Shown: positions 1 to 64,000 of the stretch, one piece after another
Layout of the letters: each line of letters begins with the position of its first letter
Numbering within the stretch: position 1 is the stretch's first letter
Assembly (NCBI GenBank): GCA_016180285.1
Contig: JACPBO010000005.1
Coordinates: 48,189 to 112,188 of the forward strand
Source of the DNA: Candidatus Woesearchaeota archaeon
GTDB taxonomy: Archaea > Nanobdellota > Nanobdellia > Woesearchaeales > JACPBO01
DNA length: 64,000 nt
Reading direction: 5' to 3'
Program-made: the position numbers and the translations under genes
The notes under the pieces: generated by a model
Told to the model about the DNA's origin: nothing
Seen by the model: the letters and a program-made list of their open reading frames with translations, nothing else
The model's database searches: none

Positions 1-853
1 CAAAAGGCTGATTAGGCTGCGGCCTGATATTCGCTAAAATATTAAACTTATCTGAAACCTCTCTTAGCTTTGAGAGATCAGCGTTTATCTGTATGTTTTT
101 CTTCAATGCAATATTAGGAAGAATCTGGCACAGATCGGCATTGCCGCAGCGCTCCCCGACGCCGTTAATGGTTCCCTGAATATGGCCAACTTTACCTGCA
201 GCGATCAATGTGTTTGCAACTGCGCAGCCGGAATCATTGTGGCAGTGGATGCCGAGCTGCGCATCTGGAAATGCAGCTCTGACTTCATTGACTATTCCGA
301 GGATTTCATCAGGCAAACAGCCTCCATTCGTATCGCACAGAACAATGCAGGAAGCTCCTGCATCAATTGCCTTTTTAAGGCACTCTAATGCATATTCTTT
401 ATCGTCTTTAAAGCCGTCAAAGAAGTGCTCTGCATCAAAAAAAACTTCTATGCCGTTGTCATTGAGAAAGTTTATTGAATCGCTTATTGCATCAAGATTT
501 TCATCTTTTGATGTTTTAAGCTGCTTCTCAATGTGCAAAATCCATGTCTTGCCGAATACTGCGGCAGCTGCTGCTTTCGAATCAAGAACTGCCTTGAGAT
601 TAAGGTCTTGCTCTGCTTTAAGCTCTTTTTTCCTTGTGCTGCAGAAAGCAGATATTCTGGAATGATTTAGCTTTAATTTTGAAGCTTCCAGGAATGCCTC
701 CATGTCCTTTGGATTGGACCCGGGCCAGCCCAGTTCAATGTAATCAACTTTAAAATCGTCAAGGATCTTTGCGAACTCCAATTTATCCCTGACTGTCAGA
801 TTCACATCCTTGTTCTGGGTTCCGTCGCGAAGCGTTGTGTCATATATTATCAT
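1..853 (-). CDS. LeuA/CimA (HMGL-like) family citramalate/2-isopropylmalate synthase, N-terminal portion; continues beyond left edge of window
   Basis: Reverse-strand translation begins MIIYDTTLRDGTQNKDVNLTV...LCDTNGG...HCHND, the hallmark DRE-TIM aldolase motifs of the LeuA/CimA/NifV family. The ATG is at 853..851 and there is no stop before position 1. The ORF track omits it because it is incomplete. Confidence 0.7.
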   Translation of the reverse strand, partial: MIIYDTTLRDGTQNKDVNLTVRDKLEFAKILDDFKVDYIELGWPGSNPKDMEAFLEASKLKLNHSRISAFCSTRKKELKAEQDLNLKAVLDSKAAAAAVFGKTWILHIEKQLKTSKDENLDAISDSINFLNDNGIEVFFDAEHFFDGFKDDKEYALECLKKAIDAGASCIVLCDTNGGCLPDEILGIVNEVRAAFPDAQLGIHCHNDSGCAVANTLIAAGKVGHIQGTINGVGERCGNADLCQILPNIALKKNIQINADLSKLREVSDKFNILANIRPQPNQPF

Positions 854-1040
854 TTTAGCCTGCAGAAACTTTCTGCTGTGTTTTAAATAATAAATGTGAT
901 TTCTGCTATAGAACTTGTTTTTTTAGCTGATAAACCGGTATGGATCATAATATTGAAGAGTTAGTTTATGTATTTAAAGTTTATGTATTTGAATTTTTGG
1001 ATTTGGCTTGGCAAAAACGAAACATTTATATATTTAATGT

Positions 1041-1059
1041 GTATACTGATAGTATATAC
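1041..1059. promoter_or_regulatory. Imperfect palindrome GTATACT-gat-AGTATAT about 15 nt upstream of the toxin-antitoxin-like pair; candidate operator
   Basis: The inverted repeat is seen directly. It sits between an AT-rich promoter-like tract and an AGAGG ribosome-binding site. Confidence 0.25.
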
Positions 1060-1064
1060 AAGAG

Positions 1065-1364
1065 GTGTTTACATTGTATGAGCCGAGCTACCAAGGTCTT
1101 CCTGTGATAACGGTTCAAACCAGAAGAGGGCAGAAAAATGTTGTTGATGAATTAGTTGAATACGAAATGGATTTGGATGATGTGGTAGCGATACTAAATG
1201 AAGGCTATGAGTGCTCAAGAAGCAAAAGAAGAAAGGGTGTTTTAGAAAAATGTGTTGATAGAGGAGACAAAACGGTAAAAGTGGTTGTTCAGCGCGGGTT
1301 TATCGAACTTGACGGAAGAGAATGTTGGGAATTGATCCATGTTGGAAAATTTACAAGGAGGTAG
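1065..1364 (+). CDS. DUF4258-like small toxin-type protein (start probably TTG 1074 or GTG 1065)
   Basis: A 99-aa protein whose layout (LDDVVAILNEGYE..KRRKG..DRGDKTVKVVV..WELIHV) resembles DUF4258/RelE-fold toxins. It is translationally coupled to a downstream AbrB-fold gene, with the ATG of the next gene 1 nt after its stop. Confidence 0.4.
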   Translation: MFTLYEPSYQGLPVITVQTRRGQKNVVDELVEYEMDLDDVVAILNEGYECSRSKRRKGVLEKCVDRGDKTVKVVVQRGFIELDGRECWELIHVGKFTRR

Positions 1365-1703
1365 ATGAAAATGAAAGATGTATACGAAAATGAGATTTTA
1401 TGTAAAACTTGCAATCAAAAAACTGTAAAAGGGCATATACTTAGAGACGGCTTTGAAATTAGGACGTGGGAATGCCAAAAATGCGGCAAGATATGGCATC
1501 ATCCGCTGGATATGAATGAATACTTAAAATTCAATAAGCTGAAGCAGAAGCACTTTAAAGTAAAGTTAAGAAGAGTAGGCAATAGTTTTTCTGCCACCAT
1601 CCCTAATGAGATCATAGAGTTTGAGGGCGTTAGCAAGCAAGGCAAAATAATTGATATGCAGCTAGAGTCTGCCAATAAAGTTGCTATTAATTTAAAGCCG
1701 TGA
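1365..1703 (+). CDS. Zn-ribbon (CxxC..CxxC) plus AbrB/MazE/SpoVT-type swapped-hairpin domain protein; putative antitoxin or regulator
   Basis: CKTCNQ...CQKCGK forms the zinc ribbon. The C-terminal VKLRRVGNSFSATIPNEI matches the AbrB/MazE looped-hinge-helix signature. Confidence 0.5.
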   Translation: MKMKDVYENEILCKTCNQKTVKGHILRDGFEIRTWECQKCGKIWHHPLDMNEYLKFNKLKQKHFKVKLRRVGNSFSATIPNEIIEFEGVSKQGKIIDMQLESANKVAINLKP

Positions 1704-1714
1704 GAATTTTATTT

Positions 1715-2173
1715 TTAGATACTTGCGCTAAATCCAACAGCATTTCCATAAACATTATACATCCTGATCGTATCTGCATTAAACGGATATGCTATGATAA
1801 TATGCGCTATTCCGCATTTGTTGAAAAATGTCAAGTCTGCCCCTGATGGCCTACTGCTGTAGCCAGGATGGGAATGCGCTGTCCCTATTATTTTTGAGGT
1901 TATAGGGAGATCAAGCGTCATGGATGTTGCATTGTTCGATGCCTGGTAAGTGTTAAATAAAACATCATTTATGATCAATTCTTTGTTTTTGAATTCCCCT
2001 TCCAATAAAACAACAAATTCCTTTGGGTAAGCCTGCTTTGCAAGATCGATTATTTTTTCAACAACTTCTTTTTCTACAATGATTTTATCGAATTCGTATT
2101 TATCAAAGCCGAAGAATTTCTTGAGTTGGTTTATTAAAAAAGTTTTAAGTGTCATTTGATGTATTGAATTCAT
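1715..2173 (-). CDS. JAMM/MPN+ family metalloprotease (Mov34-like isopeptidase)
   Basis: HSHPGYSSRPSGADL fits the JAMM motif H-x-H-x7-S-x2-D. Confidence 0.7.
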   Translation of the reverse strand: MNSIHQMTLKTFLINQLKKFFGFDKYEFDKIIVEKEVVEKIIDLAKQAYPKEFVVLLEGEFKNKELIINDVLFNTYQASNNATSMTLDLPITSKIIGTAHSHPGYSSRPSGADLTFFNKCGIAHIIIAYPFNADTIRMYNVYGNAVGFSASI

Positions 2174-2179
2174 AGAGGT

Positions 2180-2692
2180 ATGATAAGATTTATAAAGATT
2201 GGCTTATTTACAAATAACAAAATGCAAGAAGAATCCTATAGACAGGTAAGTACAAAAGATTTAACAATTAATGAATTGAGAGCAAGTAGATTGCCTGATA
2301 ACTCTTTAACTTCAATTTGGGTAAACTTTACAAGTAAATCAGACAAACACTACACAGCAGTTCATGTATACAGGCATGATGATGGGCCATATATTCTGCT
2401 CTGCGGGCTAGATAAAAAGTTATGTGATTTCAAGGAAGTTGAAAGAATTATTGTAAATGAAACAAACAGCAAGCCTGAAGGCAGCATAATAGGCAGAAAT
2501 GAGGATATTTGTAGCATAATCCATCTCCGGCATAAACCGACACAAGCCATGGTAGCTAATTTCATAGAGAGGTATGAAAAGTATTTCTCAAATTTAAAAA
2601 TCCCAGTGGCATTTTTTCACGACATACCAAAATCAGCTTATGAAAATTCGAACTTATCATTAGAAAAACTATCTTTTGAAAAAGTTACTTGA
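2180..2692 (+). CDS. hypothetical protein
   Basis: A 170-aa ORF divergent from the JAMM gene. No recognisable motif. Confidence 0.3.
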   Translation: MIRFIKIGLFTNNKMQEESYRQVSTKDLTINELRASRLPDNSLTSIWVNFTSKSDKHYTAVHVYRHDDGPYILLCGLDKKLCDFKEVERIIVNETNSKPEGSIIGRNEDICSIIHLRHKPTQAMVANFIERYEKYFSNLKIPVAFFHDIPKSAYENSNLSLEKLSFEKVT

Positions 2693-2723
2693 AACCACAT
2701 TCCTGTATTGGTTTTTAACGTTT

Positions 2724-3929
2724 TCATTTCAAAAACTTCACAATCTTCTTCATCTCTTCAATAAAGACATTCGCTTCTTCTTCTGTGCTGTACAGGTACA
2801 AAGATGCCCTTGCGCTTCCTTTCATTTGGTGCGCATTGAACCATGAATGAACGCAGTGAGCTCCGCTTCTGATCATTATGTTGGCGGACTGGTCAAGGAT
2901 CATTGCAATATTATGCGGATCCATTCCTTTTATATTGAAGCTTATTATTCCGCCTCTCTGCTCTGCATCTTTCGGGCCAATAAGATCGAAGCCATTTATT
3001 TTCAACAATTCCTCTGTTATTTTCCTGTTCAGCTTCAATTCATGCTGCTCAATATCCCCTTTTCCGGTTCTCATCAGATAATTTGCTGCTTCTGCAAAGC
3101 CGATAATTCCGGCATAATTCTGCAGCCCGGCTTCAAGCCTTTCAGGCAGCTCTTCAAATTCTGCTGTTGAATAAGTTGTATCTTTCACAGTGTCGCCGCC
3201 TACAATGAAAGGCGATAATTTTTCAAGCAATTCCTGCTTTCCATAAAGGCAGCCAGTTCCTGTTGGGCCAAGCATCTTATGGCCTGAAAATGCAATAAAA
3301 TCAGCATCAAGCTTCCTGACATCAACTTCTTTATGAGGAATGGACTGCGCGCAGTCAAGCATTACAGCAACTTTATTGTCATGCGCAATTTTTATTATTT
3401 CTTTTGCATTTATTGAAGTTCCATCCAGATTAGAACTGTGCACCATCGAGATTAGCTTTGTTTTATTTGTTATTTTATTTTTTAAATCTTCCGGATCATT
3501 GAAATCAGCAATCTGATGAATAATGCCTTTTGTCTCCTTTAATCTCTGCCATGGAAGCAAGTTTGAATTATGCTCTTTGTCTGTTGTGAGCACTTCATCG
3601 CCTTCTTCAAGAGAAAATGCATTCGCAACCAGATTGATGCTTTCTGTTGTGTTTTTTGTGAAGATTATTTCCTTTTCTTTTCTTGCATTTATGAATTTTT
3701 GGATTGTTATTCTTGCTTTTCTGACTTCTTCCGTTACTCTTTTGCCCAAAGAATGAAGGCTTCTTCCGCCGCATGCCGGGAATTCATTATAATAGCGGTT
3801 CATTGCCTCAATTACTTGCCTTGGCTTCAATGACATGCATGCATTGTCAAAATATATTATTGGCCTGTTATTCCTCTTTCTATCTAGAATCAGGAAATCT
3901 TCTCTTATTTTTCGGACATTAATTGCCAT
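2724..3929 (-). CDS. sufS: Cysteine desulfurase / class V aminotransferase (SufS/CsdA-like); start taken at internal MAINVRKIREDF
   Basis: FDNACMSLKP...SGHKMLGPTGTGCLYG (PLP-binding lysine region)...RSGAHC (active-site cysteine loop). The longer ORF to 4091 overlaps the upstream gene, so the Met at 3929 is preferred. Confidence 0.8.
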   Translation of the reverse strand: MAINVRKIREDFLILDRKRNNRPIIYFDNACMSLKPRQVIEAMNRYYNEFPACGGRSLHSLGKRVTEEVRKARITIQKFINARKEKEIIFTKNTTESINLVANAFSLEEGDEVLTTDKEHNSNLLPWQRLKETKGIIHQIADFNDPEDLKNKITNKTKLISMVHSSNLDGTSINAKEIIKIAHDNKVAVMLDCAQSIPHKEVDVRKLDADFIAFSGHKMLGPTGTGCLYGKQELLEKLSPFIVGGDTVKDTTYSTAEFEELPERLEAGLQNYAGIIGFAEAANYLMRTGKGDIEQHELKLNRKITEELLKINGFDLIGPKDAEQRGGIISFNIKGMDPHNIAMILDQSANIMIRSGAHCVHSWFNAHQMKGSARASLYLYSTEEEANVFIEEMKKIVKFLK

Positions 3930-4380
3930 ATTTATCACAGGTTTCTTTGCAAGTGCAGTTAAGCCCTCCCCGACATATTGGTGAACACCCTGTCGGGCAT
4001 TCGGAATTACTGCATGAAGGCAGGCTTTCTGATGCTGAAGGGTTGAAAATGCACGCCCCTCCTTGCAGCCCATTGCAGTTTTTGTACACAATCAAGTTAT
4101 AAATGCCATGGCCAGACCATACTATGCTTGCTATAAACATTATGGTGAAAATCCATGAAATCAGCTCGAAATTTTTATATGTGAAGCCAGCAAGCCTTGG
4201 AGTTTTCCTCATCAGCTTTCCAGTAATTTGGCTTTTCAGCCTTTTATCTAATCCGGATTCGCATTTTCTTAATGTTAGCCTTCTGAAAACGCAGTCGAAT
4301 GCCTCTTTTGCAAGCATTCTGTGTGTGGAGCTAAAAATGCCAAGAACCCCAAAAACAACTAAAGCGATAAGGCAGATCAT
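3919..4380 (-). CDS. Cys-rich membrane protein, function unknown
   Basis: Two transmembrane segments and a C-terminal Cys-rich tail (CSNSECPTGCSPICRGGLNCTCKETC). Confidence 0.35.
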   Translation of the reverse strand: MICLIALVVFGVLGIFSSTHRMLAKEAFDCVFRRLTLRKCESGLDKRLKSQITGKLMRKTPRLAGFTYKNFELISWIFTIMFIASIVWSGHGIYNLIVYKNCNGLQGGACIFNPSASESLPSCSNSECPTGCSPICRGGLNCTCKETCDKYGN

Positions 4381-4387
4381 TTTTCAC

Positions 4388-5329
4388 TTAGCCGCAGCTT
4401 CCTGCAGATGGTCTAGAAGAGCTGGCTGAAGATAAAGTTCGGGAGCATTCTTTTGGCGCTGTATTGAATGCTGAGCATATAATCTCCTTCAGCTTGTCAG
4501 AATCCCACCTGTATTCTGAAGGAGATACATGCACGCCATTGACAACAAGTGTTTCAGAGCCCTGCACATCATACTGCTGGTTTAGTTCCCTGTCAACAGG
4601 GTACTGGGGATAACGGCTGCTAAGCCAGGTTGATTTATCGTTGTATAATGCTGTGATATTATACTGCCTGTCTATTGAATTAATGCACAAGCTTAACTTA
4701 TCAGCATCGATCCCAGCAGACTTTATGCACTCATCAGATTTTTGCGATTTCACAAAACATTCCAGATAATCTGCATATTTGTTCTCCTGCTCTTTTTGTA
4801 TGCAGTATTCTATGCTGTTGTCATCAATCTCTGTTTTGCCGTGCATTGCATAATACACAAATCTTGTCTTTATTTCTGCAGATTCGCCCAATAATTTCAT
4901 TACGGGCACCAGTATTTCCTGCGCTTTGATTCCATAAGGGCAGTGGCTCATCACAAACAATTCAACTTTAGGCTTGTCTGTTTTTGGGTAAGACTGCGAA
5001 CTGGCCTGCTGAGCAGCTGCTTCCAAAGATATTGCAGACGGGAACAGCAGGCTGCCGTCTTTTGATATATAAGAATCATATGACTGCCCGGCGATGTCAA
5101 ACTTTATCTCATAAAGATTGTTTTTTTCTTCGGCGCTTTTCAGCACAGCTGCTGCCTGCCCCTGCAGCATATTTGTGTTTATGAAATCAATTGCCTTCTT
5201 TGCTGCTTCATCTTTTGATAAGCCAGATGTCTTGCCCTGCATTAAAGATGCTATTAATGATATCAGCAATACAACAGATACTGCCTGCCACATGTATAAT
5301 TTCTTCATTTTCACTTTCGTATCATTCAC
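4388..5329 (-). CDS. Secreted or membrane-anchored thioredoxin-fold protein (CPYG active site)
   Basis: N-terminal signal anchor, then FVMSHCPYG (a Trx/Grx-like CxxC variant) and further cysteine pairs. Confidence 0.5.
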   Translation of the reverse strand: MNDTKVKMKKLYMWQAVSVVLLISLIASLMQGKTSGLSKDEAAKKAIDFINTNMLQGQAAAVLKSAEEKNNLYEIKFDIAGQSYDSYISKDGSLLFPSAISLEAAAQQASSQSYPKTDKPKVELFVMSHCPYGIKAQEILVPVMKLLGESAEIKTRFVYYAMHGKTEIDDNSIEYCIQKEQENKYADYLECFVKSQKSDECIKSAGIDADKLSLCINSIDRQYNITALYNDKSTWLSSRYPQYPVDRELNQQYDVQGSETLVVNGVHVSPSEYRWDSDKLKEIICSAFNTAPKECSRTLSSASSSRPSAGSCG

Positions 5330-5380
5330 CAGCCCGTATAAACTATAGTATCAATAAGATGAAACCATATATATTAATTT

Positions 5381-5905
5381 GTGAAACCCTGCGAAAAGCT
5401 TAAAAATAAGCCCGGATTAGCTGTTTCAATGATTCAAAACAAGAAGATTGTGCTCGGAATAGGAATGATCGCTGTGTTTCTGTTTGTTGTATTCTCAATA
5501 AGCTCATACTACAAAGAAAAAAATTCCCTTATATGCCCTGTGTTCGGGTGGAGTGTTTCTATTTTTGACCTGATACCTATTTTAGTGAGCCTTGGTGTTG
5601 TTGTCGGGGCTGCTACTCACTATACAATGTCATTCAAGGTTGAGGCAAAGGAAAAATCTTTGAAAAGGAACATTGACATAATATTCAAATTTTTGGCAGT
5701 AGAGGAAAGAAAAGTTGTGGAAAAGCTGCTTGAAAACAAGGGAAGGATGCTGCAAGCTGACATCACAAGACTGGAAGGCATGAATAAGCTCAGATCGCAC
5801 AGAACAATTAAAAAATTAGTTGAGAAAGGCATTGTTAAGGTTGAGGGCTATGGAAAGACGAATGATGTAAGGCTGGTTAATGATATTATGGAAGGGCTGC
5901 TGTAG
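5381..5905 (+). CDS. Membrane-anchored winged-helix (MarR/PadR-like) transcription regulator
   Basis: Two N-terminal transmembrane segments followed by a wHTH-like segment (ADITRLEGMNKLRSHRTIKKLVEKGIV). The start may instead be the Met at 5429. Confidence 0.45.
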   Translation: MKPCEKLKNKPGLAVSMIQNKKIVLGIGMIAVFLFVVFSISSYYKEKNSLICPVFGWSVSIFDLIPILVSLGVVVGAATHYTMSFKVEAKEKSLKRNIDIIFKFLAVEERKVVEKLLENKGRMLQADITRLEGMNKLRSHRTIKKLVEKGIVKVEGYGKTNDVRLVNDIMEGLL

Positions 5906-5941
5906 ATTCTAAAAAGAAAAGTTTTTTAAGCATCAAATTTT

Positions 5942-8900
5942 ATGTTCTCAATAATGAAGCTAACCTATGCTCATTGCAGCTTATTGGCGATTTTATTAGT
6001 TGCTGTTATCTTTACGAGCAGTTGCACTAAAACTCAAAGAGAGGCGCCATTTCAAATTCCGCAGAAGCCGTTTCAGCCTTTTCAAGAACAAGCTCGACAG
6101 AATCAGATGCCAGGCAATCCTTTAATTGACCACAATACATATATAACTTTTTCCAGTGACGGGAAAACCTGGGAGCAAGGCTCGTTAATCAGAAAATCTG
6201 CATCAGTCCCTGATTTGATTCAGCTTACAAGAGACGCAGGCAAATTCAAAAAAGACGACTTACTGGTTTATTTTGTTGATGCCTTGACAATGGCTGGCCC
6301 GTCAACTGAGCAAGTGGGAATTATTTCTTCCTCTGATTTAGGAAAAACTTGGGCAGAACAAGGCACCATTAAACTTAGCGGCAAAAAAAATAAGGGAGGT
6401 GTTGTTGACCCATCTATAGTTCAGCTAGAGGATGGCTCTTTGAGGCTTTACTTTTTTGGACCAGATATTACAAGCGGCGATCCCGCCAAACAGGAGGGCA
6501 AACATAAAGTTTATTCTGCCAAATCCTCTGATGGAATGAATTTTGTTGCGGAAGAGGGCACCAGATTTGAGGACAACAGCCTGACTGATCCTGAGGTGAT
6601 TTATTTCAACGGCAAATGGCTCATGTACTATTCTGTTGGAGCCTCATCTGAATTAGCAACTTCAAATGATGGATTGAACTTTATAGCTGTTGACATAGAA
6701 GGAGGGAATGTTGGAGGAGTTCCCGGGGCATTGGCACTCGACAATGGAGTCAGGCTTTTTGCCTGCGGAAAGGGAATAGCTACTGCAACATCTACAGACG
6801 GCGTGAATTTTAAGTTGGAACAAATCGATATCCTAAATACAGATGGGATAGTTTGTGACCCTGCTGCTGTGAAACTAGCAGATGGCAAATATGCTATGAT
6901 TTATAAAGCAATTGAAGGAGAGCAAAAGCCGCAATCAGACGGCCAATCCCAACAGGCACAATCGCAATTTTGTCCAGATGGCATTTGTGATGATTTTGAG
7001 ATAAGAGAAGGAGTATGTTCTAAAGACTGCGCTGGTGTTGAGGGATGGCAGGCAAAAAAACAAGTGCAAGAAGTACAGCCTGAGCAGCGAACACAAACAA
7101 TACAAACTCAGGTGTCAGAGCCTATCTCTGTAAAAGCTATTAATTCCACATACAAAACAGTTTCATCAAAACCAACTGGATGGTTTAAAACAGGCCAGGA
7201 TGCAGACATCATGCTCGCAGGAATAGATTTTAATAATGCAGGCGGCTCTCTTTTGTTCAACCACCCCGGAAATGTTGCAAGCGATGGAACGCATCTTCTT
7301 TTAGCTGATAGAAATAACAACCGGATTCTAATATGGAACAAACTTCCAGCCAGCAACATAGCTCCTGATTTGGTGCTTGGCCAAAAAGATTTCTATTCCA
7401 ACAACCCCGGTAAGGGGCTTGATCAGCTAAATTGGCCTGTCAGCGTTTCAGCTGCAAACGGCAAAATAGTGGTGGCCGATACTTACAATGACCGCATTTT
7501 AATCTGGAACTCTTTCCCAACAAAAAATGGACAATCTGCTGATATGGAAATAAAAGATATAGGTATAGGCGGGCCTGCTGATTCAAAAGATATGGAAACT
7601 GCTAAACGCCGTATTGGCTGGCCTTGGGCAGTCTGGACTGACGGAAAGAAACTAATTGTAGCCAGCACCGGATCAGCTTCTGTTTTGATATGGAACTCTT
7701 TCCCCATTCAAAATAATCAGGCTGCTGATATTGTTCTTTTTGCCGGAGGAAAGTTTGGCACTCCACGCTCAATTGGCAGCGATGGCAAGCATCTTCTAAT
7801 TGGCGATCACAATGCCAAGCCGAACAATGGCGGCCAAGGAAACTTTCTTTGGAATAGCTTTCCTACCAAAGATGATGAGCCTTATGACTTTTTTGTTTTC
7901 ACACCATTTAGAATGGGTGAAAAAATACCGTTTCAAGAAGGCCCTGGGCAGCTAGTGCAGGGCGATATAATGTGGGGCGGGGCATTTACGCCAGATGGCA
8001 AATTTATTGTGGTAACCAACAAGCTTTTTATTTGGGACTCTTTCCCTGAAAATGAAAATGACGCAGCTGATTTAGTTGTAGGCACGAGCAGCGCTCCAGG
8101 AGAAAAAAAAGAGGGCTATGCTTTCATTGGGGGAGACGGCTCAGGAGCAGCTTTTGCAGATGGCAAACTATATATAGGGCTTTATAATGGCAATAAAATC
8201 GTTGCTTACAATGAGCTGCCAACTAAGGCAGACCAAAAGCCTGATTTTGCTATCGGCTCGCCAGACATTGATACCAACACACTGGGAACAAATTACTTTG
8301 CCAATAACCCAAACCCCCTCACTGATGGAAAGAGCTTGTTTGTCATTTCGAATTTTGATCATATAATGCATGTATGGAAAAATCTGCCTGACCAAAGCGG
8401 AGCAAAGCCTGATTTTGTTTATGAGTTTTTTCCTCCGCCGCAGCACGCTTCTATTGTACGCAATTCGTTGGTTATAGACACAGGCAATAGAATGTTTGTA
8501 TGGAAAAAATTGCCGCTGAATGGGGAGACGCCAGATGTTACATTTGATGGTAAAATCAGCAACATAGATATTGCAAAAATAAATGGCGTAGCTGGTGACG
8601 AAAAATACTTTTATATCTCCACCATGGAAAACAAAACCTATGTTTGGGAAGATGTGCCAGCCCAAAACACAACCCCTAAAATTATAATAAACACAGCACT
8701 TGGGGGAGCTGGAGGCAAAGGTGGCGGAAGTGTTTACAGCGACGGCACTTACATTACAACTATCTCAACTTTTGAGCACATGGTAAAAATTTATCGTGTT
8801 GCAGACTTAATTTCAAACCCAAAAAATCCGCCTCAACCAATGACAGTTGGCAGGCCAGGCGGGATGTTTAATCTGCCTGAAAGTGCTTTAGTCCGCAACA

Positions 8901-9139
8901 ACCATCTTTTTGTTGCTGACACAGTGCCCAGCAGAGTTTTAGTTTGGAACAATGTTGAAGATGCTGTTGCTGGCAATGAACCAGATGTTGTTTTAGGTGC
9001 AGAAAGTTTAACAGAAAAACTTCCAGAAATTGGAAGAGATAAGCTTTTCTGGCCTTCTGGAATGGACTTTGATGGAAGCTATTTATGGGTTGGAGAATTC
9101 AAGTTTTCAGGCAGAGTGCTGAGATTTGGTGTTGGGTGA
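5942..9139 (+). CDS. Large secreted protein: N-terminal BNR/Asp-box (sialidase-like) domain, Cys-rich linker, C-terminal NHL-type beta-propeller repeats
   Basis: Signal/lipobox-like N-terminus. Asp-box motifs SSDGKTWEQG and SSSDLGKTWAEQG. About ten roughly 50-aa repeats of the form NNRILIWNKLP...PDLVLG, NDRILIWNSFP, VLIWNSFP, FLWNSFP, LFIWDSFP, HVWKNLP, MFVWKKLP, VLVWNNVED. Confidence 0.6.
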   Translation: MFSIMKLTYAHCSLLAILLVAVIFTSSCTKTQREAPFQIPQKPFQPFQEQARQNQMPGNPLIDHNTYITFSSDGKTWEQGSLIRKSASVPDLIQLTRDAGKFKKDDLLVYFVDALTMAGPSTEQVGIISSSDLGKTWAEQGTIKLSGKKNKGGVVDPSIVQLEDGSLRLYFFGPDITSGDPAKQEGKHKVYSAKSSDGMNFVAEEGTRFEDNSLTDPEVIYFNGKWLMYYSVGASSELATSNDGLNFIAVDIEGGNVGGVPGALALDNGVRLFACGKGIATATSTDGVNFKLEQIDILNTDGIVCDPAAVKLADGKYAMIYKAIEGEQKPQSDGQSQQAQSQFCPDGICDDFEIREGVCSKDCAGVEGWQAKKQVQEVQPEQRTQTIQTQVSEPISVKAINSTYKTVSSKPTGWFKTGQDADIMLAGIDFNNAGGSLLFNHPGNVASDGTHLLLADRNNNRILIWNKLPASNIAPDLVLGQKDFYSNNPGKGLDQLNWPVSVSAANGKIVVADTYNDRILIWNSFPTKNGQSADMEIKDIGIGGPADSKDMETAKRRIGWPWAVWTDGKKLIVASTGSASVLIWNSFPIQNNQAADIVLFAGGKFGTPRSIGSDGKHLLIGDHNAKPNNGGQGNFLWNSFPTKDDEPYDFFVFTPFRMGEKIPFQEGPGQLVQGDIMWGGAFTPDGKFIVVTNKLFIWDSFPENENDAADLVVGTSSAPGEKKEGYAFIGGDGSGAAFADGKLYIGLYNGNKIVAYNELPTKADQKPDFAIGSPDIDTNTLGTNYFANNPNPLTDGKSLFVISNFDHIMHVWKNLPDQSGAKPDFVYEFFPPPQHASIVRNSLVIDTGNRMFVWKKLPLNGETPDVTFDGKISNIDIAKINGVAGDEKYFYISTMENKTYVWEDVPAQNTTPKIIINTALGGAGGKGGGSVYSDGTYITTISTFEHMVKIYRVADLISNPKNPPQPMTVGRPGGMFNLPESALVRNNHLFVADTVPSRVLVWNNVEDAVAGNEPDVVLGAESLTEKLPEIGRDKLFWPSGMDFDGSYLWVGEFKFSGRVLRFGVG

Positions 9140-9171
9140 GATGTGATGTTTTAGGCATTGGCAGAATACAA

Positions 9172-10107
9172 TCAAATCTCTTCCAGCTCATCAACCTCTG
9201 CACACAATTCTTTCACGTGCTGAACAGTTCTTTCAAACTGCTTTTTCTCATCTTCATCCAGATCAAACTCAATCACTTTCTCAACTCCGTCTTTGCCTAA
9301 TACTGCAGGGACTCCAATAAAATACCCTCCAACGCCATATTCTTTATCGCAATAGGCAGCACAGGGCAGCAGTTTTTTCCTGTCATTCAGTATGGCATCG
9401 ATCATTTCTACAATTGAAGAAGCAGGAGCATAATACGCAGAGCCTGTTTTTAGCAGATTAACAATTTCAATGCCGCCATTCCTTGTCCTTTCAACCAGCT
9501 TACCGATCTTCTCAGCCGGCAACAGCTCTGTAATCGGCTTTCCAGCTGTTGTTGTTTTGCTTATCAATGGCACCATGTCATCGCCATGGCTGCCAAGAAC
9601 AAATGCTTCAATCTTTTTTGCGTCAATATTCAGCTCTTCAGCAATAAATGTTTTAAATCTTGTTGTGTCAAGAACACCTGCCATGCCAATCACCTTGTTT
9701 TTTGAAAAATTGCTTATTTTTGCAGCCAGATAAACCATTGCATCTAAAGGATTTGTTACAACAATTAATATGGCATTCTGCGAATATTTAACCGCGCTCT
9801 CTACAACGCCTTTTACAATAGACACATTTGTTTTGAGCAGATCCTCCCTCGTCATTCCAAGCTTTCTGGCAATGCCTGCTGTTATAACTATAATGTCAGA
9901 GCCCTTTGTATCCTCATAGTTGTTTGTTCCAATAATCTCATGATCAAAGCCTTCAATAGGCCCGGATTCCAATATGTCAAGGGCTTTTCCCTGCGGCACG
10001 CCTTCGACAATATCAACTAACACAATATCTGCCAGATTCTTCAAGGCAAGCAGATGCGCTGCTGTTGCGCCGACATTTCCTGCTCCAATGATTGTTATTT
10101 TTGCCAT
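9172..10107 (-). CDS. mdh: Malate dehydrogenase (LDH-like MDH family)
   Basis: MAKITIIGAGNVGATAAHLL Rossmann fold with the catalytic loop GIARKLGMTRED...HGD. The start is taken at the MAKITII Met, since the longer ORF overlaps the upstream gene. Confidence 0.85.
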   Translation of the reverse strand: MAKITIIGAGNVGATAAHLLALKNLADIVLVDIVEGVPQGKALDILESGPIEGFDHEIIGTNNYEDTKGSDIIVITAGIARKLGMTREDLLKTNVSIVKGVVESAVKYSQNAILIVVTNPLDAMVYLAAKISNFSKNKVIGMAGVLDTTRFKTFIAEELNIDAKKIEAFVLGSHGDDMVPLISKTTTAGKPITELLPAEKIGKLVERTRNGGIEIVNLLKTGSAYYAPASSIVEMIDAILNDRKKLLPCAAYCDKEYGVGGYFIGVPAVLGKDGVEKVIEFDLDEDEKKQFERTVQHVKELCAEVDELEEI

Positions 10108-10108
10108 C

Positions 10109-10726
10109 TTAAAACCCGAGCTTTTCATTCACAAAGATCAAAGTTATTTTGCGATTCGGCATTATCTCCCTTTCAAACAGCAAGATCTTTCCAATTGCGC
10201 TGCCCCCATAGCCTATGCTTTTCATCCTCTTGTCTTCCAAAGGAAAACAATGCTCTCTGACTCGCTTAAACCCCTCTTCCAAGCTCGAAACAATCTTCTG
10301 CGCTCCGACAACCCATATAATGTTATCTGAGGAAAATGCATATGCAGGAATCTGGCTTCCGGAGGCGCTTGCAACCAGAACTTCGCCTGTTTTAACAACT
10401 GCATGGACGCTGCCTATAAAGAATTGGGAGCTTATGCTATTTTTTCTAAGCTCTGTTTGTTTTGCCTCATTTTTCTCAGCAAGGATTTCGTCTTTTAAAT
10501 TTTTCCAGGGATGCTTTTTGGATTTAAGCAAGTCAACAAATCCCATCTGCTCCAATGTTGTAGAGCCGCCTGTCATGATCTCTGATTTTTCAGGGATCAG
10601 ATTTTTTAGCCTTTCCAATGCCTTTTCTTTTGTTTCTACAAGCTCAGCAGTTATGCCTCTGGCTTTTAAAGCTTTGATTGCTTCATTGATTGTTTCAAGT
10701 GATGCTAACTTGTTGAAGTCTGTCAT
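10109..10726 (-). CDS. LUD-domain (LutC/YkgG-like) protein
   Basis: A 205-aa protein resembling lactate-utilisation LutC/DUF162 proteins. Its stop abuts the mdh start. Confidence 0.45.
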   Translation of the reverse strand: MTDFNKLASLETINEAIKALKARGITAELVETKEKALERLKNLIPEKSEIMTGGSTTLEQMGFVDLLKSKKHPWKNLKDEILAEKNEAKQTELRKNSISSQFFIGSVHAVVKTGEVLVASASGSQIPAYAFSSDNIIWVVGAQKIVSSLEEGFKRVREHCFPLEDKRMKSIGYGGSAIGKILLFEREIMPNRKITLIFVNEKLGF

Positions 10727-10794
10727 TTTTATCGCCTTCCTGCCCCAAAATAATCTGTGCCAATTAGATGTTAAGGTCTTGTACTTTTTAAATA

Positions 10795-11406
10795 TTACTG
10801 AATCTTAGCTATTCCTTCCATTATCTTCTGCCTGAAAATTTCATATCTCCAGTTGCTCAGCTTTTCTCCGTTAATGAAAAATGTAGGAGTTGCATCAACA
10901 CCCATATCTTCAGCTTTCCTCATGTCCCTTGCAACATAAGGCGCTTTTGCCCCTGAATCAAGGCAGTTGCTGAAGTTTTTCATGTCTAATTTTAGTTCTT
11001 TTGCATAGTTTTTCAGATTTCTTGGCGTCGGATCATCCAAGTTTGCATGCACTTTGTCAACAAATTCCCAAAATTTTCCCTGGTCATTCGCGCATTCTGA
11101 TGCTTCTGCTGCTTTAAACGCATATTGGTGCATTGGCAGCGGAAAATGCGCGTATTCCAGCTTTACATCATTTTTGAATTCATCCATTATTTTGTTGATA
11201 GTTGGATGGGCTGCCTTGCATGCAGGGCATTGGAGATCAGAAAACTCTGTTATTGTTATGCGAGCGCTTTCATTGCCTAAAACAGGCCTTGGCGTGTAAA
11301 TTTCGGGGTAATAAGGCTTATTAACATTTTTTAAATAAAAAAACAAAACTACCAGAATGATAAGAATAAAAAAACTATAACTCAGATATTTTTTCTTTAG
11401 CTTCAT
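10795..11406 (-). CDS. DsbA-family thiol:disulfide oxidoreductase, membrane-anchored
   Basis: N-terminal transmembrane segment and the motif [14 protein letters not shown] (CPAC) on a Trx fold with an inserted helical domain. Confidence 0.7.
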
Positions 11407-13832
11407 TTTATCTTTGCCTCATAAAGCCTCATCAAAAGTGAATTCCCGACAACGCTGACGCTGCTGAATGCCATTGCCGCAGCTGCTATGATCGGATTCA
11501 ATAAAAAGCCAGTAAATGGGTATAAGATTCCTGCTGCAATCGGAATCCCGGCTGTATTGTAAAAAAATGCCCAGAACAGGTTCTGCCTTATCTTCCTTAT
11601 TGTATAAGCGCTCAGGTCAATTGCGGTAACAACATCTCTCAGATCATTTTTGATCAAAACAATATTCCCTGTTTCAAGTGCAACATCTGTTCCGGCTCCG
11701 ATTGCAATTCCTATATCTGCCTGCGCAAGAGCAGGAGCATCATTTATGCCATCGCCGACAAATGCAACAATTTCGCCTTTATCCTGCAGCTTCCTGACTT
11801 CCTTTTCCTTGTCTTCAGGCAGCACTTCTGCAAGCACTTTGTCAATTCCGACCTGCCCTGCGATTGCGCCTGCTGTTCTTTTATTGTCGCCAGTTATCAT
11901 AATGACTTCCTTCTTCATCTTATGAAGCTGCTCAACTGCTTCTTTAGAATATTCTTTTAATGTATCCGCAACTGCGACCATGCCAATTACCCTGTTCCTC
12001 AGCGCAACGAGCATCACAGTATTGCCAAGATTCTCAAGCTCGGCAATTTTCGGCTCTATAATCCTTAACGGGAAATTCTCCATCATTTTTCTGTTGCCGA
12101 TTATGATTTCTTCATTTTTGTACTTTGCTTTAACGCCTTTTCCAGGAACTGCAATAAAAGATGAGGCACCGGTAAGTTTTATTTTTAATTCATCGCATTT
12201 TCTTATGATTGCTTCTGCAAGAGGATGCTCTGAGTTTTTCTCTGCAATCCCTGCAAATCTTATGATCTCCCTGTCTGTAATATTTGAAACAGAAACAATC
12301 TTTGTAACTTCTGGCTTTCCTTTTGTCAGGGTTCCTGTTTTGTCAAAGACAATTGCTGTCAGTTTATGCGCTGTCTCCAGTGCTTCTCCTGATTTTATCA
12401 GTATGCCGTTTTCTGCACCTTTCCCGGAGCCAACCATTATGGCAGTTGGCGTTGCCAGTCCAAGCGCGCATGGGCAGGCTATTATCAAAACTGCAATGAA
12501 AATGCTCAATGAAAACACAAAACTTTGGCCAAACAGCATCCAAAGGGCAAATGACAGGACTGCAATCCCGATAACTGTTGGAACGAAATAGCTGCTTACT
12601 TTATCAGCCAGCCTTTGTATCGGCGCTTTGCTGCCCTGCGCTTCCTCAACAAGCTTTATTATCTGCGACAACACAGTGTCTTTTCCTACTTTGGTTGCCT
12701 TGAATTTCAGAGCGCCGTTCTTGTTGATTGTAGCTCCGATCACATTGTCGCCGATTTTCTTTTCAACAGGAATGCTTTCGCCCGAGATCATTGACTCGTC
12801 AACTGCTGAATGCCCTTCAATTACAATGCCGTCAACCGGGATTTTCTCACCTGGCTTTATCAGCACGATATCCCCGGTGACAACATCATCAATGCTTACT
12901 TCAAGTTCTTTCCCGGACCTTATGACTCTTGCTGTTTTTGCCTGCAGGCCCATCAGCTTCTTTATCGCCTCTGATGTCTTGCCTTTCATTACTGCTTCCA
13001 GCAGTTTGCCCAGCAAAATGAATGTGATGATGATGGCTGCTGTATCATAATAAACTCCGCTTTTGAAAACATCAGGAATAAAAGTTACAAGAGCGCTGTA
13101 AATATAGGCTGCGCTTGTGCCCACTGCAATTAAAGTGTCCATATTTGCGGATTTATTTTTTAATGCTATCCACATTCCTGCATAAAACCTTCTTGCTAGA
13201 ATCAATTGCACAGGCGTTGTCAACGCGAACAGGACATAATTTGTGTAAGGCACAATTATCCTGAACCATTCTGGAAATGACAGCACAAAAATAGGAATGC
13301 TCAGCAAAAACCCGAAAAAAACCTCGATTTGCAGCCTTCTTATTTCTCTTTGCCTTGCCTCCTTCTCCTTGTCAGCTGATGCTGTTTCTTCGATCGGCTC
13401 GTAGCCTGCATTCTTTATTGCTTTCTTGATCTCACCAATATTTGCAAGAGCTGTATTAAATCTGACTATCGCTTTCTGATTAACAAGCAAGTCTTTTGAA
13501 ACAACGCCTTTGATTGTGCTTAACGCATCGCTTACTGCGCCGACACAATGCGGGTTGTCCATGCCGATGATTTTTAATTTTATCTCGGAAATGCCTTTCT
13601 CATTTGTTGCGCTTTCTTTTTTCTCTTCTTTTATTATCCCATAGCCTGTTTTTTCTATAGTTTTTTCTATCTCATCCTGATTTATTTTATTTTTATCAAA
13701 TTCAACAGCTGCCTTTTCAGATGCAAAATTCACGCCGGCATTGATTATGCCCTTTGCTTTTTTCAGCGATTTCTCTATTGTGTTTGCGCAGCTTGCGCAG
13801 TGCATGCCCGTTATTTTTATTGTTGTTTTCAT
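11403..13832 (-). CDS. copA: Copper-translocating P1B-type ATPase
   Basis: Two N-terminal heavy-metal-associated domains ([13 protein letters not shown] and [11 protein letters not shown]), transmembrane CPC ([13 protein letters not shown]), DKTGTLT phosphorylation site and GDGINDAP hinge. Confidence 0.9.
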
Positions 13833-14314
13833 TTTTTAGCCTTTATTTTGCAGCTGTTTAAATTGGATGATGTGCTTATTAAGATTAAGATCAATAACAG
13901 GGCAATAAATGCATTAACAAAAATATTAAATCCGGATATCAGCATGCCAATGCCGATTGTCGCGCTTGAAAAAGACAAAAGCAGAGGGGCGCATGTAGGG
14001 CAGACTGAAGTGAACAAGGCAGGAATTATTGCGAAATAACCATATGTTTTCTTACGCAAAGATAAATTCAACCTGAGACTGTAAATGTTCAGTGAAAATA
14101 TCAACCCGGAAAGGAGTGAGATTACAATTAAAAAAAACAAATTTAATGGCGTCCACAAATCAATTCTTACATAAAAGTTTGACAGCAAAATAAAGTTCCA
14201 TGCAAAAATGTAGATTGATGAAAAGACCAATGTAAAAACTGCAAAAAGCATCAAATAGGCCCAGTTGCCTAATACGCAGCTTATTCCATTCAGGCTTTGT
14301 TTTATTCTATTCAT
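13829..14314 (-). CDS. Polytopic membrane protein with CPTC motif, unknown function
   Basis: Four or five transmembrane segments and [10 protein letters not shown]. Overlaps the copA start by 4 nt. Confidence 0.35.
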
Positions 14315-14421
14315 TGAGGATAATGATTTTTTACTTCATTATTCAAGTTTATTAATATTTATTTTTTATTTATTTTTCTAAAAGCTGACCTTTACAGCCA
14401 TCTTCATGGCCATTTTTACAC

Positions 14422-14619
14422 TTATTTCTTTATTTCCTTACGATGGCCAGCATCATCATATTCATAAAGCTTGCCTTCTTCTTCACCATTGCATAATTTA
14501 TGCGAACCATCGCAGAAAGGCTGGTTTTTCGACAAGCCGCACATGCAGATCCATGCAGACTCCTTCTGCGGTTTAATTTCAAGCGGTACATTCGCCGCCT
14601 TTATTACTTTTCTACTCAT
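14422..14619 (-). CDS. CDGSH iron-sulfur domain protein (mitoNEET-like)
   Basis: CMCGLSKNQPFCDGSH matches the CDGSH signature C-x-C-x(n)-C-D-G-S-H. Confidence 0.7.
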   Translation of the reverse strand: MSRKVIKAANVPLEIKPQKESAWICMCGLSKNQPFCDGSHKLCNGEEEGKLYEYDDAGHRKEIKK

Positions 14620-14659
14620 TGTCTCACCTCTCTTTTATTTTTAAAATAAAATAACGCCT

Positions 14660-14935
14660 TTATTTGATTTTTCCATTGAAATAATTGTACAGCCAGGCAA
14701 ACAATGCCCCTGCTATTGCGCCTATAACCATGACCTCGACTAGCCCAAGTACCACGCTTCCAATTGAAACATTTGCTTTCGCTATCAATGTAAGATCAAT
14801 GCCGTGGAATATGGCATTAAAAAATTTTAATGACCCTGCGGGCCACAATGCAATAATCGCAGCGCAGGCCAGTGAAAGTATTCCGCCTACGATGGCCAAT
14901 GCCAATGCTGTTGTTTTTACACTTAATTTTTCCAT
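14660..14935 (-). CDS. Small membrane protein
   Basis: A 91-aa protein with three hydrophobic helices. Confidence 0.3.
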   Translation of the reverse strand: MEKLSVKTTALALAIVGGILSLACAAIIALWPAGSLKFFNAIFHGIDLTLIAKANVSIGSVVLGLVEVMVIGAIAGALFAWLYNYFNGKIK

Positions 14936-14986
14936 TTTTTAGCGCCTCTTATTTCATATTTTTGTTTGCCATTCGCATTTTACACT

Positions 14987-15217
14987 TTAATGGCATTTGC
15001 CTTTATGCATATCTTTCATAATGAAGAAATGCATCAGCGGGCACAACAACAAAATAAGCCAATATAGGTAATTTTTGCCAATCCCAAAAAAATATGCAGC
15101 TGCGATTAATAAAATTAAGACCGCCAAGCAGCATACCAGCATAGTTATGCCTTTTGTATGCTTTACGCCTTTGCAGCCTTCTTCGGCTGTTCTTTTTTTG
15201 CCGGCAATTTTCTTCAT
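14987..15217 (-). CDS. Small two-transmembrane Cys/His membrane protein (DUF2933-like)
   Basis: LLLCPLMHFFIMKDMHKGKCH resembles the small metal-resistance-locus membrane proteins. Confidence 0.35.
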   Translation of the reverse strand: MKKIAGKKRTAEEGCKGVKHTKGITMLVCCLAVLILLIAAAYFFGIGKNYLYWLILLLCPLMHFFIMKDMHKGKCH

Positions 15218-15268
15218 TTAACAGCACCCTTTCTTTCCTTTTCCCATTTTCTTCACCTCCAGTTGATT

Positions 15269-15427
15269 TTACCTTTGCACTGCGTGCTTTGTGATCTCGA
15301 TATTGCAGCTGTGATGCTCTTTGCACCATTTCTGGCATTTTTCAGCCCATTTCTTGTCTTTGTAGGCAAAATTGCATTCTTCACAGATGAAAAGCTCTTT
15401 GTCGCTTTTAATTTCTTGCTTTACCAT
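15269..15427 (-). CDS. Small (52 aa) TRASH-like / zinc-ribbon metal-binding protein; below the ORF-track size cutoff
   Basis: MVKQEIKSDKELFICEECNFAYKDKKWAEKCQKWCKEHHSCNIEITKHAVQR has the C-x2-C...C-x3-C pattern of the TRASH-like domains found in archaeal metal-sensing regulators and metallochaperones. It overlaps the phosphatase gene start by about 20 nt. Confidence 0.4.
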   Translation of the reverse strand: MVKQEIKSDKELFICEECNFAYKDKKWAEKCQKWCKEHHSCNIEITKHAVQR

Positions 15428-15887
15428 TTTGCACCATTTCCTCGAAGTTTATCAGTGATTGGATTTGGGACCTGTTTGGATGTATGATTGGCCTTTTCCT
15501 CTTGATTAGCTTTATCGCCTCGATTGCAGTTTTGCCTTCTAAAATGAAATATGCTGCTACAAGTGTTGGAGCCCTTGCGTGACCATGCTCACAATGAACA
15601 TATACCTTGACTTCATTATCGACCAGCTTCTTAATAAAATTTGCCCCAATCAAAAGCTGTTTAAATGCCGGCGCTTTGTGGTCTTTTGTAGGCAGCCACA
15701 AATAATAGCCTACGCCAAATGGCTGGTCTAGCCTCATTTCTTCCAAGCTTATGTCAGCTCTAACGCCCTTTTTTATCAAGGATTTCTTAAAATGAGAGCT
15801 GCAGCACTGGTTTGTGCCAATGTAAATAAGCTTTGTGATTTCGGAATATTCAAAAATCGGTTTTTCTGGATGGATATTTTCAGGCAT
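15408..15887 (-). CDS. Dual-specificity / protein-tyrosine phosphatase
   Basis: VHCEHGHARAP fits the HC-x5-R P-loop. Confidence 0.7.
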   Translation of the reverse strand: MPENIHPEKPIFEYSEITKLIYIGTNQCCSSHFKKSLIKKGVRADISLEEMRLDQPFGVGYYLWLPTKDHKAPAFKQLLIGANFIKKLVDNEVKVYVHCEHGHARAPTLVAAYFILEGKTAIEAIKLIKRKRPIIHPNRSQIQSLINFEEMVQNGKARN

Positions 15888-15916
15888 TTTTATTTTCCTC
15901 GTTCATTTTATTTGCA

Positions 15917-16219
15917 TCATCTTTCACCCGCAACTATTTTCTCGCAAAACTCGTGCATGTGCTTGTCTATAAGGTTCATCAGGGGCTTTATTGTTTTTTT
16001 GTTTAGCGCGTATATCCTGTGCTTGCCTTTTTTTGCCATAAAAACAAATCCGCACTTTTCAAGCCTTTCAAGATTGTGTGAAACAGTTGTTTGGTTGAAA
16101 TCAAGCAGCTTGCAGATCTCGGAAACGCATTTAGGCGCTTTTCTCAATGTGTTTATTATCTCTAGCCTTCTTTCATTGTCCAGCGTCCCGAAGAATGTTT
16201 TATATGCCTTTTTAATCAT
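15917..16219 (-). CDS. ArsR/SmtB-family metalloregulator
   Basis: A 100-aa HTH protein (EICKLLDFNQTTVSHNLERLEKCGFV) with cysteines positioned as in metal-sensing ArsR proteins. Confidence 0.75.
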   Translation of the reverse strand: MIKKAYKTFFGTLDNERRLEIINTLRKAPKCVSEICKLLDFNQTTVSHNLERLEKCGFVFMAKKGKHRIYALNKKTIKPLMNLIDKHMHEFCEKIVAGER

Positions 16220-16261
16220 ATGTTGAGATAAGCATATGTTATTTATAAATGTTTCTGTTTT

Positions 16262-16546
16262 TTATGCCTTTACAAACAGCCCGCACCAGCACATTGGCTG
16301 CATTCCTGGCCTGGGCCTAAGCCATGTTTCATGAATGAAGAAGTTACAAGGGCAGATAAGCTCCATGTCTTTTTCAAATGTTCCATCTCTCAATCTGCAC
16401 GGGCACAGCTTCAGGCCGTGCTTTTGCTCATTTGACAATACGCCGTCTGCAACAATCTCAACATGCTTTCTGTCAGGGTTCAGCTTAAACGATCCGTTCT
16501 TTTTACTGAAAACATCCCAGACCCCGATCAATTCTTGCTTGTCCAT
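16262..16546 (-). CDS. Ferredoxin:thioredoxin reductase catalytic-subunit-like (FTR-like) protein
   Basis: LCPCRLRDGT...LICPCNFF...CWCG follows the CPC-x15-CPC-...-CxC arrangement of FTR beta-type Fe-S disulfide reductases. Confidence 0.6.
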   Translation of the reverse strand: MDKQELIGVWDVFSKKNGSFKLNPDRKHVEIVADGVLSNEQKHGLKLCPCRLRDGTFEKDMELICPCNFFIHETWLRPRPGMQPMCWCGLFVKA

Positions 16547-16556
16547 CTTGCGCTTG

Positions 16557-16703
16557 CTAAAGCTTCGTTAATTTTTTTGCTTCAGTTGCCTCTATTTTAA
16601 CATACACATTGACATTCTTGCAGGTAGGGCATATTTCCGGGCCAGCCATTCCATAATGTATGTCGTTGCACACAGTGCACCTGAAAAACTGCTTGTCTGA
16701 CAT
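16557..16703 (-). CDS. Small (48 aa) rubredoxin-like zinc-ribbon protein; below the ORF-track size cutoff
   Basis: MSDKQFFRCTVCNDIHYGMAGPEICPTCKNVNVYVKIE contains C-x2-C-x15-C-x2-C. It starts 3 nt after the stop of the upstream membrane-protein gene. Confidence 0.4.
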   Translation of the reverse strand: MSDKQFFRCTVCNDIHYGMAGPEICPTCKNVNVYVKIEATEAKKLTKL

Positions 16704-16706
16704 TTT

Positions 16707-16967
16707 TCACCTCATGAATGGGTTGCCGAATGCAGCGAATGCAATTACAGCATGAAGCATTACAGATGCTGCTAAAAGCCACCAGTAATAGCAGTGATAT
16801 TTGTAGATTTTCATGTAAATCTTTGAATTGCTCAATGCTGCTGATTTTATGCCAATAATGCACCTGCATGAAAATAGAATCAAAAATAAAAAAACTATGT
16901 TTGCCCATCCCAATACATAAACGAACTTTATTCCGAGCGAAGGGTCTATTGCCATTTTACTCGACAA
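16707..16967 (-). CDS. Small membrane protein
   Basis: An 86-aa protein with two or three transmembrane segments. Confidence 0.3.
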   Translation of the reverse strand: MSSKMAIDPSLGIKFVYVLGWANIVFLFLILFSCRCIIGIKSAALSNSKIYMKIYKYHCYYWWLLAASVMLHAVIAFAAFGNPFMR

Positions 16968-17421
16968 TTATCGTTCCTGTAAATGCTGGGTTAAGATGGT
17001 CGTGGTATTTCCATGAGCCTTTGCTGTTGAATGTGAAGGAAAAGGACTCATCCTGAGCCAAGCTCCTGCATGCATCAAATTTGCTCCCTATGCAGCCCCC
17101 GCTTTCGGGATAAACTGAATGAGTTGGGTGCACAGCTGATGCTGGCCAATGGGCACTGCCGTCTTTATTTGTAAAAACAACAGTTTCACCTGCGCTGATA
17201 GCCAATGTCTTTGGGCTAAACCCGGATGATGTAATCTCGACAACATTCATTGCTGCTGATGTTTGCTGCTGCCCGGCTGTCTGCCCGCTGACATCAGTTA
17301 CCTGCTGTCCGGTTTGCTGATTTCCTGCTGTTCCGCTAGTTGTTGTCTGCGCAGCGCATCCTGCTATTAAAACCAATGCGGCCAAAAACAAAACAAAATA
17401 AATTCTTTTCATTTTATCCAC
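16957..17421 (-). CDS. Cupredoxin-like lipoprotein (the Cys ligand of the blue-copper site is replaced)
   Basis: Lipobox LIAGC and a Gln/Thr-rich linker. The C-terminal beta-sandwich segment WKYHDHLNPAFTGTIIV resembles the plastocyanin/azurin C-terminal strand. Confidence 0.45.
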   Translation of the reverse strand: MDKMKRIYFVLFLAALVLIAGCAAQTTTSGTAGNQQTGQQVTDVSGQTAGQQQTSAAMNVVEITSSGFSPKTLAISAGETVVFTNKDGSAHWPASAVHPTHSVYPESGGCIGSKFDACRSLAQDESFSFTFNSKGSWKYHDHLNPAFTGTIIVE

Positions 17422-17432
17422 CCCCTATCTGA

Positions 17433-17879
17433 TTAAAATTTAAGCTTGTAAACCCATGAAGGAATTTTTGCGCCTTTAACTTCATCATACTGCGGCCAAT
17501 AGGGCTTTATGTCAATTATTGGCGTTCCATCAATGATATCGAGGCCCTTTACTTTAATTTTGTTATTCCTATGATCAACTTCCACCAGCTTCACAGTTGT
17601 TATTGCAATCGGATTCGGCCTTGCAGGGCATCTGCATGCAAAAATCCCTACAATCGGCACATCAGGATTGCCCTGCGGCTGATGCTCAATAACGCTGCTT
17701 TTGACCTTGTCCATCCAATAAACAACAATAATGTGAGAATAATCCTCTACACCCTTTAGCGCGCCTGTGAATTTTTTGTCTATCACTATTTCAGAAACTT
17801 CATCGGCAAAATTTCCGAATCTCAGTTCCTTGATATTGTTTCTTACAATGCCAATTGGTTTCAAGATTATGTCTTTCAT
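17433..17879 (-). CDS. TsaA/YaeB (TrmO) family SAM-dependent tRNA methyltransferase
   Basis: PIGIVRNN...RPNPIAITTVKLVEV...GLDIIDGTPIIDIKPY. Confidence 0.75.
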   Translation of the reverse strand: MKDIILKPIGIVRNNIKELRFGNFADEVSEIVIDKKFTGALKGVEDYSHIIVVYWMDKVKSSVIEHQPQGNPDVPIVGIFACRCPARPNPIAITTVKLVEVDHRNNKIKVKGLDIIDGTPIIDIKPYWPQYDEVKGAKIPSWVYKLKF

Positions 17880-17887
17880 TTTTCTCT

Positions 17888-18298
17888 TTATGAATTTGGT
17901 AAAATTTTATCAAGCTCTCCAGCCACATAAGCTACGATTTCTGAGCAGAGATTTTTTCTTTCAGGGCTATCGAACTTATAATCAGCAGTAAGCAGGTTAC
18001 AACAAGTTACACTGTACTTTTCTTCAAATTTATCATAAATATGCTTGCTTAAGTCATTAGCTTTTTTAGAGTCTTCACTTTTCTCTGATCTGCCATAATG
18101 TAAGCCAATAGCCATTGTAGCCCCAGAAATTGCTCCACAAATGCATCCACTTCCCCCAATTCCTGCTCTAAAGCCTGTTGCAGAACGCAAAACTTCATCT
18201 GTAACTGGGTGTCCTGTTTGTTTCATTGCATGCAATACTGCTTCTGTACAACTATATCCTTCAAGATACAGTTTTTTTGCTGATTCAGCTAAACTCAT
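17888..18298 (-). CDS. C_GCAxxG_C_C family putative redox protein
   Basis: YSCTEAVL...GSGCICGAISGA...CCNL spacing is typical of that family. Confidence 0.7.
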   Translation of the reverse strand: MSLAESAKKLYLEGYSCTEAVLHAMKQTGHPVTDEVLRSATGFRAGIGGSGCICGAISGATMAIGLHYGRSEKSEDSKKANDLSKHIYDKFEEKYSVTCCNLLTADYKFDSPERKNLCSEIVAYVAGELDKILPNS

Positions 18299-18852
18299 TT
18301 TTTACCGCCTTTGTGTTTTGCATTATTCTTCCACAACTTTATGATCCATGAATAAACTAAAACAATCAAACCGATTAATGATATCACATAAAGCGCATTC
18401 AGGAAATTCCAATACCATGCATAACTGCCACTCATCATCCCATATCCCATCATGTTGCCTCCAATATTGCCGCTCATCATGTTAAATGAATTGCCCATCA
18501 TGCCGCCCCCCATCATATTGTTTCCCGCCATCATTGACATCATAGACATCATTCCCTGGCTTGTTTCACCGCAGTAAATTGATTTTGCCATCTGAATATG
18601 CATCTGCTTGACTGCAGCAGAATCTTCGCCGCCCATCATAGTGTGCATCAGCTCATGCGCTTCTCCAGAATGCATCTGCTCCATGTAATAATCACCCATA
18701 GCCTCAAGCTGCGCATCCGTTAGTTTGCTGCAGCTAATGTTGGAATCGATAAGCTGCTTTGTTTCATTGAAGTTTTCTTTCGCTAAAACAAAGCCGGTGT
18801 TTAATGCCAAAACCAAAAATACTGCCAAAAATACTGCAAATGATATTTTCAT
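18295..18852 (-). CDS. Secreted Met/Gly-rich protein with C-terminal transmembrane anchor; candidate Cu(I)-binding Met-motif protein
   Basis: Signal peptide followed by MSMMSMMAGNNMMGGGMMGNSFNMMSGNIGGNMMGYGMMSG and HxxMxxM-type motifs (EAHELMHTMMGG). Confidence 0.45.
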   Translation of the reverse strand: MKISFAVFLAVFLVLALNTGFVLAKENFNETKQLIDSNISCSKLTDAQLEAMGDYYMEQMHSGEAHELMHTMMGGEDSAAVKQMHIQMAKSIYCGETSQGMMSMMSMMAGNNMMGGGMMGNSFNMMSGNIGGNMMGYGMMSGSYAWYWNFLNALYVISLIGLIVLVYSWIIKLWKNNAKHKGGKK

Positions 18853-19367
18853 TTTCCCCCCATGGCCATTAATGCCCTTTTCTTTTTATTTTTTTCTCTT
18901 TTTTGCTTAATTTTAGTCTTTTTTTCTCCCCTGCTTTTGTAAAGCATTATTGCAATGCCTGCGGCATTAGAGAGTATTCCTATTAAAATAAACCAAATCG
19001 TATAGCCTGAAAGGGAAGCCAGCGCTGATACTCCTATGAAAGGCAGTATATTCACAAGATAATGGCTGCAGCACAATATCATGCTTGTTGCGGATAATCC
19101 GCCAGATGCCACTGTTGTTGTGCATCCAATTGCGCTTTTATGCCTCAGATAAGTGAAAAGGCCAATCTGAAAGCCAAAGCCTCCGATCAGCAAAACAAGC
19201 AAAGGAGAATATTTTTTGATCTGCGCAACAGCCATGCTTGGAAAGCCAAGGCTCCAAAGCACTATGAAATTTAACAGTAAAATCAATAAAATCCCAATGA
19301 TTCCATTTCTTACTGCCCTGTATTTAATGTCCATTTTCATTCTCCTTGATTTAATGTTTTTTAGCAA
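18849..19367 (-). CDS. Polytopic membrane protein, unknown
   Basis: Five transmembrane segments and a basic C-terminal tail. Confidence 0.3.
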   Translation of the reverse strand: MLKNIKSRRMKMDIKYRAVRNGIIGILLILLLNFIVLWSLGFPSMAVAQIKKYSPLLVLLIGGFGFQIGLFTYLRHKSAIGCTTTVASGGLSATSMILCCSHYLVNILPFIGVSALASLSGYTIWFILIGILSNAAGIAIMLYKSRGEKKTKIKQKREKNKKKRALMAMGGK

Positions 19368-20082
19368 AGTCTGTTATTGAAGCCAATTGACCCAAGATAT
19401 CTTCATTTTTGTCACCATAGCTTATAAGAATTTTATCTCCTTCGTTAAATACGTAATCTCTAAATTCAGTGTTTTCTTTCCTATTTATGTAAAATTTGAG
19501 GGATTTTTCTGCATTATTGCAATATTTTACTCCAGTATCTACTGTGAAGCAATCTTTTTCAAATTTCATTCCAATGCTTTCAAAGAAAATCCAAAGAGGA
19601 ACCCCTGTTGCATGCATATGCAAGACACTTGAAGCATCTTCTTTATTTAGGTTATCATCCACATGAATAAAACTGCTCTTCATATGATATTTTTCATTTG
19701 CGAAGTTAATTGAATTTCCATTTATAAAAACTTTAAAATCAGCATGGGTGTGCCCTGAACCAAGCACCCCAATCGTTGATTTAGAATCCATATTGCACTG
19801 CAGCTGGCCACTGTCTATGCATGCGCTTACATCCATGCCGCAAGCATCGCAAAGCCCATCATTATTTTTGTCCATTAATTTTCTGGCCAGTTGCTTATCA
19901 AAGGCAGTTAAAGCCATTTGGCTTGCAGAATGCATTTCAGTTAATTGTTTATTGGGATTATTGCCCTGAAAATTTAAAAAAGACACTGTGCTGAAGATCA
20001 AAGCAATAGCAGCTATAACTAAAAGCCCGTATAATAAATAATCCTCTTTGTTTTTTATTTTATTTGCTGTTTTTCTTTTCAT
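19351..20082 (-). CDS. Membrane-anchored extracytoplasmic Cys/His-rich protein, unknown
   Basis: Transmembrane anchor, then CDACGMDVSACIDSGQLQC and GSGHTHADFKVF...LHMHATG. Confidence 0.3.
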   Translation of the reverse strand: MKRKTANKIKNKEDYLLYGLLVIAAIALIFSTVSFLNFQGNNPNKQLTEMHSASQMALTAFDKQLARKLMDKNNDGLCDACGMDVSACIDSGQLQCNMDSKSTIGVLGSGHTHADFKVFINGNSINFANEKYHMKSSFIHVDDNLNKEDASSVLHMHATGVPLWIFFESIGMKFEKDCFTVDTGVKYCNNAEKSLKFYINRKENTEFRDYVFNEGDKILISYGDKNEDILGQLASITDFAKKH

Positions 20083-20663
20083 TTTTTCTCCATAAAAACA
20101 TTGTGCATGTATATTTTTCCACCGCCAGGCTCTGTGTGAATGGATTCTTTAATATAGGCTATTTTAAAAGGGCCTGAAAAATACCTTAAAATAGCCTCCT
20201 TTGAAATGCTCTTGTCAAAATGATTTTTATCGCTGAAGCACTGGATATAAACCCTGCCATTGCCTTTCAATAAATTAATAAGCCTTTTAACATATTTTGG
20301 CTTGTCTTTATCAGGGATATGGTGAAAGCATCCCCTGTCAAAAATAAAGTCAAATTTTTTGTTTGTCTTGAATTTCAATACCTTGCCTACAAGATAATTG
20401 CAAGCCAAGCCTTTTCTTAGGCACCTTTCTTTTGCCATATTTACTGCTGCAGGGGATATGTCAACTCCTGTAACCTTAAACCCCTTTGAAGCCAGATAAA
20501 TTGAGTTTGTACCTACTCCCGAACACATGTCAAGAACTTCTCCTGGCCTGATTTTACCCTGCTCAACAAGCTTCACAAGATTTTTTTCAGGATGTTCAGT
20601 ATGCCAGGGAATTTTTTCCAGCCTGTTCTCCCTGTATATCCTGTCCCACCCGTTTTTTTCCAT
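20079..20663 (-). CDS. Class I SAM-dependent methyltransferase
   Basis: VLDMCSGVGTNSIYLA (motif I) and FDFIFDRGCFHHI (post-I and II). Confidence 0.7.
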   Translation of the reverse strand: MEKNGWDRIYRENRLEKIPWHTEHPEKNLVKLVEQGKIRPGEVLDMCSGVGTNSIYLASKGFKVTGVDISPAAVNMAKERCLRKGLACNYLVGKVLKFKTNKKFDFIFDRGCFHHIPDKDKPKYVKRLINLLKGNGRVYIQCFSDKNHFDKSISKEAILRYFSGPFKIAYIKESIHTEPGGGKIYMHNVFMEKK

Positions 20664-20740
20664 TCTTGCCTTCGTATTGCTTAACTAGCTTGCTAGCAGC
20701 ATCCTTTTTTTCCTTTCCCCATTTTTGCACCTCATCCGCA

Positions 20741-21364
20741 TTATGATTTTTTAGCCACAAATATATTGGCATAACCTTTAAGCGCAGGAATTTTATTGAT
20801 AACTTTAAACTTATAGTATTCCAAATGCCTTTGAAAATCCCTGCTGAAAAAGTCATCAATGGCTTCTTTATCAATTATTCTCTCAATCCATTCCAATATT
20901 AAAAATGCTGTTGTTTGTTTTTTTGGCTCCACATATTCAACAAAAACCGCTGTGCCTCCTTTTTTCAATGTCCTGCAAATCTCTGCTATTGCCTTATTTC
21001 TGTCTTTGAATCTTAATTCATGCAACCCCAATGATTCGAATGCAATATCGAAGTAATTGTCTTCAAAGGGAATATTTTTTGCATCTGCAACAATGTATTT
21101 TGTGTTTTTGGAACTTGTTTTTTTCCTGGCTCTTCTTATCATATTTTCTGACAGATCAACCCCAAAAACATTGCCTTTGGCTTTTTCTGCAATCAGGCTC
21201 GTCAATGTTCCTGTGCCGCAAAAAAGATCCAGTATGTTTTTTGCATGCCCGATATCAACAGCATTTGCTGTGGCTTCCCTTAGCCTTTTCTCGCTTCCTA
21301 AAGGAAGCAAAAAGAGCCTGATTTCAAGGTCATAAAGCGCGCTTATTATTCCATTATAAAACAT
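20741..21364 (-). CDS. Class I SAM-dependent methyltransferase (UbiE/COQ5-like)
   Basis: ILDLFCGTGTLTSLIA, VFGVDLSENM and FDIAFESLGLHE. Confidence 0.7.
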   Translation of the reverse strand: MFYNGIISALYDLEIRLFLLPLGSEKRLREATANAVDIGHAKNILDLFCGTGTLTSLIAEKAKGNVFGVDLSENMIRRARKKTSSKNTKYIVADAKNIPFEDNYFDIAFESLGLHELRFKDRNKAIAEICRTLKKGGTAVFVEYVEPKKQTTAFLILEWIERIIDKEAIDDFFSRDFQRHLEYYKFKVINKIPALKGYANIFVAKKS

Positions 21365-21365
21365 T

Positions 21366-22190
21366 TTAGCTTACAGCTGCTGCTGATGACGATGCGTTTA
21401 TTATTGTGTTGTTTGCAATGTTTTTATAAACGACTTTCAGCACGCTCAAATCCCTGAAAATGTAGCTGCCGTCACCCTCAACTGATCCGACCTGCGGCCA
21501 AACTACTGCAAGCGAAGGATAGAGTCCAGCATCCTTTGACAATATGACTGTAGGCACAAATGTAATGTTGTATTTTCTAATCAGCTCCTTGCCTGTTTCT
21601 GATGAAATATCCGCGTATCTTTCTGCTGAAATGGCCATTCCAAAGTTTTGCGGATTTGAAAGTATTAGCTTATGGATTGTTACATTGTAGCAGGTTTTGC
21701 AGCTGCTGTCTGTCAGATATGTCAGCTCTACAAAGCCCTCTGCTTTTGATTTTGCAACATCAAAATAAGGGGGATTGATCAGCCTCAGGACGTAGCTGCC
21801 GTCTTTTTCCACACTCCCGATATCGCTCCAGACGCCTGTTATCTCTTTATATTGCGATGCTTCTTTTGAGAATACTAATGCCGGGAGCTTTAATATCTTG
21901 TATTTTTCAATTAATTGTTTTCCCTCTGCGCTGCTGGCATCAATTGTCTTTTCGCTTTCAAAGAAAATGCCTAAATTCTTTAGGGCAGGCACCAGGCCTG
22001 TCAAATCGCTGCAGCTATCGCATGAAGATGCTTTGAGGTAAATTGAAGAAATGCCTTTTTTAACAACTATTTGGCTGTTTATTCTGAATGTTATGAAAAT
22101 GTTTGTTAAGAACACTATCATGATAAGGGCAACAAGCAACAACTTGATATTTGTAAAGCCGAATTTTCTTTTTTTATTTTTTTCTTCCAT
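21366..22190 (-). CDS. Membrane-anchored protein with two tandem thioredoxin-like CxxC domains (PDI-like a-a' arrangement)
   Basis: Internal duplication of about 100 aa. Repeat 1 carries SSCDSCSDL...LPALVF...DIGSVEKDGSYVLR. Repeat 2 carries SSCKTCYNV...VPTVIL...QVGSVEGDGSYIFR. Both have the cis-Pro loop. Confidence 0.5.
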   Translation of the reverse strand: MEEKNKKRKFGFTNIKLLLVALIMIVFLTNIFITFRINSQIVVKKGISSIYLKASSCDSCSDLTGLVPALKNLGIFFESEKTIDASSAEGKQLIEKYKILKLPALVFSKEASQYKEITGVWSDIGSVEKDGSYVLRLINPPYFDVAKSKAEGFVELTYLTDSSCKTCYNVTIHKLILSNPQNFGMAISAERYADISSETGKELIRKYNITFVPTVILSKDAGLYPSLAVVWPQVGSVEGDGSYIFRDLSVLKVVYKNIANNTIINASSSAAAVS

Positions 22191-22207
22191 TTTTACCTCT
22201 CCAAATC

Positions 22208-22669
22208 CTAAATCCTGCAGCCTGTTAATTCCGAAAGCCTTTCAAAGCTCTGCACTTTTTCGTATCGTTCATTGTTTATTATCCATGTCGGAGTCACTTT
22301 TATATCTGGCCCTTTCTGGTAATCCCTGTAATCAACATACTTGAATGAGTTCCCGAACATTTTGGCCTGCTGCTTTGTGTACTGGCACCATTCAATTGCG
22401 CCATACATCACTGCTCCCTTTTCTTTTAAGCATTTTGCAAAATCATCATAGGCGCCTGGCTTTGATGCAGAATAGATGCTGTATGCCACAATAGCTATTA
22501 TTATAACAGCGATAACTGACAGGATTGTTATTTTATTTCTTTTTTTAGATGCTGCATTTTCTTTTCTTTCCTTATCCAGCTGCTCTCTCTGCTGCCTTAG
22601 CTGCTCTGCTTCCTCACGAAGCTTCTGCTGCCTTTTTTCATCCATCTCCTTTTTGCTTAATTCTTCCAT
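22208..22669 (-). CDS. Membrane-anchored thioredoxin-like protein (CxxT variant)
   Basis: Charged cytoplasmic N-terminus and one transmembrane segment, then YGAIEWCQYTKQQ, which resembles VKOR-associated Trx domains (YGAxWCxxC) with a single Cys. Confidence 0.45.
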   Translation of the reverse strand: MEELSKKEMDEKRQQKLREEAEQLRQQREQLDKERKENAASKKRNKITILSVIAVIIIAIVAYSIYSASKPGAYDDFAKCLKEKGAVMYGAIEWCQYTKQQAKMFGNSFKYVDYRDYQKGPDIKVTPTWIINNERYEKVQSFERLSELTGCRI

Positions 22670-22695
22670 TTTATTTCCTTGTTAAGGCAAATTAA

Positions 22696-22908
22696 TCAAA
22701 ACAACTCTTTAACTGAATTAATTTTCTCAACTGCATTGTTTGCGCCTGTATTTTCCGGCCCGATGACTCCGCAGCCGCCGCCAACTGGCCCGCTCGGTGG
22801 AGCGCTGCCGCTGCCATAATCGCCGCTTGAGCATCCTGCAACAAAAATTAAGCCAACAATCAATAACAACATTAATGCTGTTTTCATATTAGTTTTTTCC
22901 ATTTTCAC
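22696..22908 (-). CDS. Small lipoprotein with internal PVGGGCG motif
   Basis: Lipobox LIFVAGC followed by a Gly/Ser-rich stretch and VGGGCGV. Confidence 0.4.
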   Translation of the reverse strand: MKMEKTNMKTALMLLLIVGLIFVAGCSSGDYGSGSAPPSGPVGGGCGVIGPENTGANNAVEKINSVKELF

Positions 22909-22911
22909 ACC

Positions 22912-23112
22912 TCAACATCCGCCTACCATTCCGCTGGATGAGCTTGCTGCTGGCGCAGATGCTGCTGCACCTGAAGATGTTGCAGTTGCGCCTGAAACTG
23001 CAGCTGTTCCGCTGCTCAGCTTTGTTTTTATTGTGTTCAGCTCAAATGCCTGCACAACTGATACGAGCAATAAAACGCCCAATACAATTGCTATTATTAT
23101 GTTTTTGTCCAT
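22912..23112 (-). CDS. Small secreted protein ending in MVGGC-COOH (paralog family member 1)
   Basis: Signal peptide with predicted cleavage after VQA, an Ala/Ser/Thr-rich linker and the C-terminus SSSSGMVGGC directly before the stop. The stop codon was verified on the reverse strand. Confidence 0.45.
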   Translation of the reverse strand: MDKNIIIAIVLGVLLLVSVVQAFELNTIKTKLSSGTAAVSGATATSSGAAASAPAASSSSGMVGGC

Positions 23113-23140
23113 TTTTTACCTCCTCGATTATTCTTTAACT

Positions 23141-23434
23141 TCATTTTACTTTTTTAATCAATTTAACCAATAAATAAACAATCAAAACCAAAACAGCCAA
23201 ATACAAAACCTGTCCAATTAAGTATAAGCTGCTATAGCCGCCCATGTAGCCGGCAGTAATTGAATTTCCTGCCATCATTGAGCTGCCTAAATCGCTTACA
23301 GCCATGCCTGTTGCAGCTGGAGCCCCACTAGCTGCCTCGCTGTGATTATCCATTCCAGCGCATGCCAAAACCGGCAACGCAGTTAATGATAGCGCTAATA
23401 AAAAAAGCACAATCAATAAAAAGGACTTTTTCAT
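23141..23434 (-). CDS. Small Met-rich protein with signal peptide/lipobox-like N-terminus and C-terminal transmembrane anchor
   Basis: VLACAGMDNHSEAASGAPAATGMAVSDLGSSMMAGNSITAGYMGG followed by a transmembrane segment. Confidence 0.4.
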   Translation of the reverse strand: MKKSFLLIVLFLLALSLTALPVLACAGMDNHSEAASGAPAATGMAVSDLGSSMMAGNSITAGYMGGYSSLYLIGQVLYLAVLVLIVYLLVKLIKKVK

Positions 23435-23707
23435 TTAGCAGCCACCCACCATTGTTGGCGCGACAGATCCTGAACTGCTGCTTTGCCCGATTCTCGCAGG
23501 AATAGTTCCATGCATTTCATAATTCATTTTTTCGTTCTCTGTCCATCCTGTTGTGTCGAGCTTGCCGCTTGCTGCGGCGCTTACGCCTGTTGCAAGGCCT
23601 GCTGCAGGCACCTTGGACCTGATATCCATCAATTGGAATGCCTGAATAAACGAAACTATCAGGATAGCTGACAGAAAGACAACAATTATTGTTATTTTTT
23701 TGTCCAT
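23435..23707 (-). CDS. Small secreted protein ending in MVGGC-COOH (paralog family member 2); start taken at MDKKITII
   Basis: Its N-terminus is homologous to that of the 22912..23112 protein (MDKxIxI..VL..L.VS..QAF.L). C-terminus SSSSGSVAPTMVGGC. The ATG lies 1 nt after the stop of the upstream gene. Confidence 0.45.
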   Translation of the reverse strand: MDKKITIIVVFLSAILIVSFIQAFQLMDIRSKVPAAGLATGVSAAASGKLDTTGWTENEKMNYEMHGTIPARIGQSSSSGSVAPTMVGGC

Positions 23708-23708
23708 C

Positions 23709-24422
23709 TTAACAACCTCCAACCATTGCCCCGCCAGATGATGTTGCTCCTTTTTCTATTCCCCTGTATTTGTTTGATGCCAAATTGATGTAATTCAGCT
23801 CAATTCCCTTGGACTGCAATATCGCAGCTTTCTGCGTCATTATGCCGGGGAAAAACAATGTTTTCCATTTTCCAAGCTCTTCCAAAATCTCGTCATTTGT
23901 GAATTCACTTGGATGCTTGCTTACCAAATATTTTGCCAATCCGCGCATTGCACCGCTGTGGGCGCAGCCGCATGCAGCAGCCCCATTTTTAAAGATAATT
24001 GCCTCAGCTCCGCAGCAGTATTCGCAGCTTATCTGCGTGCCAACAGCTATATAGCGCTGCAAAGCATCCCCTGTTAATGTAATTGATCTATCATAAACGC
24101 TCATCTTATTTATCGCTGCATTCGCCTTTCTTGCATCATTCGGAGAAATATCATCATAGCTTAAGCCAAGTTCTGCTCCATAAATCTTTGGAATTCCTGT
24201 CGGAATAACAGAACCCTGCAGATTTGATGAGCTTACTGCTGTGCTGCCGGAGCTTGATGCTGTTGAAATGCCTGTTGCTGCAAATCTAGATCCAATGCTC
24301 GATATCTGCCATTGGTTAAAAATAACAAGCAGAGCGATAACAACTATCAGCCAAATGCTCAATTTGTTTATCGTTTCCTTTAAATTTGCTTTTTTGTTCT
24401 TAGATTCCATTTTTAATTTCAC
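23709..24422 (-). CDS. Membrane-anchored Cys-rich protein ending in MVGGC-COOH (paralog family member 3)
   Basis: Transmembrane anchor, Ser-rich linker, SCEYCCGAEAIIFKNGAAACGCAHSGAMRG and C-terminus KGATSSGGAMVGGC. Confidence 0.45.
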   Translation of the reverse strand: MKLKMESKNKKANLKETINKLSIWLIVVIALLVIFNQWQISSIGSRFAATGISTASSSGSTAVSSSNLQGSVIPTGIPKIYGAELGLSYDDISPNDARKANAAINKMSVYDRSITLTGDALQRYIAVGTQISCEYCCGAEAIIFKNGAAACGCAHSGAMRGLAKYLVSKHPSEFTNDEILEELGKWKTLFFPGIMTQKAAILQSKGIELNYINLASNKYRGIEKGATSSGGAMVGGC

Positions 24423-24471
24423 CCCTCAGTTTGCATAGTTTGTTTGTTTTCATTTAAAAACCTTATGTATT

Positions 24472-24993
24472 TTATTCTTTGCAGCAATCAATTATTTTCT
24501 TTACGATGTTTGCAAGCTTCTCCTTCCAGCTGCTGCTTTGAGTCTGGATCATTTCGCCTGATTTTATTAATTTCAGATTCAGGCTCCAAAATAAAGTGTA
24601 AAGGTCAAATGCATTCTTGAAAAACATCTGCGCTTTCGCATCGTCTTTTTTGCTTAAATGCTTATTCCCGACTTCAATCAGGCGCATGCTTGCCCCGAGC
24701 AGATGCTTGCTTATGCACCACACTTCGCCTTCAGGCTCTTTAACTATCTCCTTAAGCAGATTTTTTCTTAGCTCTCTTATTTGATTTAAAAGCTCAATGT
24801 AGCTCTTCTTATTCGTTTTCATTGCGCTGAAATACATGTGCTCTTCTATGCTTATAAGATTCATCAGCGCTATGCTCAGGTCTTCATCTGACGAAAGGTC
24901 AACTTTGCCTTTACTTTTAAGTTCACTTGCCCTTTTTACAAGCTCATTCACATCCATCTTAATGTTTTCAGCCATCATCTTATCGCCAGCCAC
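24472..24993 (-). CDS. hypothetical soluble protein
   Basis: A 173-aa protein with no motif. It is co-directional with the cluster and overlaps the upstream gene by 19 nt. Confidence 0.3.
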   Translation of the reverse strand: MAGDKMMAENIKMDVNELVKRASELKSKGKVDLSSDEDLSIALMNLISIEEHMYFSAMKTNKKSYIELLNQIRELRKNLLKEIVKEPEGEVWCISKHLLGASMRLIEVGNKHLSKKDDAKAQMFFKNAFDLYTLFWSLNLKLIKSGEMIQTQSSSWKEKLANIVKKIIDCCKE

Positions 24994-25487
24994 ACTATTG
25001 CGCTTGTTATTGCCAATAATGCCAAAATAAAAGCAATTGTCTGGAACGGAAATATAGCCTTGTTTTTGTTGATCTGCTTCACATTGCTGCTAATGAACAA
25101 TCCTGCATAAACTAAAATGCTGCCCGCTATTATGCCCAATAATAATTTATCTACTCCAAAAATCCTGCTTGCATTGAATAATCCTCCAAAATAAAATGAG
25201 ATTATTGTTGCAGCAAATATCAATATTGCAACAATTTGGCCTTGGAACGGGATGTATTTCTTCTTCAGCATGTTGTTGAACCATAATGCAGTTGAAATTA
25301 TAAATGCGCCGACCCACAGCCCGACAATCATATCATCAACGCCGTAAAATCTCGTGATAACGATTCCTGCGCCGACAGCAGCTGTGCATAGCGGGCAATG
25401 CGCGCTTACAAGCGGCACAAATGCAGTTAGCGAAAAGAACAGCATCAACATAAAAATCAGGCTTCTTTTCATTTTATTTTCACTCAT
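24975..25487 (-). CDS. Polytopic membrane protein with HCPLC in the first transmembrane segment (possible membrane thiol-oxidoreductase partner)
   Basis: Five transmembrane segments and SAHCPLCTAAVGAG in the first. Confidence 0.4.
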   Translation of the reverse strand: MSENKMKRSLIFMLMLFFSLTAFVPLVSAHCPLCTAAVGAGIVITRFYGVDDMIVGLWVGAFIISTALWFNNMLKKKYIPFQGQIVAILIFAATIISFYFGGLFNASRIFGVDKLLLGIIAGSILVYAGLFISSNVKQINKNKAIFPFQTIAFILALLAITSAIVWLAIR

Positions 25488-25933
25488 TAAGGCGGAAGGG
25501 GCGTCTTTGTTCCCATATCAGTATATCTTTGATCAACATATTTTGTGTCTATGTATTCCCTTGTCTCTTTCAATGACATGCCTTGCTTAAGCAGCTCGTC
25601 TGCCTTTAATGCTATGGCAACGCATGCAGGGCAGTCAATTGCAGCATGATCCTGCCAGCTTCCGTCTTCATTTATGAAGCATTCCTTGAGGCTGTGCATT
25701 ATCGGGATTGTTTTTCCCCTGTGCTGCATTTCATGCATGAAATCATCCTGCCTGTCAAGCGCAATGCTGTAAGCCAGCTTGTTTTTATAATTATTCATCA
25801 CAAAACTCGGCAGCATGTTTTCATTTGCAAGCATTGGCATTTGTTTTTTTGATGTGTTTAGTATGATTGCCAATGAAAAAATTACCAATACAATCAATGC
25901 CAATCCGGCAATCAGCTTTGTTTTTGCATTCAT
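25487..25933 (-). CDS. Membrane-anchored protein with CPAC motif
   Basis: Transmembrane anchor, then HAAIDCPACVAIALK. Confidence 0.35.
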   Translation of the reverse strand: MNAKTKLIAGLALIVLVIFSLAIILNTSKKQMPMLANENMLPSFVMNNYKNKLAYSIALDRQDDFMHEMQHRGKTIPIMHSLKECFINEDGSWQDHAAIDCPACVAIALKADELLKQGMSLKETREYIDTKYVDQRYTDMGTKTPLPP

Positions 25934-26214
25934 TTTAGCTTATCCAAGCATTTCTTGTATTGATCAGGGTGATGCCCCATATGCTCTCTCCATTCTTGAT
26001 CTGTGTAACCTTCAGGAGTTGCGCAAATATCTTCCTTGTTTTGGCTTTGAATTGCCTTATTGTAATTTGCGCCGAAATAGTTTTTTTGCGTTGTGAAGCT
26101 CAATACGCTCCATATCAGTGCTGCGATTAAAACAAATGCCGCAACATACAATATTATTTGGTCATATTTGATTTGATCGTGTTTTTTTGCCATATTAATG
26201 CAGAACAAGGCCAA
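25930..26214 (-). CDS. Small membrane-anchored protein with His-rich tail
   Basis: Transmembrane anchor, then EWREHMGHHPDQYKKC. Confidence 0.3.
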   Translation of the reverse strand: MALFCINMAKKHDQIKYDQIILYVAAFVLIAALIWSVLSFTTQKNYFGANYNKAIQSQNKEDICATPEGYTDQEWREHMGHHPDQYKKCLDKLK

Positions 26215-26305
26215 GATGATATATTTAATCTGTTAAACGATCATATGAAATCGGCTTTAAAGTGTTTAAATAGCTCTAAATATGTTCAGAATCGTTCAAA
26301 AATGG

Positions 26306-26845
26306 CTAAATCGCCTTCTTTAAGAAAACCTGATTTGTCTTTCCCTTGACAACTTTTTTAATGAGGCCTTTCTTTTCCAAGCCTGCAAGCACAACAGAGA
26401 GCTTTGCCTTTGACATGTCTGTCCTTATTCTCAATGTTGCCTGGGTTATTCCGTCCTGCTCTTTAACTGATTTTATTGCCTTTTTCTCATCATCATCAAG
26501 GCCGCTGAGCAGAATATCAAATTTTTCCACTTTAAATTTTTCATCCTTTGTTTCTTTCAATGCCTTGATGACTTCCTGCTGGCTTTTCTCAAAGAAAATC
26601 AGATAAAAGCCAAGGCTTGCCACTGCAAGCATTATTGCCGCGCCAACATATATTGGGATCTGGGCTTTTGCTTTTTGAGTGTGAGGGCATATGTTAGGAT
26701 CAGTAGGGCATGTTCCCCCTGTCGATGCATAAAAATCGATCTGCGCCTGATAAGCCCTGTCAATGCTGATCTTTATGAAAAAAAGAACAGAGAGCATTAA
26801 AACTGCAAATATTATAAGCGCCCATCCTAATACTTTGTTGTTCAT
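26306..26845 (-). CDS. Membrane-tethered winged-helix (MarR-like) transcription regulator; first gene of the long minus-strand train
   Basis: The start is taken at MNNKVLGW (26845). There are two transmembrane segments with a CPxDPNICPH loop. The C-terminal wHTH is ITQATLRIRTDMSKAKLSVVLAGLEKKGLI. Confidence 0.5.
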   Translation of the reverse strand: MNNKVLGWALIIFAVLMLSVLFFIKISIDRAYQAQIDFYASTGGTCPTDPNICPHTQKAKAQIPIYVGAAIMLAVASLGFYLIFFEKSQQEVIKALKETKDEKFKVEKFDILLSGLDDDEKKAIKSVKEQDGITQATLRIRTDMSKAKLSVVLAGLEKKGLIKKVVKGKTNQVFLKKAI

Positions 26846-26947
26846 GAGAACAGGTAAAATAAGCTTATTTAAAAAACTTGTGAATATGCTGGCTGAATAA
26901 AAAACCGAAGGCTTTTTAAACAAATCCCTTTTTCCAACAATAGTAAA

Positions 26948-27664
26948 ATGGCTGAAAAGGAAACAGAACTCAAAATCAAGAAGAAAAAGTGGCATTCAAT
27001 CATAGCTCCAAAAATATTCAGCGAGCAGGTGATAGGCGAAACACTGGTTACTGATGTCAAAAGCCTGCTTAACAGGAGTATTTCAGCAAATCTGATGAAT
27101 CTTACTGGCGACCCAAAAAACCAGAATATAAACATGAAGTTTGCTATCAACAGGGTAGAAGGCAACAAGGTTTTTACTGATGTTATGGGATATATAATGA
27201 ACCCTGCTTCGATAAGAAGGATGATAAGGCGCGAAAAGGAAAGGGTTGATGATTCTTTTGCATGCAAAACACTTGACAACAAGATGATAAGAATAAAGCC
27301 ACTAGCGATAACAGTGGCATCAACAAAGAGCTCTATTCTTTCAAAATTAAGGAAGAAAATGCAGGCCCTGATCAAGGAAGCTGTTGCGAAGCTGAATTAT
27401 GAATCTCTTCTTTATGAGATTATTGACAATAAGCTGCAAAAGAGGGTGAAGGCTGATTTGTCAAAGGTTTATCCTGTTAAAAATTTTGAGATTAAAATGA
27501 TGGTTATTGAAGAGCAGAGAAAACAGAAAGAAGAAAAAGAGATAGAGCTAAAGGAAGAAAAGCCTCAGGCAGAGCTGGAAGGGAGCAAGGAAGAAGCAAA
27601 CGCCCAGCCGAAAGAAGAGGCAGCTGAAATTGAAAATAAAGCTGAGGAAACAGCTGAAGCGTAA
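26948..27664 (+). CDS. rps3ae: 30S ribosomal protein S3Ae (eS1), with acidic/Lys-rich C-terminal extension
   Basis: KKKKWHSIIAPKIFSEQVIGETLV...FTDVMGYIMNP matches the archaeal S3Ae family. Confidence 0.85.
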   Translation: MAEKETELKIKKKKWHSIIAPKIFSEQVIGETLVTDVKSLLNRSISANLMNLTGDPKNQNINMKFAINRVEGNKVFTDVMGYIMNPASIRRMIRREKERVDDSFACKTLDNKMIRIKPLAITVASTKSSILSKLRKKMQALIKEAVAKLNYESLLYEIIDNKLQKRVKADLSKVYPVKNFEIKMMVIEEQRKQKEEKEIELKEEKPQAELEGSKEEANAQPKEEAAEIENKAEETAEA

Positions 27665-27705
27665 ATCAACAACATTTTTATACTAAAACAATACTTTTTC
27701 TTTTC

Positions 27706-28494
27706 ATGCAATTAACATTGAACATTAAAAAATCAATAGAGCAGAATGCCGGGCATTATTTTGAAAAGGCAAAAAAAGCGAGAAAGAAAATAAAAGGGGC
27801 AGAAGAAGCCATATCAATGGCAAATGCAAAACTGGAGAAATTAAAAAAAGAAGCTGAGAAAGAAGACAGGGAAAAAACAGTTATTGAAAGGAAAAAAGAA
27901 TGGTATGAAAAATTCAGATGGTTTGTAAGCTCTGATGATTTTCTTTGTATAGGCGGCAGGGATGCTACGACGAATGACATCCTTGTAAAGAAGCATTTGG
28001 ATAAAGATGATCTTGTTTTCCATACAGAAATGCCTGGCTCCCCGTTTGTTATTATAAAAGCAGACGGCAAAGAGATCGGAGAAAATACGAAAAAAGAGGC
28101 AGCGCAGTTTACAGCTGCTAACTCCAGAGCATGGAATACGAGCCTTGTTTCTGTTGAAGCGTATTATATCAATTCAGGCCAGGTCTCTTTGGAAACTCCA
28201 AGCGGCGAGTATATGGGGAAGGGCTCATTCATGATATACGGCAAAAAGAACTTCGTAAGCTCTTTGCTGAAGATGTCTATCGGCATAATGAAAGACGGCA
28301 GAATAATGGCTGCCCCTGAAGAGGCTGCGAAGAAGCACTGCATTGCATATGTGAACATAAAACAGGGCAGTGTTAAAAAAAGCGACTGCGCAAAGAAAGT
28401 AAAGAAGATCCTTGAGGATAAATCAAAGATCAGGATAAGCCTTGATGATGTTATGGCAGCGATGCCGCCTGGTGACTGCGAGGTTGAGAAATGA
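27706..28494 (+). CDS. NFACT-R (DUF814) domain RNA-binding protein
   Basis: WFVSSDDFLCIGGRDATTNDILVKKHL...DLVFHTEMPGSPFVIIK is the NFACT-R core. Confidence 0.6.
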   Translation: MQLTLNIKKSIEQNAGHYFEKAKKARKKIKGAEEAISMANAKLEKLKKEAEKEDREKTVIERKKEWYEKFRWFVSSDDFLCIGGRDATTNDILVKKHLDKDDLVFHTEMPGSPFVIIKADGKEIGENTKKEAAQFTAANSRAWNTSLVSVEAYYINSGQVSLETPSGEYMGKGSFMIYGKKNFVSSLLKMSIGIMKDGRIMAAPEEAAKKHCIAYVNIKQGSVKKSDCAKKVKKILEDKSKIRISLDDVMAAMPPGDCEVEK

Positions 28495-28509
28495 TGTGGG
28501 AAGCAATAG

Positions 28510-28914
28510 TTATTCGCAATTTGATCTTGGGCCTAAACGAGATTCCAAAGAAGTCATAACTTGATTAATTAGATGATTGGCTGCATTGATGTCTTCCGTT
28601 CGAGTTAATCCTTTATTTTTCTTTAGGTGTAAAATATAACCTATAACTAGTTGATGATATTGTTGAACTAAATCATCAGATAATAGCCCTCTTTCTTCAA
28701 GTGCACTTAGCCTTAAACTTAAATTTCCCCACCACCCCACTCTCACCTTGTATTTGTTATTGGGGCTTGCACTATGAATAATTTCTTGCGGCATTTCATC
28801 AGAATATTCGTCTCTTAAACATCTAAGAGCACAATATTGTTTAGCCATGATTTCCATATCATTTAATGGCTTAGACTCTTCAATTCTTCCATCCGGCCAA
28901 AATATTTTTGTCAT
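28510..28914 (-). CDS. hypothetical protein
   Basis: A 134-aa ORF with no motif. Confidence 0.3.
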   Translation of the reverse strand: MTKIFWPDGRIEESKPLNDMEIMAKQYCALRCLRDEYSDEMPQEIIHSASPNNKYKVRVGWWGNLSLRLSALEERGLLSDDLVQQYHQLVIGYILHLKKNKGLTRTEDINAANHLINQVMTSLESRLGPRSNCE

Positions 28915-29100
28915 AACAAATTAAGAATGATTACTGATTTATAAATTTAATTACGATCCTAACTCAAAATCTCTTCAGCCTTTGGCTTCGTCAATTGACC
29001 TCACGTTGTAAGGTCAATGAGTTCAACAGGCATGCCGTACGCTTAATTCTTCTTAACCACCGCAAAAATTAAATACTAGAACTCTAAAGTAGTAGCTGTC

Positions 29101-29817
29101 ATGGGACTCACGCTTGATCAGGTTCATAAAGTGAATGAGCTGGCAAAGACCATCAAGAATACGGGCTTTGCTGTAAACATGGAAGAGGCTGCCAGAGTAG
29201 CAGAAAATATATTGTTTGGATCCGGGCTTGAAAAAAGGGAAGAAGCGCCGAAAGCAGAGTTGAGGATAAATGAGCCTGTAAAAGATGAGATTAGTAAAAT
29301 AAAATGGGTTGAAGATAAGGAAAAAGAGCCTGTGGAAAAAATAAGGGTGATTAAAGAAACGCCTCAATTTCCTGAAGCAGCAGAAGAGCCGGTTCCTGTA
29401 GAAGAGATTGAGCCTCTCAAGGAGGAGCAGGAAACGCTTTCTAATTTTGAGGATTTTGACATATCCAAAGAAAAAGAAAAAACATTGAAGGAATTATTTG
29501 AGGAAAGCGGCGAAAAATTTGAAGAGCCGGAAGTTGCAGAAGAAGCAGAGGCTGAGAAAACAGAAGAAGCTGCAGCAGAAGAAGCAAGCGAAGAGCAAGA
29601 AGCAGAAGAAACGCAGACTGATGAATCAACTGAAGAGCCGCAGGAAGAAATCAGCGAAGAAGAGCAAGCTGAAGAAACAGATGCTGAAGAAGAGCAGTAT
29701 GAGCCAGAAGAAGAGAAGGAAACTGATGAAGTTGCTGAAGAAAAGCCTGATGAAGAAATAACAGAAGCCGATAAGGAAGAAAAGCAATCAGAAAACGAAA
29801 ATTATGAAGAACAATAA
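29101..29817 (+). CDS. Highly acidic (Glu-rich) protein, unknown
   Basis: Structured N-terminal 60 aa, then an extended E/A/K low-complexity tail. Confidence 0.35.
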   Translation: MGLTLDQVHKVNELAKTIKNTGFAVNMEEAARVAENILFGSGLEKREEAPKAELRINEPVKDEISKIKWVEDKEKEPVEKIRVIKETPQFPEAAEEPVPVEEIEPLKEEQETLSNFEDFDISKEKEKTLKELFEESGEKFEEPEVAEEAEAEKTEEAAAEEASEEQEAEETQTDESTEEPQEEISEEEQAEETDAEEEQYEPEEEKETDEVAEEKPDEEITEADKEEKQSENENYEEQ

Positions 29818-29854
29818 ATGCGATCGCTATTATATTCATCTGTCAAATGCCCAG

Positions 29855-30259
29855 TTAAATCAATTCAAATAATTTTCTTAAGCTGTCATTTGGCAAATTA
29901 TTAAGCGAAAGAAGTTTTTCCTTTTCCAGCCAATAATAGTTAAGAATATTTTCATCTGCTGGATTTTTTGTTAAATCAATATTCGTATTTTTTGCTTTAC
30001 AAATAAATGTATTGCAAATAACTTGCCCATCATCAGACTCCCTAAAAAACCACCAGACGCCTATGGGCTTAATAATTTCTATATCAAGAAAAACTTCTTC
30101 CTTTACTTCCCGAATCAATGCATCATGAGGCGACTCGCCATATTCTACTTTTCCGCCAGGCAAATCAAAATATTTCTTATTATTGAATTTTGCTTCGATT
30201 ATTAAGAACTTGCCATCTTTTTCTATTAGTGCTTTAACGGCTGCATATACATTTGCCAT
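29855..30259 (-). CDS. NUDIX hydrolase
   Basis: Nudix box GGKVEYGESPHDALIREVKEEVF. Start taken at MANVYAAV. Confidence 0.8.
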   Translation of the reverse strand: MANVYAAVKALIEKDGKFLIIEAKFNNKKYFDLPGGKVEYGESPHDALIREVKEEVFLDIEIIKPIGVWWFFRESDDGQVICNTFICKAKNTNIDLTKNPADENILNYYWLEKEKLLSLNNLPNDSLRKLFELI

Positions 30260-30553
30260 GTTATTAAAAAAATATTCCAATATATAAATCTTAGGGCATT
30301 TTAAAAAATTGAACGCATAGCATGCTCGGCCAATAAATATATTGCACAACATATATTTTCAAAAACAACAATCTTTATATATGGATTGTTACTATTCTCG
30401 AATTAATACTTTATAGATATAGATATTCAACAATATATGTGGGGGTAGCTAAAATGAATAAAAGTTTTTTGCCTATACCAGACTGTAACAGGCACAATAA
30501 ACTTCACCAATAATCATACTGCAACTAATTTCAGCATCGTACTGCCGACATCA

Positions 30554-32965
30554 TTGGGTTTGGCAGGATCAAGGACCAGCAATAACGTAACAGTCTCCTA
30601 TAATATGTCCTCAAATTTTTCCATTGGCAGCGGACAATATTTTAATGTCTCATATAGCTTCACCATGCCAAGCGATGCCTTTAATGAATCTTATTTAGGA
30701 ACATTGACATTTTTAACCAATTCTTCCGGAAATTATTCTGTTTTGTCCATAAACGTAACTGTGAATGGATCGCCTATTTTGTCAGTTCCGGCAGCCACAC
30801 TTCAGCTGATAGCAGGAACTACAAATTCCACATCAATCAATATTACAAATACAGGAAATACCGATGTCAATGATATAACATTATCCATAGGCGGAATTTC
30901 GGGAGTTGGAGCGAATTTAACAGCAGCATTAAGCTCAAGCTCATTCGCAATTTCGTATAAGAGCAGCAAAATAGTCAACATAACGATATCTGCTCCGCTG
31001 AACCAGGCAGTTGGCGCTTATTCAGGGCAAATCAGCGCAGGCTACAGAAATGCAGAGAAATCAGCTAATGCAACATTAAGCGTTATTGTTTTATCAGCCA
31101 GCCGCGCATTGACTGCAACAGCAGCATCTGCAACATGGGTCAGGAATATATCAACAACTGCAGCTGCAAACACAACAATAACAAATACAGGAAATCTGAA
31201 TATAAGCGACATAACTGTCAGTGTGCCTGATCTTTATAACGGCATTTACATGCTTGCAAAATCAAATATCGCAGCAAGCTCCAGCTCGATAACTAATTTA
31301 ATGCCCGGCCAGAATGCAAATATTACATTTACATTAACAGGCGTCACATCAAGTTTGCCTAACGGCGCTTATACCGGAACAATTAATGTAACATCTGTAA
31401 CTGCAAATCAAACAGCGGCATTTACACTGACAATAAGAAACCCAATTTATTCGCTAAGCGCGCCAAGCACAGCAACATTCCCGGCAACAGCAAGAAATGC
31501 AAGCAGCTCAACTTCATTCACAATAACAAATGACGGGGATTTTGCAATAACAGATCTCAATGTTACAACGGGCGCATCAAGCGCATATAATGTTACATTT
31601 TCAGGCTACAGCACAAGCTTAACTATCGGAGGAAGCACAACAGTAACTGTTAATGGATTCATTCCGCTGTCAGAGGACTCCGGATCGCATTCAATCGGAA
31701 CAATATATATAAGAAGCGCTCAAACAAATGCAACAAATTCAGCGCTTTATGTTGCTCCTGAAAGCAAACTTGAAATAACCAGAGCGGCGTTATTGGTTGA
31801 CGGAAGCGAGGACAGCGTTTCAAACGGCGAAACCGGAAGCGATGATATGCAGCCGGGTTCAACATTAAAAGTAGAAGTCGAGGTTAAGAATACATTCACA
31901 AGCTCAGAAGATATAAAGCTTAAAGATGTCTTTATCAGGGTAACAGCCAATAATATCAATGATGATGAAGATGAAAAAAAAGAAACCAGCACATTCAGCT
32001 TAAGCGCAAGCAGGAAAAGCGGCACAAAGACCCTTGATTTCGGCAAGGTTTCTAATGAGCTTGGTGAAGGCACTTATGCCATAAACATTTATGCAGAAGG
32101 TGATGATGAGCATGGCGCAACACACACAGCAGAATGGACTGTTTATGTTGAGCTGGACAAGGAAGAGCACGATATAAGGATTTATACTATTGAAGGCGAA
32201 ACAAATCTCTCATGCAATAGGAAAACAACAATCACGCCTCACATCTATAATTTCGGATCCTCTTTTGAAGATGAAGCAGAGTTTGCAATAGTCAACACAC
32301 AGCTTGGCCTGAGCTCAAGGGAAAGATTCGAGCTTGACAATGATTTGGGGGACAGCGACAGCAGATTCAGCAAGGACTATGATATTGATGCAGCTAACTT
32401 AAGCACGGGAACATACGCGATAAAGATGTACGCTTACCATGACGGCGACGATCTTGATGATGAAAGAACAATAAACATTGTTGTCAAGGACTGCTCAACT
32501 ACAACAACAGGCGGACAGAGCTACAGCATTGACTTTGCAACAACAAGCGGAAAGGTGCTTACATTAAAGAACAATGACGTTATAGCATTTAGCCTGCTTA
32601 ACGAAGCCCATACGATAACAATAAATAATGTCGGGGCAACAAGCGTTACATTAACAATATCATCTACGCCAGTTACATTGTCATTGAGTGCAGGAGAAAC
32701 CAGAAACATTGACCTAAATGGAGACGGAATAAGCGACATTGCAGTTACACTGCACAGCATAACAAGCGGCCAGGCGCTGATAACAACAACGAAGCTGGCT
32801 GCAGGCGCTGCAACAACAGGAACAGCCACAACAGCTGGCGAAGAAGATGTAACAGTCGAAAAGCCATTCACAGAAACAGCAGCATTCATAATCATTCTGA
32901 TAGGCGCAATAGTGATAGTGGCGCTGCTGATCATCGTGCTGATGGTCTATCTGATGAAGAAATGA
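30554..32965 (+). CDS. Large N-glycosylation-sequon-rich surface (S-layer-like) protein with C-terminal transmembrane anchor; N-terminus uncertain
   Basis: Dozens of N-x-S/T sequons, Thr/Ser-rich repeats and the C-terminal transmembrane segment AAFIIILIGAIVIVALLIIVLMVYL. The annotated start is TTG, and the open frame continues upstream to a TGA at 30455 with equally sequon-rich sequence. Confidence 0.5.
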   Translation: MGLAGSRTSNNVTVSYNMSSNFSIGSGQYFNVSYSFTMPSDAFNESYLGTLTFLTNSSGNYSVLSINVTVNGSPILSVPAATLQLIAGTTNSTSINITNTGNTDVNDITLSIGGISGVGANLTAALSSSSFAISYKSSKIVNITISAPLNQAVGAYSGQISAGYRNAEKSANATLSVIVLSASRALTATAASATWVRNISTTAAANTTITNTGNLNISDITVSVPDLYNGIYMLAKSNIAASSSSITNLMPGQNANITFTLTGVTSSLPNGAYTGTINVTSVTANQTAAFTLTIRNPIYSLSAPSTATFPATARNASSSTSFTITNDGDFAITDLNVTTGASSAYNVTFSGYSTSLTIGGSTTVTVNGFIPLSEDSGSHSIGTIYIRSAQTNATNSALYVAPESKLEITRAALLVDGSEDSVSNGETGSDDMQPGSTLKVEVEVKNTFTSSEDIKLKDVFIRVTANNINDDEDEKKETSTFSLSASRKSGTKTLDFGKVSNELGEGTYAINIYAEGDDEHGATHTAEWTVYVELDKEEHDIRIYTIEGETNLSCNRKTTITPHIYNFGSSFEDEAEFAIVNTQLGLSSRERFELDNDLGDSDSRFSKDYDIDAANLSTGTYAIKMYAYHDGDDLDDERTINIVVKDCSTTTTGGQSYSIDFATTSGKVLTLKNNDVIAFSLLNEAHTITINNVGATSVTLTISSTPVTLSLSAGETRNIDLNGDGISDIAVTLHSITSGQALITTTKLAAGAATTGTATTAGEEDVTVEKPFTETAAFIIILIGAIVIVALLIIVLMVYLMKK

Positions 32966-33030
32966 TTAATAATAGCATTTTTTATTTTTTTAATCTATTG
33001 CAAATAAATATAATGAAATAGGGGCATAAA

Positions 33031-33489
33031 ATGAATCATCCAAGATTTAATAATATTTTAAAAGGCTATAAATGTACAAGAATAGATATTATTGCAGAAA
33101 AGTCAGCCAACAATATAGGAGAGATTAAGTTTAAACTAACTGGCAGGTACAGCATTATGGCTGATGAACAGCACAGAACAGCCTACAAGCTAGATTGTGA
33201 AATATTAAATGCGGAGCAAATTAAAAAAGATAAAGACGGAATAGATCCATCAATACGTTACCTTTTGTCTGTGGTTTTTGCAGAGTACTTAAAGGGTGAG
33301 GGCGAAGCTGCTGTAGATGGGCGAAGCCGGTTTAAAAAACTCAGAATTGACAATATATCCTCTAAAGAAAGACAGCAAAAACCTAGAAATTTAGCTTATA
33401 AAATCGCCGAGTATTCTAAGAAAATTGGCGAATTGGATGTTACTGTAAAGGGAAGCATAAGCTATCAAATTCCTGAATTTCTGAGATGA
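33031..33489 (+). CDS. hypothetical protein
   Basis: A 152-aa protein with no motif. Confidence 0.3.
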   Translation: MNHPRFNNILKGYKCTRIDIIAEKSANNIGEIKFKLTGRYSIMADEQHRTAYKLDCEILNAEQIKKDKDGIDPSIRYLLSVVFAEYLKGEGEAAVDGRSRFKKLRIDNISSKERQQKPRNLAYKIAEYSKKIGELDVTVKGSISYQIPEFLR

Positions 33490-33520
33490 AAGGCGCATTA
33501 TGTATTTTCATTAGAACAAT

Positions 33521-34330
33521 TTATCTTTCCCTTCTCTCAATAAACTTCTTCATCACATCAACGTATTCCTGCGCATCCTTGAAGTAGCGGTCGTACTGCT
33601 GGCCTGTTATTTCCTTTATCTCGCGGTGCATTATCCTCTTCGCCAGCTCATAGAAATTCTTCATCAGAAGAACGTATTTCTTGTTAAGCAGGCCTTTTTT
33701 GGCCATCTTTTCATCGAGAAGATCAGCCACATGCCCTGGTGAAGGAGGAATTTCGCCAATGGACATCAATGCAGCATGGCTTGAGTCAATAACTGCCCAA
33801 TACAAGTCAAGAGCTGCCTGCATTATATGCCATTTTGAGTTGTGCAGAGTTTGAGGCGATCTTGAATAATACACCCATATTGACTCCAGGCTGGGCCTTA
33901 TCCTGCCCTGATAAAGCATTATTTGCATTGGATCGAAGAAGCCTGTGTCTATCAATGAAACCCCATCTCTCAAGATGTTTATGCCTATAGGATCGCCTGC
34001 TCTTATATATTCCCAGAAGCTTGTAAACCGTAATGTTGTAATGTGCAGCTTTGTGGAAACATCTGAAACAATCTTCTCAGTTATTATCCTGTAAGTGTCT
34101 GTCAGCTCCGGCGATATTACAACATTCACATCATCAACAATCATTAAAACATCAACATCTGCCTTTGCTTCGCCCTCTTTTCTTGCAGAGCTGCCGAAAA
34201 GGATGATGGCTTTTACAAAAGACCCAAATTCCTTGTATGCTCTTTTTGCAAATTCAGCTGATAATTCATACTCCTCTTTAGAATACTTTGATTTGTTAGG
34301 ATTTGCCCTCTTTTTTATGTCAAACTTCAT
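33521..34330 (-). CDS. Fused minimal nucleotidyltransferase plus HEPN-like domain protein (KNTase-like)
   Basis: LFGSSARKEGEAKADVDVLMIVDD (GS...D.D polymerase-beta-type NTase motif). The C-terminal helical domain carries AKRIMHREI, an R-x-H HEPN-like motif. Confidence 0.55.
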   Translation of the reverse strand: MKFDIKKRANPNKSKYSKEEYELSAEFAKRAYKEFGSFVKAIILFGSSARKEGEAKADVDVLMIVDDVNVVISPELTDTYRIITEKIVSDVSTKLHITTLRFTSFWEYIRAGDPIGINILRDGVSLIDTGFFDPMQIMLYQGRIRPSLESIWVYYSRSPQTLHNSKWHIMQAALDLYWAVIDSSHAALMSIGEIPPSPGHVADLLDEKMAKKGLLNKKYVLLMKNFYELAKRIMHREIKEITGQQYDRYFKDAQEYVDVMKKFIERRER

Positions 34331-34419
34331 TGATCCACCCTTTTCTTACTACTCTACTTTGGAATAATGACGTTAGTTTAGCGGATAGTTTATTAAGTTT
34401 GTTAATCATTTCAGAATGG

Positions 34420-34956
34420 TTAATTTCTTGTGTAATCTATCACGGGCATCTGCCCAACCCAAATTATTCTTGCCTTTTTTAAAAATCTTGGCGTGAAGAT
34501 CTGGTTATAAACAAATAATCTGCCTTTTAACTCTTTTAATAACTTATCCTCCAATCCTAGATGGAATCCTTTGTCTGGGTTTATGAACAAAACATCGTAT
34601 TTTGAAAAATCCTCTTCAAAAAAATCCTTTTTCATGAATTTTGCATTTTTTATTTTTAGTTTATTTTTTATTTCATTTGAAACTTTTATCAGCTCATCAT
34701 CAATCTCTATTCCGGCTGCATTAATGCCGAACAATGCTGCTGTTAAAACAGCCCTTCCATCGCCGCTTCCAATGTCAAGGAATGTTTTGTATTTTTCCAG
34801 CCCCATTTTAATAAAAAGGTTGACTAAATCCTCGCACGGCGTGATGCCCCAGATTCCCTTTTCTGTATCCTTGTAAAGAAGCTTTCCCTGCCTTAAGAGC
34901 AAGTTTCCATAAGCATCATAGGCTTTTTTCAGTTCGCTGTATTTTTCCAGATCCAT
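34420..34956 (-). CDS. Small class I SAM-dependent methyltransferase
   Basis: FLDIGSGDGRAVLTAALFG (motif I) and DVLFINP. Confidence 0.55.
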   Translation of the reverse strand: MDLEKYSELKKAYDAYGNLLLRQGKLLYKDTEKGIWGITPCEDLVNLFIKMGLEKYKTFLDIGSGDGRAVLTAALFGINAAGIEIDDELIKVSNEIKNKLKIKNAKFMKKDFFEEDFSKYDVLFINPDKGFHLGLEDKLLKELKGRLFVYNQIFTPRFLKKARIIWVGQMPVIDYTRN

Positions 34957-34998
34957 GTTAACCTAAGCGGTTTACGCTTATTATGTATTTAAAGGTTA

Positions 34999-35697
34999 TC
35001 AATCAGAATTTATTATTTTGTTCAATCCACTGTAATCCCTTCCTATGCTTACTGCGAAATGTTCATTTACTTTTTTTGGCGAGCTTGCAACATAGATTGT
35101 CAGAGGCGAGTTCTCATTGCCATTCAAAGCTATTACTGTTTCTTCACCCTCATTTGAATCATCGATAAAGACGCTTTGCTCTTTGCCAAGCATTGTTTTC
35201 AAAAAAGGCGACTCCTTTTTTTCAAGATGATGGTATTTGCCAAAGCCAAGATGGTTTGCAAATGGCCTTGCTATTTCCTCTATCGTCCTTGTAACCATTA
35301 TCTTTTCAGTTGTTTCAGGCAATGAGTTGAAAAATTCCTGAACGCCAGGATAAAATAGAAAATCGAATTTTTGCGAGTTTACAAAATGCCTGAACTTATG
35401 CCCGAATCTTTCATGATATTCAAACCACATTTCTGAGACAGCTTTTTTCGGCTGGAATATGCATTTGAAAATTGCTTTGGCAATCCAGGAGTAATGCTCT
35501 GGCTCCAGATAGCCTTCTTCCATGAACCTGCTTACAGCAAGATTGAATGTAGGGGAATGAATAAGCGTGTCATCAAGGTCTGAGACTAGATGCCTTGAAT
35601 TTCTTATTTTTTCTTTTACATCTTTTTTGCTTAGCTTCGATAAGACAAAGCTGCGGTTATTCGCTTTTGTTGGCTTTACTAGATAGTCGAGCTGCAT
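34999..35697 (-). CDS. HAD-superfamily hydrolase-like protein
   Basis: VSDLDDTL (DxDxT motif I) and a C-terminal IDDS. Confidence 0.5.
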   Translation of the reverse strand: MQLDYLVKPTKANNRSFVLSKLSKKDVKEKIRNSRHLVSDLDDTLIHSPTFNLAVSRFMEEGYLEPEHYSWIAKAIFKCIFQPKKAVSEMWFEYHERFGHKFRHFVNSQKFDFLFYPGVQEFFNSLPETTEKIMVTRTIEEIARPFANHLGFGKYHHLEKKESPFLKTMLGKEQSVFIDDSNEGEETVIALNGNENSPLTIYVASSPKKVNEHFAVSIGRDYSGLNKIINSD

Positions 35698-35734
35698 TTT
35701 TGATAGGAGATGTCATCAGTATATAAATTTTTAT

Positions 35735-35795
35735 GTCAAAAACCACCCATCATAGATGGGTGGCATGTAGCTACGTTCCATCGCATCAGGTGGTT
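35735..35795. repeat. Intergenic repeat copy A (about 61 nt) containing the palindrome CCACCCATC-ATA-GATGGGTGG
   Basis: About 85% identical to the reverse complement of copy B at 41575..41636. The shared flanks are gtcaaaaacc and caggtggtt. Confidence 0.6.
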
Positions 35796-35933
35796 AATTG
35801 GAAATGTTCACATTTCCAATTTGCTCAAAAATGCAAGCATTTTTGACATTTGAGCATGCTCAGAATTTTCCACATACAAAAAAGGTTGGCTTTCTGCTAC
35901 CAGTCAAAGACTGGATGGAAAATTCTGACATTT

Positions 35934-36386
35934 TTAAACAAGCGAATATTTATTGACATTTCTCCACTTAACAAATTCTCTTTGCTTTTTAGGAACATGG
36001 ACTATATTGTAATTTTCATCGACAACCTCAGGATCAAAAAGCGTTCTTCCATGGTCATCTATTAGAGGAAGCTTAATTAAAACTTTACACCTATTAGAAA
36101 GAAGAAGCCTTTGCATTTCTTCCTCAGGGATTTTAAAATTTGAAATATATGCAATGCTGTACTTTAGCTTTTCTCTTTCATTTTTTATTCTTTTTATTTG
36201 CATTTCAGACCTTTTTTTAGATCTTAAATAACGTAAAACAGTATAATGGTCAGTAACGTATTTGTCATAGTTAGTTGATCCAGACAGGCTGCATTCCTGA
36301 TGTGTCAGAAAACAACGAAAATGAGGCGTCCTTTCAAATTCCTTGACTAATTTCTCATATTTTGGCGTGAACAGCTCTTCTAGCAT
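35934..36386 (-). CDS. hypothetical protein (start taken at MLEELFTPKYEK)
   Basis: The ORF-track start is TTG, so the in-frame ATG at 36386 is preferred. No motif. Confidence 0.3.
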   Translation of the reverse strand: MLEELFTPKYEKLVKEFERTPHFRCFLTHQECSLSGSTNYDKYVTDHYTVLRYLRSKKRSEMQIKRIKNEREKLKYSIAYISNFKIPEEEMQRLLLSNRCKVLIKLPLIDDHGRTLFDPEVVDENYNIVHVPKKQREFVKWRNVNKYSLV

Positions 36387-36680
36387 TTTTTCTCGTTTAT
36401 TAAAAAAAGCGCCTAAGGGCAAACACGGGGGTGCTTTAAGAAAGAACCCTCAGGCGGCTTTATTTGTTTTCATCGTGATAAAGCGATATTTGCCTACAAT
36501 ATACCAAGCAGAACTAGTATTTAAATCTTTCGATTGTTTTACCACTAAAAAGTAACAAGATAAATATAATAATCGCAAATGACGAGCTTATTTCTTGCCT
36601 TTCTTTCCGCCACAACCGCATGATCCGCACATTTTGTTTGCCTCCAGGCTAATAAAATGATGCATATTTATATAATTAAC

Positions 36681-36959
36681 TCAAATTAAAGTAAGATAAT
36701 ACCATGTCTGTTTTGCTTTCTCCAAATTAAGTTTTCCTTCAAGGATTATCTTATTTTCCGCATTCACTGCTTCTTCTTCCGACATCGTTGACATATTCGG
36801 AAAGGGGGACCCTGCCCCAATATCCCTTTTTACTCCACGCATTGTCTTATATCTATCTAATACTTCTATCATATCATCTGCAAAAATGCATGCTATTGCA
36901 GCATTACAAGAGCAGCCATTGTGTCCTCTATAAACCTCGACCTTATACCATTGCCCCAT
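36681..36959 (-). CDS. hypothetical small protein with CSCNAAIAC motif
   Basis: A 92-aa protein. Confidence 0.3.
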   Translation of the reverse strand: MGQWYKVEVYRGHNGCSCNAAIACIFADDMIEVLDRYKTMRGVKRDIGAGSPFPNMSTMSEEEAVNAENKIILEGKLNLEKAKQTWYYLTLI

Positions 36960-37048
36960 TTTTTACTAAAATAATGGATAATTTATAAACTTTTGGTGAG
37001 CAAGTTTATCTAGTAACCTTTTTATATGAAAACAAATTCTTTCATGAT

Positions 37049-38308
37049 ATGATCATTGCAGACCTGCATTTACACAGCCGCTTTTCAAGGGCAACAAGCA
37101 AGGATCTCACTATTCCGAACCTTGAGAAATATGCCAGAATAAAGGGCTTAGATGCTCTTGGAACAGGGGATTTTACGCATCCGGAATGGCTCAATGAATT
37201 GAAAAAAGAGCTGGCTGAGGATGGAAAAGGCATTTTAAAGACAAAAACCGGATTTAATTTTGTTCTTCAGGCAGAAGTCTGCAATATTTACAATCAAGGC
37301 AATAAATTAAGGAAAGTGCATAATATAATCCTCGCTAAAAGCTTCGAGGTTGTTGATCAGATAAATGAACTGCTGTCAAAAAAAGGCAAACTTAAATCTG
37401 ACGGAAGGCCTATCTTCGGCTCTTATTCCTGCATTGAATTAGTTGATGATTTGATGAAGATTGACAATGATATTGAGATCATACCGGCGCATTGCTGGAC
37501 GCCTTGGTTCGCTATCTTTGGTTCCATGTCCGGCTTTGATTCAGTCGAAGAATGCTTTATGGAAAAGACAAAATACATCCATGCTTTGGAAACAGGGATG
37601 TCAAGCGATCCTGCAATGAACTGGCGATTATCAACATTGGATAAATTCTCACTTGTTTCAAACTCTGATTCGCATTCTTACTGGCCATGGCGCATTGGAA
37701 GAGAGGCAAATGTTTTCGAATTGAAAGAGCTGACTTATAAGAGCATAATCAATGCTATAAGAACAAAGCAGGGCTTTAAGGAGACTGTTGAAGTTGATCC
37801 TGGCTATGGCAAGTACCATTATGACGGGCATCGCCTCTGCAATGTCTGCATGTCTCCATCAGAATCAATAAAATTAAAAAATATCTGCCCGAAATGCGGC
37901 AGGAAACTGACCATAGGCGTAGCGCACCGCATTGAAGAGCTGGCAGACAGGCCTGAAGGATTTGTTCCAAAAGGCGCAGTTCCGTTCAAAAAATTAATTC
38001 CATTGTCAGAGATAATATCTGCGGTAATTGGATCAGGGATAGCGACTGCAAAGACGTGGAAGATCTATAATGACCTGATTGCCCAGTTTGGAAATGAGTT
38101 CAATATTTTATTGAATGCAGAAGAAAAAGAGCTGCTTAAGGTTGTGGATGAAAAGACTGCAAAAGCGATCATTGGCAACAGGGATGAGAAAATAAAGATC
38201 CAGCCGGGCCATGACGGAGAATATGGCTATCCTGTTTTAAGCGAGAAAGACATGAGAGAAGTAAAAGAGACTAAAAGAATACAGAAGGGCTTGTCGGATT
38301 TTATGTGA
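37049..38308 (+). CDS. Endonuclease Q-like PHP-domain nuclease with zinc finger
   Basis: N-terminal PHP motif ADLHLHSRFSRATS, further His/Asp metal ligands, and the Zn finger CNVCMS...CPKCGRK. Length and architecture match archaeal EndoQ. Confidence 0.65.
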   Translation: MIIADLHLHSRFSRATSKDLTIPNLEKYARIKGLDALGTGDFTHPEWLNELKKELAEDGKGILKTKTGFNFVLQAEVCNIYNQGNKLRKVHNIILAKSFEVVDQINELLSKKGKLKSDGRPIFGSYSCIELVDDLMKIDNDIEIIPAHCWTPWFAIFGSMSGFDSVEECFMEKTKYIHALETGMSSDPAMNWRLSTLDKFSLVSNSDSHSYWPWRIGREANVFELKELTYKSIINAIRTKQGFKETVEVDPGYGKYHYDGHRLCNVCMSPSESIKLKNICPKCGRKLTIGVAHRIEELADRPEGFVPKGAVPFKKLIPLSEIISAVIGSGIATAKTWKIYNDLIAQFGNEFNILLNAEEKELLKVVDEKTAKAIIGNRDEKIKIQPGHDGEYGYPVLSEKDMREVKETKRIQKGLSDFM

Positions 38309-38913
38309 TTTTTATGGACATAACAAAAGAGAGAATAAAAAATTTAGAAATGATTTTAACCCCGGTAAAAGAAAAGAAAGGAGCAATTCTACAAACAGTG
38401 TGGGGGTTAGGAAAAGTTGCTTGCGAACTTTATCTTGAAATTGAAGGCATTTACATTCCAATTCTAAATAAATACTTACAAATTTCTGGGTATATTGACA
38501 TGTTTAATGGCAGTGTAAGGCTGGCAAAATGTGACCAACCAGCTAAATTCAAAAGCGCAGAGACTTGGATTTATAAAATGCTTAAACTTCCTACTATAAA
38601 AAGCCTGTTTGAGAAAGGCGATGATATTTCCATTGACAAGATCACACAAATACATGACTTATGCAGAAGGCTCGATGTAAAGGTTGAAAACGGCCGCAGT
38701 AAAAAGTCTTACCCTCCCTATCTGATGTTGAAACTTGAAAAAACCCATATTGGAATGGCGTACGGCAAAAGATTTGAATTCAGGGAATATATTACTGATG
38801 AGTTTATCGAGAGGAATTCAGCTGTTATTAAAGAAATTTATAATGCGTTATTTAAAATGTACAATGAAAAAATTGAGGGATTTGACAAATGGAAAAAACA
38901 ATTAAACATTTAA
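38305..38913 (+). CDS. hypothetical protein
   Basis: A 202-aa protein whose start overlaps the EndoQ stop (ATGA). Confidence 0.3.
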   Translation: MIFMDITKERIKNLEMILTPVKEKKGAILQTVWGLGKVACELYLEIEGIYIPILNKYLQISGYIDMFNGSVRLAKCDQPAKFKSAETWIYKMLKLPTIKSLFEKGDDISIDKITQIHDLCRRLDVKVENGRSKKSYPPYLMLKLEKTHIGMAYGKRFEFREYITDEFIERNSAVIKEIYNALFKMYNEKIEGFDKWKKQLNI

Positions 38914-39506
38914 AAAAACAATATAAGGATAAAAGCTCTGAAATAAAGAAAAGGCTAGAGGAATTTAAAAAAACCGGCAAAAAAGATGTTGAAGATCTTT
39001 TCGTTGAGCTGTGCTACTGCTTATGCACTCCATTGAGCAAAGCGGAAAGGGTGATTCAGGTCATTAATTCCAAAAATAAAACTATTTTATTGAAAAAAGG
39101 CAAAAAAGAGCTTGAAAATATATTAAGAAGGCATGTAAGATTCCACAAGAATAAGTCAAAGTACATAATTGAAGCGAGAAGATTGTTGAAAAGATTAAAA
39201 GAACTTTCAAAAAATCCTGATGAAGCGAGGGATTTTCTTGTTGAAAACATCAAAGGATTGAGCTTCAAGGAGGCATCGCATTTTCTAAGAAATATTGGAT
39301 ACGGAGGATTAGCTATAATAGACGGGCATATTTTAAACTGCCTAAAAGAGCATGGTGTTTTGAAAAGCAACAAAAGGCCTAAAAATAAAAAGGAATACCT
39401 TGAAATTGAAAACAAAATAAAAGAATTTGCTGAAAAAGCAAGAATACCGGTTGATGAGCTTGATCTGCTGTTCTGGAGCAATAAGACCGGGAAAGTGCTA
39501 AAATAA
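38889..39506 (+). CDS. Archaeal Ogg2-type 8-oxoguanine DNA glycosylase / AP lyase (HhH-GPD superfamily)
   Basis: GLSFKEASHFLRNIGYGGLAIIDGHIL matches the HhH plus catalytic Lys/Asp region of the Ogg2 family. About 205 aa, as in MjOgg. Confidence 0.6.
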   Translation: MEKTIKHLKKQYKDKSSEIKKRLEEFKKTGKKDVEDLFVELCYCLCTPLSKAERVIQVINSKNKTILLKKGKKELENILRRHVRFHKNKSKYIIEARRLLKRLKELSKNPDEARDFLVENIKGLSFKEASHFLRNIGYGGLAIIDGHILNCLKEHGVLKSNKRPKNKKEYLEIENKIKEFAEKARIPVDELDLLFWSNKTGKVLK

Positions 39507-39532
39507 GTTTTTATGCGCAATGTCAGAATTTA

Positions 39533-39991
39533 TTAAAATGTATTTTTAGGTTTATGGATTCTTGTTTTAATGCCAATTTTCTCAGTTGCTTTTTTGAATT
39601 TGTCTAGATAATCCTTAAAAACAATTGCAGTTGGAGATTCTCCTGCCTCCACATTATACCTAAAATAGCTTCTTATGTTTTTTGTTACAATATTAAGCCG
39701 AGGTATTTGGCTTCTAGGACTGTCTGTTAATGAATTACCGCCACATGAAACTCCTGTGAATTCTCCAGTCCTCCTATTGTCCATAGAATATACATAAAAC
39801 GAGAAACATGCTTGATCAGAGCCAGGATATTGATATTTTAATATAGCCAACACATCTCCCCTTTGTTCTTTTTCTAGATTTGGCTTTATATTTTTTTGAT
39901 AGAACTTGACTATGGGCGGCACATCGGAGACTGAAGGGTCTAGTATTTCATTAAAGATATACACATCAATTGTTTTATAAGCAGTTTTCAT
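39533..39991 (-). CDS. hypothetical protein
   Basis: A 152-aa protein with no motif. Confidence 0.3.
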   Translation of the reverse strand: MKTAYKTIDVYIFNEILDPSVSDVPPIVKFYQKNIKPNLEKEQRGDVLAILKYQYPGSDQACFSFYVYSMDNRRTGEFTGVSCGGNSLTDSPRSQIPRLNIVTKNIRSYFRYNVEAGESPTAIVFKDYLDKFKKATEKIGIKTRIHKPKNTF

Positions 39992-40031
39992 AATTTTGTT
40001 GAAAGGAATATTAACTGTATTTTAAATTTTC

Positions 40032-41447
40032 TTATTTCTTCTTCGACAGCACTTCCACAACCCATTCCTTCTTTGCTGTTGTTTGGCCGTCAGAAACCGT
40101 TACTGAGATCTTCTTTGTCCCTGATGCTGTGAATTTCCTTGTTATCGCGTCTTTTCCTTTGCGCGTATCCAGAAATCCAAGATGCCAGGAATAAGTCAGA
40201 TTGTCATTATCAGGGTCTGAAGCATTTACGCTGAACCTCACCTTTGCGCCGACATATGCTTTTATCTTTTCTCCAGCTGGCTCATAATCATTTATTACAG
40301 GCGCTCTGTTTGCATCCTTGACTGTTAATGTGAAATTCTGCGTTGCATTAAGGCCGCTGCTGTCCCTTGCCGTGAAGGTTATATTGAATTTCTTCTGCCT
40401 TACTTTTACATCTTCATGCGATACAACACCATAATTTGGCTTGTAAATAAACCTGTTTTCAGTCAGGCTTGAATTGTAAGGAACATTTGGAGATGAAAAT
40501 ATCGGGGCATCACCGTCTGGATCAGATGCTTTAAGGTCAATAATAACTTCATCGCCTTCCTTGACAGCGGCATTCTTTATCGGATCAAATACAGGAGCTC
40601 TGTTTACATTATTCACAATTACAGAAACATCTTTTGAATCAGATAAAAATCCGTCAGATGCCTTTACAGTTACAATATGAACTCCGGCATCATCATAGCC
40701 GGTTGTTTTTTTATTTGAATCCATCCAGCCTCTGTAGCTGTATTTTATTTTATCATTGTCAGGGTCTGCGGCAGAGGCATTTATTACAACTTCCTCGCCT
40801 TCGTTGACTGTTATTGGAGCAAGGGCAGCTAAAACAGGCTGCCTATTGGCATCGTAAACCTTTACTTTGAAATTTTTTTCAGAATATGCTGTTCTTCCAA
40901 TCGCCTTTAACTTCACATTGAATGTTTTGCTTATTTTAACAAACGGAAGATTATCTATCAATCTGGAAAACCAGTTCTTTTTGACTGTGTCATAGCCTGT
41001 GGCCATGGAAAAATGATCATTAACGAATACTGCACCTTCCGGCAGGCTTACTGCGCTTATTGTTACATGATCGCCGTCAAGATCATAAGCGCTTGCATCA
41101 AATGATGCATCCTGTGTTTCGTTTACAGCAGCAATCCTGGCTGGATTAAATATCGGCGGCCTGTCAATATCTATGACTTTTATGTTTAAATCCTCTGAGA
41201 TAACAAACTCGCCGTCAGAAACAGAAACAAAGCTTCTGTAATCACCTGACTGGTTGAAATCAGGACGCCATTCCCCTTTTGAGTTTAAAGGCGGGGCATA
41301 GCTTATTGTTACTTTGTCTTTGTCAGGGTCATAAGCATTTACTTTGACTTTCAGCAGCTTTCCTTCATCAACTGTGAGATTTGCAGCAGCGAATACATAA
41401 ACAGATAAGACTATTATCAAAACTAAAAAAAGTGATAATTTCTTCAT
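40032..41447 (-). CDS. Secreted protein with repeated cadherin-like/He_PIG-type Ig domains
   Basis: Signal peptide, then several roughly 90-aa repeats such as VSVSDGEFVISEDLNIKVIDIDRPP, TVKASDGFLSDSKDVSVIVNNVNRAPVF and SVTVSDGQTTAKKEWVVEV. Confidence 0.55.
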   Translation of the reverse strand: MKKLSLFLVLIIVLSVYVFAAANLTVDEGKLLKVKVNAYDPDKDKVTISYAPPLNSKGEWRPDFNQSGDYRSFVSVSDGEFVISEDLNIKVIDIDRPPIFNPARIAAVNETQDASFDASAYDLDGDHVTISAVSLPEGAVFVNDHFSMATGYDTVKKNWFSRLIDNLPFVKISKTFNVKLKAIGRTAYSEKNFKVKVYDANRQPVLAALAPITVNEGEEVVINASAADPDNDKIKYSYRGWMDSNKKTTGYDDAGVHIVTVKASDGFLSDSKDVSVIVNNVNRAPVFDPIKNAAVKEGDEVIIDLKASDPDGDAPIFSSPNVPYNSSLTENRFIYKPNYGVVSHEDVKVRQKKFNITFTARDSSGLNATQNFTLTVKDANRAPVINDYEPAGEKIKAYVGAKVRFSVNASDPDNDNLTYSWHLGFLDTRKGKDAITRKFTASGTKKISVTVSDGQTTAKKEWVVEVLSKKK

Positions 41448-41574
41448 TAGCGCCTTACCCCCATAAAAATTATAAAATAAAAATTAAAAATGTCAAAAAT
41501 TTTCCAACAATCTTGGATTTGTGGCTGAAAGCCAATTCCCTTTTCCGATTGTGAAAATTTTTGAGCATGTTCAA

Positions 41575-41636
41575 AAACCACCTGATGCTGTAAATTGTAG
41601 TAACACGCCACCCATCTATGATGGGTGGTTTTTGAC
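41575..41636. repeat. Intergenic repeat copy B (inverted relative to copy A) containing the palindrome CCACCCATC-TAT-GATGGGTGG
   Basis: Direct comparison with copy A. It lies between the two paralogous Ig-repeat genes. Confidence 0.6.
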
Positions 41637-41639
41637 AAA

Positions 41640-42908
41640 TTAACCCTGCGTTACATCGCCGATTACAGGCGGCCTGTTGACATCTTTCACTGAAACTTTC
41701 AGATCCTGGCTGACACTCTCCTTGCCGTCGCTTACTGTTACTCTGACATTGTATATTGCGGTGCATCCCTTTGCATTGCATCCTTTTGGATACGCGTCAT
41801 CATATGTTGTCTGATAGCTTGATGAATCCGTCCATCCGCTGAATGTGATTGTTAAAGCATCTCCATCAGGGTCAGCTGCATCCACATTAATTTTCACAAT
41901 CTCGCCTTCATTCACTGAAATGTCATTTATCTTTGCAAGCACAGGCAGCTTGTTGCTTTCAATAACATCGATTGCAACTGTTTTTGTTGCAACATCCTTG
42001 CCATCTGAAGCGGAAACTGTTATTGTATAAGTTCCTGCATCCCTGTAGCCTGTTTTCCATGTTCCTGTTGCCAGAGGAGCGGAGATTGTGACATCAACCT
42101 TGTCGCCATCCGGGTCAATAACAATAGGCCTTACTTCAACTGTTTCGCTTGCCTTCACTTTTATCGGATCAATGTCCTGGATTACCGGCGGCCTGTTTAC
42201 ATTTGCAACATTTACTGTCCATTCCTTTGAAGCTTCTAAAGCGCCGTCAGAAACAGCAACAGTCACTTTATGCTGGCCTGCAGAGTCATAGCTCAGATCA
42301 TACAGATAAAGGTCTTTTGTTGAAACTTCCTTGTCATCAACTTTCCATAAATACATCAAAGCGTCCTTATTCGGATCAGAAGCTTCAACTTTAAATTCAA
42401 TTGTTTTTCCTTCATCGCTGTTTGCTATCAGATCAGAAGGCTTAAATGATGTAATTGTTGGAGCCTTGTTTGTCTTCTTTACAATTATTGTTATGTCTTT
42501 TGAAACACTTGTTGTTCCGTCTGAAACGGTTATTGTAACCCTATATTCGCCCATATCTCCGAGCTTCGTCTGCCACTCTCCTTTCTCGTTCAATGGCGGG
42601 CCGAATGTATAGGTTAAAGCATCTCCATCAGGGTCAGCTGCAACAAGCTTTATCTTCACCATATCGCCTTCGCTGACTGAAATAGTTGTCAATGCTGCCA
42701 GCTCCTGCGGAGGCTCTTCATGCTGCGGGGTCATATTTGCTGTTGCCTCTCCATTTGCAGGCTGCGTTGCATTCAAAGGCGCAATAACGCCTGTTCCATT
42801 CGAAGCAGGAACCAACCCCGGAAAATAATCCGGATATTTGTAACAGCCAGCTAACAGCAGAACTACACTCAACAAAATTAAATATCTTACACCCCTCATG
42901 TTTTCCAC
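41640..42908 (-). CDS. Secreted lipoprotein with repeated cadherin-like/He_PIG-type Ig domains (paralog of 40032..41447)
   Basis: Lipobox LLAGC, then repeats such as VTITVSDGTTSVSKDITIIVKKTNKAPTI, VAVSDGALEASKEWTVNVANVNRPPVI and VTVSDGKESVSQDLKVSVKDVNRPPVI. Confidence 0.55.
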   Translation of the reverse strand: MENMRGVRYLILLSVVLLLAGCYKYPDYFPGLVPASNGTGVIAPLNATQPANGEATANMTPQHEEPPQELAALTTISVSEGDMVKIKLVAADPDGDALTYTFGPPLNEKGEWQTKLGDMGEYRVTITVSDGTTSVSKDITIIVKKTNKAPTITSFKPSDLIANSDEGKTIEFKVEASDPNKDALMYLWKVDDKEVSTKDLYLYDLSYDSAGQHKVTVAVSDGALEASKEWTVNVANVNRPPVIQDIDPIKVKASETVEVRPIVIDPDGDKVDVTISAPLATGTWKTGYRDAGTYTITVSASDGKDVATKTVAIDVIESNKLPVLAKINDISVNEGEIVKINVDAADPDGDALTITFSGWTDSSSYQTTYDDAYPKGCNAKGCTAIYNVRVTVSDGKESVSQDLKVSVKDVNRPPVIGDVTQG

Positions 42909-43025
42909 CCCATTTCAAAGTAATTATCTATTGTTTCCATTTCATAATAATAACTAATATATAAAGATTTTGGTGATTTAGCAGATAAATGCAAAGGCGG
43001 GGTATTAAACCATTTTAACAGCATA

Positions 43026-43068
43026 ATTAAATAAATTAAATAAATAAATTAAATAAATCCAGCCAAAC
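43026..43068. repeat. AT microsatellite (aaataaatt)n
   Basis: Tandem units aattaaataaattaaataaataaattaaataaat. Confidence 0.6.
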
Positions 43069-43150
43069 ATGGCTTCGACGGTTTTTGCTATGCAAAAACC
43101 TACTCGGCACCCCGTAAGGGACAACCCCCGCCTCGTCTCGCCATGGCTGG
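43059..43150 (+). ncRNA. GC-rich structured element (candidate small ncRNA or structured 5' leader), unclassified
   Basis: A long-range helix pairs CCAGC..CATGGC (43059-43073) with GCCATG..GCTGG (43140-43150). Inside it are a 9-bp hairpin GGTTTTTGC-tat-GCAAAAACC and a GNRA-type hairpin CCC-GTAA-GGG. Local GC is far above the genome background. Strand is assumed. Confidence 0.2.
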
Positions 43151-43226
43151 ATTGTCACACTGCACATAAAAAACTTCAATTCGCAAAATAAAAACATTTA
43201 TATAGAAACCCCTTATTTCGAACGCT

Positions 43227-43328
43227 ATGAAAAGAAGCTCACGCAGGTGGAAGAAGAAAAGGCAGATGAGATGGAAGTGGCAGCGCAAGAGAATGAAGCG
43301 CGAGAAGAGAAGAAGGGCAAGAAAGTAG
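43227..43328 (+). CDS. rpl41e: 50S ribosomal protein L41e (eL41), 33 aa; below the ORF-track size cutoff
   Basis: MKRSSRRWKKKRQMRWKWQRKRMKREKRRRARK matches the archaeal L41e pattern MKRxxRKWKKKxRMRWKWxKKRxRR. Confidence 0.65.
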   Translation: MKRSSRRWKKKRQMRWKWQRKRMKREKRRRARK

Positions 43329-43382
43329 CAGTTTGAATTCTACTAAAATCAGTTATGTCCAATTTGGAATCAGCTAATAAAA

Positions 43383-43401
43383 AATAAGGCAAAATTGTTT
43401 T
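43383..43401. repeat. 17-bp inverted-repeat arm (aataaggcaaaattgtt)
   Basis: Perfect reverse complement of 43817..43833. The pair brackets gene 43400..43759 and its promoter. Confidence 0.5.
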
Positions 43402-43759
43402 AATTAATTTTTATATTGCAATTAGTAGGCATATCAATCATATAATAAAATGGACCGCATGTATTACCATGAAGATAATTTGTGCTTTTGTTGTGATTTA
43501 AATTTAAATCACCACAAATTTTATCCAATTCCTTAGCTTGCTCATTAACCCTCTTTCTAGCTTCTTGTGCTAGTTTTTCTTCTCTTTCATTTAACTCTCT
43601 GTTTTCATAATCAGTTCTAGTGGATGATCCATTACTTAACAGATACACGATAATTAATTTCTTATCTGTTGTAATATTAAGCTCATAAGGCCTGCTTAAT
43701 GTAACAAGCTTTCCATCTAAACTTAATTCATTTGATTTGAGATTAATCTTTACTCGCAT
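43400..43759 (-). CDS. hypothetical protein bracketed by 17-bp inverted repeats
   Basis: A 119-aa protein with no motif. Confidence 0.3.
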   Translation of the reverse strand: MRVKINLKSNELSLDGKLVTLSRPYELNITTDKKLIIVYLLSNGSSTRTDYENRELNEREEKLAQEARKRVNEQAKELDKICGDLNLNHNKSTNYLHGNTCGPFYYMIDMPTNCNIKIN

Positions 43760-43816
43760 AATATTGGAATTAGTAAGAAGTTTATAAATTTTTGCATATT
43801 GATTTTACAGGATAAT

Positions 43817-43833
43817 AACAATTTTGCCTTATT
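43817..43833. repeat. 17-bp inverted-repeat arm (aacaattttgccttatt)
   Basis: Perfect reverse complement of 43383..43399. Confidence 0.5.
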
Positions 43834-43907
43834 TTTCTTATTTTAGTGCGCCGACAATTTCCAAAAAAACAACAAACTTTAAATAATCCTGAATTAAAAA
43901 TACGCTT

Positions 43908-44447
43908 ATGAATAAGATAGTCAAAAAAGACATAATAAATATCATTGATGACGGGCTGATTCTCATAGATCAGAAGAACTTTGCTGGCCTTAAAAAGATA
44001 AGCAACCACACAATACATAATGCATCCATATTCCAGGACAGGGATTCCATCTCGATTGCAATTGTGATGTATGCATTGTCAAAAATAATGGAGAGAACGG
44101 GCAGCATAAATGCGGAGATAGTGAAAAAATTAAAAGATGCTTACGGGCTTTTAATGAAAAATAAAGCAGAAGAGTATCAGGATGCCATTAAGAATATCCT
44201 TGAGTTAATTTCCAAGATTGATGTTAAATTAAAACAGTATATGGATGAAGTTATAAAGCAGGCTGAGGTAAAGAAAAGCAGCAAGCTGTACGAGCACGGC
44301 ATCTCGATTGCGCAGGCTTCTGAGCTGCTGGGGATATCCCAGTGGGAGCTGATGAGCTATATAGGAAAGACCAGCATAACAGAAGAAGGCAAAATAACCG
44401 ATATAAAAAAAAGGCTCGAATTGGCAAGAAATATTTTTGGTGCTTGA
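43908..44447 (+). CDS. UPF0175-like HTH protein (putative antitoxin-like partner of the downstream PIN-like gene)
   Basis: The C-terminal ISIAQASELLGISQWELMSYIG resembles the UPF0175 HTH. Its stop overlaps the start of the next gene. Confidence 0.4.
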   Translation: MNKIVKKDIINIIDDGLILIDQKNFAGLKKISNHTIHNASIFQDRDSISIAIVMYALSKIMERTGSINAEIVKKLKDAYGLLMKNKAEEYQDAIKNILELISKIDVKLKQYMDEVIKQAEVKKSSKLYEHGISIAQASELLGISQWELMSYIGKTSITEEGKITDIKKRLELARNIFGA

Positions 44448-45147
44448 TATGAAATCATTGGTTTTTGACAGCGGCCCGATAATAAGCTTAAGCGTTAACA
44501 GCTTATTGTGGATCGTTGAGAAGCTGAAAGAAAATTTCAAAGGCGAATTTTATATAGCGAATATGATAAAATACGAGCTTGTTGACCGGCCTTTAAATAC
44601 AAAAAGATTTGAGTTTGAGGCAATACAGGTGCTGGACCTTGTAAACAAAGGCGTATTGAATGTTGTCGAAAATGAAATTATAAAAAACAAGGGAATGGAG
44701 CTGCTGGATCTGGCCAATCACTGCTTCACGGCTCAGAATAATTGCATAAATATCGTTCATTTGGGGGATGCTATGTCAATAGCAGCAGCCATTGTTCTTG
44801 ATGCTGAGGCCTTGATAATAGATGAAAGAACTGTCAGGCTTTTGATAGAGAATCCGGAAAGATTGGAAAAACTGCTGAAAAATAAACTAAACACGAAGAT
44901 AGAAATAAACAGAGAAGCCCTTTCAAAATTCAGAAAAGAAACTGAAAATCTAAAAATAATAAGGTCTGTTGAATTGATTGCTGTCGCCTATGAGCTGGGA
45001 TTTTTGGATAAATATGTCATAAAGACAATTCCTGAGCCTCAAAAAACCCTGCTGGATGCTGTATTGTGGGGCTTAAAGGTAAGGGGCTGCGCAGTCTCCT
45101 CGAAAGAGATCAACAAAATAATAAAAATCGAGACGAGAAAATCCTGA
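44437..45147 (+). CDS. PIN-like domain protein
   Basis: The N-terminal LVFDSGPIISL has the typical first acidic PIN motif. Further D/E positions are downstream. Larger than canonical VapC. Confidence 0.4.
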   Translation: MVLDMKSLVFDSGPIISLSVNSLLWIVEKLKENFKGEFYIANMIKYELVDRPLNTKRFEFEAIQVLDLVNKGVLNVVENEIIKNKGMELLDLANHCFTAQNNCINIVHLGDAMSIAAAIVLDAEALIIDERTVRLLIENPERLEKLLKNKLNTKIEINREALSKFRKETENLKIIRSVELIAVAYELGFLDKYVIKTIPEPQKTLLDAVLWGLKVRGCAVSSKEINKIIKIETRKS

Positions 45148-45261
45148 TTTATAGACGTAAAATCGAAAAGTATTTAAATAAGCGGGCTTATCATTTAGAA
45201 CATAAGACTAACATCATAGGGGGTGTGTCTTATTAGCCTAAAATAAAAGGAGGTAGATTAA

Positions 45262-45489
45262 ATGGCAGAACAAATAGCAAAAGTTGGAGTAAAGAAAGAA
45301 AAAGGATATCTGTATTTTGTGGACAAGAAAGGAAACGTAGCAAGAGCCAAGATGGCCCGCGGAAAGAAAAAGGGCAAGGCAAAGATCGAAGTTGTCGCAA
45401 AATGCAGCATTAAGAAAAAGTCAGGATACTTGTATTTCATTGACAAGAAAGGCAATGTATCGGCCGCAAAGATGGCGAGAGGAAGATAA
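45262..45489 (+). CDS. Small basic protein with an internal tandem duplication (KKxGYLYFxDKKGNVxxAKMARG, two copies)
   Basis: Two copies of a roughly 32-aa unit. Preceded by a strong AAAGGAGG ribosome-binding site. Confidence 0.4.
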   Translation: MAEQIAKVGVKKEKGYLYFVDKKGNVARAKMARGKKKGKAKIEVVAKCSIKKKSGYLYFIDKKGNVSAAKMARGR

Positions 45490-45581
45490 GGCTTCTGATT
45501 CTTTTTTTATTTTTTTATTTAATTTCTAAATCATATTTTAAAACAAAAACTATAAAAACAGCAGAGAAATAACTCCCCATT

Positions 45582-47111
45582 ATGATCAAAGGCATGGTTA
45601 TCGGGGGCAGCTTCAATAATGTAATAATAAGGGAGAAGTCCGGAGCAGGCTTGGAGATCGGAGAGCTGCTGATTGCCGATGTTGACCATGGAAAGGTCCT
45701 ACTGCAGGCATACGACCTGAATTACAGCTCCCAGATATCGCAGCAGAACCTGGAGCTCATTTCAGGGATGTCGCTTGAGGAGAATGCAGCGTCTGATTTT
45801 ATGGACGCAAACATAAGGAATTACAGAACGGCATTTTTAAAGAATCTGCTGACCATAAAAAACAACATGCATTGCCTGTGCAAAGAGCTGCCTAACTTCT
45901 TTTCAAATGTAAGAAGCATTGAAAAATCAGATTTAGGCTTCATCAGCATCCCGAAAAATCCCCTGTATATCGGAAAATTAAGGAGCGGATCAAAGACAAT
46001 TGATGTTGATATTGCGCTTAACGGCGAGGATGCGCTTTCGCACCACATTTTGATTCCAGCCACAACTGGCAGGGGAAAATCAAATTTAACAAGCACCATG
46101 CTTTGGAATGCTGCTGACAAAGATTACTGCGGCATTTTGGTTTTAGACCCGCATGATGAGTATTACGGCAGAAATAAAATTGGGTTAAAGGATCATCCTT
46201 CAAAAGGCAAGGTTGTCTATTACACTTCAAAAGATGCTCCTCCTGGCTGCAGGACATTGAAGATAAACCTTGAAACAATAAGGCCCCATCACCTTAACGG
46301 CGTTGTTGACTGGAGCGACCCCCAGAAAGACTGCCTCGATATGTTCAACAAAAAATACGGCAGCAGCTGGATTGAAGCAATAATGCTTGAGAAACTGGTT
46401 GAAGGAAAATTTGCAGAGCAGACAACAGGAGTTGTGAAAAGAAAACTGATGAATTTACTGGATCTGGAATGGGACGGCGTGCAGATGACAACATCAGGGA
46501 TTTTTGAATTGAATGCAGGATCAACAACAATAAAAGATATTGTAAAAGAGCTTGAAGAATCAAAGACTGTAATAGTTGACACTTCTGATTTTGACAGCGC
46601 AGTTGAGATACTGATCGGCAGCATGATAGCATCTGAAATATTCAATAAGTACAAGAATTATAAAAGGACTGGCGAACTTAAAGAGAAGCCGATAATATCC
46701 ATTATCCTTGAAGAAGCTCCCCGTGTTCTCGGCAGGGATGTGCTGGAGAAAGGCCCGAACATATTTTCAACAATTGCAAGGGAAGGAAGAAAGTTTAAAG
46801 TTGGCTTGGTTGCAATAACGCAGCTTCCATCATTGATTCCGAAAGAGATTCTTGCCAACATAAACACAAAAATAATACTTGGCATAGAGATGAAAAGCGA
46901 GAGGCTTGCTGTAATTGAGTCTGCATCGCAGGATTTGAGCGATGATGACAGGAACATAGCATCGCTTGACAAAGGCGAGGCATTGATAACCAGCAATTTC
47001 ACAAAGTTCGCGACTCCTGTAAAGATCCCTCTTTTTGAAGATGTTGTAAGGGAAACCCTGAACAACAAAAATAAAATAAAGAATGATTTCAGCGGGATTA
47101 AGTTAGATTAA
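45582..47111 (+). CDS. HerA/DUF87-family ATPase (HAS-barrel plus FtsK/HerA-type P-loop)
   Basis: N-terminal HAS-barrel-like [11 protein letters not shown]...[19 protein letters not shown], Walker [12 protein letters not shown], Walker B VIVDTSD and [12 protein letters not shown]. Confidence 0.65.
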
Positions 47112-47125
47112 AATTTATATAAAAA

Positions 47126-47794
47126 TCATAGTTTTATTGGCTCTGCATTTTTCCATAATCTATCAAATTTTTTTGCATATTTCTGCGCTAAAAATTTCGT
47201 ATCTCGTTTAATGAAAGCTATAGGCACATAGCTCGATTCTTTATAGATATCTACCAACAGCTGGTCTTTGAATTGCCCATTTGTCAGCCGTTCTGCAGCT
47301 TCTTTAAATCTGTGCTGAACAAATCTGTTTTCTTTAATACTTTCAAACAACCATCTTACGTATATGCCGCTTTTTTCTACAGGCCATGCATAATGATGCG
47401 GATTACTCTGTTCTGGAGCATAAACTGTTGGTTTTGTTGCATCCCACAGATGAACACTATCATTATCAAATGCTATGGCTCCTATGACTAAATACCTTGG
47501 AGTTTTTATCACCTTAACAGATTCATTCTCTTCAGCAAGTTTTTCTAAAACAGTGTCTATTCCTTCAGAAACAATTGCATATATCTTGACTGACCTGTCA
47601 ATGGCTCTTTTAAGCGCATCGACAGTAGCTTCCCTGTTCATAAAAGGCGCATCATAGCCTTCAAATACCAGCTGTTTTTGCGTTCTATCGCAATATCTTA
47701 TTACAGTTGAAAAGTATTCTTCCTGGCTTTCGCCTTCAGCGCCAAATCTTTTTATAGCGCCATCAATATTTTTACAAAGAGCAACTATGCCCAT
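47126..47794 (-). CDS. hypothetical protein
   Basis: A 222-aa protein convergent with herA. NIDGAIKR weakly resembles NurA motif I, but the length is short. Confidence 0.3.
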   Translation of the reverse strand: MGIVALCKNIDGAIKRFGAEGESQEEYFSTVIRYCDRTQKQLVFEGYDAPFMNREATVDALKRAIDRSVKIYAIVSEGIDTVLEKLAEENESVKVIKTPRYLVIGAIAFDNDSVHLWDATKPTVYAPEQSNPHHYAWPVEKSGIYVRWLFESIKENRFVQHRFKEAAERLTNGQFKDQLLVDIYKESSYVPIAFIKRDTKFLAQKYAKKFDRLWKNAEPIKL

Positions 47795-47913
47795 TCAAAT
47801 CACCCAATATGATAAAAATAGGTTAACATTTATAAATCTTTTTGTGTTGGCGAGCATAAAAAGCAACTTTTATATATCTTGATAATATTCTATTTACTTT
47901 CAATGAGGATTAA

Positions 47914-49125
47914 ATGAAATTCGCCCATCTGGCAGACATGCACATTGGATCTTGGAGAGAGCCGAAATTAAGGGAGCTTTCTGTAAATGCATTCATAAAG
48001 GCAATGGATCTCTGCATTGAGAAGAATGTTGACTTTATAATAATCTCCGGTGATCTCTTCAATACTTCATTGCCTGCAATTGAAAGCTTAAAAACAACTG
48101 TTAAAAAATTAAAAGAAATAAAAAACAAGAATATCCCAGTTTACATTATAGCAGGCAGCCATGATTTCTCGCCTTCTGGAAAAACAATGCTTGATGTTTT
48201 GGAAGAAGCAGGGCTGTTCATTAATGTTGCCAGAGGGGAAGAAAAAGACGGGAAGCTTAGGTTGAAGTTTACAGTTGATCCAAAAACAGGAGCAAAGATC
48301 ACCGGTCTGCTTGGAAAAAAAGGCACTTTGGAAAGGGGCTATTATGATCTACTTGACAGAGCTGCCATTGAAAAAGAGCAGGGCTACAAGATATTTGTCT
48401 TCCACACAGCACTTACTGAATTGAAAACAGAAGAGCTTGAAGCAATGGAATCAATTCCATTTTCCTTATTGCCGAAAACCTTCAACTATTATGCTGGAGG
48501 CCATGTGCATGAAGTGATGAAAAAAAAAGAGAAAGACTATGAATTGATAGCTTATCCCGGCCCATTATTCCCAAACAGCTTCCGGGAATTGGAAAACCTG
48601 CAGAATGGCGGCTTCTACATTGTTGAAGATGATAAAATAACTTACGAGCCAATACAAATATGCCCTGTTTTATCGCTGGCAATCAGCTGCGACAACAAAA
48701 CGCCTGAAGAAATAAATGAAATTCTGATTAAAGAAATAAAAAACAAGGAATTCAACAATACAATTGTTACAATAAGGCTTGAGGGCATGCTGGAGAGGGG
48801 AAAGCCGTCAAGCATTGATTTTAAAACAATTTTTGAAAAGCTTTATGAAAAATCAGCATACTTTGTGATGAAAAACACAAACAAGCTTTCATCGAGGGAA
48901 TTTGAAGAAGTAAAGATTGAAGTGACATCTGTCGAGGAAACAGAGGAAAAGCTGATTAAAGAGCATCTTGGCCAGATAAAAGTTGAGGGATTGTCTTTGG
49001 AAAAAGAAAAAAGCCTGATAAAAAGCCTTATGAAAGTTCTTGGCGCTGAAAAAGGCGAAGGCGAGAAGACAGCGGATTTTGAGAAGAGGATAAGGGAAGA
49101 GATCAATAAGGTGATTGAGGTTTAA
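47914..49125 (+). CDS. mre11: Mre11/SbcD-family DNA double-strand-break repair nuclease
   Basis: Phosphoesterase motifs HLADMHIG, IISGDLFN, GSHD and GGHVHE. Confidence 0.75.
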   Translation: MKFAHLADMHIGSWREPKLRELSVNAFIKAMDLCIEKNVDFIIISGDLFNTSLPAIESLKTTVKKLKEIKNKNIPVYIIAGSHDFSPSGKTMLDVLEEAGLFINVARGEEKDGKLRLKFTVDPKTGAKITGLLGKKGTLERGYYDLLDRAAIEKEQGYKIFVFHTALTELKTEELEAMESIPFSLLPKTFNYYAGGHVHEVMKKKEKDYELIAYPGPLFPNSFRELENLQNGGFYIVEDDKITYEPIQICPVLSLAISCDNKTPEEINEILIKEIKNKEFNNTIVTIRLEGMLERGKPSSIDFKTIFEKLYEKSAYFVMKNTNKLSSREFEEVKIEVTSVEETEEKLIKEHLGQIKVEGLSLEKEKSLIKSLMKVLGAEKGEGEKTADFEKRIREEINKVIEV

Positions 49126-49175
49126 TAAAAAATTTTAAGATAAATTTATATATCGGCAAGTCTTCATCTAACAAA

Positions 49176-49787
49176 ATGCAAGAAACAAACATTCTTGGCG
49201 TGAAAAGAGCATCAAAACTCAAAAAATTAATTTACAACGGCGTTCCTGCAGAAGATGCTTTGACGAAAGTATTGCCGCGAAAGAAAGTCAGACCAATTTA
49301 TGATGCGTGGAATTATCTTGTAAATAAAAAAATCATAGAAACAGCTAATGAGCCTCATGTTGCAGAACAATACCAAGATAAGTTAGCGCCTTTTATAAAA
49401 TGGGGCGATGATGCTATAACAAGATGGGCGGTATTGACTTATTCTTATTATCTCAGAAAAGAACTTGAAATCAGAGATGTGCTTACTGATCTTGTAAGGA
49501 AACGTATACCTAATTTTTATGGCTTTGATTTCAGAAAAGAGGACAAAGCATTGCTTGAAAAAGCTAGCCAAGAGCATATAAAAGAAGGAAATTTAGAAGA
49601 AAGATCAGAGCGATTTTACACGCTTCTAGGGGTTAATGTTGTTAACCGCGCTTCAGCTACAGGCTTGCTTAAATTTAGGCCGCATCAAACAAATGGCGAA
49701 GCACTTTATCTTTACAGTTGTATAGAAGATAACTTCGGGGAATTTTCTGAAGACATTAAAATGTTGCCGGATGGAGATTTTTCTTAG
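49176..49787 (+). CDS. hypothetical protein
   Basis: A 203-aa protein with no motif. Confidence 0.3.
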   Translation: MQETNILGVKRASKLKKLIYNGVPAEDALTKVLPRKKVRPIYDAWNYLVNKKIIETANEPHVAEQYQDKLAPFIKWGDDAITRWAVLTYSYYLRKELEIRDVLTDLVRKRIPNFYGFDFRKEDKALLEKASQEHIKEGNLEERSERFYTLLGVNVVNRASATGLLKFRPHQTNGEALYLYSCIEDNFGEFSEDIKMLPDGDFS

Positions 49788-50533
49788 CCCAAAAACAATA
49801 ATCCAATCATCACCAAAACCCCAAATACCAGGCTGATCAGCTGGATTAAAGACTTCATGGGAATCACTTCTTTGTGCAGCTCCGGAATCAGGTCAGATCC
49901 TGCAATGTAAATAAACCCGCCTGCTGTCAAAGGAAGAATAAACAGGTTGAAGTCTTTTACTGAAGATCCAATGGCTAAAGCCAATATTGCCCCTAAAAAA
50001 GCAGCCATTGCAGACAAAAAATTGAAGAATAATGCCTTTTTCTTTGAAAGCCCGGCATGCATCAAAATACCAAAATCTCCCATTTCCTGGGGGATTTCAT
50101 GGAATAAAACAGCAAGCGCTGTCGCAATTCCGAGCGGAACAGAAACCAAATAAGAGCCGGCAATCACCATTCCGTCTATGAAATTGTGCAGGCCGTCGCC
50201 AACTAAATTGATCATGGCCAGCGGATGCGGATGCTGCTTTGATGTTGGGATATGGCAGTGCCTCCAGTGGAGGAATTTTTCCAGCATAAAAAATACAAGC
50301 ATTCCGCATAAAATATAAAGCGAAACAACAATGCTGAAGCCATATTCACGGACAACTTCAGGCAGCAGATGAATGAATGTGTCACCCAATAATGCGCCTG
50401 TTGAAAAAGAAATCAAGATCAAAAGCGCCTGATTCAGTGTTTTTTCTTTTATGAAGAATGCGAAGATTCCGATAAGAGAGATTAAGCTGATGATCAGCAC
50501 GCTTATCAGACTGTAAAGCCATTCGATTATCAT
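49784..50533 (-). CDS. ZIP-family zinc/iron permease (ZupT-like)
   Basis: Eight transmembrane segments. HNFIDGMVIAGSY and HEIPQEMGDFGIL are ZIP signature helices. Confidence 0.8.
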   Translation of the reverse strand: MIIEWLYSLISVLIISLISLIGIFAFFIKEKTLNQALLILISFSTGALLGDTFIHLLPEVVREYGFSIVVSLYILCGMLVFFMLEKFLHWRHCHIPTSKQHPHPLAMINLVGDGLHNFIDGMVIAGSYLVSVPLGIATALAVLFHEIPQEMGDFGILMHAGLSKKKALFFNFLSAMAAFLGAILALAIGSSVKDFNLFILPLTAGGFIYIAGSDLIPELHKEVIPMKSLIQLISLVFGVLVMIGLLFLG

Positions 50534-50537
50534 TTTA

Positions 50538-50879
50538 TTATATCACTTTAGTCTCCTTTAAAGCCCTATCAACCTCAGGTTCTACCAGCCCGATGTTTAT
50601 ATTTTCATAGCCTTTAGCTATCCTCAGCTCTAATTCTGCTTTAACCTTTTTAATAATTTTCTCTTTTATGTACTCTGCATCTTGATGAGGGAGGGGCATA
50701 TCTGCCGGATTAATATTCTCTCTGTATTTTTTTGCAATTTCCAAACTGATTAAGAATTCCTTGTCATAATGTTTTCTTATAACTTCTTCATCAATTGCCT
50801 TTTCGAGTATTCTGTGAACAACAGAATTTGAAATGTTGCCTATAAATAAATCCATTAATTTATTTCTGTTTTGACTCAT
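50538..50879 (-). CDS. hypothetical protein
   Basis: A 113-aa protein overlapping the upstream NTase-like gene by about 20 nt. Confidence 0.3.
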   Translation of the reverse strand: MSQNRNKLMDLFIGNISNSVVHRILEKAIDEEVIRKHYDKEFLISLEIAKKYRENINPADMPLPHQDAEYIKEKIIKKVKAELELRIAKGYENINIGLVEPEVDRALKETKVI

Positions 50880-51660
50880 TCTTGATGCCCTCTAAAATCT
50901 TATTCAAAGTACCCTTATAAAGCTTTTTGTACTTGGCTAAAAAATCCTCTTTCAAAACAATATTGTCTTTTAACTTCTGAGCTGTCTTACTGCCAAAAAT
51001 ATTATCAATGGCTGAGTCTATCTTATCTTTAGTTATTTCTTTTTTATCAATAAATAAGCTTATTGCAGCAAGGTTTCTTGTCATTTTGTACTTTTCGTCG
51101 CCTGTTAAAAAATCAAAATTTTCTATCAATGGCTTGCTTTTCAGAAGGTGCAAGTCCAGCAATTTATAGTTTATTTCAGGATTTATTTTATAAATTAATC
51201 TTTTGCTTGAAATGCACCTAGTCAGCATAGCTCGATATAAAGGATCTGTTGAAATTCCTTTTAATAAAGCCTTGTTGCTCATAGCACTTACATGAAACTC
51301 AATTCCAATTTTCTCCTTTAAAGAAGCTTCGATAAGTTTTGCATCGATCTTATTCTCACTAACAACAATAATATCTGCGTCATTAAACCTGAATCCTTCT
51401 TCCAGAAAAGAGCCCGTTATTATGATATTATCATATTTGACGAGCATTCCGATGTTTTTAAATATCTCTTCCGCTATTTTAAGCTTTATTGGCTCCAGAT
51501 ATTCAATATTGTAGAAAAAAGGCTTAAACACTTCTTCAGGCATTGTTTCAAGCGGCTTTATGACAACATAGCTGCCTACGGCGAAATCCGCCCTGTTCTT
51601 CGGGATATAGACCTGATCCATTCTGCTTCCTTTGCTTATTTTGCTGATCAATTCTACCAT
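50860..51660 (-). CDS. AbrB-like N-terminal domain plus nucleotidyltransferase-domain protein
   Basis: The N-terminal MDQVYIPKNRADFAVGSYVVI is an AbrB/SpoVT-like hairpin. IIITGSFLEEGFRFNDADIIVV fits the GS-x9-D-x-D NTase motif. Confidence 0.45.
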   Translation of the reverse strand: MVELISKISKGSRMDQVYIPKNRADFAVGSYVVIKPLETMPEEVFKPFFYNIEYLEPIKLKIAEEIFKNIGMLVKYDNIIITGSFLEEGFRFNDADIIVVSENKIDAKLIEASLKEKIGIEFHVSAMSNKALLKGISTDPLYRAMLTRCISSKRLIYKINPEINYKLLDLHLLKSKPLIENFDFLTGDEKYKMTRNLAAISLFIDKKEITKDKIDSAIDNIFGSKTAQKLKDNIVLKEDFLAKYKKLYKGTLNKILEGIKNESKQK

Positions 51661-51727
51661 ATTACGTAAAAATACGTACTAATATAAAAGGGTTGTGGTT
51701 TTATTAGAAAAAAATCATACTAAAATT

Positions 51728-53143
51728 CTATTTTACCAGCCTCTTCAGTATTTCATTAACCTCAACAGGAGTTGCCTTGCCTTTTGTCTTCTTCATGACT
51801 GATCCTACGATAAAGTTAAGCGCCTTTTCATTGCCTTTTTTATAGTCTTCAGCTGCCTTTGGGTTCTCTGCAATTGCTTCAATGCAGAACTTCTCAAGCT
51901 CTTTTTTGTCAGAAACAGCTTCCATTCCCTGCTCTCTGACATATTTCTTTACGTCAAAAGGCGATTCAACTAATTTTTCCAGCAGCCTCTGGGCAACCTG
52001 TTCTGTTATAATCTTTTTCTCAACCAAATCAAGCAGATCAATGATGTGAGTTTCATCAATCTCCACTTCTTTCAAATCTTTTTTGATGTAATTCAAAACT
52101 CTTGGCAATTCCCTTCTCAGCCATTTTGCAGCCAATAGAGGGTCAATCTCTTTTGCAACCTGCTCGTAAAGCTCTGCGAGCATAAATTCCTGAGCTAAAA
52201 CTTCAGCATCTTCTTTTTTGAGCTTATACTGGGAAACAAAGCGCTTTGCCTTTTCATGCGCCAGCTCAGGCATTGCTTCCTTTATTCTTTCAACCAGTTC
52301 AGCGCTTATTTCAATTCTTGTTAAATCAGGCTCTATAATATAGCCATAATCCTCTTCTGTCTCTTTTGTTCTTAATAAAAATGTAGCCCCTTTTTCAGAA
52401 TCCCATGCCCTTGTCTCCTGCTTTAATTTTTTGCCTTCTTCGATTTCCTTCTTCTGCCTTTCAACTTCATATCTTAGCGCCCTCTCGATGTCCTTGAAGC
52501 CGGTTATATTCTTTACTTCTGCCCTTACATAGCCGCTTTCTCTTATCGAAACATTTGCATCTGCTTTTATTATTCCGCTGTTTGTGTCAAAAATCCTCAA
52601 ATATGCCAATATCGAAATGAGCTGGTTCATGAAATCGCGGGCTTCTTCCGGGCTTTCAAGCTCAGGCTTTGTAACAACCTCAACAAGAGGGTTGCCGCTT
52701 CTGTTGTAATCAACCAGAACAAAAGGAGACTGCTGCATTGATCCGATATGGACAAGCGAAGCAGGGTCTTCCTCAAGGTGCAGCTTTGTTATTCCGATTG
52801 TTTTTCCAGCTTTCAGCTTTAATTTTCCGTCTTTCGCCAATGGAACTTCATACTGAGTTATCTGGAAATTCTTTGACATATCGGGGTAGAAATAAGATTT
52901 TCTTGAAAAGGCAATTTCAGGCGAAACATCTGCGTCAAGGGCAATGCAGAGCTTCAATGCAAATTCCAGCGCCTCATGGTTTAATACAGGCTTGCTTCCC
53001 GGATGGCCTAAACAGACAGGGCAAGTTCTAGTGTTTGGATCTTCATTGCCTTTTGTTGCGCAGCCGCAGAACAGCTTTGTTTTTGTGTTGAGCTCTACAT
53101 GGATCTCAAGGCCGATTACGATGTCGCTTGTAAAGTTTGCCAT
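51728..53143 (-). CDS. gatB: Asp-tRNA(Asn)/Glu-tRNA(Gln) amidotransferase subunit B
   Basis: IGLEIHVELNTKTKLFCGC...PVCLGHPGSKP and the YqeY-like tail. Confidence 0.9.
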   Translation of the reverse strand: MANFTSDIVIGLEIHVELNTKTKLFCGCATKGNEDPNTRTCPVCLGHPGSKPVLNHEALEFALKLCIALDADVSPEIAFSRKSYFYPDMSKNFQITQYEVPLAKDGKLKLKAGKTIGITKLHLEEDPASLVHIGSMQQSPFVLVDYNRSGNPLVEVVTKPELESPEEARDFMNQLISILAYLRIFDTNSGIIKADANVSIRESGYVRAEVKNITGFKDIERALRYEVERQKKEIEEGKKLKQETRAWDSEKGATFLLRTKETEEDYGYIIEPDLTRIEISAELVERIKEAMPELAHEKAKRFVSQYKLKKEDAEVLAQEFMLAELYEQVAKEIDPLLAAKWLRRELPRVLNYIKKDLKEVEIDETHIIDLLDLVEKKIITEQVAQRLLEKLVESPFDVKKYVREQGMEAVSDKKELEKFCIEAIAENPKAAEDYKKGNEKALNFIVGSVMKKTKGKATPVEVNEILKRLVK

Positions 53144-53164
53144 TTTGTTTGTAGATTAAATTTA

Positions 53165-54118
53165 CTATTTAAACCTTTGTTGCCTTATCCCTCTCATCGC
53201 CCGCTTAACATGCTTGTCCTGGATCTTGGACATTTTCAATCTTCTTCTTATCTGATCAACTGTAAAGCCAGCTGCCAGCGCTGCGAGTATGTATCTTCTC
53301 AGCTTCAGATCCCTTTCTATTGAAACAGCTTCTGATACTGCAATCTGCCTTGCTATGAGCAGGATCGCTGATATAACTGCGATTAATATTGCTATTGAAA
53401 TAAATCCTATCAGGATTATTCTTGCGTCGAGATTGAATTTTATTGGGCTGGCAGCAATTCTTTCTTCGCCATCGGGAATAAAAGGAAAGCCGGATTCTTT
53501 GCTCGTGTTGGATTGCTTTGATAGATTAAGGCCGCTGGCATTTTCTAAATTTTCTGCAATGCCCCCTCCAATGGCCGTATTTGTTAGATTTGTAATGTTT
53601 GTCAGGTTGGCCGAGTTAGCCATACTAAGGGTCGCATTTATTGTTTCATTGACCTTAATTGGTTTTTTTCCAGAAGCGCAATCTGCATTGTAAGTTCTGC
53701 CTAACGCTGCGCATGAATAAGCAAAACAACCCCCATTCAGGCAGTAATCATGCCTGCTTTCGGGATAATCAACAAAAAGCTCTCCTTCGCATTTATCCTC
53801 CGGGCATGTTCCTGGGCTGCCGCATGATGCATAATCAACCGGCTTGCCGCATATTGCCTCATAAGTGCTGTCATCGCAGTCTTTTCTGCATGGATTGTTC
53901 AACGCAGGGCAGCACCAGCTTCCAGCGCAGGCTGTTTTTTGCCCGCAGGAGCACCCGACAGCATCAACAACCAACGCGGTTGTGCCGGGGCATTTGTCAT
54001 TTGCATCCGGAACTCCGTCACGGTCGGAATCAGGAACTGCAAAGGCTATTTTTAATAAAACAAATAATAAAAAAACCGCTAAAATATAGAATTTAAAATT
54101 ATTTTTTTTCAAGCGCAT
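53165..54118 (-). CDS. Secreted Cys-rich protein with thrombospondin type-3-like Ca-binding repeat, a transmembrane segment and a basic cytoplasmic tail
   Basis: Signal peptide, DSDRDGVPDANDKCP (TSP3 motif), about 30 cysteines, N-glyco sequon stretch, a transmembrane segment and a C-terminal KHVKRAMRGIRQQRFK. Confidence 0.5.
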   Translation of the reverse strand: MRLKKNNFKFYILAVFLLFVLLKIAFAVPDSDRDGVPDANDKCPGTTALVVDAVGCSCGQKTACAGSWCCPALNNPCRKDCDDSTYEAICGKPVDYASCGSPGTCPEDKCEGELFVDYPESRHDYCLNGGCFAYSCAALGRTYNADCASGKKPIKVNETINATLSMANSANLTNITNLTNTAIGGGIAENLENASGLNLSKQSNTSKESGFPFIPDGEERIAASPIKFNLDARIILIGFISIAILIAVISAILLIARQIAVSEAVSIERDLKLRRYILAALAAGFTVDQIRRRLKMSKIQDKHVKRAMRGIRQQRFK

Positions 54119-54936
54119 TCACCTGCAAAATTAACATTCTTTACTGCAAATTGGTATATGAAAGAATGCGTGTACTTGTAATAAAATGTCTTGAAATCAA
54201 CCAGCTGCACGATTTCATTGTTTTTAAAATAGACATTAACATCATTATCAAACATACTGCAGCGCTGTGAAATGTCGTAAACTTGAGGCGGCTGGCTTTC
54301 CTTTGCAGCCTTTATTGCATTTGCCATCTCATTTGCTTTTTCATACAATAACCCGAGCCTTATCGGAAGCGCAACATTGAACTGCGACAATTCAGCTATG
54401 GAAGATTCCTTTTTTGCAGTTATTGGGTACTGCATTGAAACTGAAATATCCGCCTTGTTTATTTTAAAGCTCACTTTTATTTCATCCGCTTTTGTTACAT
54501 TATACCCCAGGTCTTTCAGCATATTGAAATCGATGCATTTGTCAACTTCTGCTGCAACATATTTTCCGGCTTCAGCTTCGATATTGCTGAGCGCAGGAAT
54601 AGAAATAGCTGCACCATCAAGATAATAAGGAATGTAATAAGTAATTTCGTTGTCACGGTATTGGGCATAGCTTACGCCTTCTTCTTCTTTTAAATAGCCT
54701 CCATGCAGCCCTATTTTTGAAAACACAGCATCCTGAGATGTCGTTTTCAGGCAATTCTCAATATATGTGCGGATCACAGTTGTTTCTACGCTGCCAATAG
54801 TTGCCTCAGCAACTGAGCTTTTCAGCTCGCTTGCCTGCCTGCTGCCTGCTATTGAAAAAACAATGATCAGAGAAATAACTAAAACAAGCCCTATTATAAT
54901 GAATACAGTTATCTGACCTCTTTTTTGCATAATCAT
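54109..54936 (-). CDS. Membrane-anchored extracytoplasmic protein, unknown
   Basis: An N-terminal transmembrane segment and 275 aa in total. Confidence 0.3.
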   Translation of the reverse strand: MIMQKRGQITVFIIIGLVLVISLIIVFSIAGSRQASELKSSVAEATIGSVETTVIRTYIENCLKTTSQDAVFSKIGLHGGYLKEEEGVSYAQYRDNEITYYIPYYLDGAAISIPALSNIEAEAGKYVAAEVDKCIDFNMLKDLGYNVTKADEIKVSFKINKADISVSMQYPITAKKESSIAELSQFNVALPIRLGLLYEKANEMANAIKAAKESQPPQVYDISQRCSMFDNDVNVYFKNNEIVQLVDFKTFYYKYTHSFIYQFAVKNVNFAGECA

Positions 54937-54945
54937 TCCAGCGCA

Positions 54946-55086
54946 TTACTCAACTATCAGCCCGCAAACCCTGCAGATTAATTCGCCATCTTCAAAGACG
55001 ATCTTGCCGCCGCAGTCAGGGCATTTCTTTGGCTTGTCTTCGCTTTCCAAAGCTGCAACATCCTTCTGATTGCCCCAGTTTGTCAT
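54946..55086 (-). CDS. Stand-alone TFIIB-type zinc-ribbon protein (46 aa); below the ORF-track size cutoff
   Basis: MTNWGNQKDVAALESEDKPKKCPDCGGKIVFEDGELICRVCGLIVE contains C-P-x-C-G...C-x2-CG, as in the TFB N-terminal ribbon. Confidence 0.5.
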   Translation of the reverse strand: MTNWGNQKDVAALESEDKPKKCPDCGGKIVFEDGELICRVCGLIVE

Positions 55087-55088
55087 TT

Positions 55089-55571
55089 TTAAATAAATTG
55101 TCCTGTTTTTAAATTTCTTTTACAATTACCCCAAAAATAAATCCTTCCATGCATCGCAATATAAATTCCTTTTTTTAAAACATTTATTGCTCCAATTGCG
55201 ACTCCTACATTAAATGACGCATCAGAATTGGAAAATCTTTCTGGCTTCATCGCACCCGTAAGAATTATGGTTTTATCTTTTATACCGCTCAGTTTTTTAG
55301 CAGTTTCTAGCATAGTGTCTGTGCCATGAGTTATTATAATTTTATCAAAATTTAATTTTTTACAGGTTTCATAAATTTTATTCCTGTCTCCAGAAGTAAT
55401 ATCTATGCTGTCTTTTTTTAGAACTGAAATAATCCGGTATCTGAAATTAGGATTTGCCTTCTCTAAAATTCTTTTTACTGCAGGTTCAGAAATTTCAAAA
55501 GCATAACCTTTAGTTGCTTTTGGGTAATCCTTGTCAATTGTTCCGCCTGTTTGTATGAATAATATTTTCAT
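55089..55571 (-). CDS. Asparaginase-like (type I asparaginase / GatD N-terminal domain-like) mini-protein
   Basis: ILFIQTGGTIDK...IIITHGTDTM are the two Thr-containing asparaginase catalytic motifs. Only 160 aa, so a single domain. Confidence 0.55.
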   Translation of the reverse strand: MKILFIQTGGTIDKDYPKATKGYAFEISEPAVKRILEKANPNFRYRIISVLKKDSIDITSGDRNKIYETCKKLNFDKIIITHGTDTMLETAKKLSGIKDKTIILTGAMKPERFSNSDASFNVGVAIGAINVLKKGIYIAMHGRIYFWGNCKRNLKTGQFI

Positions 55572-56875
55572 TTTTCCACTGCGCTTCCTAATTGGATTAT
55601 TTTGCTCTCTTCGAGATGATCGCCAATAAGCATCATGCCAACCGGCATATTGCCTTTAAACCCGACAGGAATGCTCATATGCGGCAGACCGGCCAGATTA
55701 GGGCCGACTGTCATGATGTCCATCATGTAATTCTGCAAAGGAGTCAGCTTTTCTATCTCTTTTATTTTCGGCGCAGTTATTGGCATTGTTGGCGAGATCA
55801 ATGCATCATATTTTTTAAATAATTTTTTGTATTCCTCAATGATTTTTGTCCTGACTTTCATTGCTTTGATATAATAAGCATCCCTGTAGCCTGCCATTCT
55901 TGCGAATGTTCCTAAAATAATTCTTCTTTTTGCTTCCGGCCCGAAATTAAGCGACCTTACTTTAGAAAAATATTCATTGAAATTGCCTTCAAGCTTTTCA
56001 TGCTTCCCATATCTCATTCCGCAGTACTTTGCAAGGTTTGTTGATGATTCAGACATTGCGATAAGATAGTAGCCTTTGTCTGTTCCTTCGCCAAATGAGT
56101 CTTTTATAATGCCGATCTTCATTCCACCGCAATCCTTTCCAGCAGCATCTGTGTACTTATCCACATCCTTGCTTATTGTTGTTGATTCTTTTGGATCAAA
56201 TCCTGAAATTATTTCAAGCATCAGCGCAGCATCATAAACATTTTTAGCCATTGGACCTATTTTATCAAGGCTATTAGCGTAATCTATCAAACCATAGCGC
56301 GATACTCTGCCGTAAGTCGGGCACAACCCCACAATGCCGCAGAAAGATGCGGGATTGACAATAGAGCCGCCTGTGCTTTCACCCAGGCTTATATGCGGGA
56401 AAGATGCTTTTTGCGTGATTCCAGCGCTGCCGCCAGAGCTTCCTCCGCAGCTTCTTTCCCTGTCAAAAGGGTTCAGTGGAATTTTAAAGTCAATGCCTGT
56501 ATTGATGGAAAATCCGCCAAATCCAAATTCATCCTGCGATGTTTTTCCGACAATGATTGCCCCTTCCCTTATTATTTTTTCAACAACAGCTGCATTGAAA
56601 ACAGGATTGTAGCCTTTCAGTATTTTTGATCCTGCTGTTGATTCAACGCCATCAACGCAGATGCAGTCTTTTATCGAGACAGTCAGCCCAGCTAATCTTC
56701 CATGCGGCCTTTTTTCAATTACCTTTGCCTGGTCTAGCGCAAAATTCTCAGAAATTACATTGAAATAATTGTATTCGCTGTTTATCTTTTTTATCTCATA
56801 AATGGCTTTTTCTGTATTTTTAATTACATCAATCTCCCTGTTCTGTATTTTTTTGATGAAATCTATTATGTTCAT
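55568..56875 (-). CDS. gatA: Asp-tRNA(Asn)/Glu-tRNA(Gln) amidotransferase subunit A (amidase signature)
   Basis: GGSSGGSAG amidase signature, the Ser-cisSer-Lys triad context and a typical GatA N-terminus. Confidence 0.9.
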   Translation of the reverse strand: MNIIDFIKKIQNREIDVIKNTEKAIYEIKKINSEYNYFNVISENFALDQAKVIEKRPHGRLAGLTVSIKDCICVDGVESTAGSKILKGYNPVFNAAVVEKIIREGAIIVGKTSQDEFGFGGFSINTGIDFKIPLNPFDRERSCGGSSGGSAGITQKASFPHISLGESTGGSIVNPASFCGIVGLCPTYGRVSRYGLIDYANSLDKIGPMAKNVYDAALMLEIISGFDPKESTTISKDVDKYTDAAGKDCGGMKIGIIKDSFGEGTDKGYYLIAMSESSTNLAKYCGMRYGKHEKLEGNFNEYFSKVRSLNFGPEAKRRIILGTFARMAGYRDAYYIKAMKVRTKIIEEYKKLFKKYDALISPTMPITAPKIKEIEKLTPLQNYMMDIMTVGPNLAGLPHMSIPVGFKGNMPVGMMLIGDHLEESKIIQLGSAVEK

Positions 56876-57447
56876 TCTATTCTTATTGAGTTTATTTTAA
56901 CAGTTTCAAGGGGAACATCATCAAATCCATTTTTAGATCCGGTTTCAGCCAGGCCGATGGCATCCACAACATCCATTCCTTCGATGACCTTGCCAAAAAC
57001 AGCATAGCCGTATCCTCCGGGAGTTTCATCTCTGTGGTCCAGGAAAGGGTTGTCAATCAGATTTATGAAGAACTGCGATGTTGCACTGTCAATCATGCTT
57101 GTCCTTGCCATTGCTATTGTGCCCCTTAAATTTTTCAGGCTGTTTTTTGCCTCGTTCTTGACAAGAGGGGCATATGCATTCTTCTGGGCCAGATTCTCAT
57201 CCATGCCGCCGCCCTGTATCATAAATCCTGCTATTACCCTGTGGAAAACAAGGCCGTCATAAAATTTATTATTCGCATAGTTCACGAAATTATTCACTGT
57301 CAGAGGAGCATGCTCCCTGTCAAGCTCGACTTTTATTATGCCTTTTGACGTGTCTATGACTGCTATTTCTTTTTTTGTTTCGTCTGCCATTTTTGCGCAC
57401 CCCGCTATCAAAACAATCATTAAAACCAAGAATAATGCTGTTCTCAT
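56872..57447 (-). CDS. Cyclophilin-type peptidyl-prolyl cis-trans isomerase with signal peptide/lipobox
   Basis: FHRVIAGFMIQGGG...GTIAMAR...HVVFGKV, and an N-terminal LIAGC. Confidence 0.85.
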   Translation of the reverse strand: MRTALFLVLMIVLIAGCAKMADETKKEIAVIDTSKGIIKVELDREHAPLTVNNFVNYANNKFYDGLVFHRVIAGFMIQGGGMDENLAQKNAYAPLVKNEAKNSLKNLRGTIAMARTSMIDSATSQFFINLIDNPFLDHRDETPGGYGYAVFGKVIEGMDVVDAIGLAETGSKNGFDDVPLETVKINSIRIE

Positions 57448-57732
57448 TTAAACCGCCCTCGGCCCTTTGAAGTAGCCGTCCTTCTTATGCTCAGTCAATG
57501 ACAAAGCTTCTTCCTGCGTCAGGCATTTCTCAACTTTGTCTTCTCTCACAGCATTCTTCAGATCGATCGGCTGGAAACTCGGCTTTGCGCCTTTTACATC
57601 GATCTCGTCAAGCTTTGAAAATGCATCCAGAATTTCCTTCAGCTGCGGAAGGAATTTCTCAATCTCCTCTTTAGTTAATCTTAACCTTGCAAGCTCTGCA
57701 ACATGCTCTATAAGATCTTTGTCAACTTTCAT
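57448..57732 (-). CDS. gatC: Asp-tRNA(Asn)/Glu-tRNA(Gln) amidotransferase subunit C
   Basis: A 94-aa protein with IEHVAELARLRLTKEEIEKF, typical of GatC. Confidence 0.8.
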   Translation of the reverse strand: MKVDKDLIEHVAELARLRLTKEEIEKFLPQLKEILDAFSKLDEIDVKGAKPSFQPIDLKNAVREDKVEKCLTQEEALSLTEHKKDGYFKGPRAV

Positions 57733-57761
57733 GATCTACCACCTTACACATATCAACAAAG

Positions 57762-58427
57762 TTATGCATTTATAAGATTTTCTAATTTTTTCAGAGTATT
57801 TATTATATATTTTCCCTTGCGCCTGATCTTTCTGCCAATCAGCACTGCTTTGATCCCGGCTTTTCTTGGCACAATATAGTCATCTTCATAAGTGTCTCCA
57901 ACATGAACAATTTCATGCTTTTTTATTTTTAATTTTTTTATGATTTTTAAAAATACATCCGGGTTCTTTTTTGTCATCCTGAAGTCTGATGTTACAGAAA
58001 AGACCTTTGAAAAATAGCCCTTTAAGCCCTCTGTTTCCAGCTTTATTTCGTTCATTTCATGCGTTGATGTTGTTACTACAATTAATTTGTATTTTTTGCT
58101 TAATTTTTTCAGAACTTTTTTAACTTCCGGGAAAAGCTTTATCCTGCGCTTCATGTCTTTCATTATAATCTTGTGATCCTCCTTGAGCTTGAAATGTTTA
58201 AACCAGTATGATGGGAAATACCAGTCAAGGCGCTTATTCCCGACTTTGTTGTATTCTCCATAAACAAATTTCTTTGCTCTTTTTATGCTGATCTTTTTTT
58301 TCTTCGCATACAGCCTCGGGATTTCCTCAAACCAGAAGACGCTGTCAAACCCTTTTTTATCCAATAATGTTCCGTCGAGATCGAAGGAGATTATTTTGAT
58401 CGTTTTTTGCTTAACCTCCAAAACCAT
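57762..58427 (-). CDS. HAD-superfamily hydrolase
   Basis: ISFDLDGTLLD (motif I), VVTTSTH and VGDTYEDD. Confidence 0.6.
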   Translation of the reverse strand: MVLEVKQKTIKIISFDLDGTLLDKKGFDSVFWFEEIPRLYAKKKKISIKRAKKFVYGEYNKVGNKRLDWYFPSYWFKHFKLKEDHKIIMKDMKRRIKLFPEVKKVLKKLSKKYKLIVVTTSTHEMNEIKLETEGLKGYFSKVFSVTSDFRMTKKNPDVFLKIIKKLKIKKHEIVHVGDTYEDDYIVPRKAGIKAVLIGRKIRRKGKYIINTLKKLENLINA

Positions 58428-59134
58428 TCAAAAAATTCCCTGAATCTGTTTGCAATTTCTTCGCTTTCAATTAAAATCCCAAATGGAAATTCCTTGGCCC
58501 ACAATGCAATGCCGACCTTATTTCCGTAAACATAGATATGCGATGGAGATTTTAAGCCTTCTGGCAAATATCCGATCTCTGTAAATTTCAGTTTTTCCAA
58601 ATCTTTGCCCCTTTTTCTTCCTTCAGGAGTGCTGTTAATCAGGATTCTCGCTTTTATTCTCTCTTTAATCCTTGATTTATTCCATTTGTCCATGAAAAAT
58701 TCAGGCAGAATTTCAACTGTCAAGCCGGAAGTAAAATCCAGCCATTCCTTTGGCTTTGATCTTATTATATCGTTCATTATAGTTTTTAATCCTTCTCTGC
58801 CTTCATATAGCTCTGCAGAATACTTTTTCTCTTTGGGCGGGGTTAATTTAAATAATTCCGGGATCAGCCTTTCAATATTAATCTCTTTCTCCTTGAGAAA
58901 ATCCAGCAGTTTAGATGGATTGGCGGCTTTGAAGTATTTGATATTATTCTTAATAACATAACTGATTAACCCTCTTTTCATTAAATTACCCAATATCTGA
59001 TATGTTAATGTTCTGTTTACATTAGTTCTGTCTGATAATTCACTGGCCAATGCTTCGCCTAATTTCAACAGCTCCAAATAAACCCTTATTTCGTTGTCTG
59101 TTAATCCGATATCCTTTAAAAAATCGGTTTCCAT
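58391..59134 (-). CDS. TrmB-family transcriptional regulator
   Basis: N-terminal HTH GLTDNEIRVYLELLKLGEALASELSDRTNVNRTLTYQILGNLMKRGLI and a TrmB-like C-terminal domain. Confidence 0.65.
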   Translation of the reverse strand: METDFLKDIGLTDNEIRVYLELLKLGEALASELSDRTNVNRTLTYQILGNLMKRGLISYVIKNNIKYFKAANPSKLLDFLKEKEINIERLIPELFKLTPPKEKKYSAELYEGREGLKTIMNDIIRSKPKEWLDFTSGLTVEILPEFFMDKWNKSRIKERIKARILINSTPEGRKRGKDLEKLKFTEIGYLPEGLKSPSHIYVYGNKVGIALWAKEFPFGILIESEEIANRFREFFEWFWRLSKKRSK

Positions 59135-59261
59135 TTCTGAATAAGGATATTCGGAGCTTTATAAATCTTTCTATTGTTGTTATTTAAAAGACAACAAAGA
59201 TTTAAATATTTGATATATTATACTACCTTAAAGTCATAAATTATTATGAGGATGGAAAAAG

Positions 59262-59606
59262 ATGTTACCAGAAATATCACCAACTAAAAATGAAGTGAAA
59301 GAATCGGTAATTGCCACAGTATCTCTTTTGCTAGGGCTCGCGGTAGGAACATTTACAACTCTAGATGCCGTAAAGAATACTCGTATTCCTAATAAAGATA
59401 AGGTTGAAGAAGGATACGTCATACCAAGTAAACTTGAAATAATTACCGAGGATTTAGACAAAAATGGAAAAGATGAAGTTATAATGAAGTATGATGGAAG
59501 ATCATATCTACTAAATCTGGATAAACAAGGAAGGCCAAAAGTTGAAACTTACGAAATAGGCCTTAAAATGATAATGCCTAGTAAAGATGTTACATTACCT
59601 GAATAG
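59262..59606 (+). CDS. hypothetical membrane-anchored protein
   Basis: A 114-aa protein with one transmembrane segment. Confidence 0.3.
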   Translation: MLPEISPTKNEVKESVIATVSLLLGLAVGTFTTLDAVKNTRIPNKDKVEEGYVIPSKLEIITEDLDKNGKDEVIMKYDGRSYLLNLDKQGRPKVETYEIGLKMIMPSKDVTLPE

Positions 59607-60042
59607 AAGGCAAAAGAAAATGAAAATAATCACCCTAATTCCGAGTTATAGGATAAAACAAGAGATATGCGAGCGACTTTCCACACTTTATGATATGGTT
59701 CAATCCGATAGATTAGATGCAGTTATCAAGATTGATGATCTTATCCGCGCTGAAGCTAAGGGAGAAAGGCTACACGATTGGGGGTACAACTATGCAGTTT
59801 GCGCATATGGCCATGGCAAAGAAGGTGAACGCGCCAACATTGGCTGGAGGAAGTATAAGGAACTTAAATCTTTGCGGTTGTTTTTTATGAAAAAGTCAAC
59901 ATTACAGAGAGAGATGAGAGAATTTGAGAGGTTATACGGATCTATAAACTTCTGGCGTGAAAAAGCAGCAGAATCTCCAAAACTTGAAAAATATATTTGT
60001 GTTTTGGAAGAACTAGAAGAGGAAAAGAGTAAGACCCTATAA
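59587..60042 (+). CDS. hypothetical protein
   Basis: A 151-aa protein lying in a locally GC-richer stretch. Confidence 0.3.
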   Translation: MLHYLNRRQKKMKIITLIPSYRIKQEICERLSTLYDMVQSDRLDAVIKIDDLIRAEAKGERLHDWGYNYAVCAYGHGKEGERANIGWRKYKELKSLRLFFMKKSTLQREMREFERLYGSINFWREKAAESPKLEKYICVLEELEEEKSKTL

Positions 60043-60106
60043 AATCAATAAGATGGATTAGAAAGGGAAGCTTAAAATTGATAAAGAAGAATAGGAGGAA
60101 TAAAAA

Positions 60107-60526
60107 ATGACCGATACATCACAAACTGAAAATAAATACCAAGTATTTGTAGAGAGGGTAGGAAAGGTGTGCATTCCCAAGGATGATTCAGAAAAGTGGG
60201 GCTATGATGCATTTTTGGAGTTTAACTGGGATTATAAACTTGAAAAAGTGTATTTTATCTCTATTGCAGCATCAACAGTAGATGATCATCTTTTACTTCA
60301 GGAAGCACATTTAAAGAATCTCAGCAACCATCGTTATAGGGGCTGTCTCGCAGATAATATTCCATTCGACATAATTTCCATTCCTAAAAATGATCCGTTG
60401 AGGGCAATAATTCCAGCAGACAAAAAGATGCGCAACAAACTAGAAGAGCTGGTATGTTGGATTATGCAAGAATGGTATGACGCAACACCAGAAGATATAG
60501 CAATTGCAGAAATTATAGAAAAATAG
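60107..60526 (+). CDS. hypothetical protein
   Basis: A 139-aa protein with no motif. Confidence 0.3.
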   Translation: MTDTSQTENKYQVFVERVGKVCIPKDDSEKWGYDAFLEFNWDYKLEKVYFISIAASTVDDHLLLQEAHLKNLSNHRYRGCLADNIPFDIISIPKNDPLRAIIPADKKMRNKLEELVCWIMQEWYDATPEDIAIAEIIEK

Positions 60527-60568
60527 GTCCATACAGAACTACATTAAACGGCAATGTACTGAGTTTTT

Positions 60569-61426
60569 CTATAAGGAAATCAATATTAAACCTAACAAGA
60601 TCACCATAATGTAAATCCATTGCTTCTTTGTTAATCTTTCCTTTAAGAAAAGCCATGAACCCAAAACAGTTATCAGCATTGAGGCAGATGCCATTGGCGA
60701 GGCTATCAGAATAAGGCCATGATCAAGGCTGAAGTTGTAAAATACAGCGCCAACTGCTCCCAAAAACCCGCTTAAAACAAGCCATCCTGAGTTTTCTTTT
60801 TTTACAATAAGATTATAGTTTTTGTTTCGGATCAAAAAATAAATCAGGCAGAAAAGCAGTATAAAGCCCTCAAAATACAAAGATGCTGTTACTACGCCCA
60901 TATTATTTATCGGGATCCTCAGAAAAGGGAATATAAACCCCCATATGAGGGATATGGCTGCTGCAAGCAGCAGAGTTATTTTCCAGTTCTTTATTTTCAA
61001 TTTGCCATCCTTTAAGCTTAATAGAAAAACGCCAATAAAAACAATGATTATGCCTATAAGCAGGGGCAGTGTTATGCTCTCCTTGAAAATAAATACTGCC
61101 ATAATCGCGGCAATTGGCGCGTAAGCAGCAGTAAGCGCGGTTATCATCGAAATTTGCGTAAATCTGAATGAAATAAAAAACAGCAGAATTGCCACAAATC
61201 CCAAAAACCCGAGAAAAATAACAAGCAAAAGGTCATTCAGGCTGATCCACTTTATGTTTTTTGTTATGGCTGAAAAAATAAACAAAAACAAAACCATGAA
61301 GAAGTAATTAAACAGCAGCATCGTGTAATGATCTAACTTAGATGAAACCTTTTTCCAGCATATCTTGTCAAAGCCCCAGCTGATCATGACAATAATGCCG
61401 AACAGCACGCCAAGCGGATAGTTCAT
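60569..61426 (-). CDS. EamA/DMT-superfamily transporter
   Basis: Ten transmembrane segments arranged as two EamA-like halves. Confidence 0.7.
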   Translation of the reverse strand: MNYPLGVLFGIIVMISWGFDKICWKKVSSKLDHYTMLLFNYFFMVLFLFIFSAITKNIKWISLNDLLLVIFLGFLGFVAILLFFISFRFTQISMITALTAAYAPIAAIMAVFIFKESITLPLLIGIIIVFIGVFLLSLKDGKLKIKNWKITLLLAAAISLIWGFIFPFLRIPINNMGVVTASLYFEGFILLFCLIYFLIRNKNYNLIVKKENSGWLVLSGFLGAVGAVFYNFSLDHGLILIASPMASASMLITVLGSWLFLKERLTKKQWIYIMVILLGLILISL

Positions 61427-61583
61427 AGCATTAATTTATCTTGAGTTCTTTATATAGTTTATCGTTTGCTGGTGTTTTTTCAAGTTATGATACGCCATGC
61501 CGATAGTTTTATAAATGTCATTGTAATTCTCTAAAAAGAAGAGGTGATAAGCCTCAGGATTCTGGGGACATAGGTGGAGTAAA

Positions 61584-61931
61584 ATGGAAGAATATTGGGA
61601 CTCGTCGTGGTTCAAAGATGTTATTGAAAGTAAGTATCACATGGAATTAAAGGGATCTCACGATCCTCTTAAAGAAACTAGAGAAGCTTTTAGTTTGTAT
61701 GTGTTCTCAAAGATAGCGTGGAGTGAAGACGGGCTTAAATTTCAAGGAGTTTTTAAAAAAAGAGCATTTAATGGCGCTATTTCTCAAGAAAAAGAAGATG
61801 AATGGAAAGGTTTGATTAGAGTAGACTTATATAGAACTTATCACTCAGGTAAGGGAAAGGTCAACATGAATTTAGTCCAGAGAATTAGAAAAGGGCTAAA
61901 CGGTTTTGTTGTTTATGATCGTACTTTTTAA
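61584..61931 (+). CDS. hypothetical protein
   Basis: A 115-aa protein with no motif. Confidence 0.3.
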   Translation: MEEYWDSSWFKDVIESKYHMELKGSHDPLKETREAFSLYVFSKIAWSEDGLKFQGVFKKRAFNGAISQEKEDEWKGLIRVDLYRTYHSGKGKVNMNLVQRIRKGLNGFVVYDRTF

Positions 61932-61934
61932 TTT

Positions 61935-64000
61935 CTATTTGCTGATCTCCACAACCTTCGCCCCAGTCACCCTCACAAGATCCTTTGCCCTCATCTTTAT
62001 TGATTTTGTGTGCATTCCCGCATTGAAGGCGATCTGATCGTTCTCTGTCAGCCTTTTGTCAACATAAACTTTGATGCCGAACAAGTTTCCGAAGGGAGGA
62101 ACTGCTCCGATTGAAACGCCGCTCAATGCTTTAACATCATCTGCATTTGCAAGTGAAACTGCTGATCCAACCACTCTTTTTGCCCTGTCAAGATCAAGCT
62201 CAGTAGCTGCAGAGATAATTAATTGCACAAAATTACTGCCTGCCTTGCAGACAAGCGCCTTTGCTCCCTGCTTCAATTCAGTTCCCCTGGCTTTTGCTGC
62301 TTCTTCTGATGTGTAAACAGGCTTGTGCTCCATTAACTCATAAGTTATATTTTCATTCTTCAGTGTTCCAATTATCCTGTCAAACAATGCATTCTTTTCA
62401 GGAACTTTCACAATATCCAGCTTCAGGCTCAGGTCCTTCAACTGCTCTTCAGAAACTTCAGAAGGAGATCCTTCCATCAAAGATTCAGCAGCTTTATTCT
62501 TTGGAAACGCGATAACTTCCCTTATCGATTCATTTCCAGTCATTAGCGCAGCCAACCTGTCAACGCCAAAAGCAATTCCTCCGTGCGGAGGAGCGCCATA
62601 TTTAAACGCGTCCAGTAAAAAGCCGAACTTGCTCTCTGCTTCTTTTCTTGTAATGCCAAGAACATCAAACATCTTCTGCTGCAGCTCGCTTCTGTGAATT
62701 CTTATTGACCCGCCGCCAATTTCAACTCCGTTAAGCGTCAAGTCATAAGCTTTGGCTTTAACTTTCGAAGGCTCTTTGTCAAGCAATGAAATGTCAGAAT
62801 CTTTTGGCGATGTAAATGGGTGATGAACTGCAACATGCCTCTGCAGGTCTTCATCAAACTCAAGCAATGGAAAATCTGTGACCCATGTAAAATCAAATGT
62901 ATTTGGCTTTATTAAATTTAATTTTTTTGCGAGTTCAGTTCTTAAGAATCCTAATGCGTTATTCACAACAAAATGCTTGTGGTCTGCAACAAACAATAAT
63001 AGATCTCCTTTTTCTGCATTCAATTTTTTAATTAAATCTTTTTGCGTTTTCTCATTGAAATATTTCACAATAGAGCTTTCCATCCCTTTGTCAGCCATCT
63101 TTATCCATGCAAGGCCTTTGGCATCGTAGATCTGGACAAAGCTTATGAAGCCGTCAATGTCGCTTCTTGAAAATTTATCTCCGACAGATTTTACATTGAT
63201 TGCTTTGACACAGCCGCCGGATTTTGTTACATTTTTGAAAACTTCAAAATCAGAATCCTTTGCAATATCACTTACATCAACAAGTTCCAGGCCAAATCTC
63301 AGATCAGGCTTGTCTGAGCCGTACTTGCCCATAGCTTCATCATATGTTATCCTTTTTATAGGAGTTTTGATGTCAATGTTTAAAACATCTTTCCAGACTC
63401 TTTTTATCAGTTCATCCATGATTGCATAAATATCCTCTTCATCAATAAAGCTCATTTCAACATCAATCTGCGTAAACTCCGGCTGCCTGTCTGCACGTAA
63501 ATCTTCATCCCTTAAGCATTTTGCAATCTGCAGATAGCGGTCAAATCCTGCGACCATTAATAACTGCTTGAACAGCTGCGGGCTTTGCGGCAGTGCGTAA
63601 AATTTCCCAGTATGAACTCTTGAGGGAACTAAATAATCCCTTGCGCCTTCCGGAGTTGATTTCGCCAAAAGCGGAGTTTCAATCTCCAGAAATCCTCGCT
63701 CATTAAAGTAATCCCTTACAATCTTGATCATCTTGTGCCTTAGAATTAAGTTCTGCTGCATTACCTGCCTTCTTAAGTCAAGATACCTGTACTTCAATCT
63801 TAAATCTTCATTAACAGGAAGCCTGTCCTCGATTTCAAAAGGAGGGGTTGCTGCTTTGTTCAGCACATTCAATTCATCAATCAAAACTTCTATATCGCCT
63901 GTTACCAGCTTTGCATTTTCCAGCCCTTTGCCCCTGTATCTGACAGTTCCTTTGACTTGGAGAACATCTTCCCTTGACAGATGCTCTGCTTCAGAATGGA
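61935..64000 (-). CDS. aspS: Aspartyl-tRNA synthetase, bacterial type with GAD insertion domain; N-terminal OB-fold region continues beyond right edge
   Basis: Class II motifs (FRNE-like region QIAKCLRDEDLRADRQPEFTQIDVE, GGGSIRIH, GIAFGVDRL) and a GAD domain. The frame stays open upstream of the ORF-track TTG to the window end (…GKGLENAKLVTGDIEVLIDELNVL). Confidence 0.9.
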   Translation of the reverse strand, partial: HSEAEHLSREDVLQVKGTVRYRGKGLENAKLVTGDIEVLIDELNVLNKAATPPFEIEDRLPVNEDLRLKYRYLDLRRQVMQQNLILRHKMIKIVRDYFNERGFLEIETPLLAKSTPEGARDYLVPSRVHTGKFYALPQSPQLFKQLLMVAGFDRYLQIAKCLRDEDLRADRQPEFTQIDVEMSFIDEEDIYAIMDELIKRVWKDVLNIDIKTPIKRITYDEAMGKYGSDKPDLRFGLELVDVSDIAKDSDFEVFKNVTKSGGCVKAINVKSVGDKFSRSDIDGFISFVQIYDAKGLAWIKMADKGMESSIVKYFNEKTQKDLIKKLNAEKGDLLLFVADHKHFVVNNALGFLRTELAKKLNLIKPNTFDFTWVTDFPLLEFDEDLQRHVAVHHPFTSPKDSDISLLDKEPSKVKAKAYDLTLNGVEIGGGSIRIHRSELQQKMFDVLGITRKEAESKFGFLLDAFKYGAPPHGGIAFGVDRLAALMTGNESIREVIAFPKNKAAESLMEGSPSEVSEEQLKDLSLKLDIVKVPEKNALFDRIIGTLKNENITYELMEHKPVYTSEEAAKARGTELKQGAKALVCKAGSNFVQLIISAATELDLDRAKRVVGSAVSLANADDVKALSGVSIGAVPPFGNLFGIKVYVDKRLTENDQIAFNAGMHTKSIKMRAKDLVRVTGAKVVEISK

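Follow-up and report, generated by a model that had tools for sequence, protein, structure and literature searches.

Proteins ending in a C-terminal MVGGC pentapeptide form a conserved gene cassette in DPANN archaea and CPR bacteria

The window, i.e., the whole stretch of DNA that was analysed (64,000 nucleotides from a DPANN archaeon, Candidatus Woesearchaeota), contains three minus-strand genes whose products end in the same pentapeptide, MVGGC, with cysteine as the very last residue. The genes and their tail codons are:

23709..24422, minus strand: large MVGGC protein, 237 aa from the GTG at 24422, ending in SSGGAMVGGC
23712..23726, minus strand: tail codons of the large protein, ATG GTT GGA GGT TGT, then TAA
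23435..23707, minus strand: small MVGGC protein, type b, 90 aa, ending in SVAPTMVGGC
23438..23452, minus strand: tail codons of the 90-aa protein, ATG GTG GGT GGC TGC, then TAA
22912..23112, minus strand: small MVGGC protein, type a, 66 aa, ending in SSSSGMVGGC
22915..22929, minus strand: tail codons of the 66-aa protein, ATG GTA GGC GGA TGT, then TGA

These exact endings, claimed in an earlier interpretation made from the letters of the window (the sequence-only reading), are confirmed and lie far beyond chance. The whole window contains 1062 stop-to-stop segments that are 30 aa or longer, of which these three alone end in Gly-Cys. The pattern [MLQIV]VGGC occurs nowhere else in the window in any frame, and a pentapeptide common to three ORF ends never appeared in 200 shuffles of the window. 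In the NCBI annotation, the large protein has its start codon at 24410 (ATG, 233 aa) and not at 24422 (GTG). The GGAGG inside the large-protein tail codons lies just upstream of the ATG of the next gene, and the 66-aa gene has a GGAGGT Shine-Dalgarno sequence 7 nt upstream of its ATG. The genes had been described as adjacent and packed with 1-nt gaps. Strictly, they are not adjacent, a Met-rich gene being interposed between the 90-aa and 66-aa genes, and the 1-nt gap is found at the junction between the large and the 90-aa gene only, the other gaps being 0, 28 and 3 nt.

The large protein begins with a K-rich segment predicted to be cytoplasmic and a single TM helix that ends in FNQWQI. A variable linker leads from there to a conserved helical domain (~150 aa), which a Gly/Ser linker connects to MVGGC-COOH. 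The type b protein, homologs of which were found in 36/80 related loci, consists of a TM segment, the stretch D-T-T-G-W-T-E-N-E-K-M-N-Y-E-M-H-G-T-I-P-A-R, a linker and MVGGC-COOH, with the terminal Cys as its sole Cys. In the type a protein, which likewise has a single Cys, the TM segment is followed by an Ala/Ser/Thr linker and MVGGC-COOH. The N-termini of the two small proteins are homologous, as had been proposed (46% identity over 35 residues). The suggested paralogy of all three proteins thus holds for the small pair, while a relationship between the large and small proteins beyond the tail is weakly indicated (hhalign E 0.015).

The ending is retained well outside this locus. The form [MQL]VGGC closes 115 of 120 close homologs, and GGC closes 108 of the 150 representatives of 50%-identity clusters, i.e., distant homologs, among which the variant tails MVG[SADE]C also keep the terminal Cys. 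Rare variants carry residues after the Cys (GGCG, GGCS), and the tail in CPR/Patescibacteria takes the form LPxMVGGC. Selenocysteine was not found in place of the terminal Cys. GGC is the commonest C-terminal tripeptide of ORFs over 1 Mb of related loci (175 occurrences vs 51 for the next). In six-frame translation, Cys follows [MQ]VGG in 181/191 cases, with a stop directly next in 178 of these 181. The tail codons are fully degenerate, every synonymous codon and all three stop codons being in use. The ending, conserved and yet written in degenerate codons and stops, is under selection at the protein level. Homolog searches found the ending in thousands of relatives, which decisively counters the possibility, raised in the sequence-only reading, that it is unconserved or a frame artefact.

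The genes carrying this ending form a cassette. In 77/80 related loci, the large gene with its Cys cluster is accompanied by one to three small MVGGC genes, normally immediately downstream of it, and the same order is seen in CPR bacteria. When each small protein is read from the start closest to its TM segment, the terminal Cys is the only Cys in 87/92; the motif M-x3-M-H-[GP] (e.g., EKMNYEMHG, EEMMARMHP) occurs in 28/92. A Met/His pattern such as M-x3-M-H is typical of Cu(I) sites. In some loci, a tail-less large protein occurs with tailed small partners, an arrangement that fits arms acting in trans. The cassette spreads over DPANN archaea and CPR/Patescibacteria, the taxon labels of the homologs being metagenome bin assignments, and is present in 394 of the species-representative genomes scanned; two homology searches returned 1980 and 1005 protein clusters. 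Pfam and NCBIfam scans of the three MVGGC proteins gave nothing above noise, and a full-text literature search for "MVGGC" returned no relevant paper. The cassette is undescribed, widely conserved in ultra-small prokaryotes, and lacks a family model.

The Cys cluster that the sequence-only reading had noticed in the large protein (CEYCCG...ACGCAHS) is confirmed; its five Cys and His155 do not vary across the family:

23955..24026, minus strand: invariant Cys/His cluster, C133-E-Y-C136-C137 ... C151-G-C153-A-H155-S156

H170 and M159 are also invariant in the family alignment, and representatives of 50%-identity clusters retain the Cys/His residues down to E about 1e-30. Five invariant Cys, two His and one Met (M159) are more than a redox CxxC enzyme needs. 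Together with the tail Cys, the five cluster Cys make an even number. The structure model of the large protein has a pLDDT of 86 (about 76 in the tail) and contains a long TM helix. Foldseek against the PDB gave no match and a profile search of PDB sequences returned noise only; the sole fold match is CcmH, a thiol-disulfide oxidoreductase (PDB 2HL7). This fold resemblance suggests a folded helical domain in which the invariant Cys5-His2 cluster (CxxCC...CxCxH...H) would sit on a CcmH-like core. The only domain fusion found among longer homologs is an FKBP domain, confined to one branch and uninformative.

The proposed secretion of these proteins, with cleavage of a signal peptide, is doubtful. 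Conserved residues flank the proposed VQA|F site on both sides, the N-terminal segment of the large protein is one long helix in the model, and about 20 family members have cytoplasmic N-terminal extensions of 20-90 residues with a DCC motif. Consequently, an uncleaved N-in/C-out membrane anchor is favoured as the predicted topology of the MVGGC proteins.

The genes surrounding the cassette in the window are:

11403..13832, minus strand: P1B-type ATPase with HMA domain (GMHCASC), CPC, YN motif and MxxSS in AMAFSS (Pfam E1-E2_ATPase, HMA)
18295..18852, minus strand: Met-rich secreted or anchored protein, MMSMMSMMAGNNMMGGGMMG..., in 19-21/80 loci
18849..19367, minus strand: polytopic membrane protein with intramembrane CC (MILCCSHYL), cluster in 39 loci including the window
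21366..22190, minus strand: membrane-anchored two-repeat thioredoxin-like protein with CxxC motifs SCDSC and SCKTC, in 19-20/80 loci
22208..22669, minus strand: membrane-anchored thioredoxin-like protein, weak Pfam Thioredoxin_4 match (E 0.069), in 9-10/80 loci
22696..22908, minus strand: small lipobox protein with internal PVGGGCG, lineage-specific, in 0/80 loci
23141..23434, minus strand: interposed Met-rich small membrane protein, lineage-specific, in 0/80 loci
24472..24993, minus strand: cytoplasmic helical partner ending in KKIIDCCKE-COOH, in 30-34/80 loci
24975..25487, minus strand: 4-TM membrane protein with invariant A-x-C-P-x-C-T directly after the signal peptide
25487..25933, minus strand: PCYCGC-domain protein, C-terminal half of PF13798 with CPAC motif (43.5 bits vs cutoff 25)
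25930..26214, minus strand: small conserved membrane protein travelling with the cassette, in 20-24/80 loci
26306..26995, minus strand: membrane-bound winged-helix regulator (Pfam DUF7343, E 1e-10)

The DUF7343 regulator, which has an extracytoplasmic GGTCPTDPNICPH loop, is usually the first gene of the cassette (cluster covering 59 loci including the window), and the CPxC 4-TM membrane protein is the most conserved non-regulatory partner. The partner ending in DCCKE has no Pfam, NCBIfam or PDB match and is represented elsewhere by a membrane variant ending in CC[KR]xW. The polytopic protein with the intramembrane CC is a frequent partner, whose bacterial counterpart carries MIACCLHNF. The two-repeat thioredoxin-like protein directly follows a small MVGGC gene in CPR bacteria and several DPANN loci, with bacterial homologs in loci L081 and L083. 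Two downstream thioredoxin-like proteins had been proposed; their CxxC motifs are visible, while the Pfam thioredoxin matches, including those of the two-repeat protein, fall below threshold. The PCYCGC protein is an occasional partner (cluster in 8 loci including the window) with a weak match to the CYCXC (seleno)protein model; the one relevant paper that a full-text search returned treats PCYCGC as a domain of unknown function. The large MVGGC protein was considered as a divergent PCYCGC/CYCXC protein on account of its CGCxHS motif and rejected, with an hhalign probability of 0.4% against the PCYCGC protein of the window; no MVGGC protein matches the PF13798 or CYCXC profile. The PVGGGCG lipoprotein and the interposed Met-rich protein, both named in the sequence-only reading as companions, are without counterpart in the 80 related loci and therefore lie outside the conserved system.

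Copper recurs in this neighbourhood. By established motif rules, the motifs of the ATPase at 11403..13832 are the signature of a CopA Cu(I) exporter. A P-type ATPase lies within 10 kb in 34-38/80 loci, about half of a set in which many loci are incomplete, and is also found in CPR loci. In genomes of ~1 Mb with one or two such genes, linkage by chance is estimated at a few percent. Further copper-type or metal-type genes include a weak DUF411/CopG-like CGHC protein in 33 loci (score below the curated cutoff), a cupredoxin-like lipoprotein in the window, YHS/TRASH with an HMBD-ATPase in CPR loci, and BlaI/CopY-family repressors upstream of the cassette, whose neighbours include metal- or redox-type regulators. 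Redox-type partners are represented by DsbA-like proteins, a CcdA-like fusion in CPR loci, and FTR-beta-like and C_GCAxxG_C_C proteins in the window. The idea that the ending is a Cu(I)-binding tag agrees with this conserved neighbourhood (CopA-type ATPase, Met/His motifs), while copper binding itself is what we infer from it.

The MVGGC proteins are most likely extracytoplasmic, membrane-tethered Cys arms that would bind Cu(I) or relay thiol chemistry. The preferred version, in which the arms capture and transfer Cu(I) or another thiophilic metal, is put forward tentatively, as a whole at a little under an even chance. Each product would be tethered by its N-terminal helix on the outer face of the cytoplasmic membrane, with a single reactive Cys at the end of a flexible Gly/Ser/Ala-rich linker, (LP)x-[MQ]-V-G-G-C-COOH. 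The terminal thiolate would capture Cu(I) or another thiophilic metal exported by the neighbouring CopA-type ATPase, possibly assisted by the Met at -4 and, in many small members, by the upstream M-x3-M-H motif. By swinging, the arms would then deliver the metal to the large protein's Cys/His cluster or collect it there, and their thiols may be kept reduced by the CPxC membrane protein, the thioredoxin/DsbA-like proteins and the cytoplasmic CC-motif proteins. Against this, one Cys and one Met per arm make a weak site, and binding would need pairing of arms or a partner. Moreover, simple metal binding does not call for a Cys placed exactly at the C-terminus, a placement that hints at modification or at entry into the pocket of a partner.

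Because CcmH is the only fold match and redox partners are many, redox chemistry could be primary instead of metal transfer. The large protein would then be a CcmH-like extracytoplasmic CxxC oxidoreductase and the terminal Cys a resolving or shuttle thiol forming mixed disulfides, in an envelope disulfide-stress defence analogous to Scs, with copper as the stressor and not the ligand. Pa-CcmH is likewise a helical protein anchored by a single TM segment, with CxxC in an inter-helix loop (PMC3884852), and the Scs system ties copper to redox homeostasis (PMC10907172). The even Cys count of the large protein also suits a thiol-disulfide relay, as do the partners (CxxC thioredoxin repeats, DsbA-like and CPxC membrane proteins, CcdA-like fusion, FTR-beta-like, C_GCAxxG_C_C). 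The relay is nevertheless judged somewhat unlikely. The sequence bears no similarity to that of CcmH; a relay leaves unexplained the Met/His motifs found in the small proteins, the conserved Met at -4, and the two invariant His and one invariant Met beside the Cys cluster; and proteins of 65 aa that have one Cys and are otherwise unstructured make unusual redox carriers.

MVGGC-COOH could also be the recognition element of a new, dedicated DPANN/CPR system in which the terminal Cys is processed by an enzyme, acts as a covalent carrier or is an attachment point; for example, the Cys-cluster protein may load it or the invariant CPxC membrane protein may modify it. Such a system is rather improbable. 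Should it exist, the ending would represent either a C-terminal signal of a new class or a thiol cofactor borne by a protein, unlike any known sorting, lipidation or carrier system.

The second hypothesis of the sequence-only reading, here taken to mean that the ending is a processing or anchoring signal whose terminal Cys is modified by an enzyme (archaeol or acyl thioether, carboxyl methylation) or attached to the surface layer or a host cell, is distinctly unlikely. A strict sequence at the exact terminus does resemble recognition motifs; moreover, V-G-G-C comes close to the lipobox consensus, [LVI][ASTVI][GAS]C, and DPANN have AliA-type lipidation (PMC12462473). However, the known sorting signals and lipoboxes are read beside a membrane-embedded helix, the lipobox coming straight after the h-region of an N-terminal signal peptide, whereas MVGGC follows a hydrophilic linker with nothing after it. 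Position -2 is Gly, disallowed in the lipobox; rare tails extend past the Cys (GGCG, GGCS); and no sortase-, Lgt- or AliA-like gene lies within the cassette. The two SAM-dependent methyltransferases nearby, to which the sequence-only reading had tentatively assigned the Cys modification, are solidly assigned by Pfam (UbiE/TPMT-like). However, a homolog of each occurs in 4/80 related loci, the de novo cluster holding both covers 9 loci including the window, and they are absent from bacterial versions of the cassette; they are thus not conserved neighbours, and the assignment loses its footing.

A covalent sulfur carrier, in which the arm Cys would hold a persulfide or thiosulfonate like the SoxY GGCGG or the DsrC C-terminal arm and the large domain would be the loading enzyme, is very improbable. 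The [VI]-G-G-C at or near a flexible C-terminus resembles the SoxY arm that carries Sox intermediates (PMC5336275), rare variants end in GGCG, and hosts are common in sulfidic groundwater and sediment, judging by sample names. Against these points, the conserved neighbours, which are metal-related, include none of the sox, dsr, rhodanese, TusA or sulfur-oxidoreductase genes, and the small proteins have neither the SoxY fold nor a SoxZ partner. To our knowledge, respiratory sulfur metabolism is generally absent from DPANN and CPR organisms. Finally, chance, a frame artefact or a DNA-level element (ribosome-binding site, terminator) encoding MVGGC has a negligible probability: GGA-GGN in the tail does spell GGAGG, with GGA enriched when another gene follows (65% vs 40%), but the final gene in each series still encodes MVGGC with codons at background frequency, conservation of the motif extends over two domains of life, and neither the full codon and stop usage nor the shuffles agree with it. 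The codon enrichment behind a Shine-Dalgarno explanation is real and cannot account for the conservation.

A large part of microbial diversity belongs to DPANN archaea and CPR bacteria, whose surface proteins are mostly without functional assignment. In hosts with a single membrane and little biosynthetic capacity, a simple motif, one Cys at the very end of a tether, is linked with copper export and with thiol chemistry of the envelope. Cu(I) binding by the arms would make them an extracytoplasmic copper buffer or chaperone of a new type, common to two domains; if the terminal Cys is processed or loaded, it would be a new terminal signal. The MVGGC family merits a curated model and is tractable for peptide-level biochemistry.

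Several known systems share features with the cassette. As stated in the sequence-only reading, the ending matches no described sorting signal. Nor does it match any curated family in Pfam or NCBIfam. Like sorting signals and lipoboxes, it is a short, strict terminal motif on differing surface proteins, and LPxMVGGC superficially recalls LPXTG. However, in PGF-CTERM, PEP-CTERM, LPXTG and GlyGly-CTERM the motif precedes a TM helix and a basic tail, and a dedicated sortase goes with it; MVGGC proteins have none of these, and neither an NCBIfam sorting-domain match nor a sortase-like neighbour was found. CaaX/Rab-type prenylation, which uses a Cys with three residues after it or a CC/CXC terminus together with a prenyltransferase and ICMT, does not fit a Cys that is single and last, near UbiE/TPMT-like methyltransferases that are not conserved partners. 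HMA/CopZ metallochaperones, with a ferredoxin-like fold and MxCxxC, differ in fold, the MVGGC proteins being helical without an HMA match and HMA occurring only in the neighbouring ATPase.

The carrier arm of SoxY has the sequence GGCGG. SoxY presents a single reactive Cys in [VI]-G-G-C on a mobile C-terminal peptide to the active sites of extracytoplasmic partners (PMC5336275), as the MVGGC proteins would. SoxY, however, is a folded, Tat-exported beta-sandwich that is paired with SoxZ and ends in GGCGG, whereas the MVGGC carriers would be membrane-tethered and mostly unstructured, with Cys last, Met/Gln at -4 and no sulfur-oxidation genes nearby; Pfam and NCBIfam gave no SoxY/SoxZ match, and the GGCGG motif is absent. 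CcmH combines a three-helix-bundle periplasmic domain on a single TM anchor with an LRCxxC motif, in place of which the large protein has C-E-Y-C-C. The large domain is about twice the size of CcmH and bears three further invariant Cys, two His and an arm ending in Cys. No ccm/nrf genes or cytochromes c occur among the 30 largest neighbour clusters or in CPR loci.

Copper proteins of the envelope offer the remaining comparisons. CopG holds a tetranuclear Cu cluster by CxCC and Met (PMC7558416). It is soluble, with a thioredoxin fold and without homology to the large MVGGC protein, which is helical, probably membrane-anchored, and bears a terminal arm. Both are linked to CopA and have clustered Cys (CxCC vs CxxCC and CxC) with Met and His, and the large protein could hold a multinuclear Cu(I)-thiolate cluster. 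The Scs system combines a DsbD-like membrane reductase with thioredoxin-fold proteins, some of which bind Cu(I), and serves copper tolerance (PMC10907172, PMC8900818). Although Scs consists of thioredoxin and DsbD folds only, without a terminal Cys arm or CEYCC...CGCxHS, and has no homolog among the MVGGC proteins, the mix of partners around the cassette is similar, bringing together envelope thiol-redox functions and copper.

Three open reading frames on the minus strand at 22.7-24.4 kb share the ending MVGGC directly before the stop codon, as the sequence-only reading had described. These are:

23709..24422, minus strand: large MVGGC protein, C-terminus ...SSGGAMVGGC*
23435..23707, minus strand: 90-aa small MVGGC protein, C-terminus ...SVAPTMVGGC*
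22912..23112, minus strand: 66-aa small MVGGC protein, C-terminus ...SSSSGMVGGC*

The six frames of the window contain 1062 stop-to-stop segments of 30 aa or more, and only these three end in Gly-Cys. No [MLQIV]VGGC was found elsewhere in the window in any of the six frames, and 200 shuffles of the window gave no pentapeptide common to three ORF ends. The tails are encoded differently (ATG GTT GGA GGT TGT TAA in the large protein, ATG GTG GGT GGC TGC TAA in the 90-aa protein, ATG GTA GGC GGA TGT TGA in the 66-aa protein), which argues for selection on the peptide. The NCBI start of the large protein is the ATG at 24410. The packing with 1-nt gaps claimed for the three genes holds for one junction only; a Met-rich gene (23141..23434) separates the 90-aa and 66-aa genes.

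A hypothetical protein from a Candidatus Woesearchaeota genome matches the large protein with 100% identity. Homologues of the large protein form 1980 clusters at E <= 1e-3, none of which has a Pfam domain, and those that are named come from DPANN archaea. A homologue search for recurrence of the ending, proposed as a check by the sequence-only reading, found [MQL]VGGC in 115 of the best 120 matches (MVGGC 111, QVGGC 3, LVGGC 1), while the other five end earlier, at ...GIEKA/T. The linker preceding the motif varies in both length and sequence. Searching 1.84 billion cluster representatives exhaustively with a profile yielded 317 clusters; 108 of the best 150 end in GGC, and the remainder are mostly fragments or keep the terminal Cys (MVGSC, MVGAC, MVGDC, QVGSC). 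In the divergent branch that these clusters represent, the motif is longer, LP-x-[MQ]-V-G-G-C. Members that stop at ...NKYRGIEKA/T without linker and tail (proteins P0048, P0053, P0065, P0107; loci L010, L011, L018, L029, L040, L063) adjoin tailed small proteins or are a second copy beside a tailed large protein. Two proteins labelled Desulfobacterales bacterium (P0221, P0273; 456-471 aa) fuse an N-terminal FKBP-type peptidyl-prolyl isomerase to a branch of the large family and retain the MVGGC end.

Relatives are encoded at 394 loci in a scan that used one genome per species, and 80 of these loci were fetched (1.0 Mb); the taxonomic labels are those of metagenome bins, a few of which are clearly mis-binned. 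Across 170 tail copies in related loci, all synonymous Val, Gly and Cys codons and all three stops occur. In six-frame translations of 84 loci and the window, Cys follows [MQ]VGG in 181 of 191 occurrences, a stop directly follows the Cys in 178 of these 181, and no tail variant with TGA for Cys was found. A chance or DNA-level origin of MVGGC is excluded by the degenerate codons and stops, the [MQ]VGGC-stop counts, the shuffles and an analysis of tail codon usage. The Gly-Gly codons are often GGA-GGN, which places GGAGG ~7-8 nt upstream of the next ATG (23709..23726 and the 170 homologous tails). GGA is used in 65% of tails followed by a further MVGGC gene, compared with 40% where the gene closes a series and a background of 37%; given this enrichment, the tail codons seem also to act as a Shine-Dalgarno site in translational coupling.

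The motif is not confined to the large protein. Among ORFs of at least 25 aa in the 80 loci, GGC is the commonest C-terminal tripeptide (175 vs 51 for the next). At least two GGC-ending ORFs are present in 77/80 loci and at least three in 15/80, the additional ones being small, on the same strand and directly downstream of the large gene. Three types of small protein can be distinguished:

Plain type (TM segment, Ala/Ser/Thr linker, tail), like the window 66-aa protein: 53 copies
Type with D-x-[ST]-G-W-T-E-x-E-K-M-N-Y-E-M-H-G-T-[IL]-P-A-R, like the window 90-aa protein: 22 copies
Type with G-E-T-Y-E-E-M-M-A-R-M-H-P-D-Q, absent from the window: 17 copies

Both motif-bearing types contain E-x-M-x3-M-H-[GP]. 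When each small protein is taken from the start closest to its TM segment, the terminal Cys is the sole Cys in 87 of the 92. The end of the TM segment is conserved as Q-x-[FV]-Q-[IL] in small proteins and as FNQxQI in large ones. The window 90-aa and 66-aa proteins are homologous at the TM region (46% identity over 35 residues), and a relationship between large and small proteins is weakly detectable.

In the confident AlphaFold model of the large protein (pLDDT 86.3; domain >90), residues 12-49 form one long helix, the linker after it is disordered, residues 65-215 make up a helical domain, and the tail is modelled with intermediate confidence. Invariant residues of the protein include C133, E134, Y135, C136, C137, C151, C153, H155, S156, M159, R160 and H170. 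As the N-terminus before the helix is Lys-rich, sequence suggests that the Cys domain and the tail should face outward. Signal-peptide cleavage after VQA or IQA, as originally predicted, is disfavoured. Residues on both sides of the site are conserved, the hydrophobic run of ~16-17 residues continues as a helix in the model, and long N-terminal extensions, typically with a DCC motif, occur in 13/92 small and 7/78 large family members. An uncleaved anchor is favoured for these reasons. The extensions are cytoplasmic and typically carry D-C-C-[KE] (MDCCENTEQK, MVKDCCKKD; loci L004, L013, L019, L024, L038, L040, L048, L049, L051, L053, L062, L065, L076 and others); absent from the three window proteins, they echo the DCCKE terminus of a cytoplasmic partner.

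De novo clustering of all ORFs of the loci, together with comparison with the window proteins, revealed a recurrent gene order. It starts with a membrane-bound winged-helix regulator (DUF7343), the large protein and the small MVGGC proteins, continues with a CGHC protein (weak DUF411/CopG-like match) and a 4-TM protein whose signal peptide is immediately followed by an invariant CPxC, and ends with a protein terminating in ...DCCKE(W) (cytoplasmic or membrane), an intramembrane-CC membrane protein and a small membrane protein.

Loci containing each cluster (de novo clustering, 80 loci + window); with so many short contigs, each figure is a minimum
Regulator: 59
CPxC membrane protein: 47
CC membrane protein: 39
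P-type ATPase: 38
CGHC protein: 33
DCCKE protein: 30

Near the cassette lie the P-type ATPase, Met-rich proteins, DUF5676, DsbA-like and thioredoxin-repeat proteins, and ArsR/PadR regulators; the thioredoxin-like and DUF411-like assignments score below curated cutoffs. The window ATPase has an HMA domain and CPC, YN and MxxSS motifs, which mark Cu(I) exporters. An alternative upstream pair consists of a BlaI/CopY-family repressor and an M56 BlaR1-like protease. The adjacent methyltransferases, suggested earlier as partners, each have a homologue in only 4/80 loci, and the flanking Met-rich gene and PVGGGCG lipoprotein recur in 0/80.

Several neighbours have features of their own. The DCCKE partner (24472..24993, minus strand; clusters 6 and 14, loci L004-L077) has a second strictly conserved Cys terminus, ...KK[IL][IV]DCCKE(W)-COOH, in ~24 of 30 copies, and its membrane-protein variant ends in ...K[IL][IV]xCC[KR]xW; this vicinal Cys pair belongs to the cytoplasmic side of the cassette. 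The 4-TM partner (24975..25487, minus strand) would begin H-C-P-L-C-T if its signal peptide were cleaved after VSA. Its C-P-x-C is invariant in 30 diverse homologues, including Altiarchaeota and Magasanikbacteria, and a fold search with it was uninformative. The DUF7343 regulator (26306..26995, minus strand), usually the first cassette gene, has an extracytoplasmic GGTCPTDPNICPH loop and is a candidate one-component metal or thiol sensor. The neighbour at 25487..25933 (minus strand) corresponds to the C-terminal half of Pfam PCYCGC (PF13798) and has a weak hit to the NCBIfam model 'CYCXC family (seleno)protein'; the large protein was compared with it as a possible PCYCGC-domain relative, and that kinship was rejected. 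The DsbA-like gene (10795..11406) matches a 'thioredoxin-like (seleno)lipoprotein' family below cutoff (76 bits vs 190). In both cases the family name indicates redox-active Cys positions at which other organisms have selenocysteine. The same 16-kb island encodes, on the minus strand, a ferredoxin:thioredoxin reductase catalytic beta-chain-like protein (16262..16546), a cupredoxin-like lipoprotein (16957..17421) and a C_GCAxxG_C_C putative redox protein (17888..18298), a concentration of Cys-motif proteins unusual for a genome this small. A secreted 1065-aa protein (5942..9139, plus strand), which has NHL repeats and a region weakly resembling glycoside hydrolase 43, lies just outside the island and is unrelated.

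The named members of the divergent LPxMVGGC branch come from CPR/Patescibacteria (Parcubacteria, Buchananbacteria, Paceibacterota, Jacksonbacteria) and Woesearchaeota. In two CPR genomes, a BlaI-like repressor and an M56 protease precede a large protein and a small TM protein, both ending in ...LPNMVGGC*. These are followed by a multi-CxxC thioredoxin-repeat protein homologous to window 21366..22190, DUF1573/cupredoxin proteins, CPxC membrane proteins, a DUF411-like/CcdA-like fusion, a YHS/TRASH protein and an HMBD P-type ATPase. Two domains of life thus share the cassette and, with it, a copper/thiol context. DPANN and CPR/Patescibacteria (CPR loci L081-L084) have the cassette in full, down to the small tailed partner and the thioredoxin-repeat protein, which implies either transfer between the domains or an adaptation that ultra-small episymbionts have in common.

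A strictly conserved terminal Cys is carried on a flexible tether by a Cys/His-cluster protein and by one to three minimal partners, in a copper-export/thiol-redox neighbourhood. The leading interpretation, tentative and at somewhat under even chances, is that the arms supply thiolate ligands on the extracytoplasmic side. There they would bind Cu(I) or some other thiophilic metal and exchange it, in either direction, with the large protein's cluster, while redox partners would maintain them in the reduced state. Several observations support this interpretation: the ATPase is linked to the cassette, Met occupies position -4, M-x3-M-H motifs are present, and Met-rich, cupredoxin or CopG-like proteins are neighbours. 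In addition, the ligand set (five Cys, two His, one Met) is larger than a redox enzyme needs and recalls the CxCC-plus-Met copper cluster of CopG (PMC7558416). The main rival, about half as probable, is that the proteins could form a pure thiol-disulfide relay around a CcmH-like oxidoreductase. The analogue would be the Scs system, which ties copper homeostasis to redox homeostasis (PMC10907172). Metal capture and the relay are not mutually exclusive. A terminal-Cys processing or carrier system of a new type is unlikely, at roughly one chance in five. Still less probable is a processing or lipidation signal: apart from the lipobox-like motif and the occurrence of AliA in DPANN (PMC12462473), nothing speaks for it. 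A sulfur carrier of the SoxY kind is the most doubtful of these readings; the SoxY arm (PMC5336275) is similar to the tail, yet the neighbourhood lacks sulfur genes.

Neither the large nor the small proteins have a model in Pfam-A (2025) or NCBIfam (June 2026), their source annotations read only 'hypothetical protein', and a full-text literature search found no description of the family; the MVGGC family and its terminal motif are accordingly new. Precedents exist for the probable kind of function, both in a Cys on a swinging arm and in envelope copper/thiol defence.

Follow-up and report, generated by a model that had tools for sequence, protein, structure and literature searches.

Two intergenic repeats in opposite orientation bracket a 5.8-kb segment with EndoQ and Ogg DNA-repair genes in a 64,000-nt stretch of a Candidatus Woesearchaeota genome (contig JACPBO010000005.1; the whole stretch is referred to here as the window). 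The locus raises the question of what these repeats are: sites for inversion of the segment, members of a MITE-like intergenic family, or a terminator/operator module, all of which had been considered in a preliminary description. The gene content given there was confirmed. EndoQ matched PDB 5ZB8 (PfuEndoQ, E 4.7e-59), the glycosylase matched Ogg-HhH (E 1.3e-51), and two adhesin paralogues (Big_9/PKD) lie around the second repeat, one of them (40032-41447) within the bracketed segment. The pair of 61-nt repeats is also real, but had been cut short, as alignment and empty-site comparison put the true unit at 146 nt. A repeat search of the window recovered arms at 35734-35795 and 41576-41637 (62 nt, 85% complementary) and a second pair at 35886-35937 and 41484-41535 (52 nt, 77% complementary), and the two copies are referred to here as copy A and copy B. 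The shared flanks gtcaaaaacc and caggtggtt were present at the copies, while the further similarity, described earlier as extending outward, instead runs into the bracketed segment. The window has exactly two occurrences of the hairpin CCACCCATC-ATA-GATGGGTGG, compared with 0 expected from 100 shuffles. Searches of the window with the hairpin (3 mismatches allowed), the central palindrome and TTTTTGACA recovered no copies beyond A and B, the five further TTTTTGACA matches being unrelated and mostly in coding sequence. At 146 nt and 196 nt the copies have no room for a transposase gene, and the open reading frames over them (35798-35956, 41381-41554, 41447-41638 and 41470-41781) are short, mechanical calls of 52-103 aa.

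Copy B, the 146-nt element, occupies 41491-41636 with its top strand on the window plus strand, between the stop of adhesin gene 41640-42908 (minus strand) and the start of adhesin gene 40032-41447 (minus strand). Its left end (LE, 41491-41524, plus strand) consists of the leader TGTCAAAAATTTT and a degenerate hairpin IP_L, CCAACAATC-TTG-GATTTGTGG, with two stem mismatches, and its right end (RE, 41608-41636, plus strand) of the hairpin IP_R, CCACCCATC-TAT-GATGGGTGG, and the tail TTTTTGAC. The central junction (41551-41583, plus strand) holds both termini again in inverted form: GTGAAAATTTTTGAGCA is complementary to the LE leader and TCAAAAACCACCT to the RE tail, and because of this pairing each half of the element folds back on itself. 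As single-stranded DNA, copy B folds with z = -5.1. With its mismatched left hairpin, copy B may be past mobilisation.

Copy B has no counterpart in contigs of two other samples that are about 99.9-100% identical to the window. In L121 (SRR4343430) exactly 41491-41636 is missing from sequence otherwise 99.98% identical over 35908-41490 and 99.93% identical over window positions 41637-43124, and 41491-41636 is likewise missing from L187 (SRR12113385), whose encoded adhesin is identical. The left-flank target ATTAAAAA (41483-41490, plus strand), directly after which the element begins, is unchanged in the empty alleles, and the empty-site junction ...ATTAAAAA/AAATTAACC has no duplicated base and a boundary with a single placement. 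These alleles are short-read de Bruijn assemblies, for which the junction k-mers must be present in the reads. Copy B is an insertion polymorphism among near-identical strains. An A follows ...TTGAC in 73/76 copies of the family described below and is retained in the empty site, reflecting either a target preference for A or a boundary 1 nt off. Three other candidates were rejected at this site: duplication of a 3′ UTR between paralogous genes was ruled out by the exact empty site, a classical MITE of a DDE transposase by the lack of a target-site duplication, and a bacterial promoter (TTGACA-16-TATAAT) at the end of copy B by the archaeal host and by the position of the TATAAT part in the flank.

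Copy A is a putative non-autonomous IS200/IS605-type element (PATE) of 196 nt at 35735-35930, with its top strand on the window minus strand, between the TAA stop of a hypothetical gene (35934-36203, minus strand) and a HAD-family gene (34999-35697, minus strand). Its boundaries were set by analogy, with the empty site of copy B as the model, and every contig covering copy A breaks within it. No empty site was recovered: the 89-aa version of the open reading frame 35934-36422 retrieved only L121, and a look-up of the 162-aa version returned no record. On the minus strand, the RE (35735-35763) comprises the IP_R hairpin CCACCCATC-TAT-GATGGGTGG (35743-35763) and the 8-nt tail TTTTTGAC (35735-35742), and stem and tail match the RE of autonomous IS in two related loci (L143 and L108, see below). 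The LE (35897-35930, minus strand) has a 16-nt leader, TGTCAGAATTTTCCAT (35915-35930), and an imperfect IP_L, CC-AT-CCAGTC-TTT-GACTGG-T-AG, with its core at 35900-35914; the left-flank target, TTAAAAA on the top strand (35931-35936, minus strand), overlaps the TAA stop at 35934-35936. As single-stranded DNA, copy A folds with z = -7.0. Its length is made up of 143 nt and a nested 53-nt two-hairpin mini-element (35796-35848, minus strand) that has no counterpart in copy B. The insert reads TGTCAAAAATGC-TT-GCATTTTTGAGCA plus AATTGGAAATGT-GTGA-ACATTTCCAATT on the top strand and sits after ...CTCAAA without target duplication. A comparable 53-nt insert was found at the same host position in L028, and is missing from the sister copies L077 and L109.

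Could recombination between the two copies invert the 5.8-kb EndoQ-Ogg-adhesin segment? Their inverted orientation, 85% identity over 62 nt and identical stretch of 31 nt would suit this, as would the lack of any contig spanning copy A. However, 31 nt is also the longest exact match between them, with identity of 77-85% elsewhere, and the two samples without copy B share the gene order and orientation of the window, so the gene arrangement predates the second repeat. Contigs from 5 or more samples, none of them spanning copy A, showed one orientation only, and a Pfam search of 33.5-45.1 kb detected no recombinase or invertase nearby. Inverted pairs around segments are also no tendency of the wider family. 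Inversion, as suggested in the preliminary description, is therefore highly improbable. That the two copies face each other across the EndoQ-Ogg genes is incidental, the chance outcome of independent insertion events, and the repair genes do not belong to a specialised cassette, whether invertible or mobile.

A search for further copies in related genomes, proposed with the first description of the repeats, recovered many. The extended motif TGTCAAAAA-CCACCCATC-ANA-GATGGGTGG-CATG was found 76 times, in roughly three dozen DPANN assemblies (MAGs). As many as about 14 near-identical copies come from a single MAG, and many of the copies lie at contig ends. Members have two sharp ends and a length of 109-308 nt (mode 145), and 57/59 are intergenic. 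The hairpins at both ends are subterminal, similar in sequence and of like polarity on one strand, with spacers of 13-16 nt at the LE and 8 nt at the RE. IP_L is CCACCAATC-TGT-GATTGGTGG in relatives and CCAGTC-TTT-GACTGG in copy A. IP_R, CCACCCATC-TNT-GATGGGTGG, shows compensatory changes at 6/9 base pairs and zero wobble (G-U) pairs. Family-wide, the termini are unrelated to each other (e.g., CAACGGAATTCC... vs ...TTTTTGAC) and form no consistent terminal inverted repeat. A 9-nt terminal inverted repeat, TGTCAAAAA/TTTTTGACA (TGTCA(A/G)AA / TTTTTGACA), is present in the window subfamily and in some relatives, and is atypical for the family. The earlier suggestion of a MITE-like intergenic family thus holds with respect to further copies in related genomes and insertion polymorphism, but an IS200/IS605-derived PATE is a better description of the family than a classical MITE with terminal inverted repeats and target-site duplications.

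Across the 59 sites there was no orientation bias towards neighboring gene starts or stops, a result that bears on the proposal of a terminator or operator, in which the hairpin and T-run would be maintained mainly by selection on regulation at both loci. The TTTTT following the RE hairpin on the top strand and the strong folds are in line with such a role, and the top strand of copy A has the same sense as the genes on either side, with the element beginning 3 nt past the TAA. Copy B, however, is oriented opposite to its co-directional neighbors, sister strains do without it, and an identical sequence ends a transposase-bearing IS. A regulatory module would leave the family-wide mobility, the absent orientation bias and the link to a transposase unexplained, and we consider it extremely unlikely as the main function of the repeats; any terminator effect would be a by-product of insertion.

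The transposase-bearing relatives were found at related metagenomic loci as IS200-like elements of about 620 bp with an intact Y1/HUH TnpA. The complete IS in L143 (about 622 bp) encodes an intact TnpA of 145 aa that matched Pfam PF01797 at 1e-15 and NCBIfam NF033573 at 58.9 bits (cut-off 55). Its closest solved structures are the ISDra2-type transposases 2fyx and 2xm3, with which its HVH motif and catalytic Tyr align. The RE of this IS reads ATG-CCACCCATC-TAT-GATGGGTGG-TTCTTGAC, with hairpin and tail identical to those of the family, and its LE hairpin, CCATTAGTC-TTT-GACTAATGG, is identical to that of three family members (L004, L030 and L040). In L108 the family RE hairpin lies about 15 nt past the stop of a Y1_Tnp gene. 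Among IS copies, RE conservation ends after TTGAC, which is the boundary set by the empty site. The relatives with tnpA have distinct LE and RE in direct polarity and occur in several copies, some of them frameshifted, and carry neither tnpB nor iscB. By tblastn, no tnpA was detected in the 64-kb window or in 119/120 hairpin loci. The autonomous IS has no terminal inverted repeats. In the non-autonomous copies, terminus and internal inverted copy form a fold-back, unlike the parent IS.

These relatives bear on two further interpretations. In the first, the palindromes would be REPs or REPINs kept by a domesticated single-copy RAYT (TnpA_REP), with no derivation from an IS. REPs (PMC2817692, PMC8266576) are likewise intergenic high-copy hairpins that lack target duplications, and they too are mobilized by Y1 HUH enzymes. 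The associated TnpA, however, matches the NCBIfam equivalog for IS200/IS605 transposases, lies, as in an IS, between two dissimilar ends whose hairpins run in direct polarity, and is present in several copies, frameshifted ones included. The 146-nt unit with distinct LE and RE also differs from a REP, which measures 20-40 nt, and from a symmetric doublet of REPs, and we regard a REP/REPIN origin as very unlikely. In the second, the repeats would be a multi-copy gene for a small structured RNA (e.g., a guide or antisense RNA) dispersed by chance. The copies gave folding z-scores of -4 to -7.5 on both strands, the stem shows compensatory changes, and a TATA-like sequence adjoins one end with a hairpin and T5 at the other. 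But both strands fold equally well, as DNA palindromes should, and the RE hairpin has zero G-U pairs. The TATA-like sequence belongs to the flank and not to the element, and a start about 25 nt past it would hit the conserved stem. Rfam returned nothing meaningful, either at the gathering threshold on the whole window or at E<=10 on both copies, ARAGORN detected no tRNA or tmRNA, and with neither tnpB nor iscB in the IS200-type relatives, no omega RNA would be needed. An RNA gene is hardly credible on this evidence. Integron attC sites, DGR, Xer/dif, C/D-box sRNA and TnpB omega RNA were rejected for misfits in anatomy, orientation pattern or neighbors.

Alignment of the flank beside the LE at 59 unique sites gave T-(T/A)-T-N-A-A in forward orientation, or TTNA(A/T)A on the top strand, with the element starting directly after it. 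Target position 4 varies between identical elements of one genome and is therefore part of the flank, not of the element. At position 2, T or A tracks the base beside the LE hairpin (GGAA with TTT at 46/46 sites, GGTA with TAT at 12/13; Fisher 2.5e-13), and 20/20 distinct element tails are consistent with this co-variation. A G/C position co-varies in 2/3 sites of one subfamily. The flank may be read by base pairing with the 4 nt beside the left hairpin, with parallel and antiparallel guide-target registers each fitting some subfamilies and no single register fitting all. A more far-reaching interpretation, which we put forward as speculative and rather unlikely, is that the subfamilies are re-programmed IS200/IS605 ends that switched hexamer (TTTNAA vs TATNAA) through the guide bases beside the left hairpin and home to TATA-box-like TTNAWA sequences of intergenic DNA, and that the fold-backs may be adaptations to mobilization in trans from single-stranded DNA. 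If true, seamless insertion and excision between adhesin paralogues could change their co-transcription and so give strain-level surface variation.

Copies A and B are thus very probably independent insertions of a transposase-less IS200/IS605-family derivative (a PATE, or loosely a MITE) that circulates in Woesearchaeota-like DPANN archaea. By analogy with IS608 and ISDra2, TnpA would be the mobilizing enzyme and single-stranded DNA its substrate. Each copy retains only the two IS ends on one active top strand. The left end is a 13-16-nt leader with a subterminal hairpin after it, and at the right end the hairpin CCACCCATC-TNT-GATGGGTGG precedes the 8-nt tail TTTTTGAC. Acting in trans, a Y1/HUH TnpA would bind both hairpins on single-stranded DNA and cut 5′ of the leader, after the flanking TTNA(A/T)A, and 3′ of ...TTGAC. 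The top strand would then leave as a circle, with the donor resealed exactly, and the circle would integrate at a new site, 3′ of a further TTNA(A/T)A and with no duplication of the target (“peel and paste”).

In terms of transposon biology, the family provides dozens of insertions from nature in which the target co-varies with the sequence adjacent to the left hairpin, a co-variation that fits the “transposon-directed target selection” shown for IS608, in a setting of very small archaeal genomes, which are generally considered poor in insertion sequences. For annotation, such hairpin elements break DPANN MAG assemblies and may pass for regulatory palindromes, genes of small RNAs or sites of inversion. 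Once recognized, they are a simple marker of strain-level insertion polymorphism in uncultivable organisms.

The features of the element agree with the published definition of PATEs (PMC3119063) and with the mechanism of IS608 (PMC3201880), and less with two other classes of small repeat. Like classical MITEs (Correia, Sulfolobus SM), the copies are small, multi-copy, intergenic, AT-rich, assembly-breaking and probably mobilized in trans, but those have terminal inverted repeats and DDE target duplications, whereas the present elements leave no duplication and, across the family, have ends that do not form inverted repeats. With REP/REPIN-RAYT systems they share the form of non-autonomous intergenic hairpins that leave no target duplication, and like these they would need a Y1 HUH enzyme, yet here there are two distinct ends, a conventional IS200 partner and no GTAG/CGTC tag. 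IS608 (Helicobacter pylori) and ISDra2 (Deinococcus radiodurans), the IS200/IS605 models of “peel and paste” transposition (PMC3201880), have subterminal hairpins on one strand and seamless excision, to which the seamless empty site corresponds here. In these models the left cleavage and target site lies outside the element and the right site within it, a few nt past the hairpin on its 3′ side, and the same would hold here; in both, the target follows the sequence 5′ of the foot of the left hairpin (PMC3201880). The spacers are asymmetric in both, 19 vs 10 nt in IS608 and 13-16 vs 8 nt here (PMC3201880), and the related IS has a TnpA that can be aligned with ISDra2-type structures. In contrast to these models, the window copies lack a transposase, and the target is the AT-rich hexamer TTNA(A/T)A, not TTAC or TTGAT. 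PATEs were described in Haloquadratum walsbyi and other haloarchaea (Dyall-Smith et al., 2011; PMC3119063). The host here is Woesearchaeota-like DPANN and not Halobacteria, the autonomous relative is of IS200 type with tnpA only and not IS1341/tnpB-bearing, and the window subfamily has its 9-nt terminal inverted repeat. In addition, each half here repeats its own terminus internally in inverted form, and the resulting pair of long fold-backs is missing from the autonomous IS ends. The common ground is nevertheless broad: PATEs are too short for a transposase, have near-terminal palindromes related to IS605-type transposons with a longer end-to-palindrome distance 5′ than 3′, and show strain-specific insertions after a short 5′ targeting sequence without target duplication (PMC3119063). 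They are also often invaded by duplication-free small mobile repeats (PMC3119063), to which the 53-nt insert in copy A may be compared.

The inverted pair of intergenic repeats that the preliminary description placed around a 5.8-kb EndoQ-Ogg2 segment is real. A repeat search of the window recovered arms at 35734-35795 and 41576-41637 (62 nt, 85% complementary) and a second complementary pair at 35886-35937 and 41484-41535 (52 nt, 77%). Pairwise alignment of the two copies gave a single longer unit, copy A, its boundaries placed by analogy with copy B, at 35735-35930 on the minus strand and copy B at 41491-41636 on the plus strand, with an extra 53 nt in copy A (35796-35848). The window has exactly two occurrences of the 21-nt hairpin CCACCCATC-ATA-GATGGGTGG, and 100 shuffles have none. 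The EndoQ gene (PDB 5ZB8, E 4.7e-59) and the Ogg-HhH gene (E 1.3e-51) were confirmed, as were the two Big_9/PKD adhesin paralogues that flank copy B on both sides. Each copy lies exactly 3 nt past the TAA stop of the upstream minus-strand gene (35931-35936; 41637-41642), which is adjoined by the left end of copy A and by the right end of copy B; there is overlap between the AT-rich target and the stop-codon context. The window also contains a 25-nt inverted repeat (43380-43404 and 43812-43836, 92% complementary) around a small minus-strand ORF (43400-43759, 119 aa, weak MrcB_N match), and acidic low-complexity, GAA/GCA-rich coding repeats at 27527-29770 (repeat families D1, D3 and D7).

Contigs of other sequencing runs, found via exact-protein look-ups, revealed alleles without copy B. 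The 7071-bp contig L121 (SRR4343430) has 99.98% identity to 35908-41490 and 99.93% to 41637-43124, and 41491-41636 is missing from it, as it is from contig L187 (SRR12113385). The filled site reads ...ATTAAAAA|TGTCAAAAATTTTCC...GGGTGGTTTTTGAC|AAATTAACC and the empty site in both contigs ...ATTAAAAA|AAATTAACC. As neither end base of the missing segment matches the bases past it, the boundary of copy B can be placed in one way only, and no target base is duplicated. A nearby SNP, common to the empty alleles and not in the window, indicates a separate haplotype and not an assembly slip. It lies ~20 nt from the insertion point (window ~41471, L121 5566, L187 265), in a TATA-like region upstream of the adhesin gene at 40032-41447, and splits filled (TTTTATAAT, window) from empty (TTTTATCAT) haplotypes. 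Every contig reaching copy A breaks off inside it; its predicted plus-strand empty junction is GTATATAAATTTTTAT|TTTTTAAACAAGCG.

The exact empty site of copy B excludes the idea that the similarity is duplicated UTR sequence of paralogous genes. Inversion of the intervening segment, for which repeats of this size had been proposed as substrates, finds no support: in the strains without copy B gene order and orientation are the same, so that the arrangement is older than the second repeat. Identity between the copies extends over only 31 nt, a recombinase was not found nearby, and no alternative junction was present among the contigs compared, which stop inside copy A.

A scan of one genome per GTDB species for CCACCCATC-NNN-GATGGGTGG yielded at least 120 loci, with many further copies in related genomes, as a MITE-like family would have. 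About two thirds of the loci among the matches listed belong to MAGs labelled Woesearchaeota, Nanoarchaeota, Pacearchaeota or Aenigmatarchaeota, or to 'uncultured Methanosarcinales' bins. Nucleotide identity of the latter to the window genes is about equal to that of Woesearchaeota loci (68% for the Methanosarcinales-labelled locus L110; 66-71% and 66-70% for the Woesearchaeota loci L023 and L042). These archaeal-labelled loci have in common an extended motif, TGTCAAAAA-hairpin(ANA loop)-CATG, a variable stretch, GTGGTTTTTGA, a second hairpin (type CCAnnnnTC-ANA-GAnnnnTGG) and a sharp end. Among the matches listed, at least 76 copies carry it; in 59 both ends were located at unique sites, with lengths of 109-308 nt (mode 145), and 57 of these 59 are intergenic. 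Bin CAZTBE01 holds ~14 near-identical copies, and many family copies are located where contigs end, as would be the case for a dispersed repeat that breaks assemblies.

A terminator or operator module had also been offered. Both strands of both copies do fold much more stably than shuffled controls (z-scores of −4.1 to −7.5 as RNA, and −5.1 and −7.0 as DNA), and the copy A hairpin is followed by T5 in sense orientation 3 nt past a TAA stop, so copy A could incidentally terminate its upstream gene. As a function of the repeat this reading is unlikely, with copy B antisense and dispensable and the 59 copies among the matches listed showing no orientation preference toward gene starts or stops on either side. 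The two window copies sit in opposite orientations between co-directional minus-strand genes, which argues against a strand-specific regulatory role. Rfam gave no meaningful match for the window or the copies, and ARAGORN no tRNA or tmRNA.

A link to a transposase was seen at L108, a Woesearchaeota MAG locus. A converging ORF there encodes the C-terminal half of a Y1 transposase of IS200-like type (Pfam PF01797, 30.8 bits, cut-off 23), and the hairpin end lies ~15 nt past its stop codon. Homologues of this fragment and a scan of metagenomes with a TnpA alignment gave 50 loci, many of them with elements of ~620-650 bp with a left hairpin, tnpA and a right hairpin. Their left end reads ...TATAA|TTCTTCCTATTTCC followed by the hairpin CCATTAGTC-TTT-GACTAATGG; beyond tnpA, the right end has ...(T/C)ATG, the hairpin CCACCAGTC-TGT-GACTGGTGG and then TTCTTGAC. 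In a complete example, locus L143 (positions 1357-1978), an intact TnpA of 145 aa matches PF01797 at 1e-15 and, at 58.9 bits against a cut-off of 55, the 'IS200/IS605 family transposase' entry NF033573 of NCBIfam. Among solved structures this TnpA is closest to 2fyx and 2xm3, transposases of ISDra2 type, with the HVH motif aligned and the WNPAYY tyrosine aligned to WNPSY. The L143 right hairpin, CCACCCATC-TAT-GATGGGTGG followed by TTCTTGAC, has the same stem as the window copies and a tail differing by one base; at the left, L143 shares its exact hairpin sequence with family members L004, L030 and L040. In a set of 16 IS right ends and both window copies, each of the nine stem positions is invariably a Watson-Crick pair, with compensatory changes at six and no wobble; clean hairpins were chosen, which inflates the percentage paired and not the diversity of pair types. 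Right-end conservation among IS copies ends after TTGAC, the following base being A, T or G, exactly at the boundary given by the copy B empty site. In the family this base is A in 73 of 76 copies among the matches listed, and A is kept in the empty site, reflecting either a target preference for A or a boundary 1 nt off.

In one IS200-like element (L130-L134; 3057-3493 in L130) a frameshift divides tnpA into ORFs of 56 and 79 aa. This decayed but conserved copy recurs with the same layout in one NCBI MAG and in contigs of several groundwater samples from Hainich. In the IS200-like elements at L136, L140, L142, L144, L145, L151, L153, L154 and L162 a nested insert of ~25-40 nt (TATAGCGAGCG...CGAGCGGTG) in the right hairpin loop separates CCACCAGTC from GACTGGTGG, and is possibly another tiny element targeting the hairpin loop.

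The flank of the elements co-varies with their left end. At the 59 unique sites among the matches listed, the flank after the left end is T-(T/A)-T-N-A-A in our forward orientation, or TTNA(A/T)A| on the top strand; TTTTTAA is kept in the empty alleles. Position 4 varies between otherwise identical elements of one genome (L112 versus L118; L116 versus L077) and therefore belongs to the flank. The second position tracks the stem sequence next to the left hairpin: among the matches listed, GGAA goes with TTT at 46 of 46 sites and GGTA with TAT at 12 of 13, the thirteenth also having A there (Fisher's exact 2.5e-13 over sites), and this rule holds for each of the 13 + 7 distinct element tails. 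The change is complementary, target A with leader T and the reverse, as pairing between guide and cleavage site predicts. In a third subfamily the leader ...CTTTCC goes with the flank ...GAAA| at two of three sites. No single pairing register was found that fits every subfamily, so we infer, rather than observe, that the flank is read by base pairing with a guide beside the left hairpin.

In each half of the non-autonomous element the terminus recurs internally as an inverted copy (TGTCAAAAATTTTCC pairing with GAAAATTTTTGAGCA, and TCAAAAACCACC with GGTGGTTTTTGA), so that a single strand would fold as two adjacent long hairpins. These fold-back stems co-vary between subfamilies and are absent from the autonomous IS ends. 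The 53-nt insert of copy A comprises two hairpins; it starts with TGTCAAAAA, is preceded by ...CTCAAA on the top strand, and shows no duplication. Family copy L028 has a different 53-nt insert of like design at the same host position, absent from its sister copies L077 and L109. Similar inserts were seen at L022, L030, L047, L060, L087, L088, L089, L117 and L119.

The same 9-bp stem occurs in Phycisphaerales MAGs within a longer palindrome, GGTGCCA-CCACCCATC-NNN-GATGGGTGG-TGGCACC (L001, L008, L036, L043, L044, L049, L051, L054, L061, L062, L073, L076, L079 and L084), many times per genome and with at least eight loci from OZ245827.1; this seems to be a distinct bacterial repeat family, REP- or IS200-like. 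Another sequence, CCACCCATCACAGATGGGTGGTCTCCTT(A/G)CGGT, is conserved in L011, L017 and L078, from a Kazan-group bacterium, an Aenigmatarchaeota MAG and an unclassified archaeon.

A full-text literature search returned no description of small IS200/IS605-derived elements in DPANN archaea. According to a 2026 survey, IS200/IS605 is the IS family with the widest spread among archaea; the survey does not name Woesearchaeota or Nanoarchaeota and does not treat non-autonomous derivatives. Elements of this kind, and their mechanism, are already well known; this one offers a clean case of insertion polymorphism and, in its guide-target pairs, a useful natural series.

With the top strand defined as the tnpA sense strand (window plus for copy B, minus for copy A), the left end consists of a 13-16-nt leader, TGTCA(A/G)AATTTT(CC), and an imperfect hairpin, and the right end of (C)ATG/CACG, the 9-bp hairpin and an 8-nt tail, TTTTTGAC. 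This anatomy agrees with that of IS608, whose left cleavage site is 19 nt 5' of the hairpin, beyond the element, whose right one is 10 nt 3' of the hairpin, within it, and whose excision reseals the donor with nothing gained or lost (PMC3201880). Apart from a 9-nt terminal inverted repeat in the window copies and some relatives, it also agrees with the published definition of palindrome-associated transposable elements (PATEs), which have near-terminal palindromes, no inverted terminal repeats and no target duplication, are too short for a transposase, and have a longer terminal distance at the 5' than at the 3' end (PMC3119063). Both copies are thus very probably PATE-type, transposase-less IS200/IS605 derivatives, and the nested 53-nt insert of copy A is reminiscent of small mobile repeats by which PATEs of haloarchaea are invaded.

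Follow-up and report, generated by a model that had tools for sequence, protein, structure and literature searches.

In the 64,000-nucleotide stretch of Candidatus Woesearchaeota DNA analyzed here (the window), the repair genes endoQ and ogg2 are separated by a third ORF of composite origin. On balance, we favor the view that two ordinary, intact repair genes have come to lie side by side in one clade, with a hitch-hiking orphan gene, X, between them. The ORF list gives three ORFs on the + strand, at 37049-38308 (419 aa), 38305-38913 (202 aa, GTG start) and 38889-39506 (205 aa), exactly the three adjoining, co-oriented ORFs, the middle one of 202 aa, that a preliminary description of this DNA had reported:

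37049..38308, + strand: endoQ, 419 aa, with PHP nuclease domain, C4 Zn-binding domain, C-terminal helical domain and PIP-like tail
38314..38913 (from ATG, 199 aa) or from GTG 38305 (202 aa), + strand: middle ORF, a chimera of an N-terminal module and the X-core
38889..39506, + strand: ogg2, 205 aa, 8-oxoguanine DNA glycosylase/AP lyase of the Ogg2 subfamily

The flanking repair enzymes

The first ORF is a full-length member of the EndoQ family, its residues 3-402 matching residues 4-387 of PfuEndoQ (PDB 5zb8, E=4.7e-59). EndoQ enzymes cut DNA 5' of dU, dI, dX and AP sites. The metal ligands of PfuEndoQ are His8, His10, Glu76, His84, His139 and Asp193, together with His195 (PMC5961232). At the aligned positions the window protein has the identical ligands H7, H9, E76, H91, H148, D207 and H209; none of the PHP catalytic residues is missing. 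The lesion pocket and wedge of PfuEndoQ comprise Thr142, Trp144, Glu167, Leu168, Gly169, Leu170 and Asn191, Leu168 making its pocket contact through the main chain (PMC5961232). In the window protein T151, W153, E181, G183 and N205 are identical to their PfuEndoQ counterparts, whereas L168 and L170 are replaced by T182 and M184. The C4 zinc finger (C264-x2-C267 ... C280-x2-C283) has the spacing CxxC-x12-CxxC, as opposed to x15 in the Pfu enzyme, the first CxxC being shifted by 3 residues relative to Pfu C249/C252 in the HMMER alignment. The C-terminal helical domain (PF27218, MJ0043_C) is recorded for the window EndoQ and all its relatives, and the extreme C-terminus is a PIP-like box, QKGLSDFM (residues 412-419). 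The PIP box serves PCNA binding; its consensus is Qxxhxxaa, and in EndoQ it has a C-terminal location (PMC4858679). The tails of the relatives read QKGLGEFIK, QKGLGDFIK, QKGLGDFF and similar. TIGR00375 (COG1379), a model of the type 'hypoth_equivalog', scores 218.1 bits, under the curated NCBIfam cut-off of 326.6; close relatives carry the NCBI name 'endonuclease Q family protein'. Judged by its conserved residues, the window EndoQ is a catalytically intact, ordinary base-lesion repair protein, and both the PHP motif and the C4 zinc finger by which it had been recognized as EndoQ-like are present, along with the match to 5zb8.

The distribution of the family has to be revised. Its founding paper of 2015 reportedly knew EndoQ only from Thermococcales and some methanogens, and the preliminary description likewise placed it mainly there. 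This is outdated, the family being abundant in DPANN archaea and Bathyarchaeia. Among the papers on DPANN archaea listed by our literature search, none mentions EndoQ.

The third ORF scores 200.6 bits with the Ogg2 equivalog model NF002305, above its cut-off of 183, and matches PF22175 (Ogg-HhH; 1.3e-51, 175 bits vs a cut-off of 27) and MjaOgg (PDB 3fhf; 4.4e-37). The catalytic Lys, K127 in GLSFKEASHF, is aligned with the Lys of 3fhf; in the DNA-complex chain of MjaOgg (3KNT) this position is a Gln, by mutation. The HhH-GPD Asp is D145 in AIIDGHIL, and the protein ends in GKVLK with K205 as the terminal Lys, a residue strictly conserved in the Ogg2 subfamily (PMC3397491). With a score above the cut-off and the Lys, the Asp and the C-terminal Lys all kept, the earlier assignment to the Ogg2 type stands, and by its motifs the window Ogg2 is ordinary and catalytically intact.

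The middle ORF and the X-core

The junction between endoQ and the middle ORF reads ...TTT ATG TGA TTT TTA TGG... and offers two starts: GTG 38305, which gives a 4-nt GTGA overlap with endoQ, and ATG 38314 (the NCBI call, 199 aa), 5 nt past the endoQ stop. An ATGA overlap had been reported at this junction, but a true one is found only in the relatives L008, L010 and L011; the window has the GTGA or the 5-nt gap instead. At the other end, the reported overlap with the Ogg2-family gene was correct and extends over 25 nt. Since the junction DNA is 100% identical in four independent assemblies from different samples, the arrangement is not an assembly artefact.

The first 88 aa of the middle ORF come from an insertion of about 250 bp, and the last 111 aa form the X-core:

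38282..38305, + strand: codons of the PIP-like box (QKGLSDFM), also the left copy of an imperfect direct repeat flanking the insertion
38297..38498, + strand: exchanged segment, covering the endoQ stop region and ~62 codons at the start of the middle ORF
38558..38580, + strand: remnant, now degenerate, of the 3' end of the ancestral endoQ (CAGAGACTTGGATTTATAAAATG); right repeat copy, ending in the ancestral X start codon
38578..38913, + strand: X-core, 111 aa, from a family of small proteins confined to one clade, fold predicted as alpha-beta4-alpha

Through the insertion, the 3' end of endoQ with its PIP-box codons came to be present twice, and the remnant aligns with CAGAAAGGGCTTGGAGAGTTTATAAAATG(A) of L008 and CAGAAGGGATTGGGAGATTTTATAAAATG(A) of L010. 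The exchanged segment is identical to L012 at 196 of 202 positions (97%); identity is 72% in the adjacent endoQ DNA and 58% after 38498. By these alignments, the window's middle ORF is a recent chimera made by recombination. We rejected the idea that the N-terminal module is a diverged X paralogue: hhalign aligns only 19 columns (E=0.15), and the X HMM scores -1.0 bits, a value reached or exceeded by 1506 of 2000 shuffles. A MITE or transposon was rejected as well: the insertion lacks terminal inverted repeats, occurs nowhere else in the window or the loci, and matches no Rfam family.

Might such a chimera be a non-functional by-product, the insertion having broken the ancestral coupling and left the X-core untranslated or decaying? 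The insertion does put distance between the X-core ATG (38578) and the endoQ stop, and no SD-like element precedes this ATG. The N-terminal module has relatives only in L012, where it ends in an unrelated 84-aa ORF, and single-sequence structure prediction for the full ORF gives a poor model (pLDDT 43.7). However, the N-terminal module reads through into the X-core in one open frame, the X-core itself has neither stops nor frameshifts, the window-L008 pN/pS is as low as that of the other pairs, and the identical sequence persists in the four assemblies. We consider a by-product very unlikely.

An exhaustive HMMER search of 1.84e9 representatives found the X family to consist of P0001 and P0122-P0125 only, spanning five closely related lineages (the X-core orthologue P0122 at 66%, P0124 and P0125 at 45%). 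Profile search, metagenome scan and viral scans yielded no further members. Within the family, the pN/pS of the X-core is 0.33-0.48 in frame vs 0.8-1.3 off frame, by which measure it is a real protein-coding gene under frame-specific purifying selection. Its dN/dS of 0.17-0.20 vs 0.05-0.10 for the flanks indicates that X evolves several-fold faster than endoQ and ogg2.

The AF2 model of the X-core (pLDDT 77.8) has an alpha-beta4-alpha fold without a significant relative, although one may be missed, the AlphaFold database lying outside the search. As no more than a lead, the fold class may be that which SCOP gives to TBP-like alpha+beta domains, among them the A-domain at the N-terminus of OGG1/AlkA and the substrate-binding domain at the N-terminus of RNase H3. 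A GIY-YIG nuclease, suggested by a YIG motif, was rejected: there is no Pfam match at E<=10, the Arg position varies (R/K/K/H), and the predicted topology does not fit that of GIY-YIG. Derivation of X from endoQ or ogg2 sequence was likewise rejected (hhalign E=0.19 and 0.97). We infer X to be a small alpha+beta protein, mildly basic and non-enzymatic. That the X-core is a new, separately encoded archaeal BER module with a TBP-like fold, translationally coupled to Ogg2 and acting as the A-domain of OGG1/AlkA does, or tethering Ogg2 to PCNA-bound EndoQ for AP-site handover, seems to us a long shot.

It is also conceivable that X is a conflict-type or selfish cassette (inhibitor, immunity or addiction-type) sitting at a recombination hot spot, with alleles exchanged independently of the flanks. 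Synonymous divergence is higher in X than in the adjacent ogg2, with P<=0.003 for each pair that has L011 as a member, but the pS estimates rest on about 60 synonymous sites. Presence/absence polymorphism of X and the 202-bp segment shared at 97% identity with a lineage in which endoQ identity is 72% point in the same direction, and the endoQ of L010 carries an intein with a LAGLIDADG-like motif, which shows that mobile elements do reach this locus. Yet X has no partner gene, no terminal repeats and no integrase, and its GC content is the same as that of ogg2, so a compositional anomaly was dismissed. A viral or defence origin was dismissed too: PADLOC gave no match, three viral-contig scans were empty, and PHROGs returned a single weak match (anti-repressor Ant, E=0.051) for one of five queries. 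A cassette of this kind is improbable.

Gene order and expression of the locus

Where X occurs and the contig includes both flanks, it always sits between endoQ and ogg2. The order endoQ-X-ogg2 is kept only in L001-L004, L008/L009 and L010, and partially in L011, where X lies upstream of ogg2 and behind the endoQ 3' end, of which the contig has the last 47 nt only. In L008 and L010, X overlaps endoQ by an ATGA and ogg2 by 13-25 nt, and L011 has the same junction sequences. Because ORF1 is intact and X lies beside its partners in L008/L009, L010 and L011, the preliminary description fails neither through missing PHP residues nor through a middle ORF adjoining neither partner elsewhere; it is the C-terminal half of that ORF which recurs between endoQ and ogg2 in L008/L009 and L010.

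The lineages with this order share a whole ~10-kb block, syntenic by descent, and other junctions of the same block likewise carry lineage-specific ORFans. In L005, endoQ is followed after 20 bp by ogg2 and X is absent; by this absence, X is dispensable. In L012, X is replaced or rearranged. Neither Ogg2 nor X lies within 4 kb of endoQ in any of 80 other species-representative EndoQ loci (49-67% identity), ogg2 is absent downstream of endoQ in L094 and L095 (72-76% EndoQ identity), and the three-gene order is also absent in L096 and L007. We found no case of the order being kept in distant lineages, beyond common descent. The absence of X in L005 and from all 80 other loci therefore speaks for a clade-specific juxtaposition and against a repair module kept by conservation. 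We also rejected the idea that endoQ is the core of a BER cluster with wide conservation, since the ligase, UDG and PolX of L007 and Ogg2 are unmatched in the 80 loci.

Several signals bear on expression:

37019..37028, + strand: TATA-like box TTTTTATATG, ~25 nt upstream of the endoQ ATG
38875..38879, + strand: GAGGG, Shine-Dalgarno-like, 9 nt before the ogg2 ATG and within the X coding sequence
39508..39512, + strand: T5 run, directly after the ogg2 stop and ahead of ORF 39533-39991, which is convergent

The motif tttttatat(g/a)aaa occurs at the same distance in the window, L008, L010 and L005, with varying surrounding bases, and is likely an archaeal promoter producing a leaderless or short-leader mRNA. 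GAGGG is partly conserved (AGGGG and AAAGG in relatives, none in L011) and may act as a Shine-Dalgarno-like element of ogg2. The T5 run, which is not conserved in relatives, is a possible archaeal oligo-T terminator. A bacterial promoter and terminator scan gave counts at chance level, its models not being applicable to archaea. With all three genes on one strand, no space between them that could take a further promoter or a terminator, and a conserved TATA-like box upstream, endoQ, X and ogg2 are probably co-transcribed. On such a single transcript, translation of the middle ORF would follow that of endoQ by termination-reinitiation, and that of ogg2 would begin at its start inside X. EndoQ would incise 5' of U, Hx or AP sites with the help of PCNA; the AP sites that Ogg2 leaves behind could be a further substrate.

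What remains of the proposed three-gene repair operon is its architecture: the genes are co-oriented, abut or overlap, and have a TATA-like box, but their order is confined to one narrow clade and recurs in 0 of 80 other EndoQ loci. A dedicated operon for base lesions, in which X binds DNA, PCNA or an enzyme and hands AP-site/8-oxoG intermediates between Ogg2 and EndoQ, is in our opinion doubtful. A co-functioning accessory subunit would show the tight coupling to both neighbors seen in L008 and L010, and it would show the purifying selection seen on X. On the other hand, no sequence similarity, fold match or fusion ties X to repair, and the window's middle gene is a recent chimera; an accessory role for it is conjectural. 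The link of X to repair is positional only, and under the juxtaposition that we favor X is most likely one of several lineage-specific ORFans at variable junctions, not a required repair factor.

As things are, the gain goes little beyond annotation: one more intact EndoQ and one more Ogg2, with EndoQ common in DPANN archaea. The useful results are negative and anatomical, namely that the "operon" is clade-specific and that it contains a dispensable, fast-evolving ORFan, here a recombination chimera. The locus illustrates in compact form how genes arise and turn over at a junction of housekeeping genes in reduced genomes. Should X prove to be a binding partner of EndoQ, Ogg2 or PCNA, EndoQ-initiated repair would have its first lineage-specific accessory protein and, at 111 aa, one that is a cheap target for biochemistry.

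Comparison with known systems

The EndoQ proteins of Pyrococcus furiosus and Thermococcus kodakarensis (PDB 5ZB8, 7K30-7K33) are collinear with the window EndoQ over its full length. Unlike these organisms, the host of the window EndoQ is a mesophilic DPANN archaeon, and the last PIP position is a Met in place of an aromatic residue or Ile/Leu. As in the window, endoQ belongs to a set of co-oriented, abutting repair genes in the related Woesearchaeote L007; that cluster (ligase-UDG-PolX-endoQ) differs, however, in having neither ogg2 nor X. Like the Ogg2-subfamily proteins MjaOgg (3FHF/3KNT), SsoOgg (3FHG) and TmaOgg (3N0U), the window Ogg2, at about 205 aa, lacks an N-terminal A-domain, and nothing about the protein is notable in comparison with them. 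What is unusual for an Ogg2 gene is its setting, with a start inside the preceding ORF and endoQ just upstream.

An EndoQ-Ogg2 array with a small gene between

Three co-oriented ORFs, at the coordinates given in the preliminary description, form a tight array: the outer two encode intact enzymes, and the one between them contains a genuine small gene. A TATA-like box precedes the array, and its spacing to the start codon of endoQ is the same in four lineages.

Features of the array
37019-37028: TATA-like box TTTTTATATG, upstream of the endoQ ATG
37049-38308, + strand: endoQ (ORF1), 419 aa, from the ORF list
38305-38913, + strand: middle ORF, 202 aa from GTG or 199 aa from ATG 38314
38889-39506, + strand: ogg2 (ORF3), 205 aa, from the ORF list

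The alignment of ORF1 with PfuEndoQ 5zb8 is full-length (E=4.7e-59, residues 3-402 paired with 4-387), and ORF1 matches TIGR00375 with 218 bits, under the curated cut-off of 326.6. PfuEndoQ binds metal through H8, H10, E76, H84, H139 and D193 (plus H195), its lesion pocket and wedge involve T142, W144, E167, L168, G169, L170 and N191, and it has a C4 finger (PMC5961232). The window protein carries all the ligands (H7, H9, E76, H91, H148, D207, H209), the pocket and wedge residues T151, W153, E181, G183 and N205, and the finger C264-x2-C267...C280-x2-C283, so that the PHP motif and zinc finger first noticed in it are both there with no catalytic residue missing; it differs in having T for L168 and M for L170. 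Its C-terminus, QKGLSDFM, matches the consensus Qxxhxxaa of the C-terminal PIP box that mediates PCNA stimulation of archaeal EndoQ (PMC4858679). These residues mark ORF1 as an intact EndoQ. The ending in relatives is QKGLGEFIK or close to it, and a PIP-like Q(K/T)GL..F. tail is present in every EndoQ C-terminus inspected (the window and eight relatives).

Two related loci carry peculiarities of their own. In L010 (122-2581) EndoQ is 819 aa long and contains a 399-aa intein, which starts with CLLPG, ends with VHN followed by Cys+1, includes a LAGLIDADG-like LAGYYIAEGY motif and interrupts PAHCWTPW after the catalytic His148, ahead of Cys149, at a point equivalent to window ~37492/37493. In L011 (1-47) an in-frame TAG four codons ahead of the normal endoQ stop, by which the PIP box would be lost, is probably a sequencing error in a low-coverage contig (cov 2).

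ORF3 exceeds the equivalog cut-off of NF002305 (200.6 vs 183) and matches PF22175 (1.3e-51) and MjaOgg (3fhf, 4.4e-37). Its K127 aligns with the Lys replaced by Gln in the DNA-complex chain 3knt, and D145 lies within AIIDGHIL. The protein ends in GKVLK, K205 being the C-terminal Lys that is strictly conserved in Ogg2 (PMC3397491). The earlier assignment to the Ogg2-type glycosylases holds, and on these matches ORF3 is Ogg2.

The endoQ/middle ORF junction reads TTT ATG TGA TTT TTA TGG; in place of the ATGA overlap described earlier, the two ORFs either overlap by GTGA or lie 5 nt apart, depending on the start (ATG 38314 in the NCBI annotation). The overlap with ogg2 is real and spans 25 nt. Since the junction DNA is 100% identical across four independent assemblies, it is not an assembly artefact. 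A single leaderless or short-leader transcript may span the three genes; ribosomes that end at the endoQ stop would reinitiate there on the middle ORF, and ogg2 would start within X (the last 111 aa of the middle ORF) after a weak SD-like GAGGG. Ogg2 would remove 8-oxoG; EndoQ, aided by PCNA via its PIP tail, would nick DNA on the 5' side of uracil, hypoxanthine or an AP site, and AP sites left by Ogg2 could be incised by EndoQ.

The middle ORF: an ORFan core and a probably foreign N-terminus

No relative of the middle ORF turned up in Pfam, NCBIfam, PADLOC or the PDB, PHROGs gave only a single match at E=0.051, and a word-indexed search of 5.8e9 proteins returned the middle protein alone. Exhaustive HMMER over 1.84e9 representatives added four proteins: P0122 (111 aa, 66% identity), P0124 (105 aa) and P0125 (109 aa; each ~45%) correspond to residues 89-199, and P0123 (84 aa, 91%) to residues 1-64. 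Profile search, metagenome scan and viral scans yielded no further relatives. X forms an uncharacterised family of ORFans, present in five lineages.

Its substitution pattern argues that the X-core is a real but fast-evolving gene. In the same genome pairs dN/dS (Nei-Gojobori) is 0.17-0.20 for X vs 0.05-0.10 for endoQ/ogg2, X dN being 3-8x that of the flanking genes, and pN/pS is 0.33-0.48 in frame vs 0.8-1.3 in the two shifted frames. For the X-core (window 38578-38886 with the L008, L010 and L011 orthologues) pS, at 0.57-0.88, is also higher than for ogg2 next to it (0.42-0.58), significantly so in every pair with L011 (bootstrap P<=0.003); alleles exchanged at the junction, or a history that differs locally there, could be behind this. 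The GC content of X equals that of ogg2.

An AlphaFold2 model of the X-core from a four-sequence alignment (pLDDT 77.8, pTM 0.70) predicts four strands between a helix at 19-31 and a long one at 74-94. Foldseek found nothing at E<=1e-3 in PDB and BFVD. In SCOP terms the structural neighbours of the model would be TBP-like-fold domains, which serves as a lead only. The A-domain of OGG1 and AlkA belongs to the TBP-like fold; neither protein was among the top 60 structure matches. The core is mildly basic (pI ~9 in 3/4 members). Most probably X has no enzymatic activity.

From the endoQ stop to the beginning of X, the window contains ~250 bp that L008 and L010 lack.

Landmarks of the insertion
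38282-38305: left edge, CAGAAGGGCTTGTCGGATTTTATG, encoding the PIP box
38558-38580: degenerate second copy, CAGAGACTTGGATTTATAAAATG, aligning with the ancestral endoQ end and X start of L008 and L010
38578-38913, + strand: X-core, the C-terminal part common to window and relatives

Positions 38297-38498 are 97% identical (196/202) to the related locus L012, whereas the adjacent endoQ DNA is only 72% identical, and the similarity collapses past 38498. Window and L012 also have in common the ending ...GLSDFM* in place of ...GEFIK*. These breakpoints mark the window middle ORF as a chimera. Most simply, it would have arisen when an L012-like donor recombined with this locus, homologously on the left, inside the 3' end of endoQ, and illegitimately on the right, joining ~62 foreign codons and a 26-codon linker in frame to the X-core. 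The N-terminal module (first 88 aa) was rejected as an X paralogue, having no significant similarity to X. That the fusion ORF is non-functional we consider very improbable; the poor single-sequence model of all 199 aa (pLDDT 43.7) speaks for this reading, the in-frame constraint on X against it. X as a conflict-type or mobile cassette, for which its synonymous divergence and its presence in some relatives but not in others would speak, is rather unlikely; the insertion module lacks terminal repeats, and further copies of it were not found.

Distribution of the arrangement and the place of X

In L008/L009 (GCA_030651135.1) and L010, X (105-111 aa) follows endoQ with an ATGA overlap and shares 13-25 nt with ogg2 behind it; L011, on whose contig no more of endoQ is present than its final 47 nt, has the same junction sequences. 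The middle gene is thus kept beside its partners elsewhere as its C-terminal part. L008/L009 and L010 share one larger block of synteny with the window: in L008/L009 nucleotidyltransferase, methyltransferase and HAD genes precede endoQ, X, ogg2 and two PKD-repeat genes, and the shorter L010 contig begins at endoQ. L005, with an 87% identical EndoQ, has endoQ, 20 bp and ogg2, and no X; its spacer is similar to the opening ~10 nt and closing ~15 nt of X, a hint of a deletion.

Further away the pairing dissolves. Downstream of endoQ there is no ogg2 in L094 and L095 (72-76% identity), L007 (69%) has a ligase-UDG-PolX-endoQ arrangement instead, and in L096 (68%) a convergent EndoIII-like glycosylase lies ~0.5 kb from endoQ. 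A tblastn search of 80 loci from GTDB species representatives, whose EndoQ is 49-67% identical, detected neither Ogg2 nor X within 4 kb of endoQ in any of them (0/80), and likewise none of the L007 partners (ligase, UDG, PolX; 0/80); endoQ-ogg2 adjacency was seen again in no other locus examined.

Some of these neighbourhoods deserve a word. In L007 (1032-6272), from a related Woesearchaeote, four genes in one orientation, each overlapping or abutting the next, encode DNA ligase, UDG, PolX (PHP domain) and EndoQ, all that short-patch BER requires. EndoIII-like HhH-GPD glycosylases with a C-terminal Fe-S cysteine cluster lie <=4 kb from endoQ in L096 (2564-3193, - strand), L034 and L052, an occasional pairing unlike that with ogg2 in family and, for L096, in orientation. 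A 74-aa ORF downstream of endoQ in L094 (1822-2046) consists of two tandem copies of the motif KKxKGxLYFxDKKGxxSxAxMARG.

The junctions around the trio are variable.

ORFans without Pfam family at the flanking junctions
35934-36422 and 36681-36959, - strand: HAD/endoQ junction
39533-39991, - strand: ogg2/PKD junction

The first junction holds a response regulator in L008 and is empty in L005; the second holds a 252-aa ORF in L005 and is empty in L008 and L010. On the locus comparisons, common descent in a narrow clade accounts for the position of X beside repair genes, and junction ORFans are the rule in this block. Of the three-gene base-lesion repair operon first proposed, the intact EndoQ and Ogg2 in a tight array stand; the gene order is confined to that clade. 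That X is a genuine repair accessory, for which its tight coupling to both neighbours and its purifying selection would speak, seems unlikely to us, and we lean, with little more than even confidence, towards X being a positional hitch-hiker.

Two large tandem PKD/cadherin-like repeat genes (40032-41447 and 41640-42908, both - strand), likely encoding surface proteins, are kept directly or nearly so downstream of ogg2 in all relatives. A weak Rfam permuted tmRNA match at 36462-36623 (+ strand; 19.7 bits vs a gathering score of 47, E=0.47) is most likely chance.

EndoQ beyond Thermococcales and methanogens

EndoQ is mentioned in none of the ten papers listed by a literature search pairing it with DPANN, Woesearchaeota and Nanoarchaeota. 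The founding paper of 2015 described EndoQ as conserved only in Thermococcales and some methanogens, with Nanoarchaeota lacking it (PMC4357722), and the preliminary description likewise took it to be mainly restricted to the first two groups; thousands of DPANN and Bathyarchaeia homologues in current databases make this view outdated. EndoQ-family genes are abundant in MAGs of Woesearchaeota, Nanoarchaeota, Aenigmatarchaeota, Pacearchaeota, Undinarchaeota, Nanohalarchaeota and Bathyarchaeia (loci L013-L092, proteins P0002-P0121). The EndoQ and Ogg2 of the window are new members of known families.
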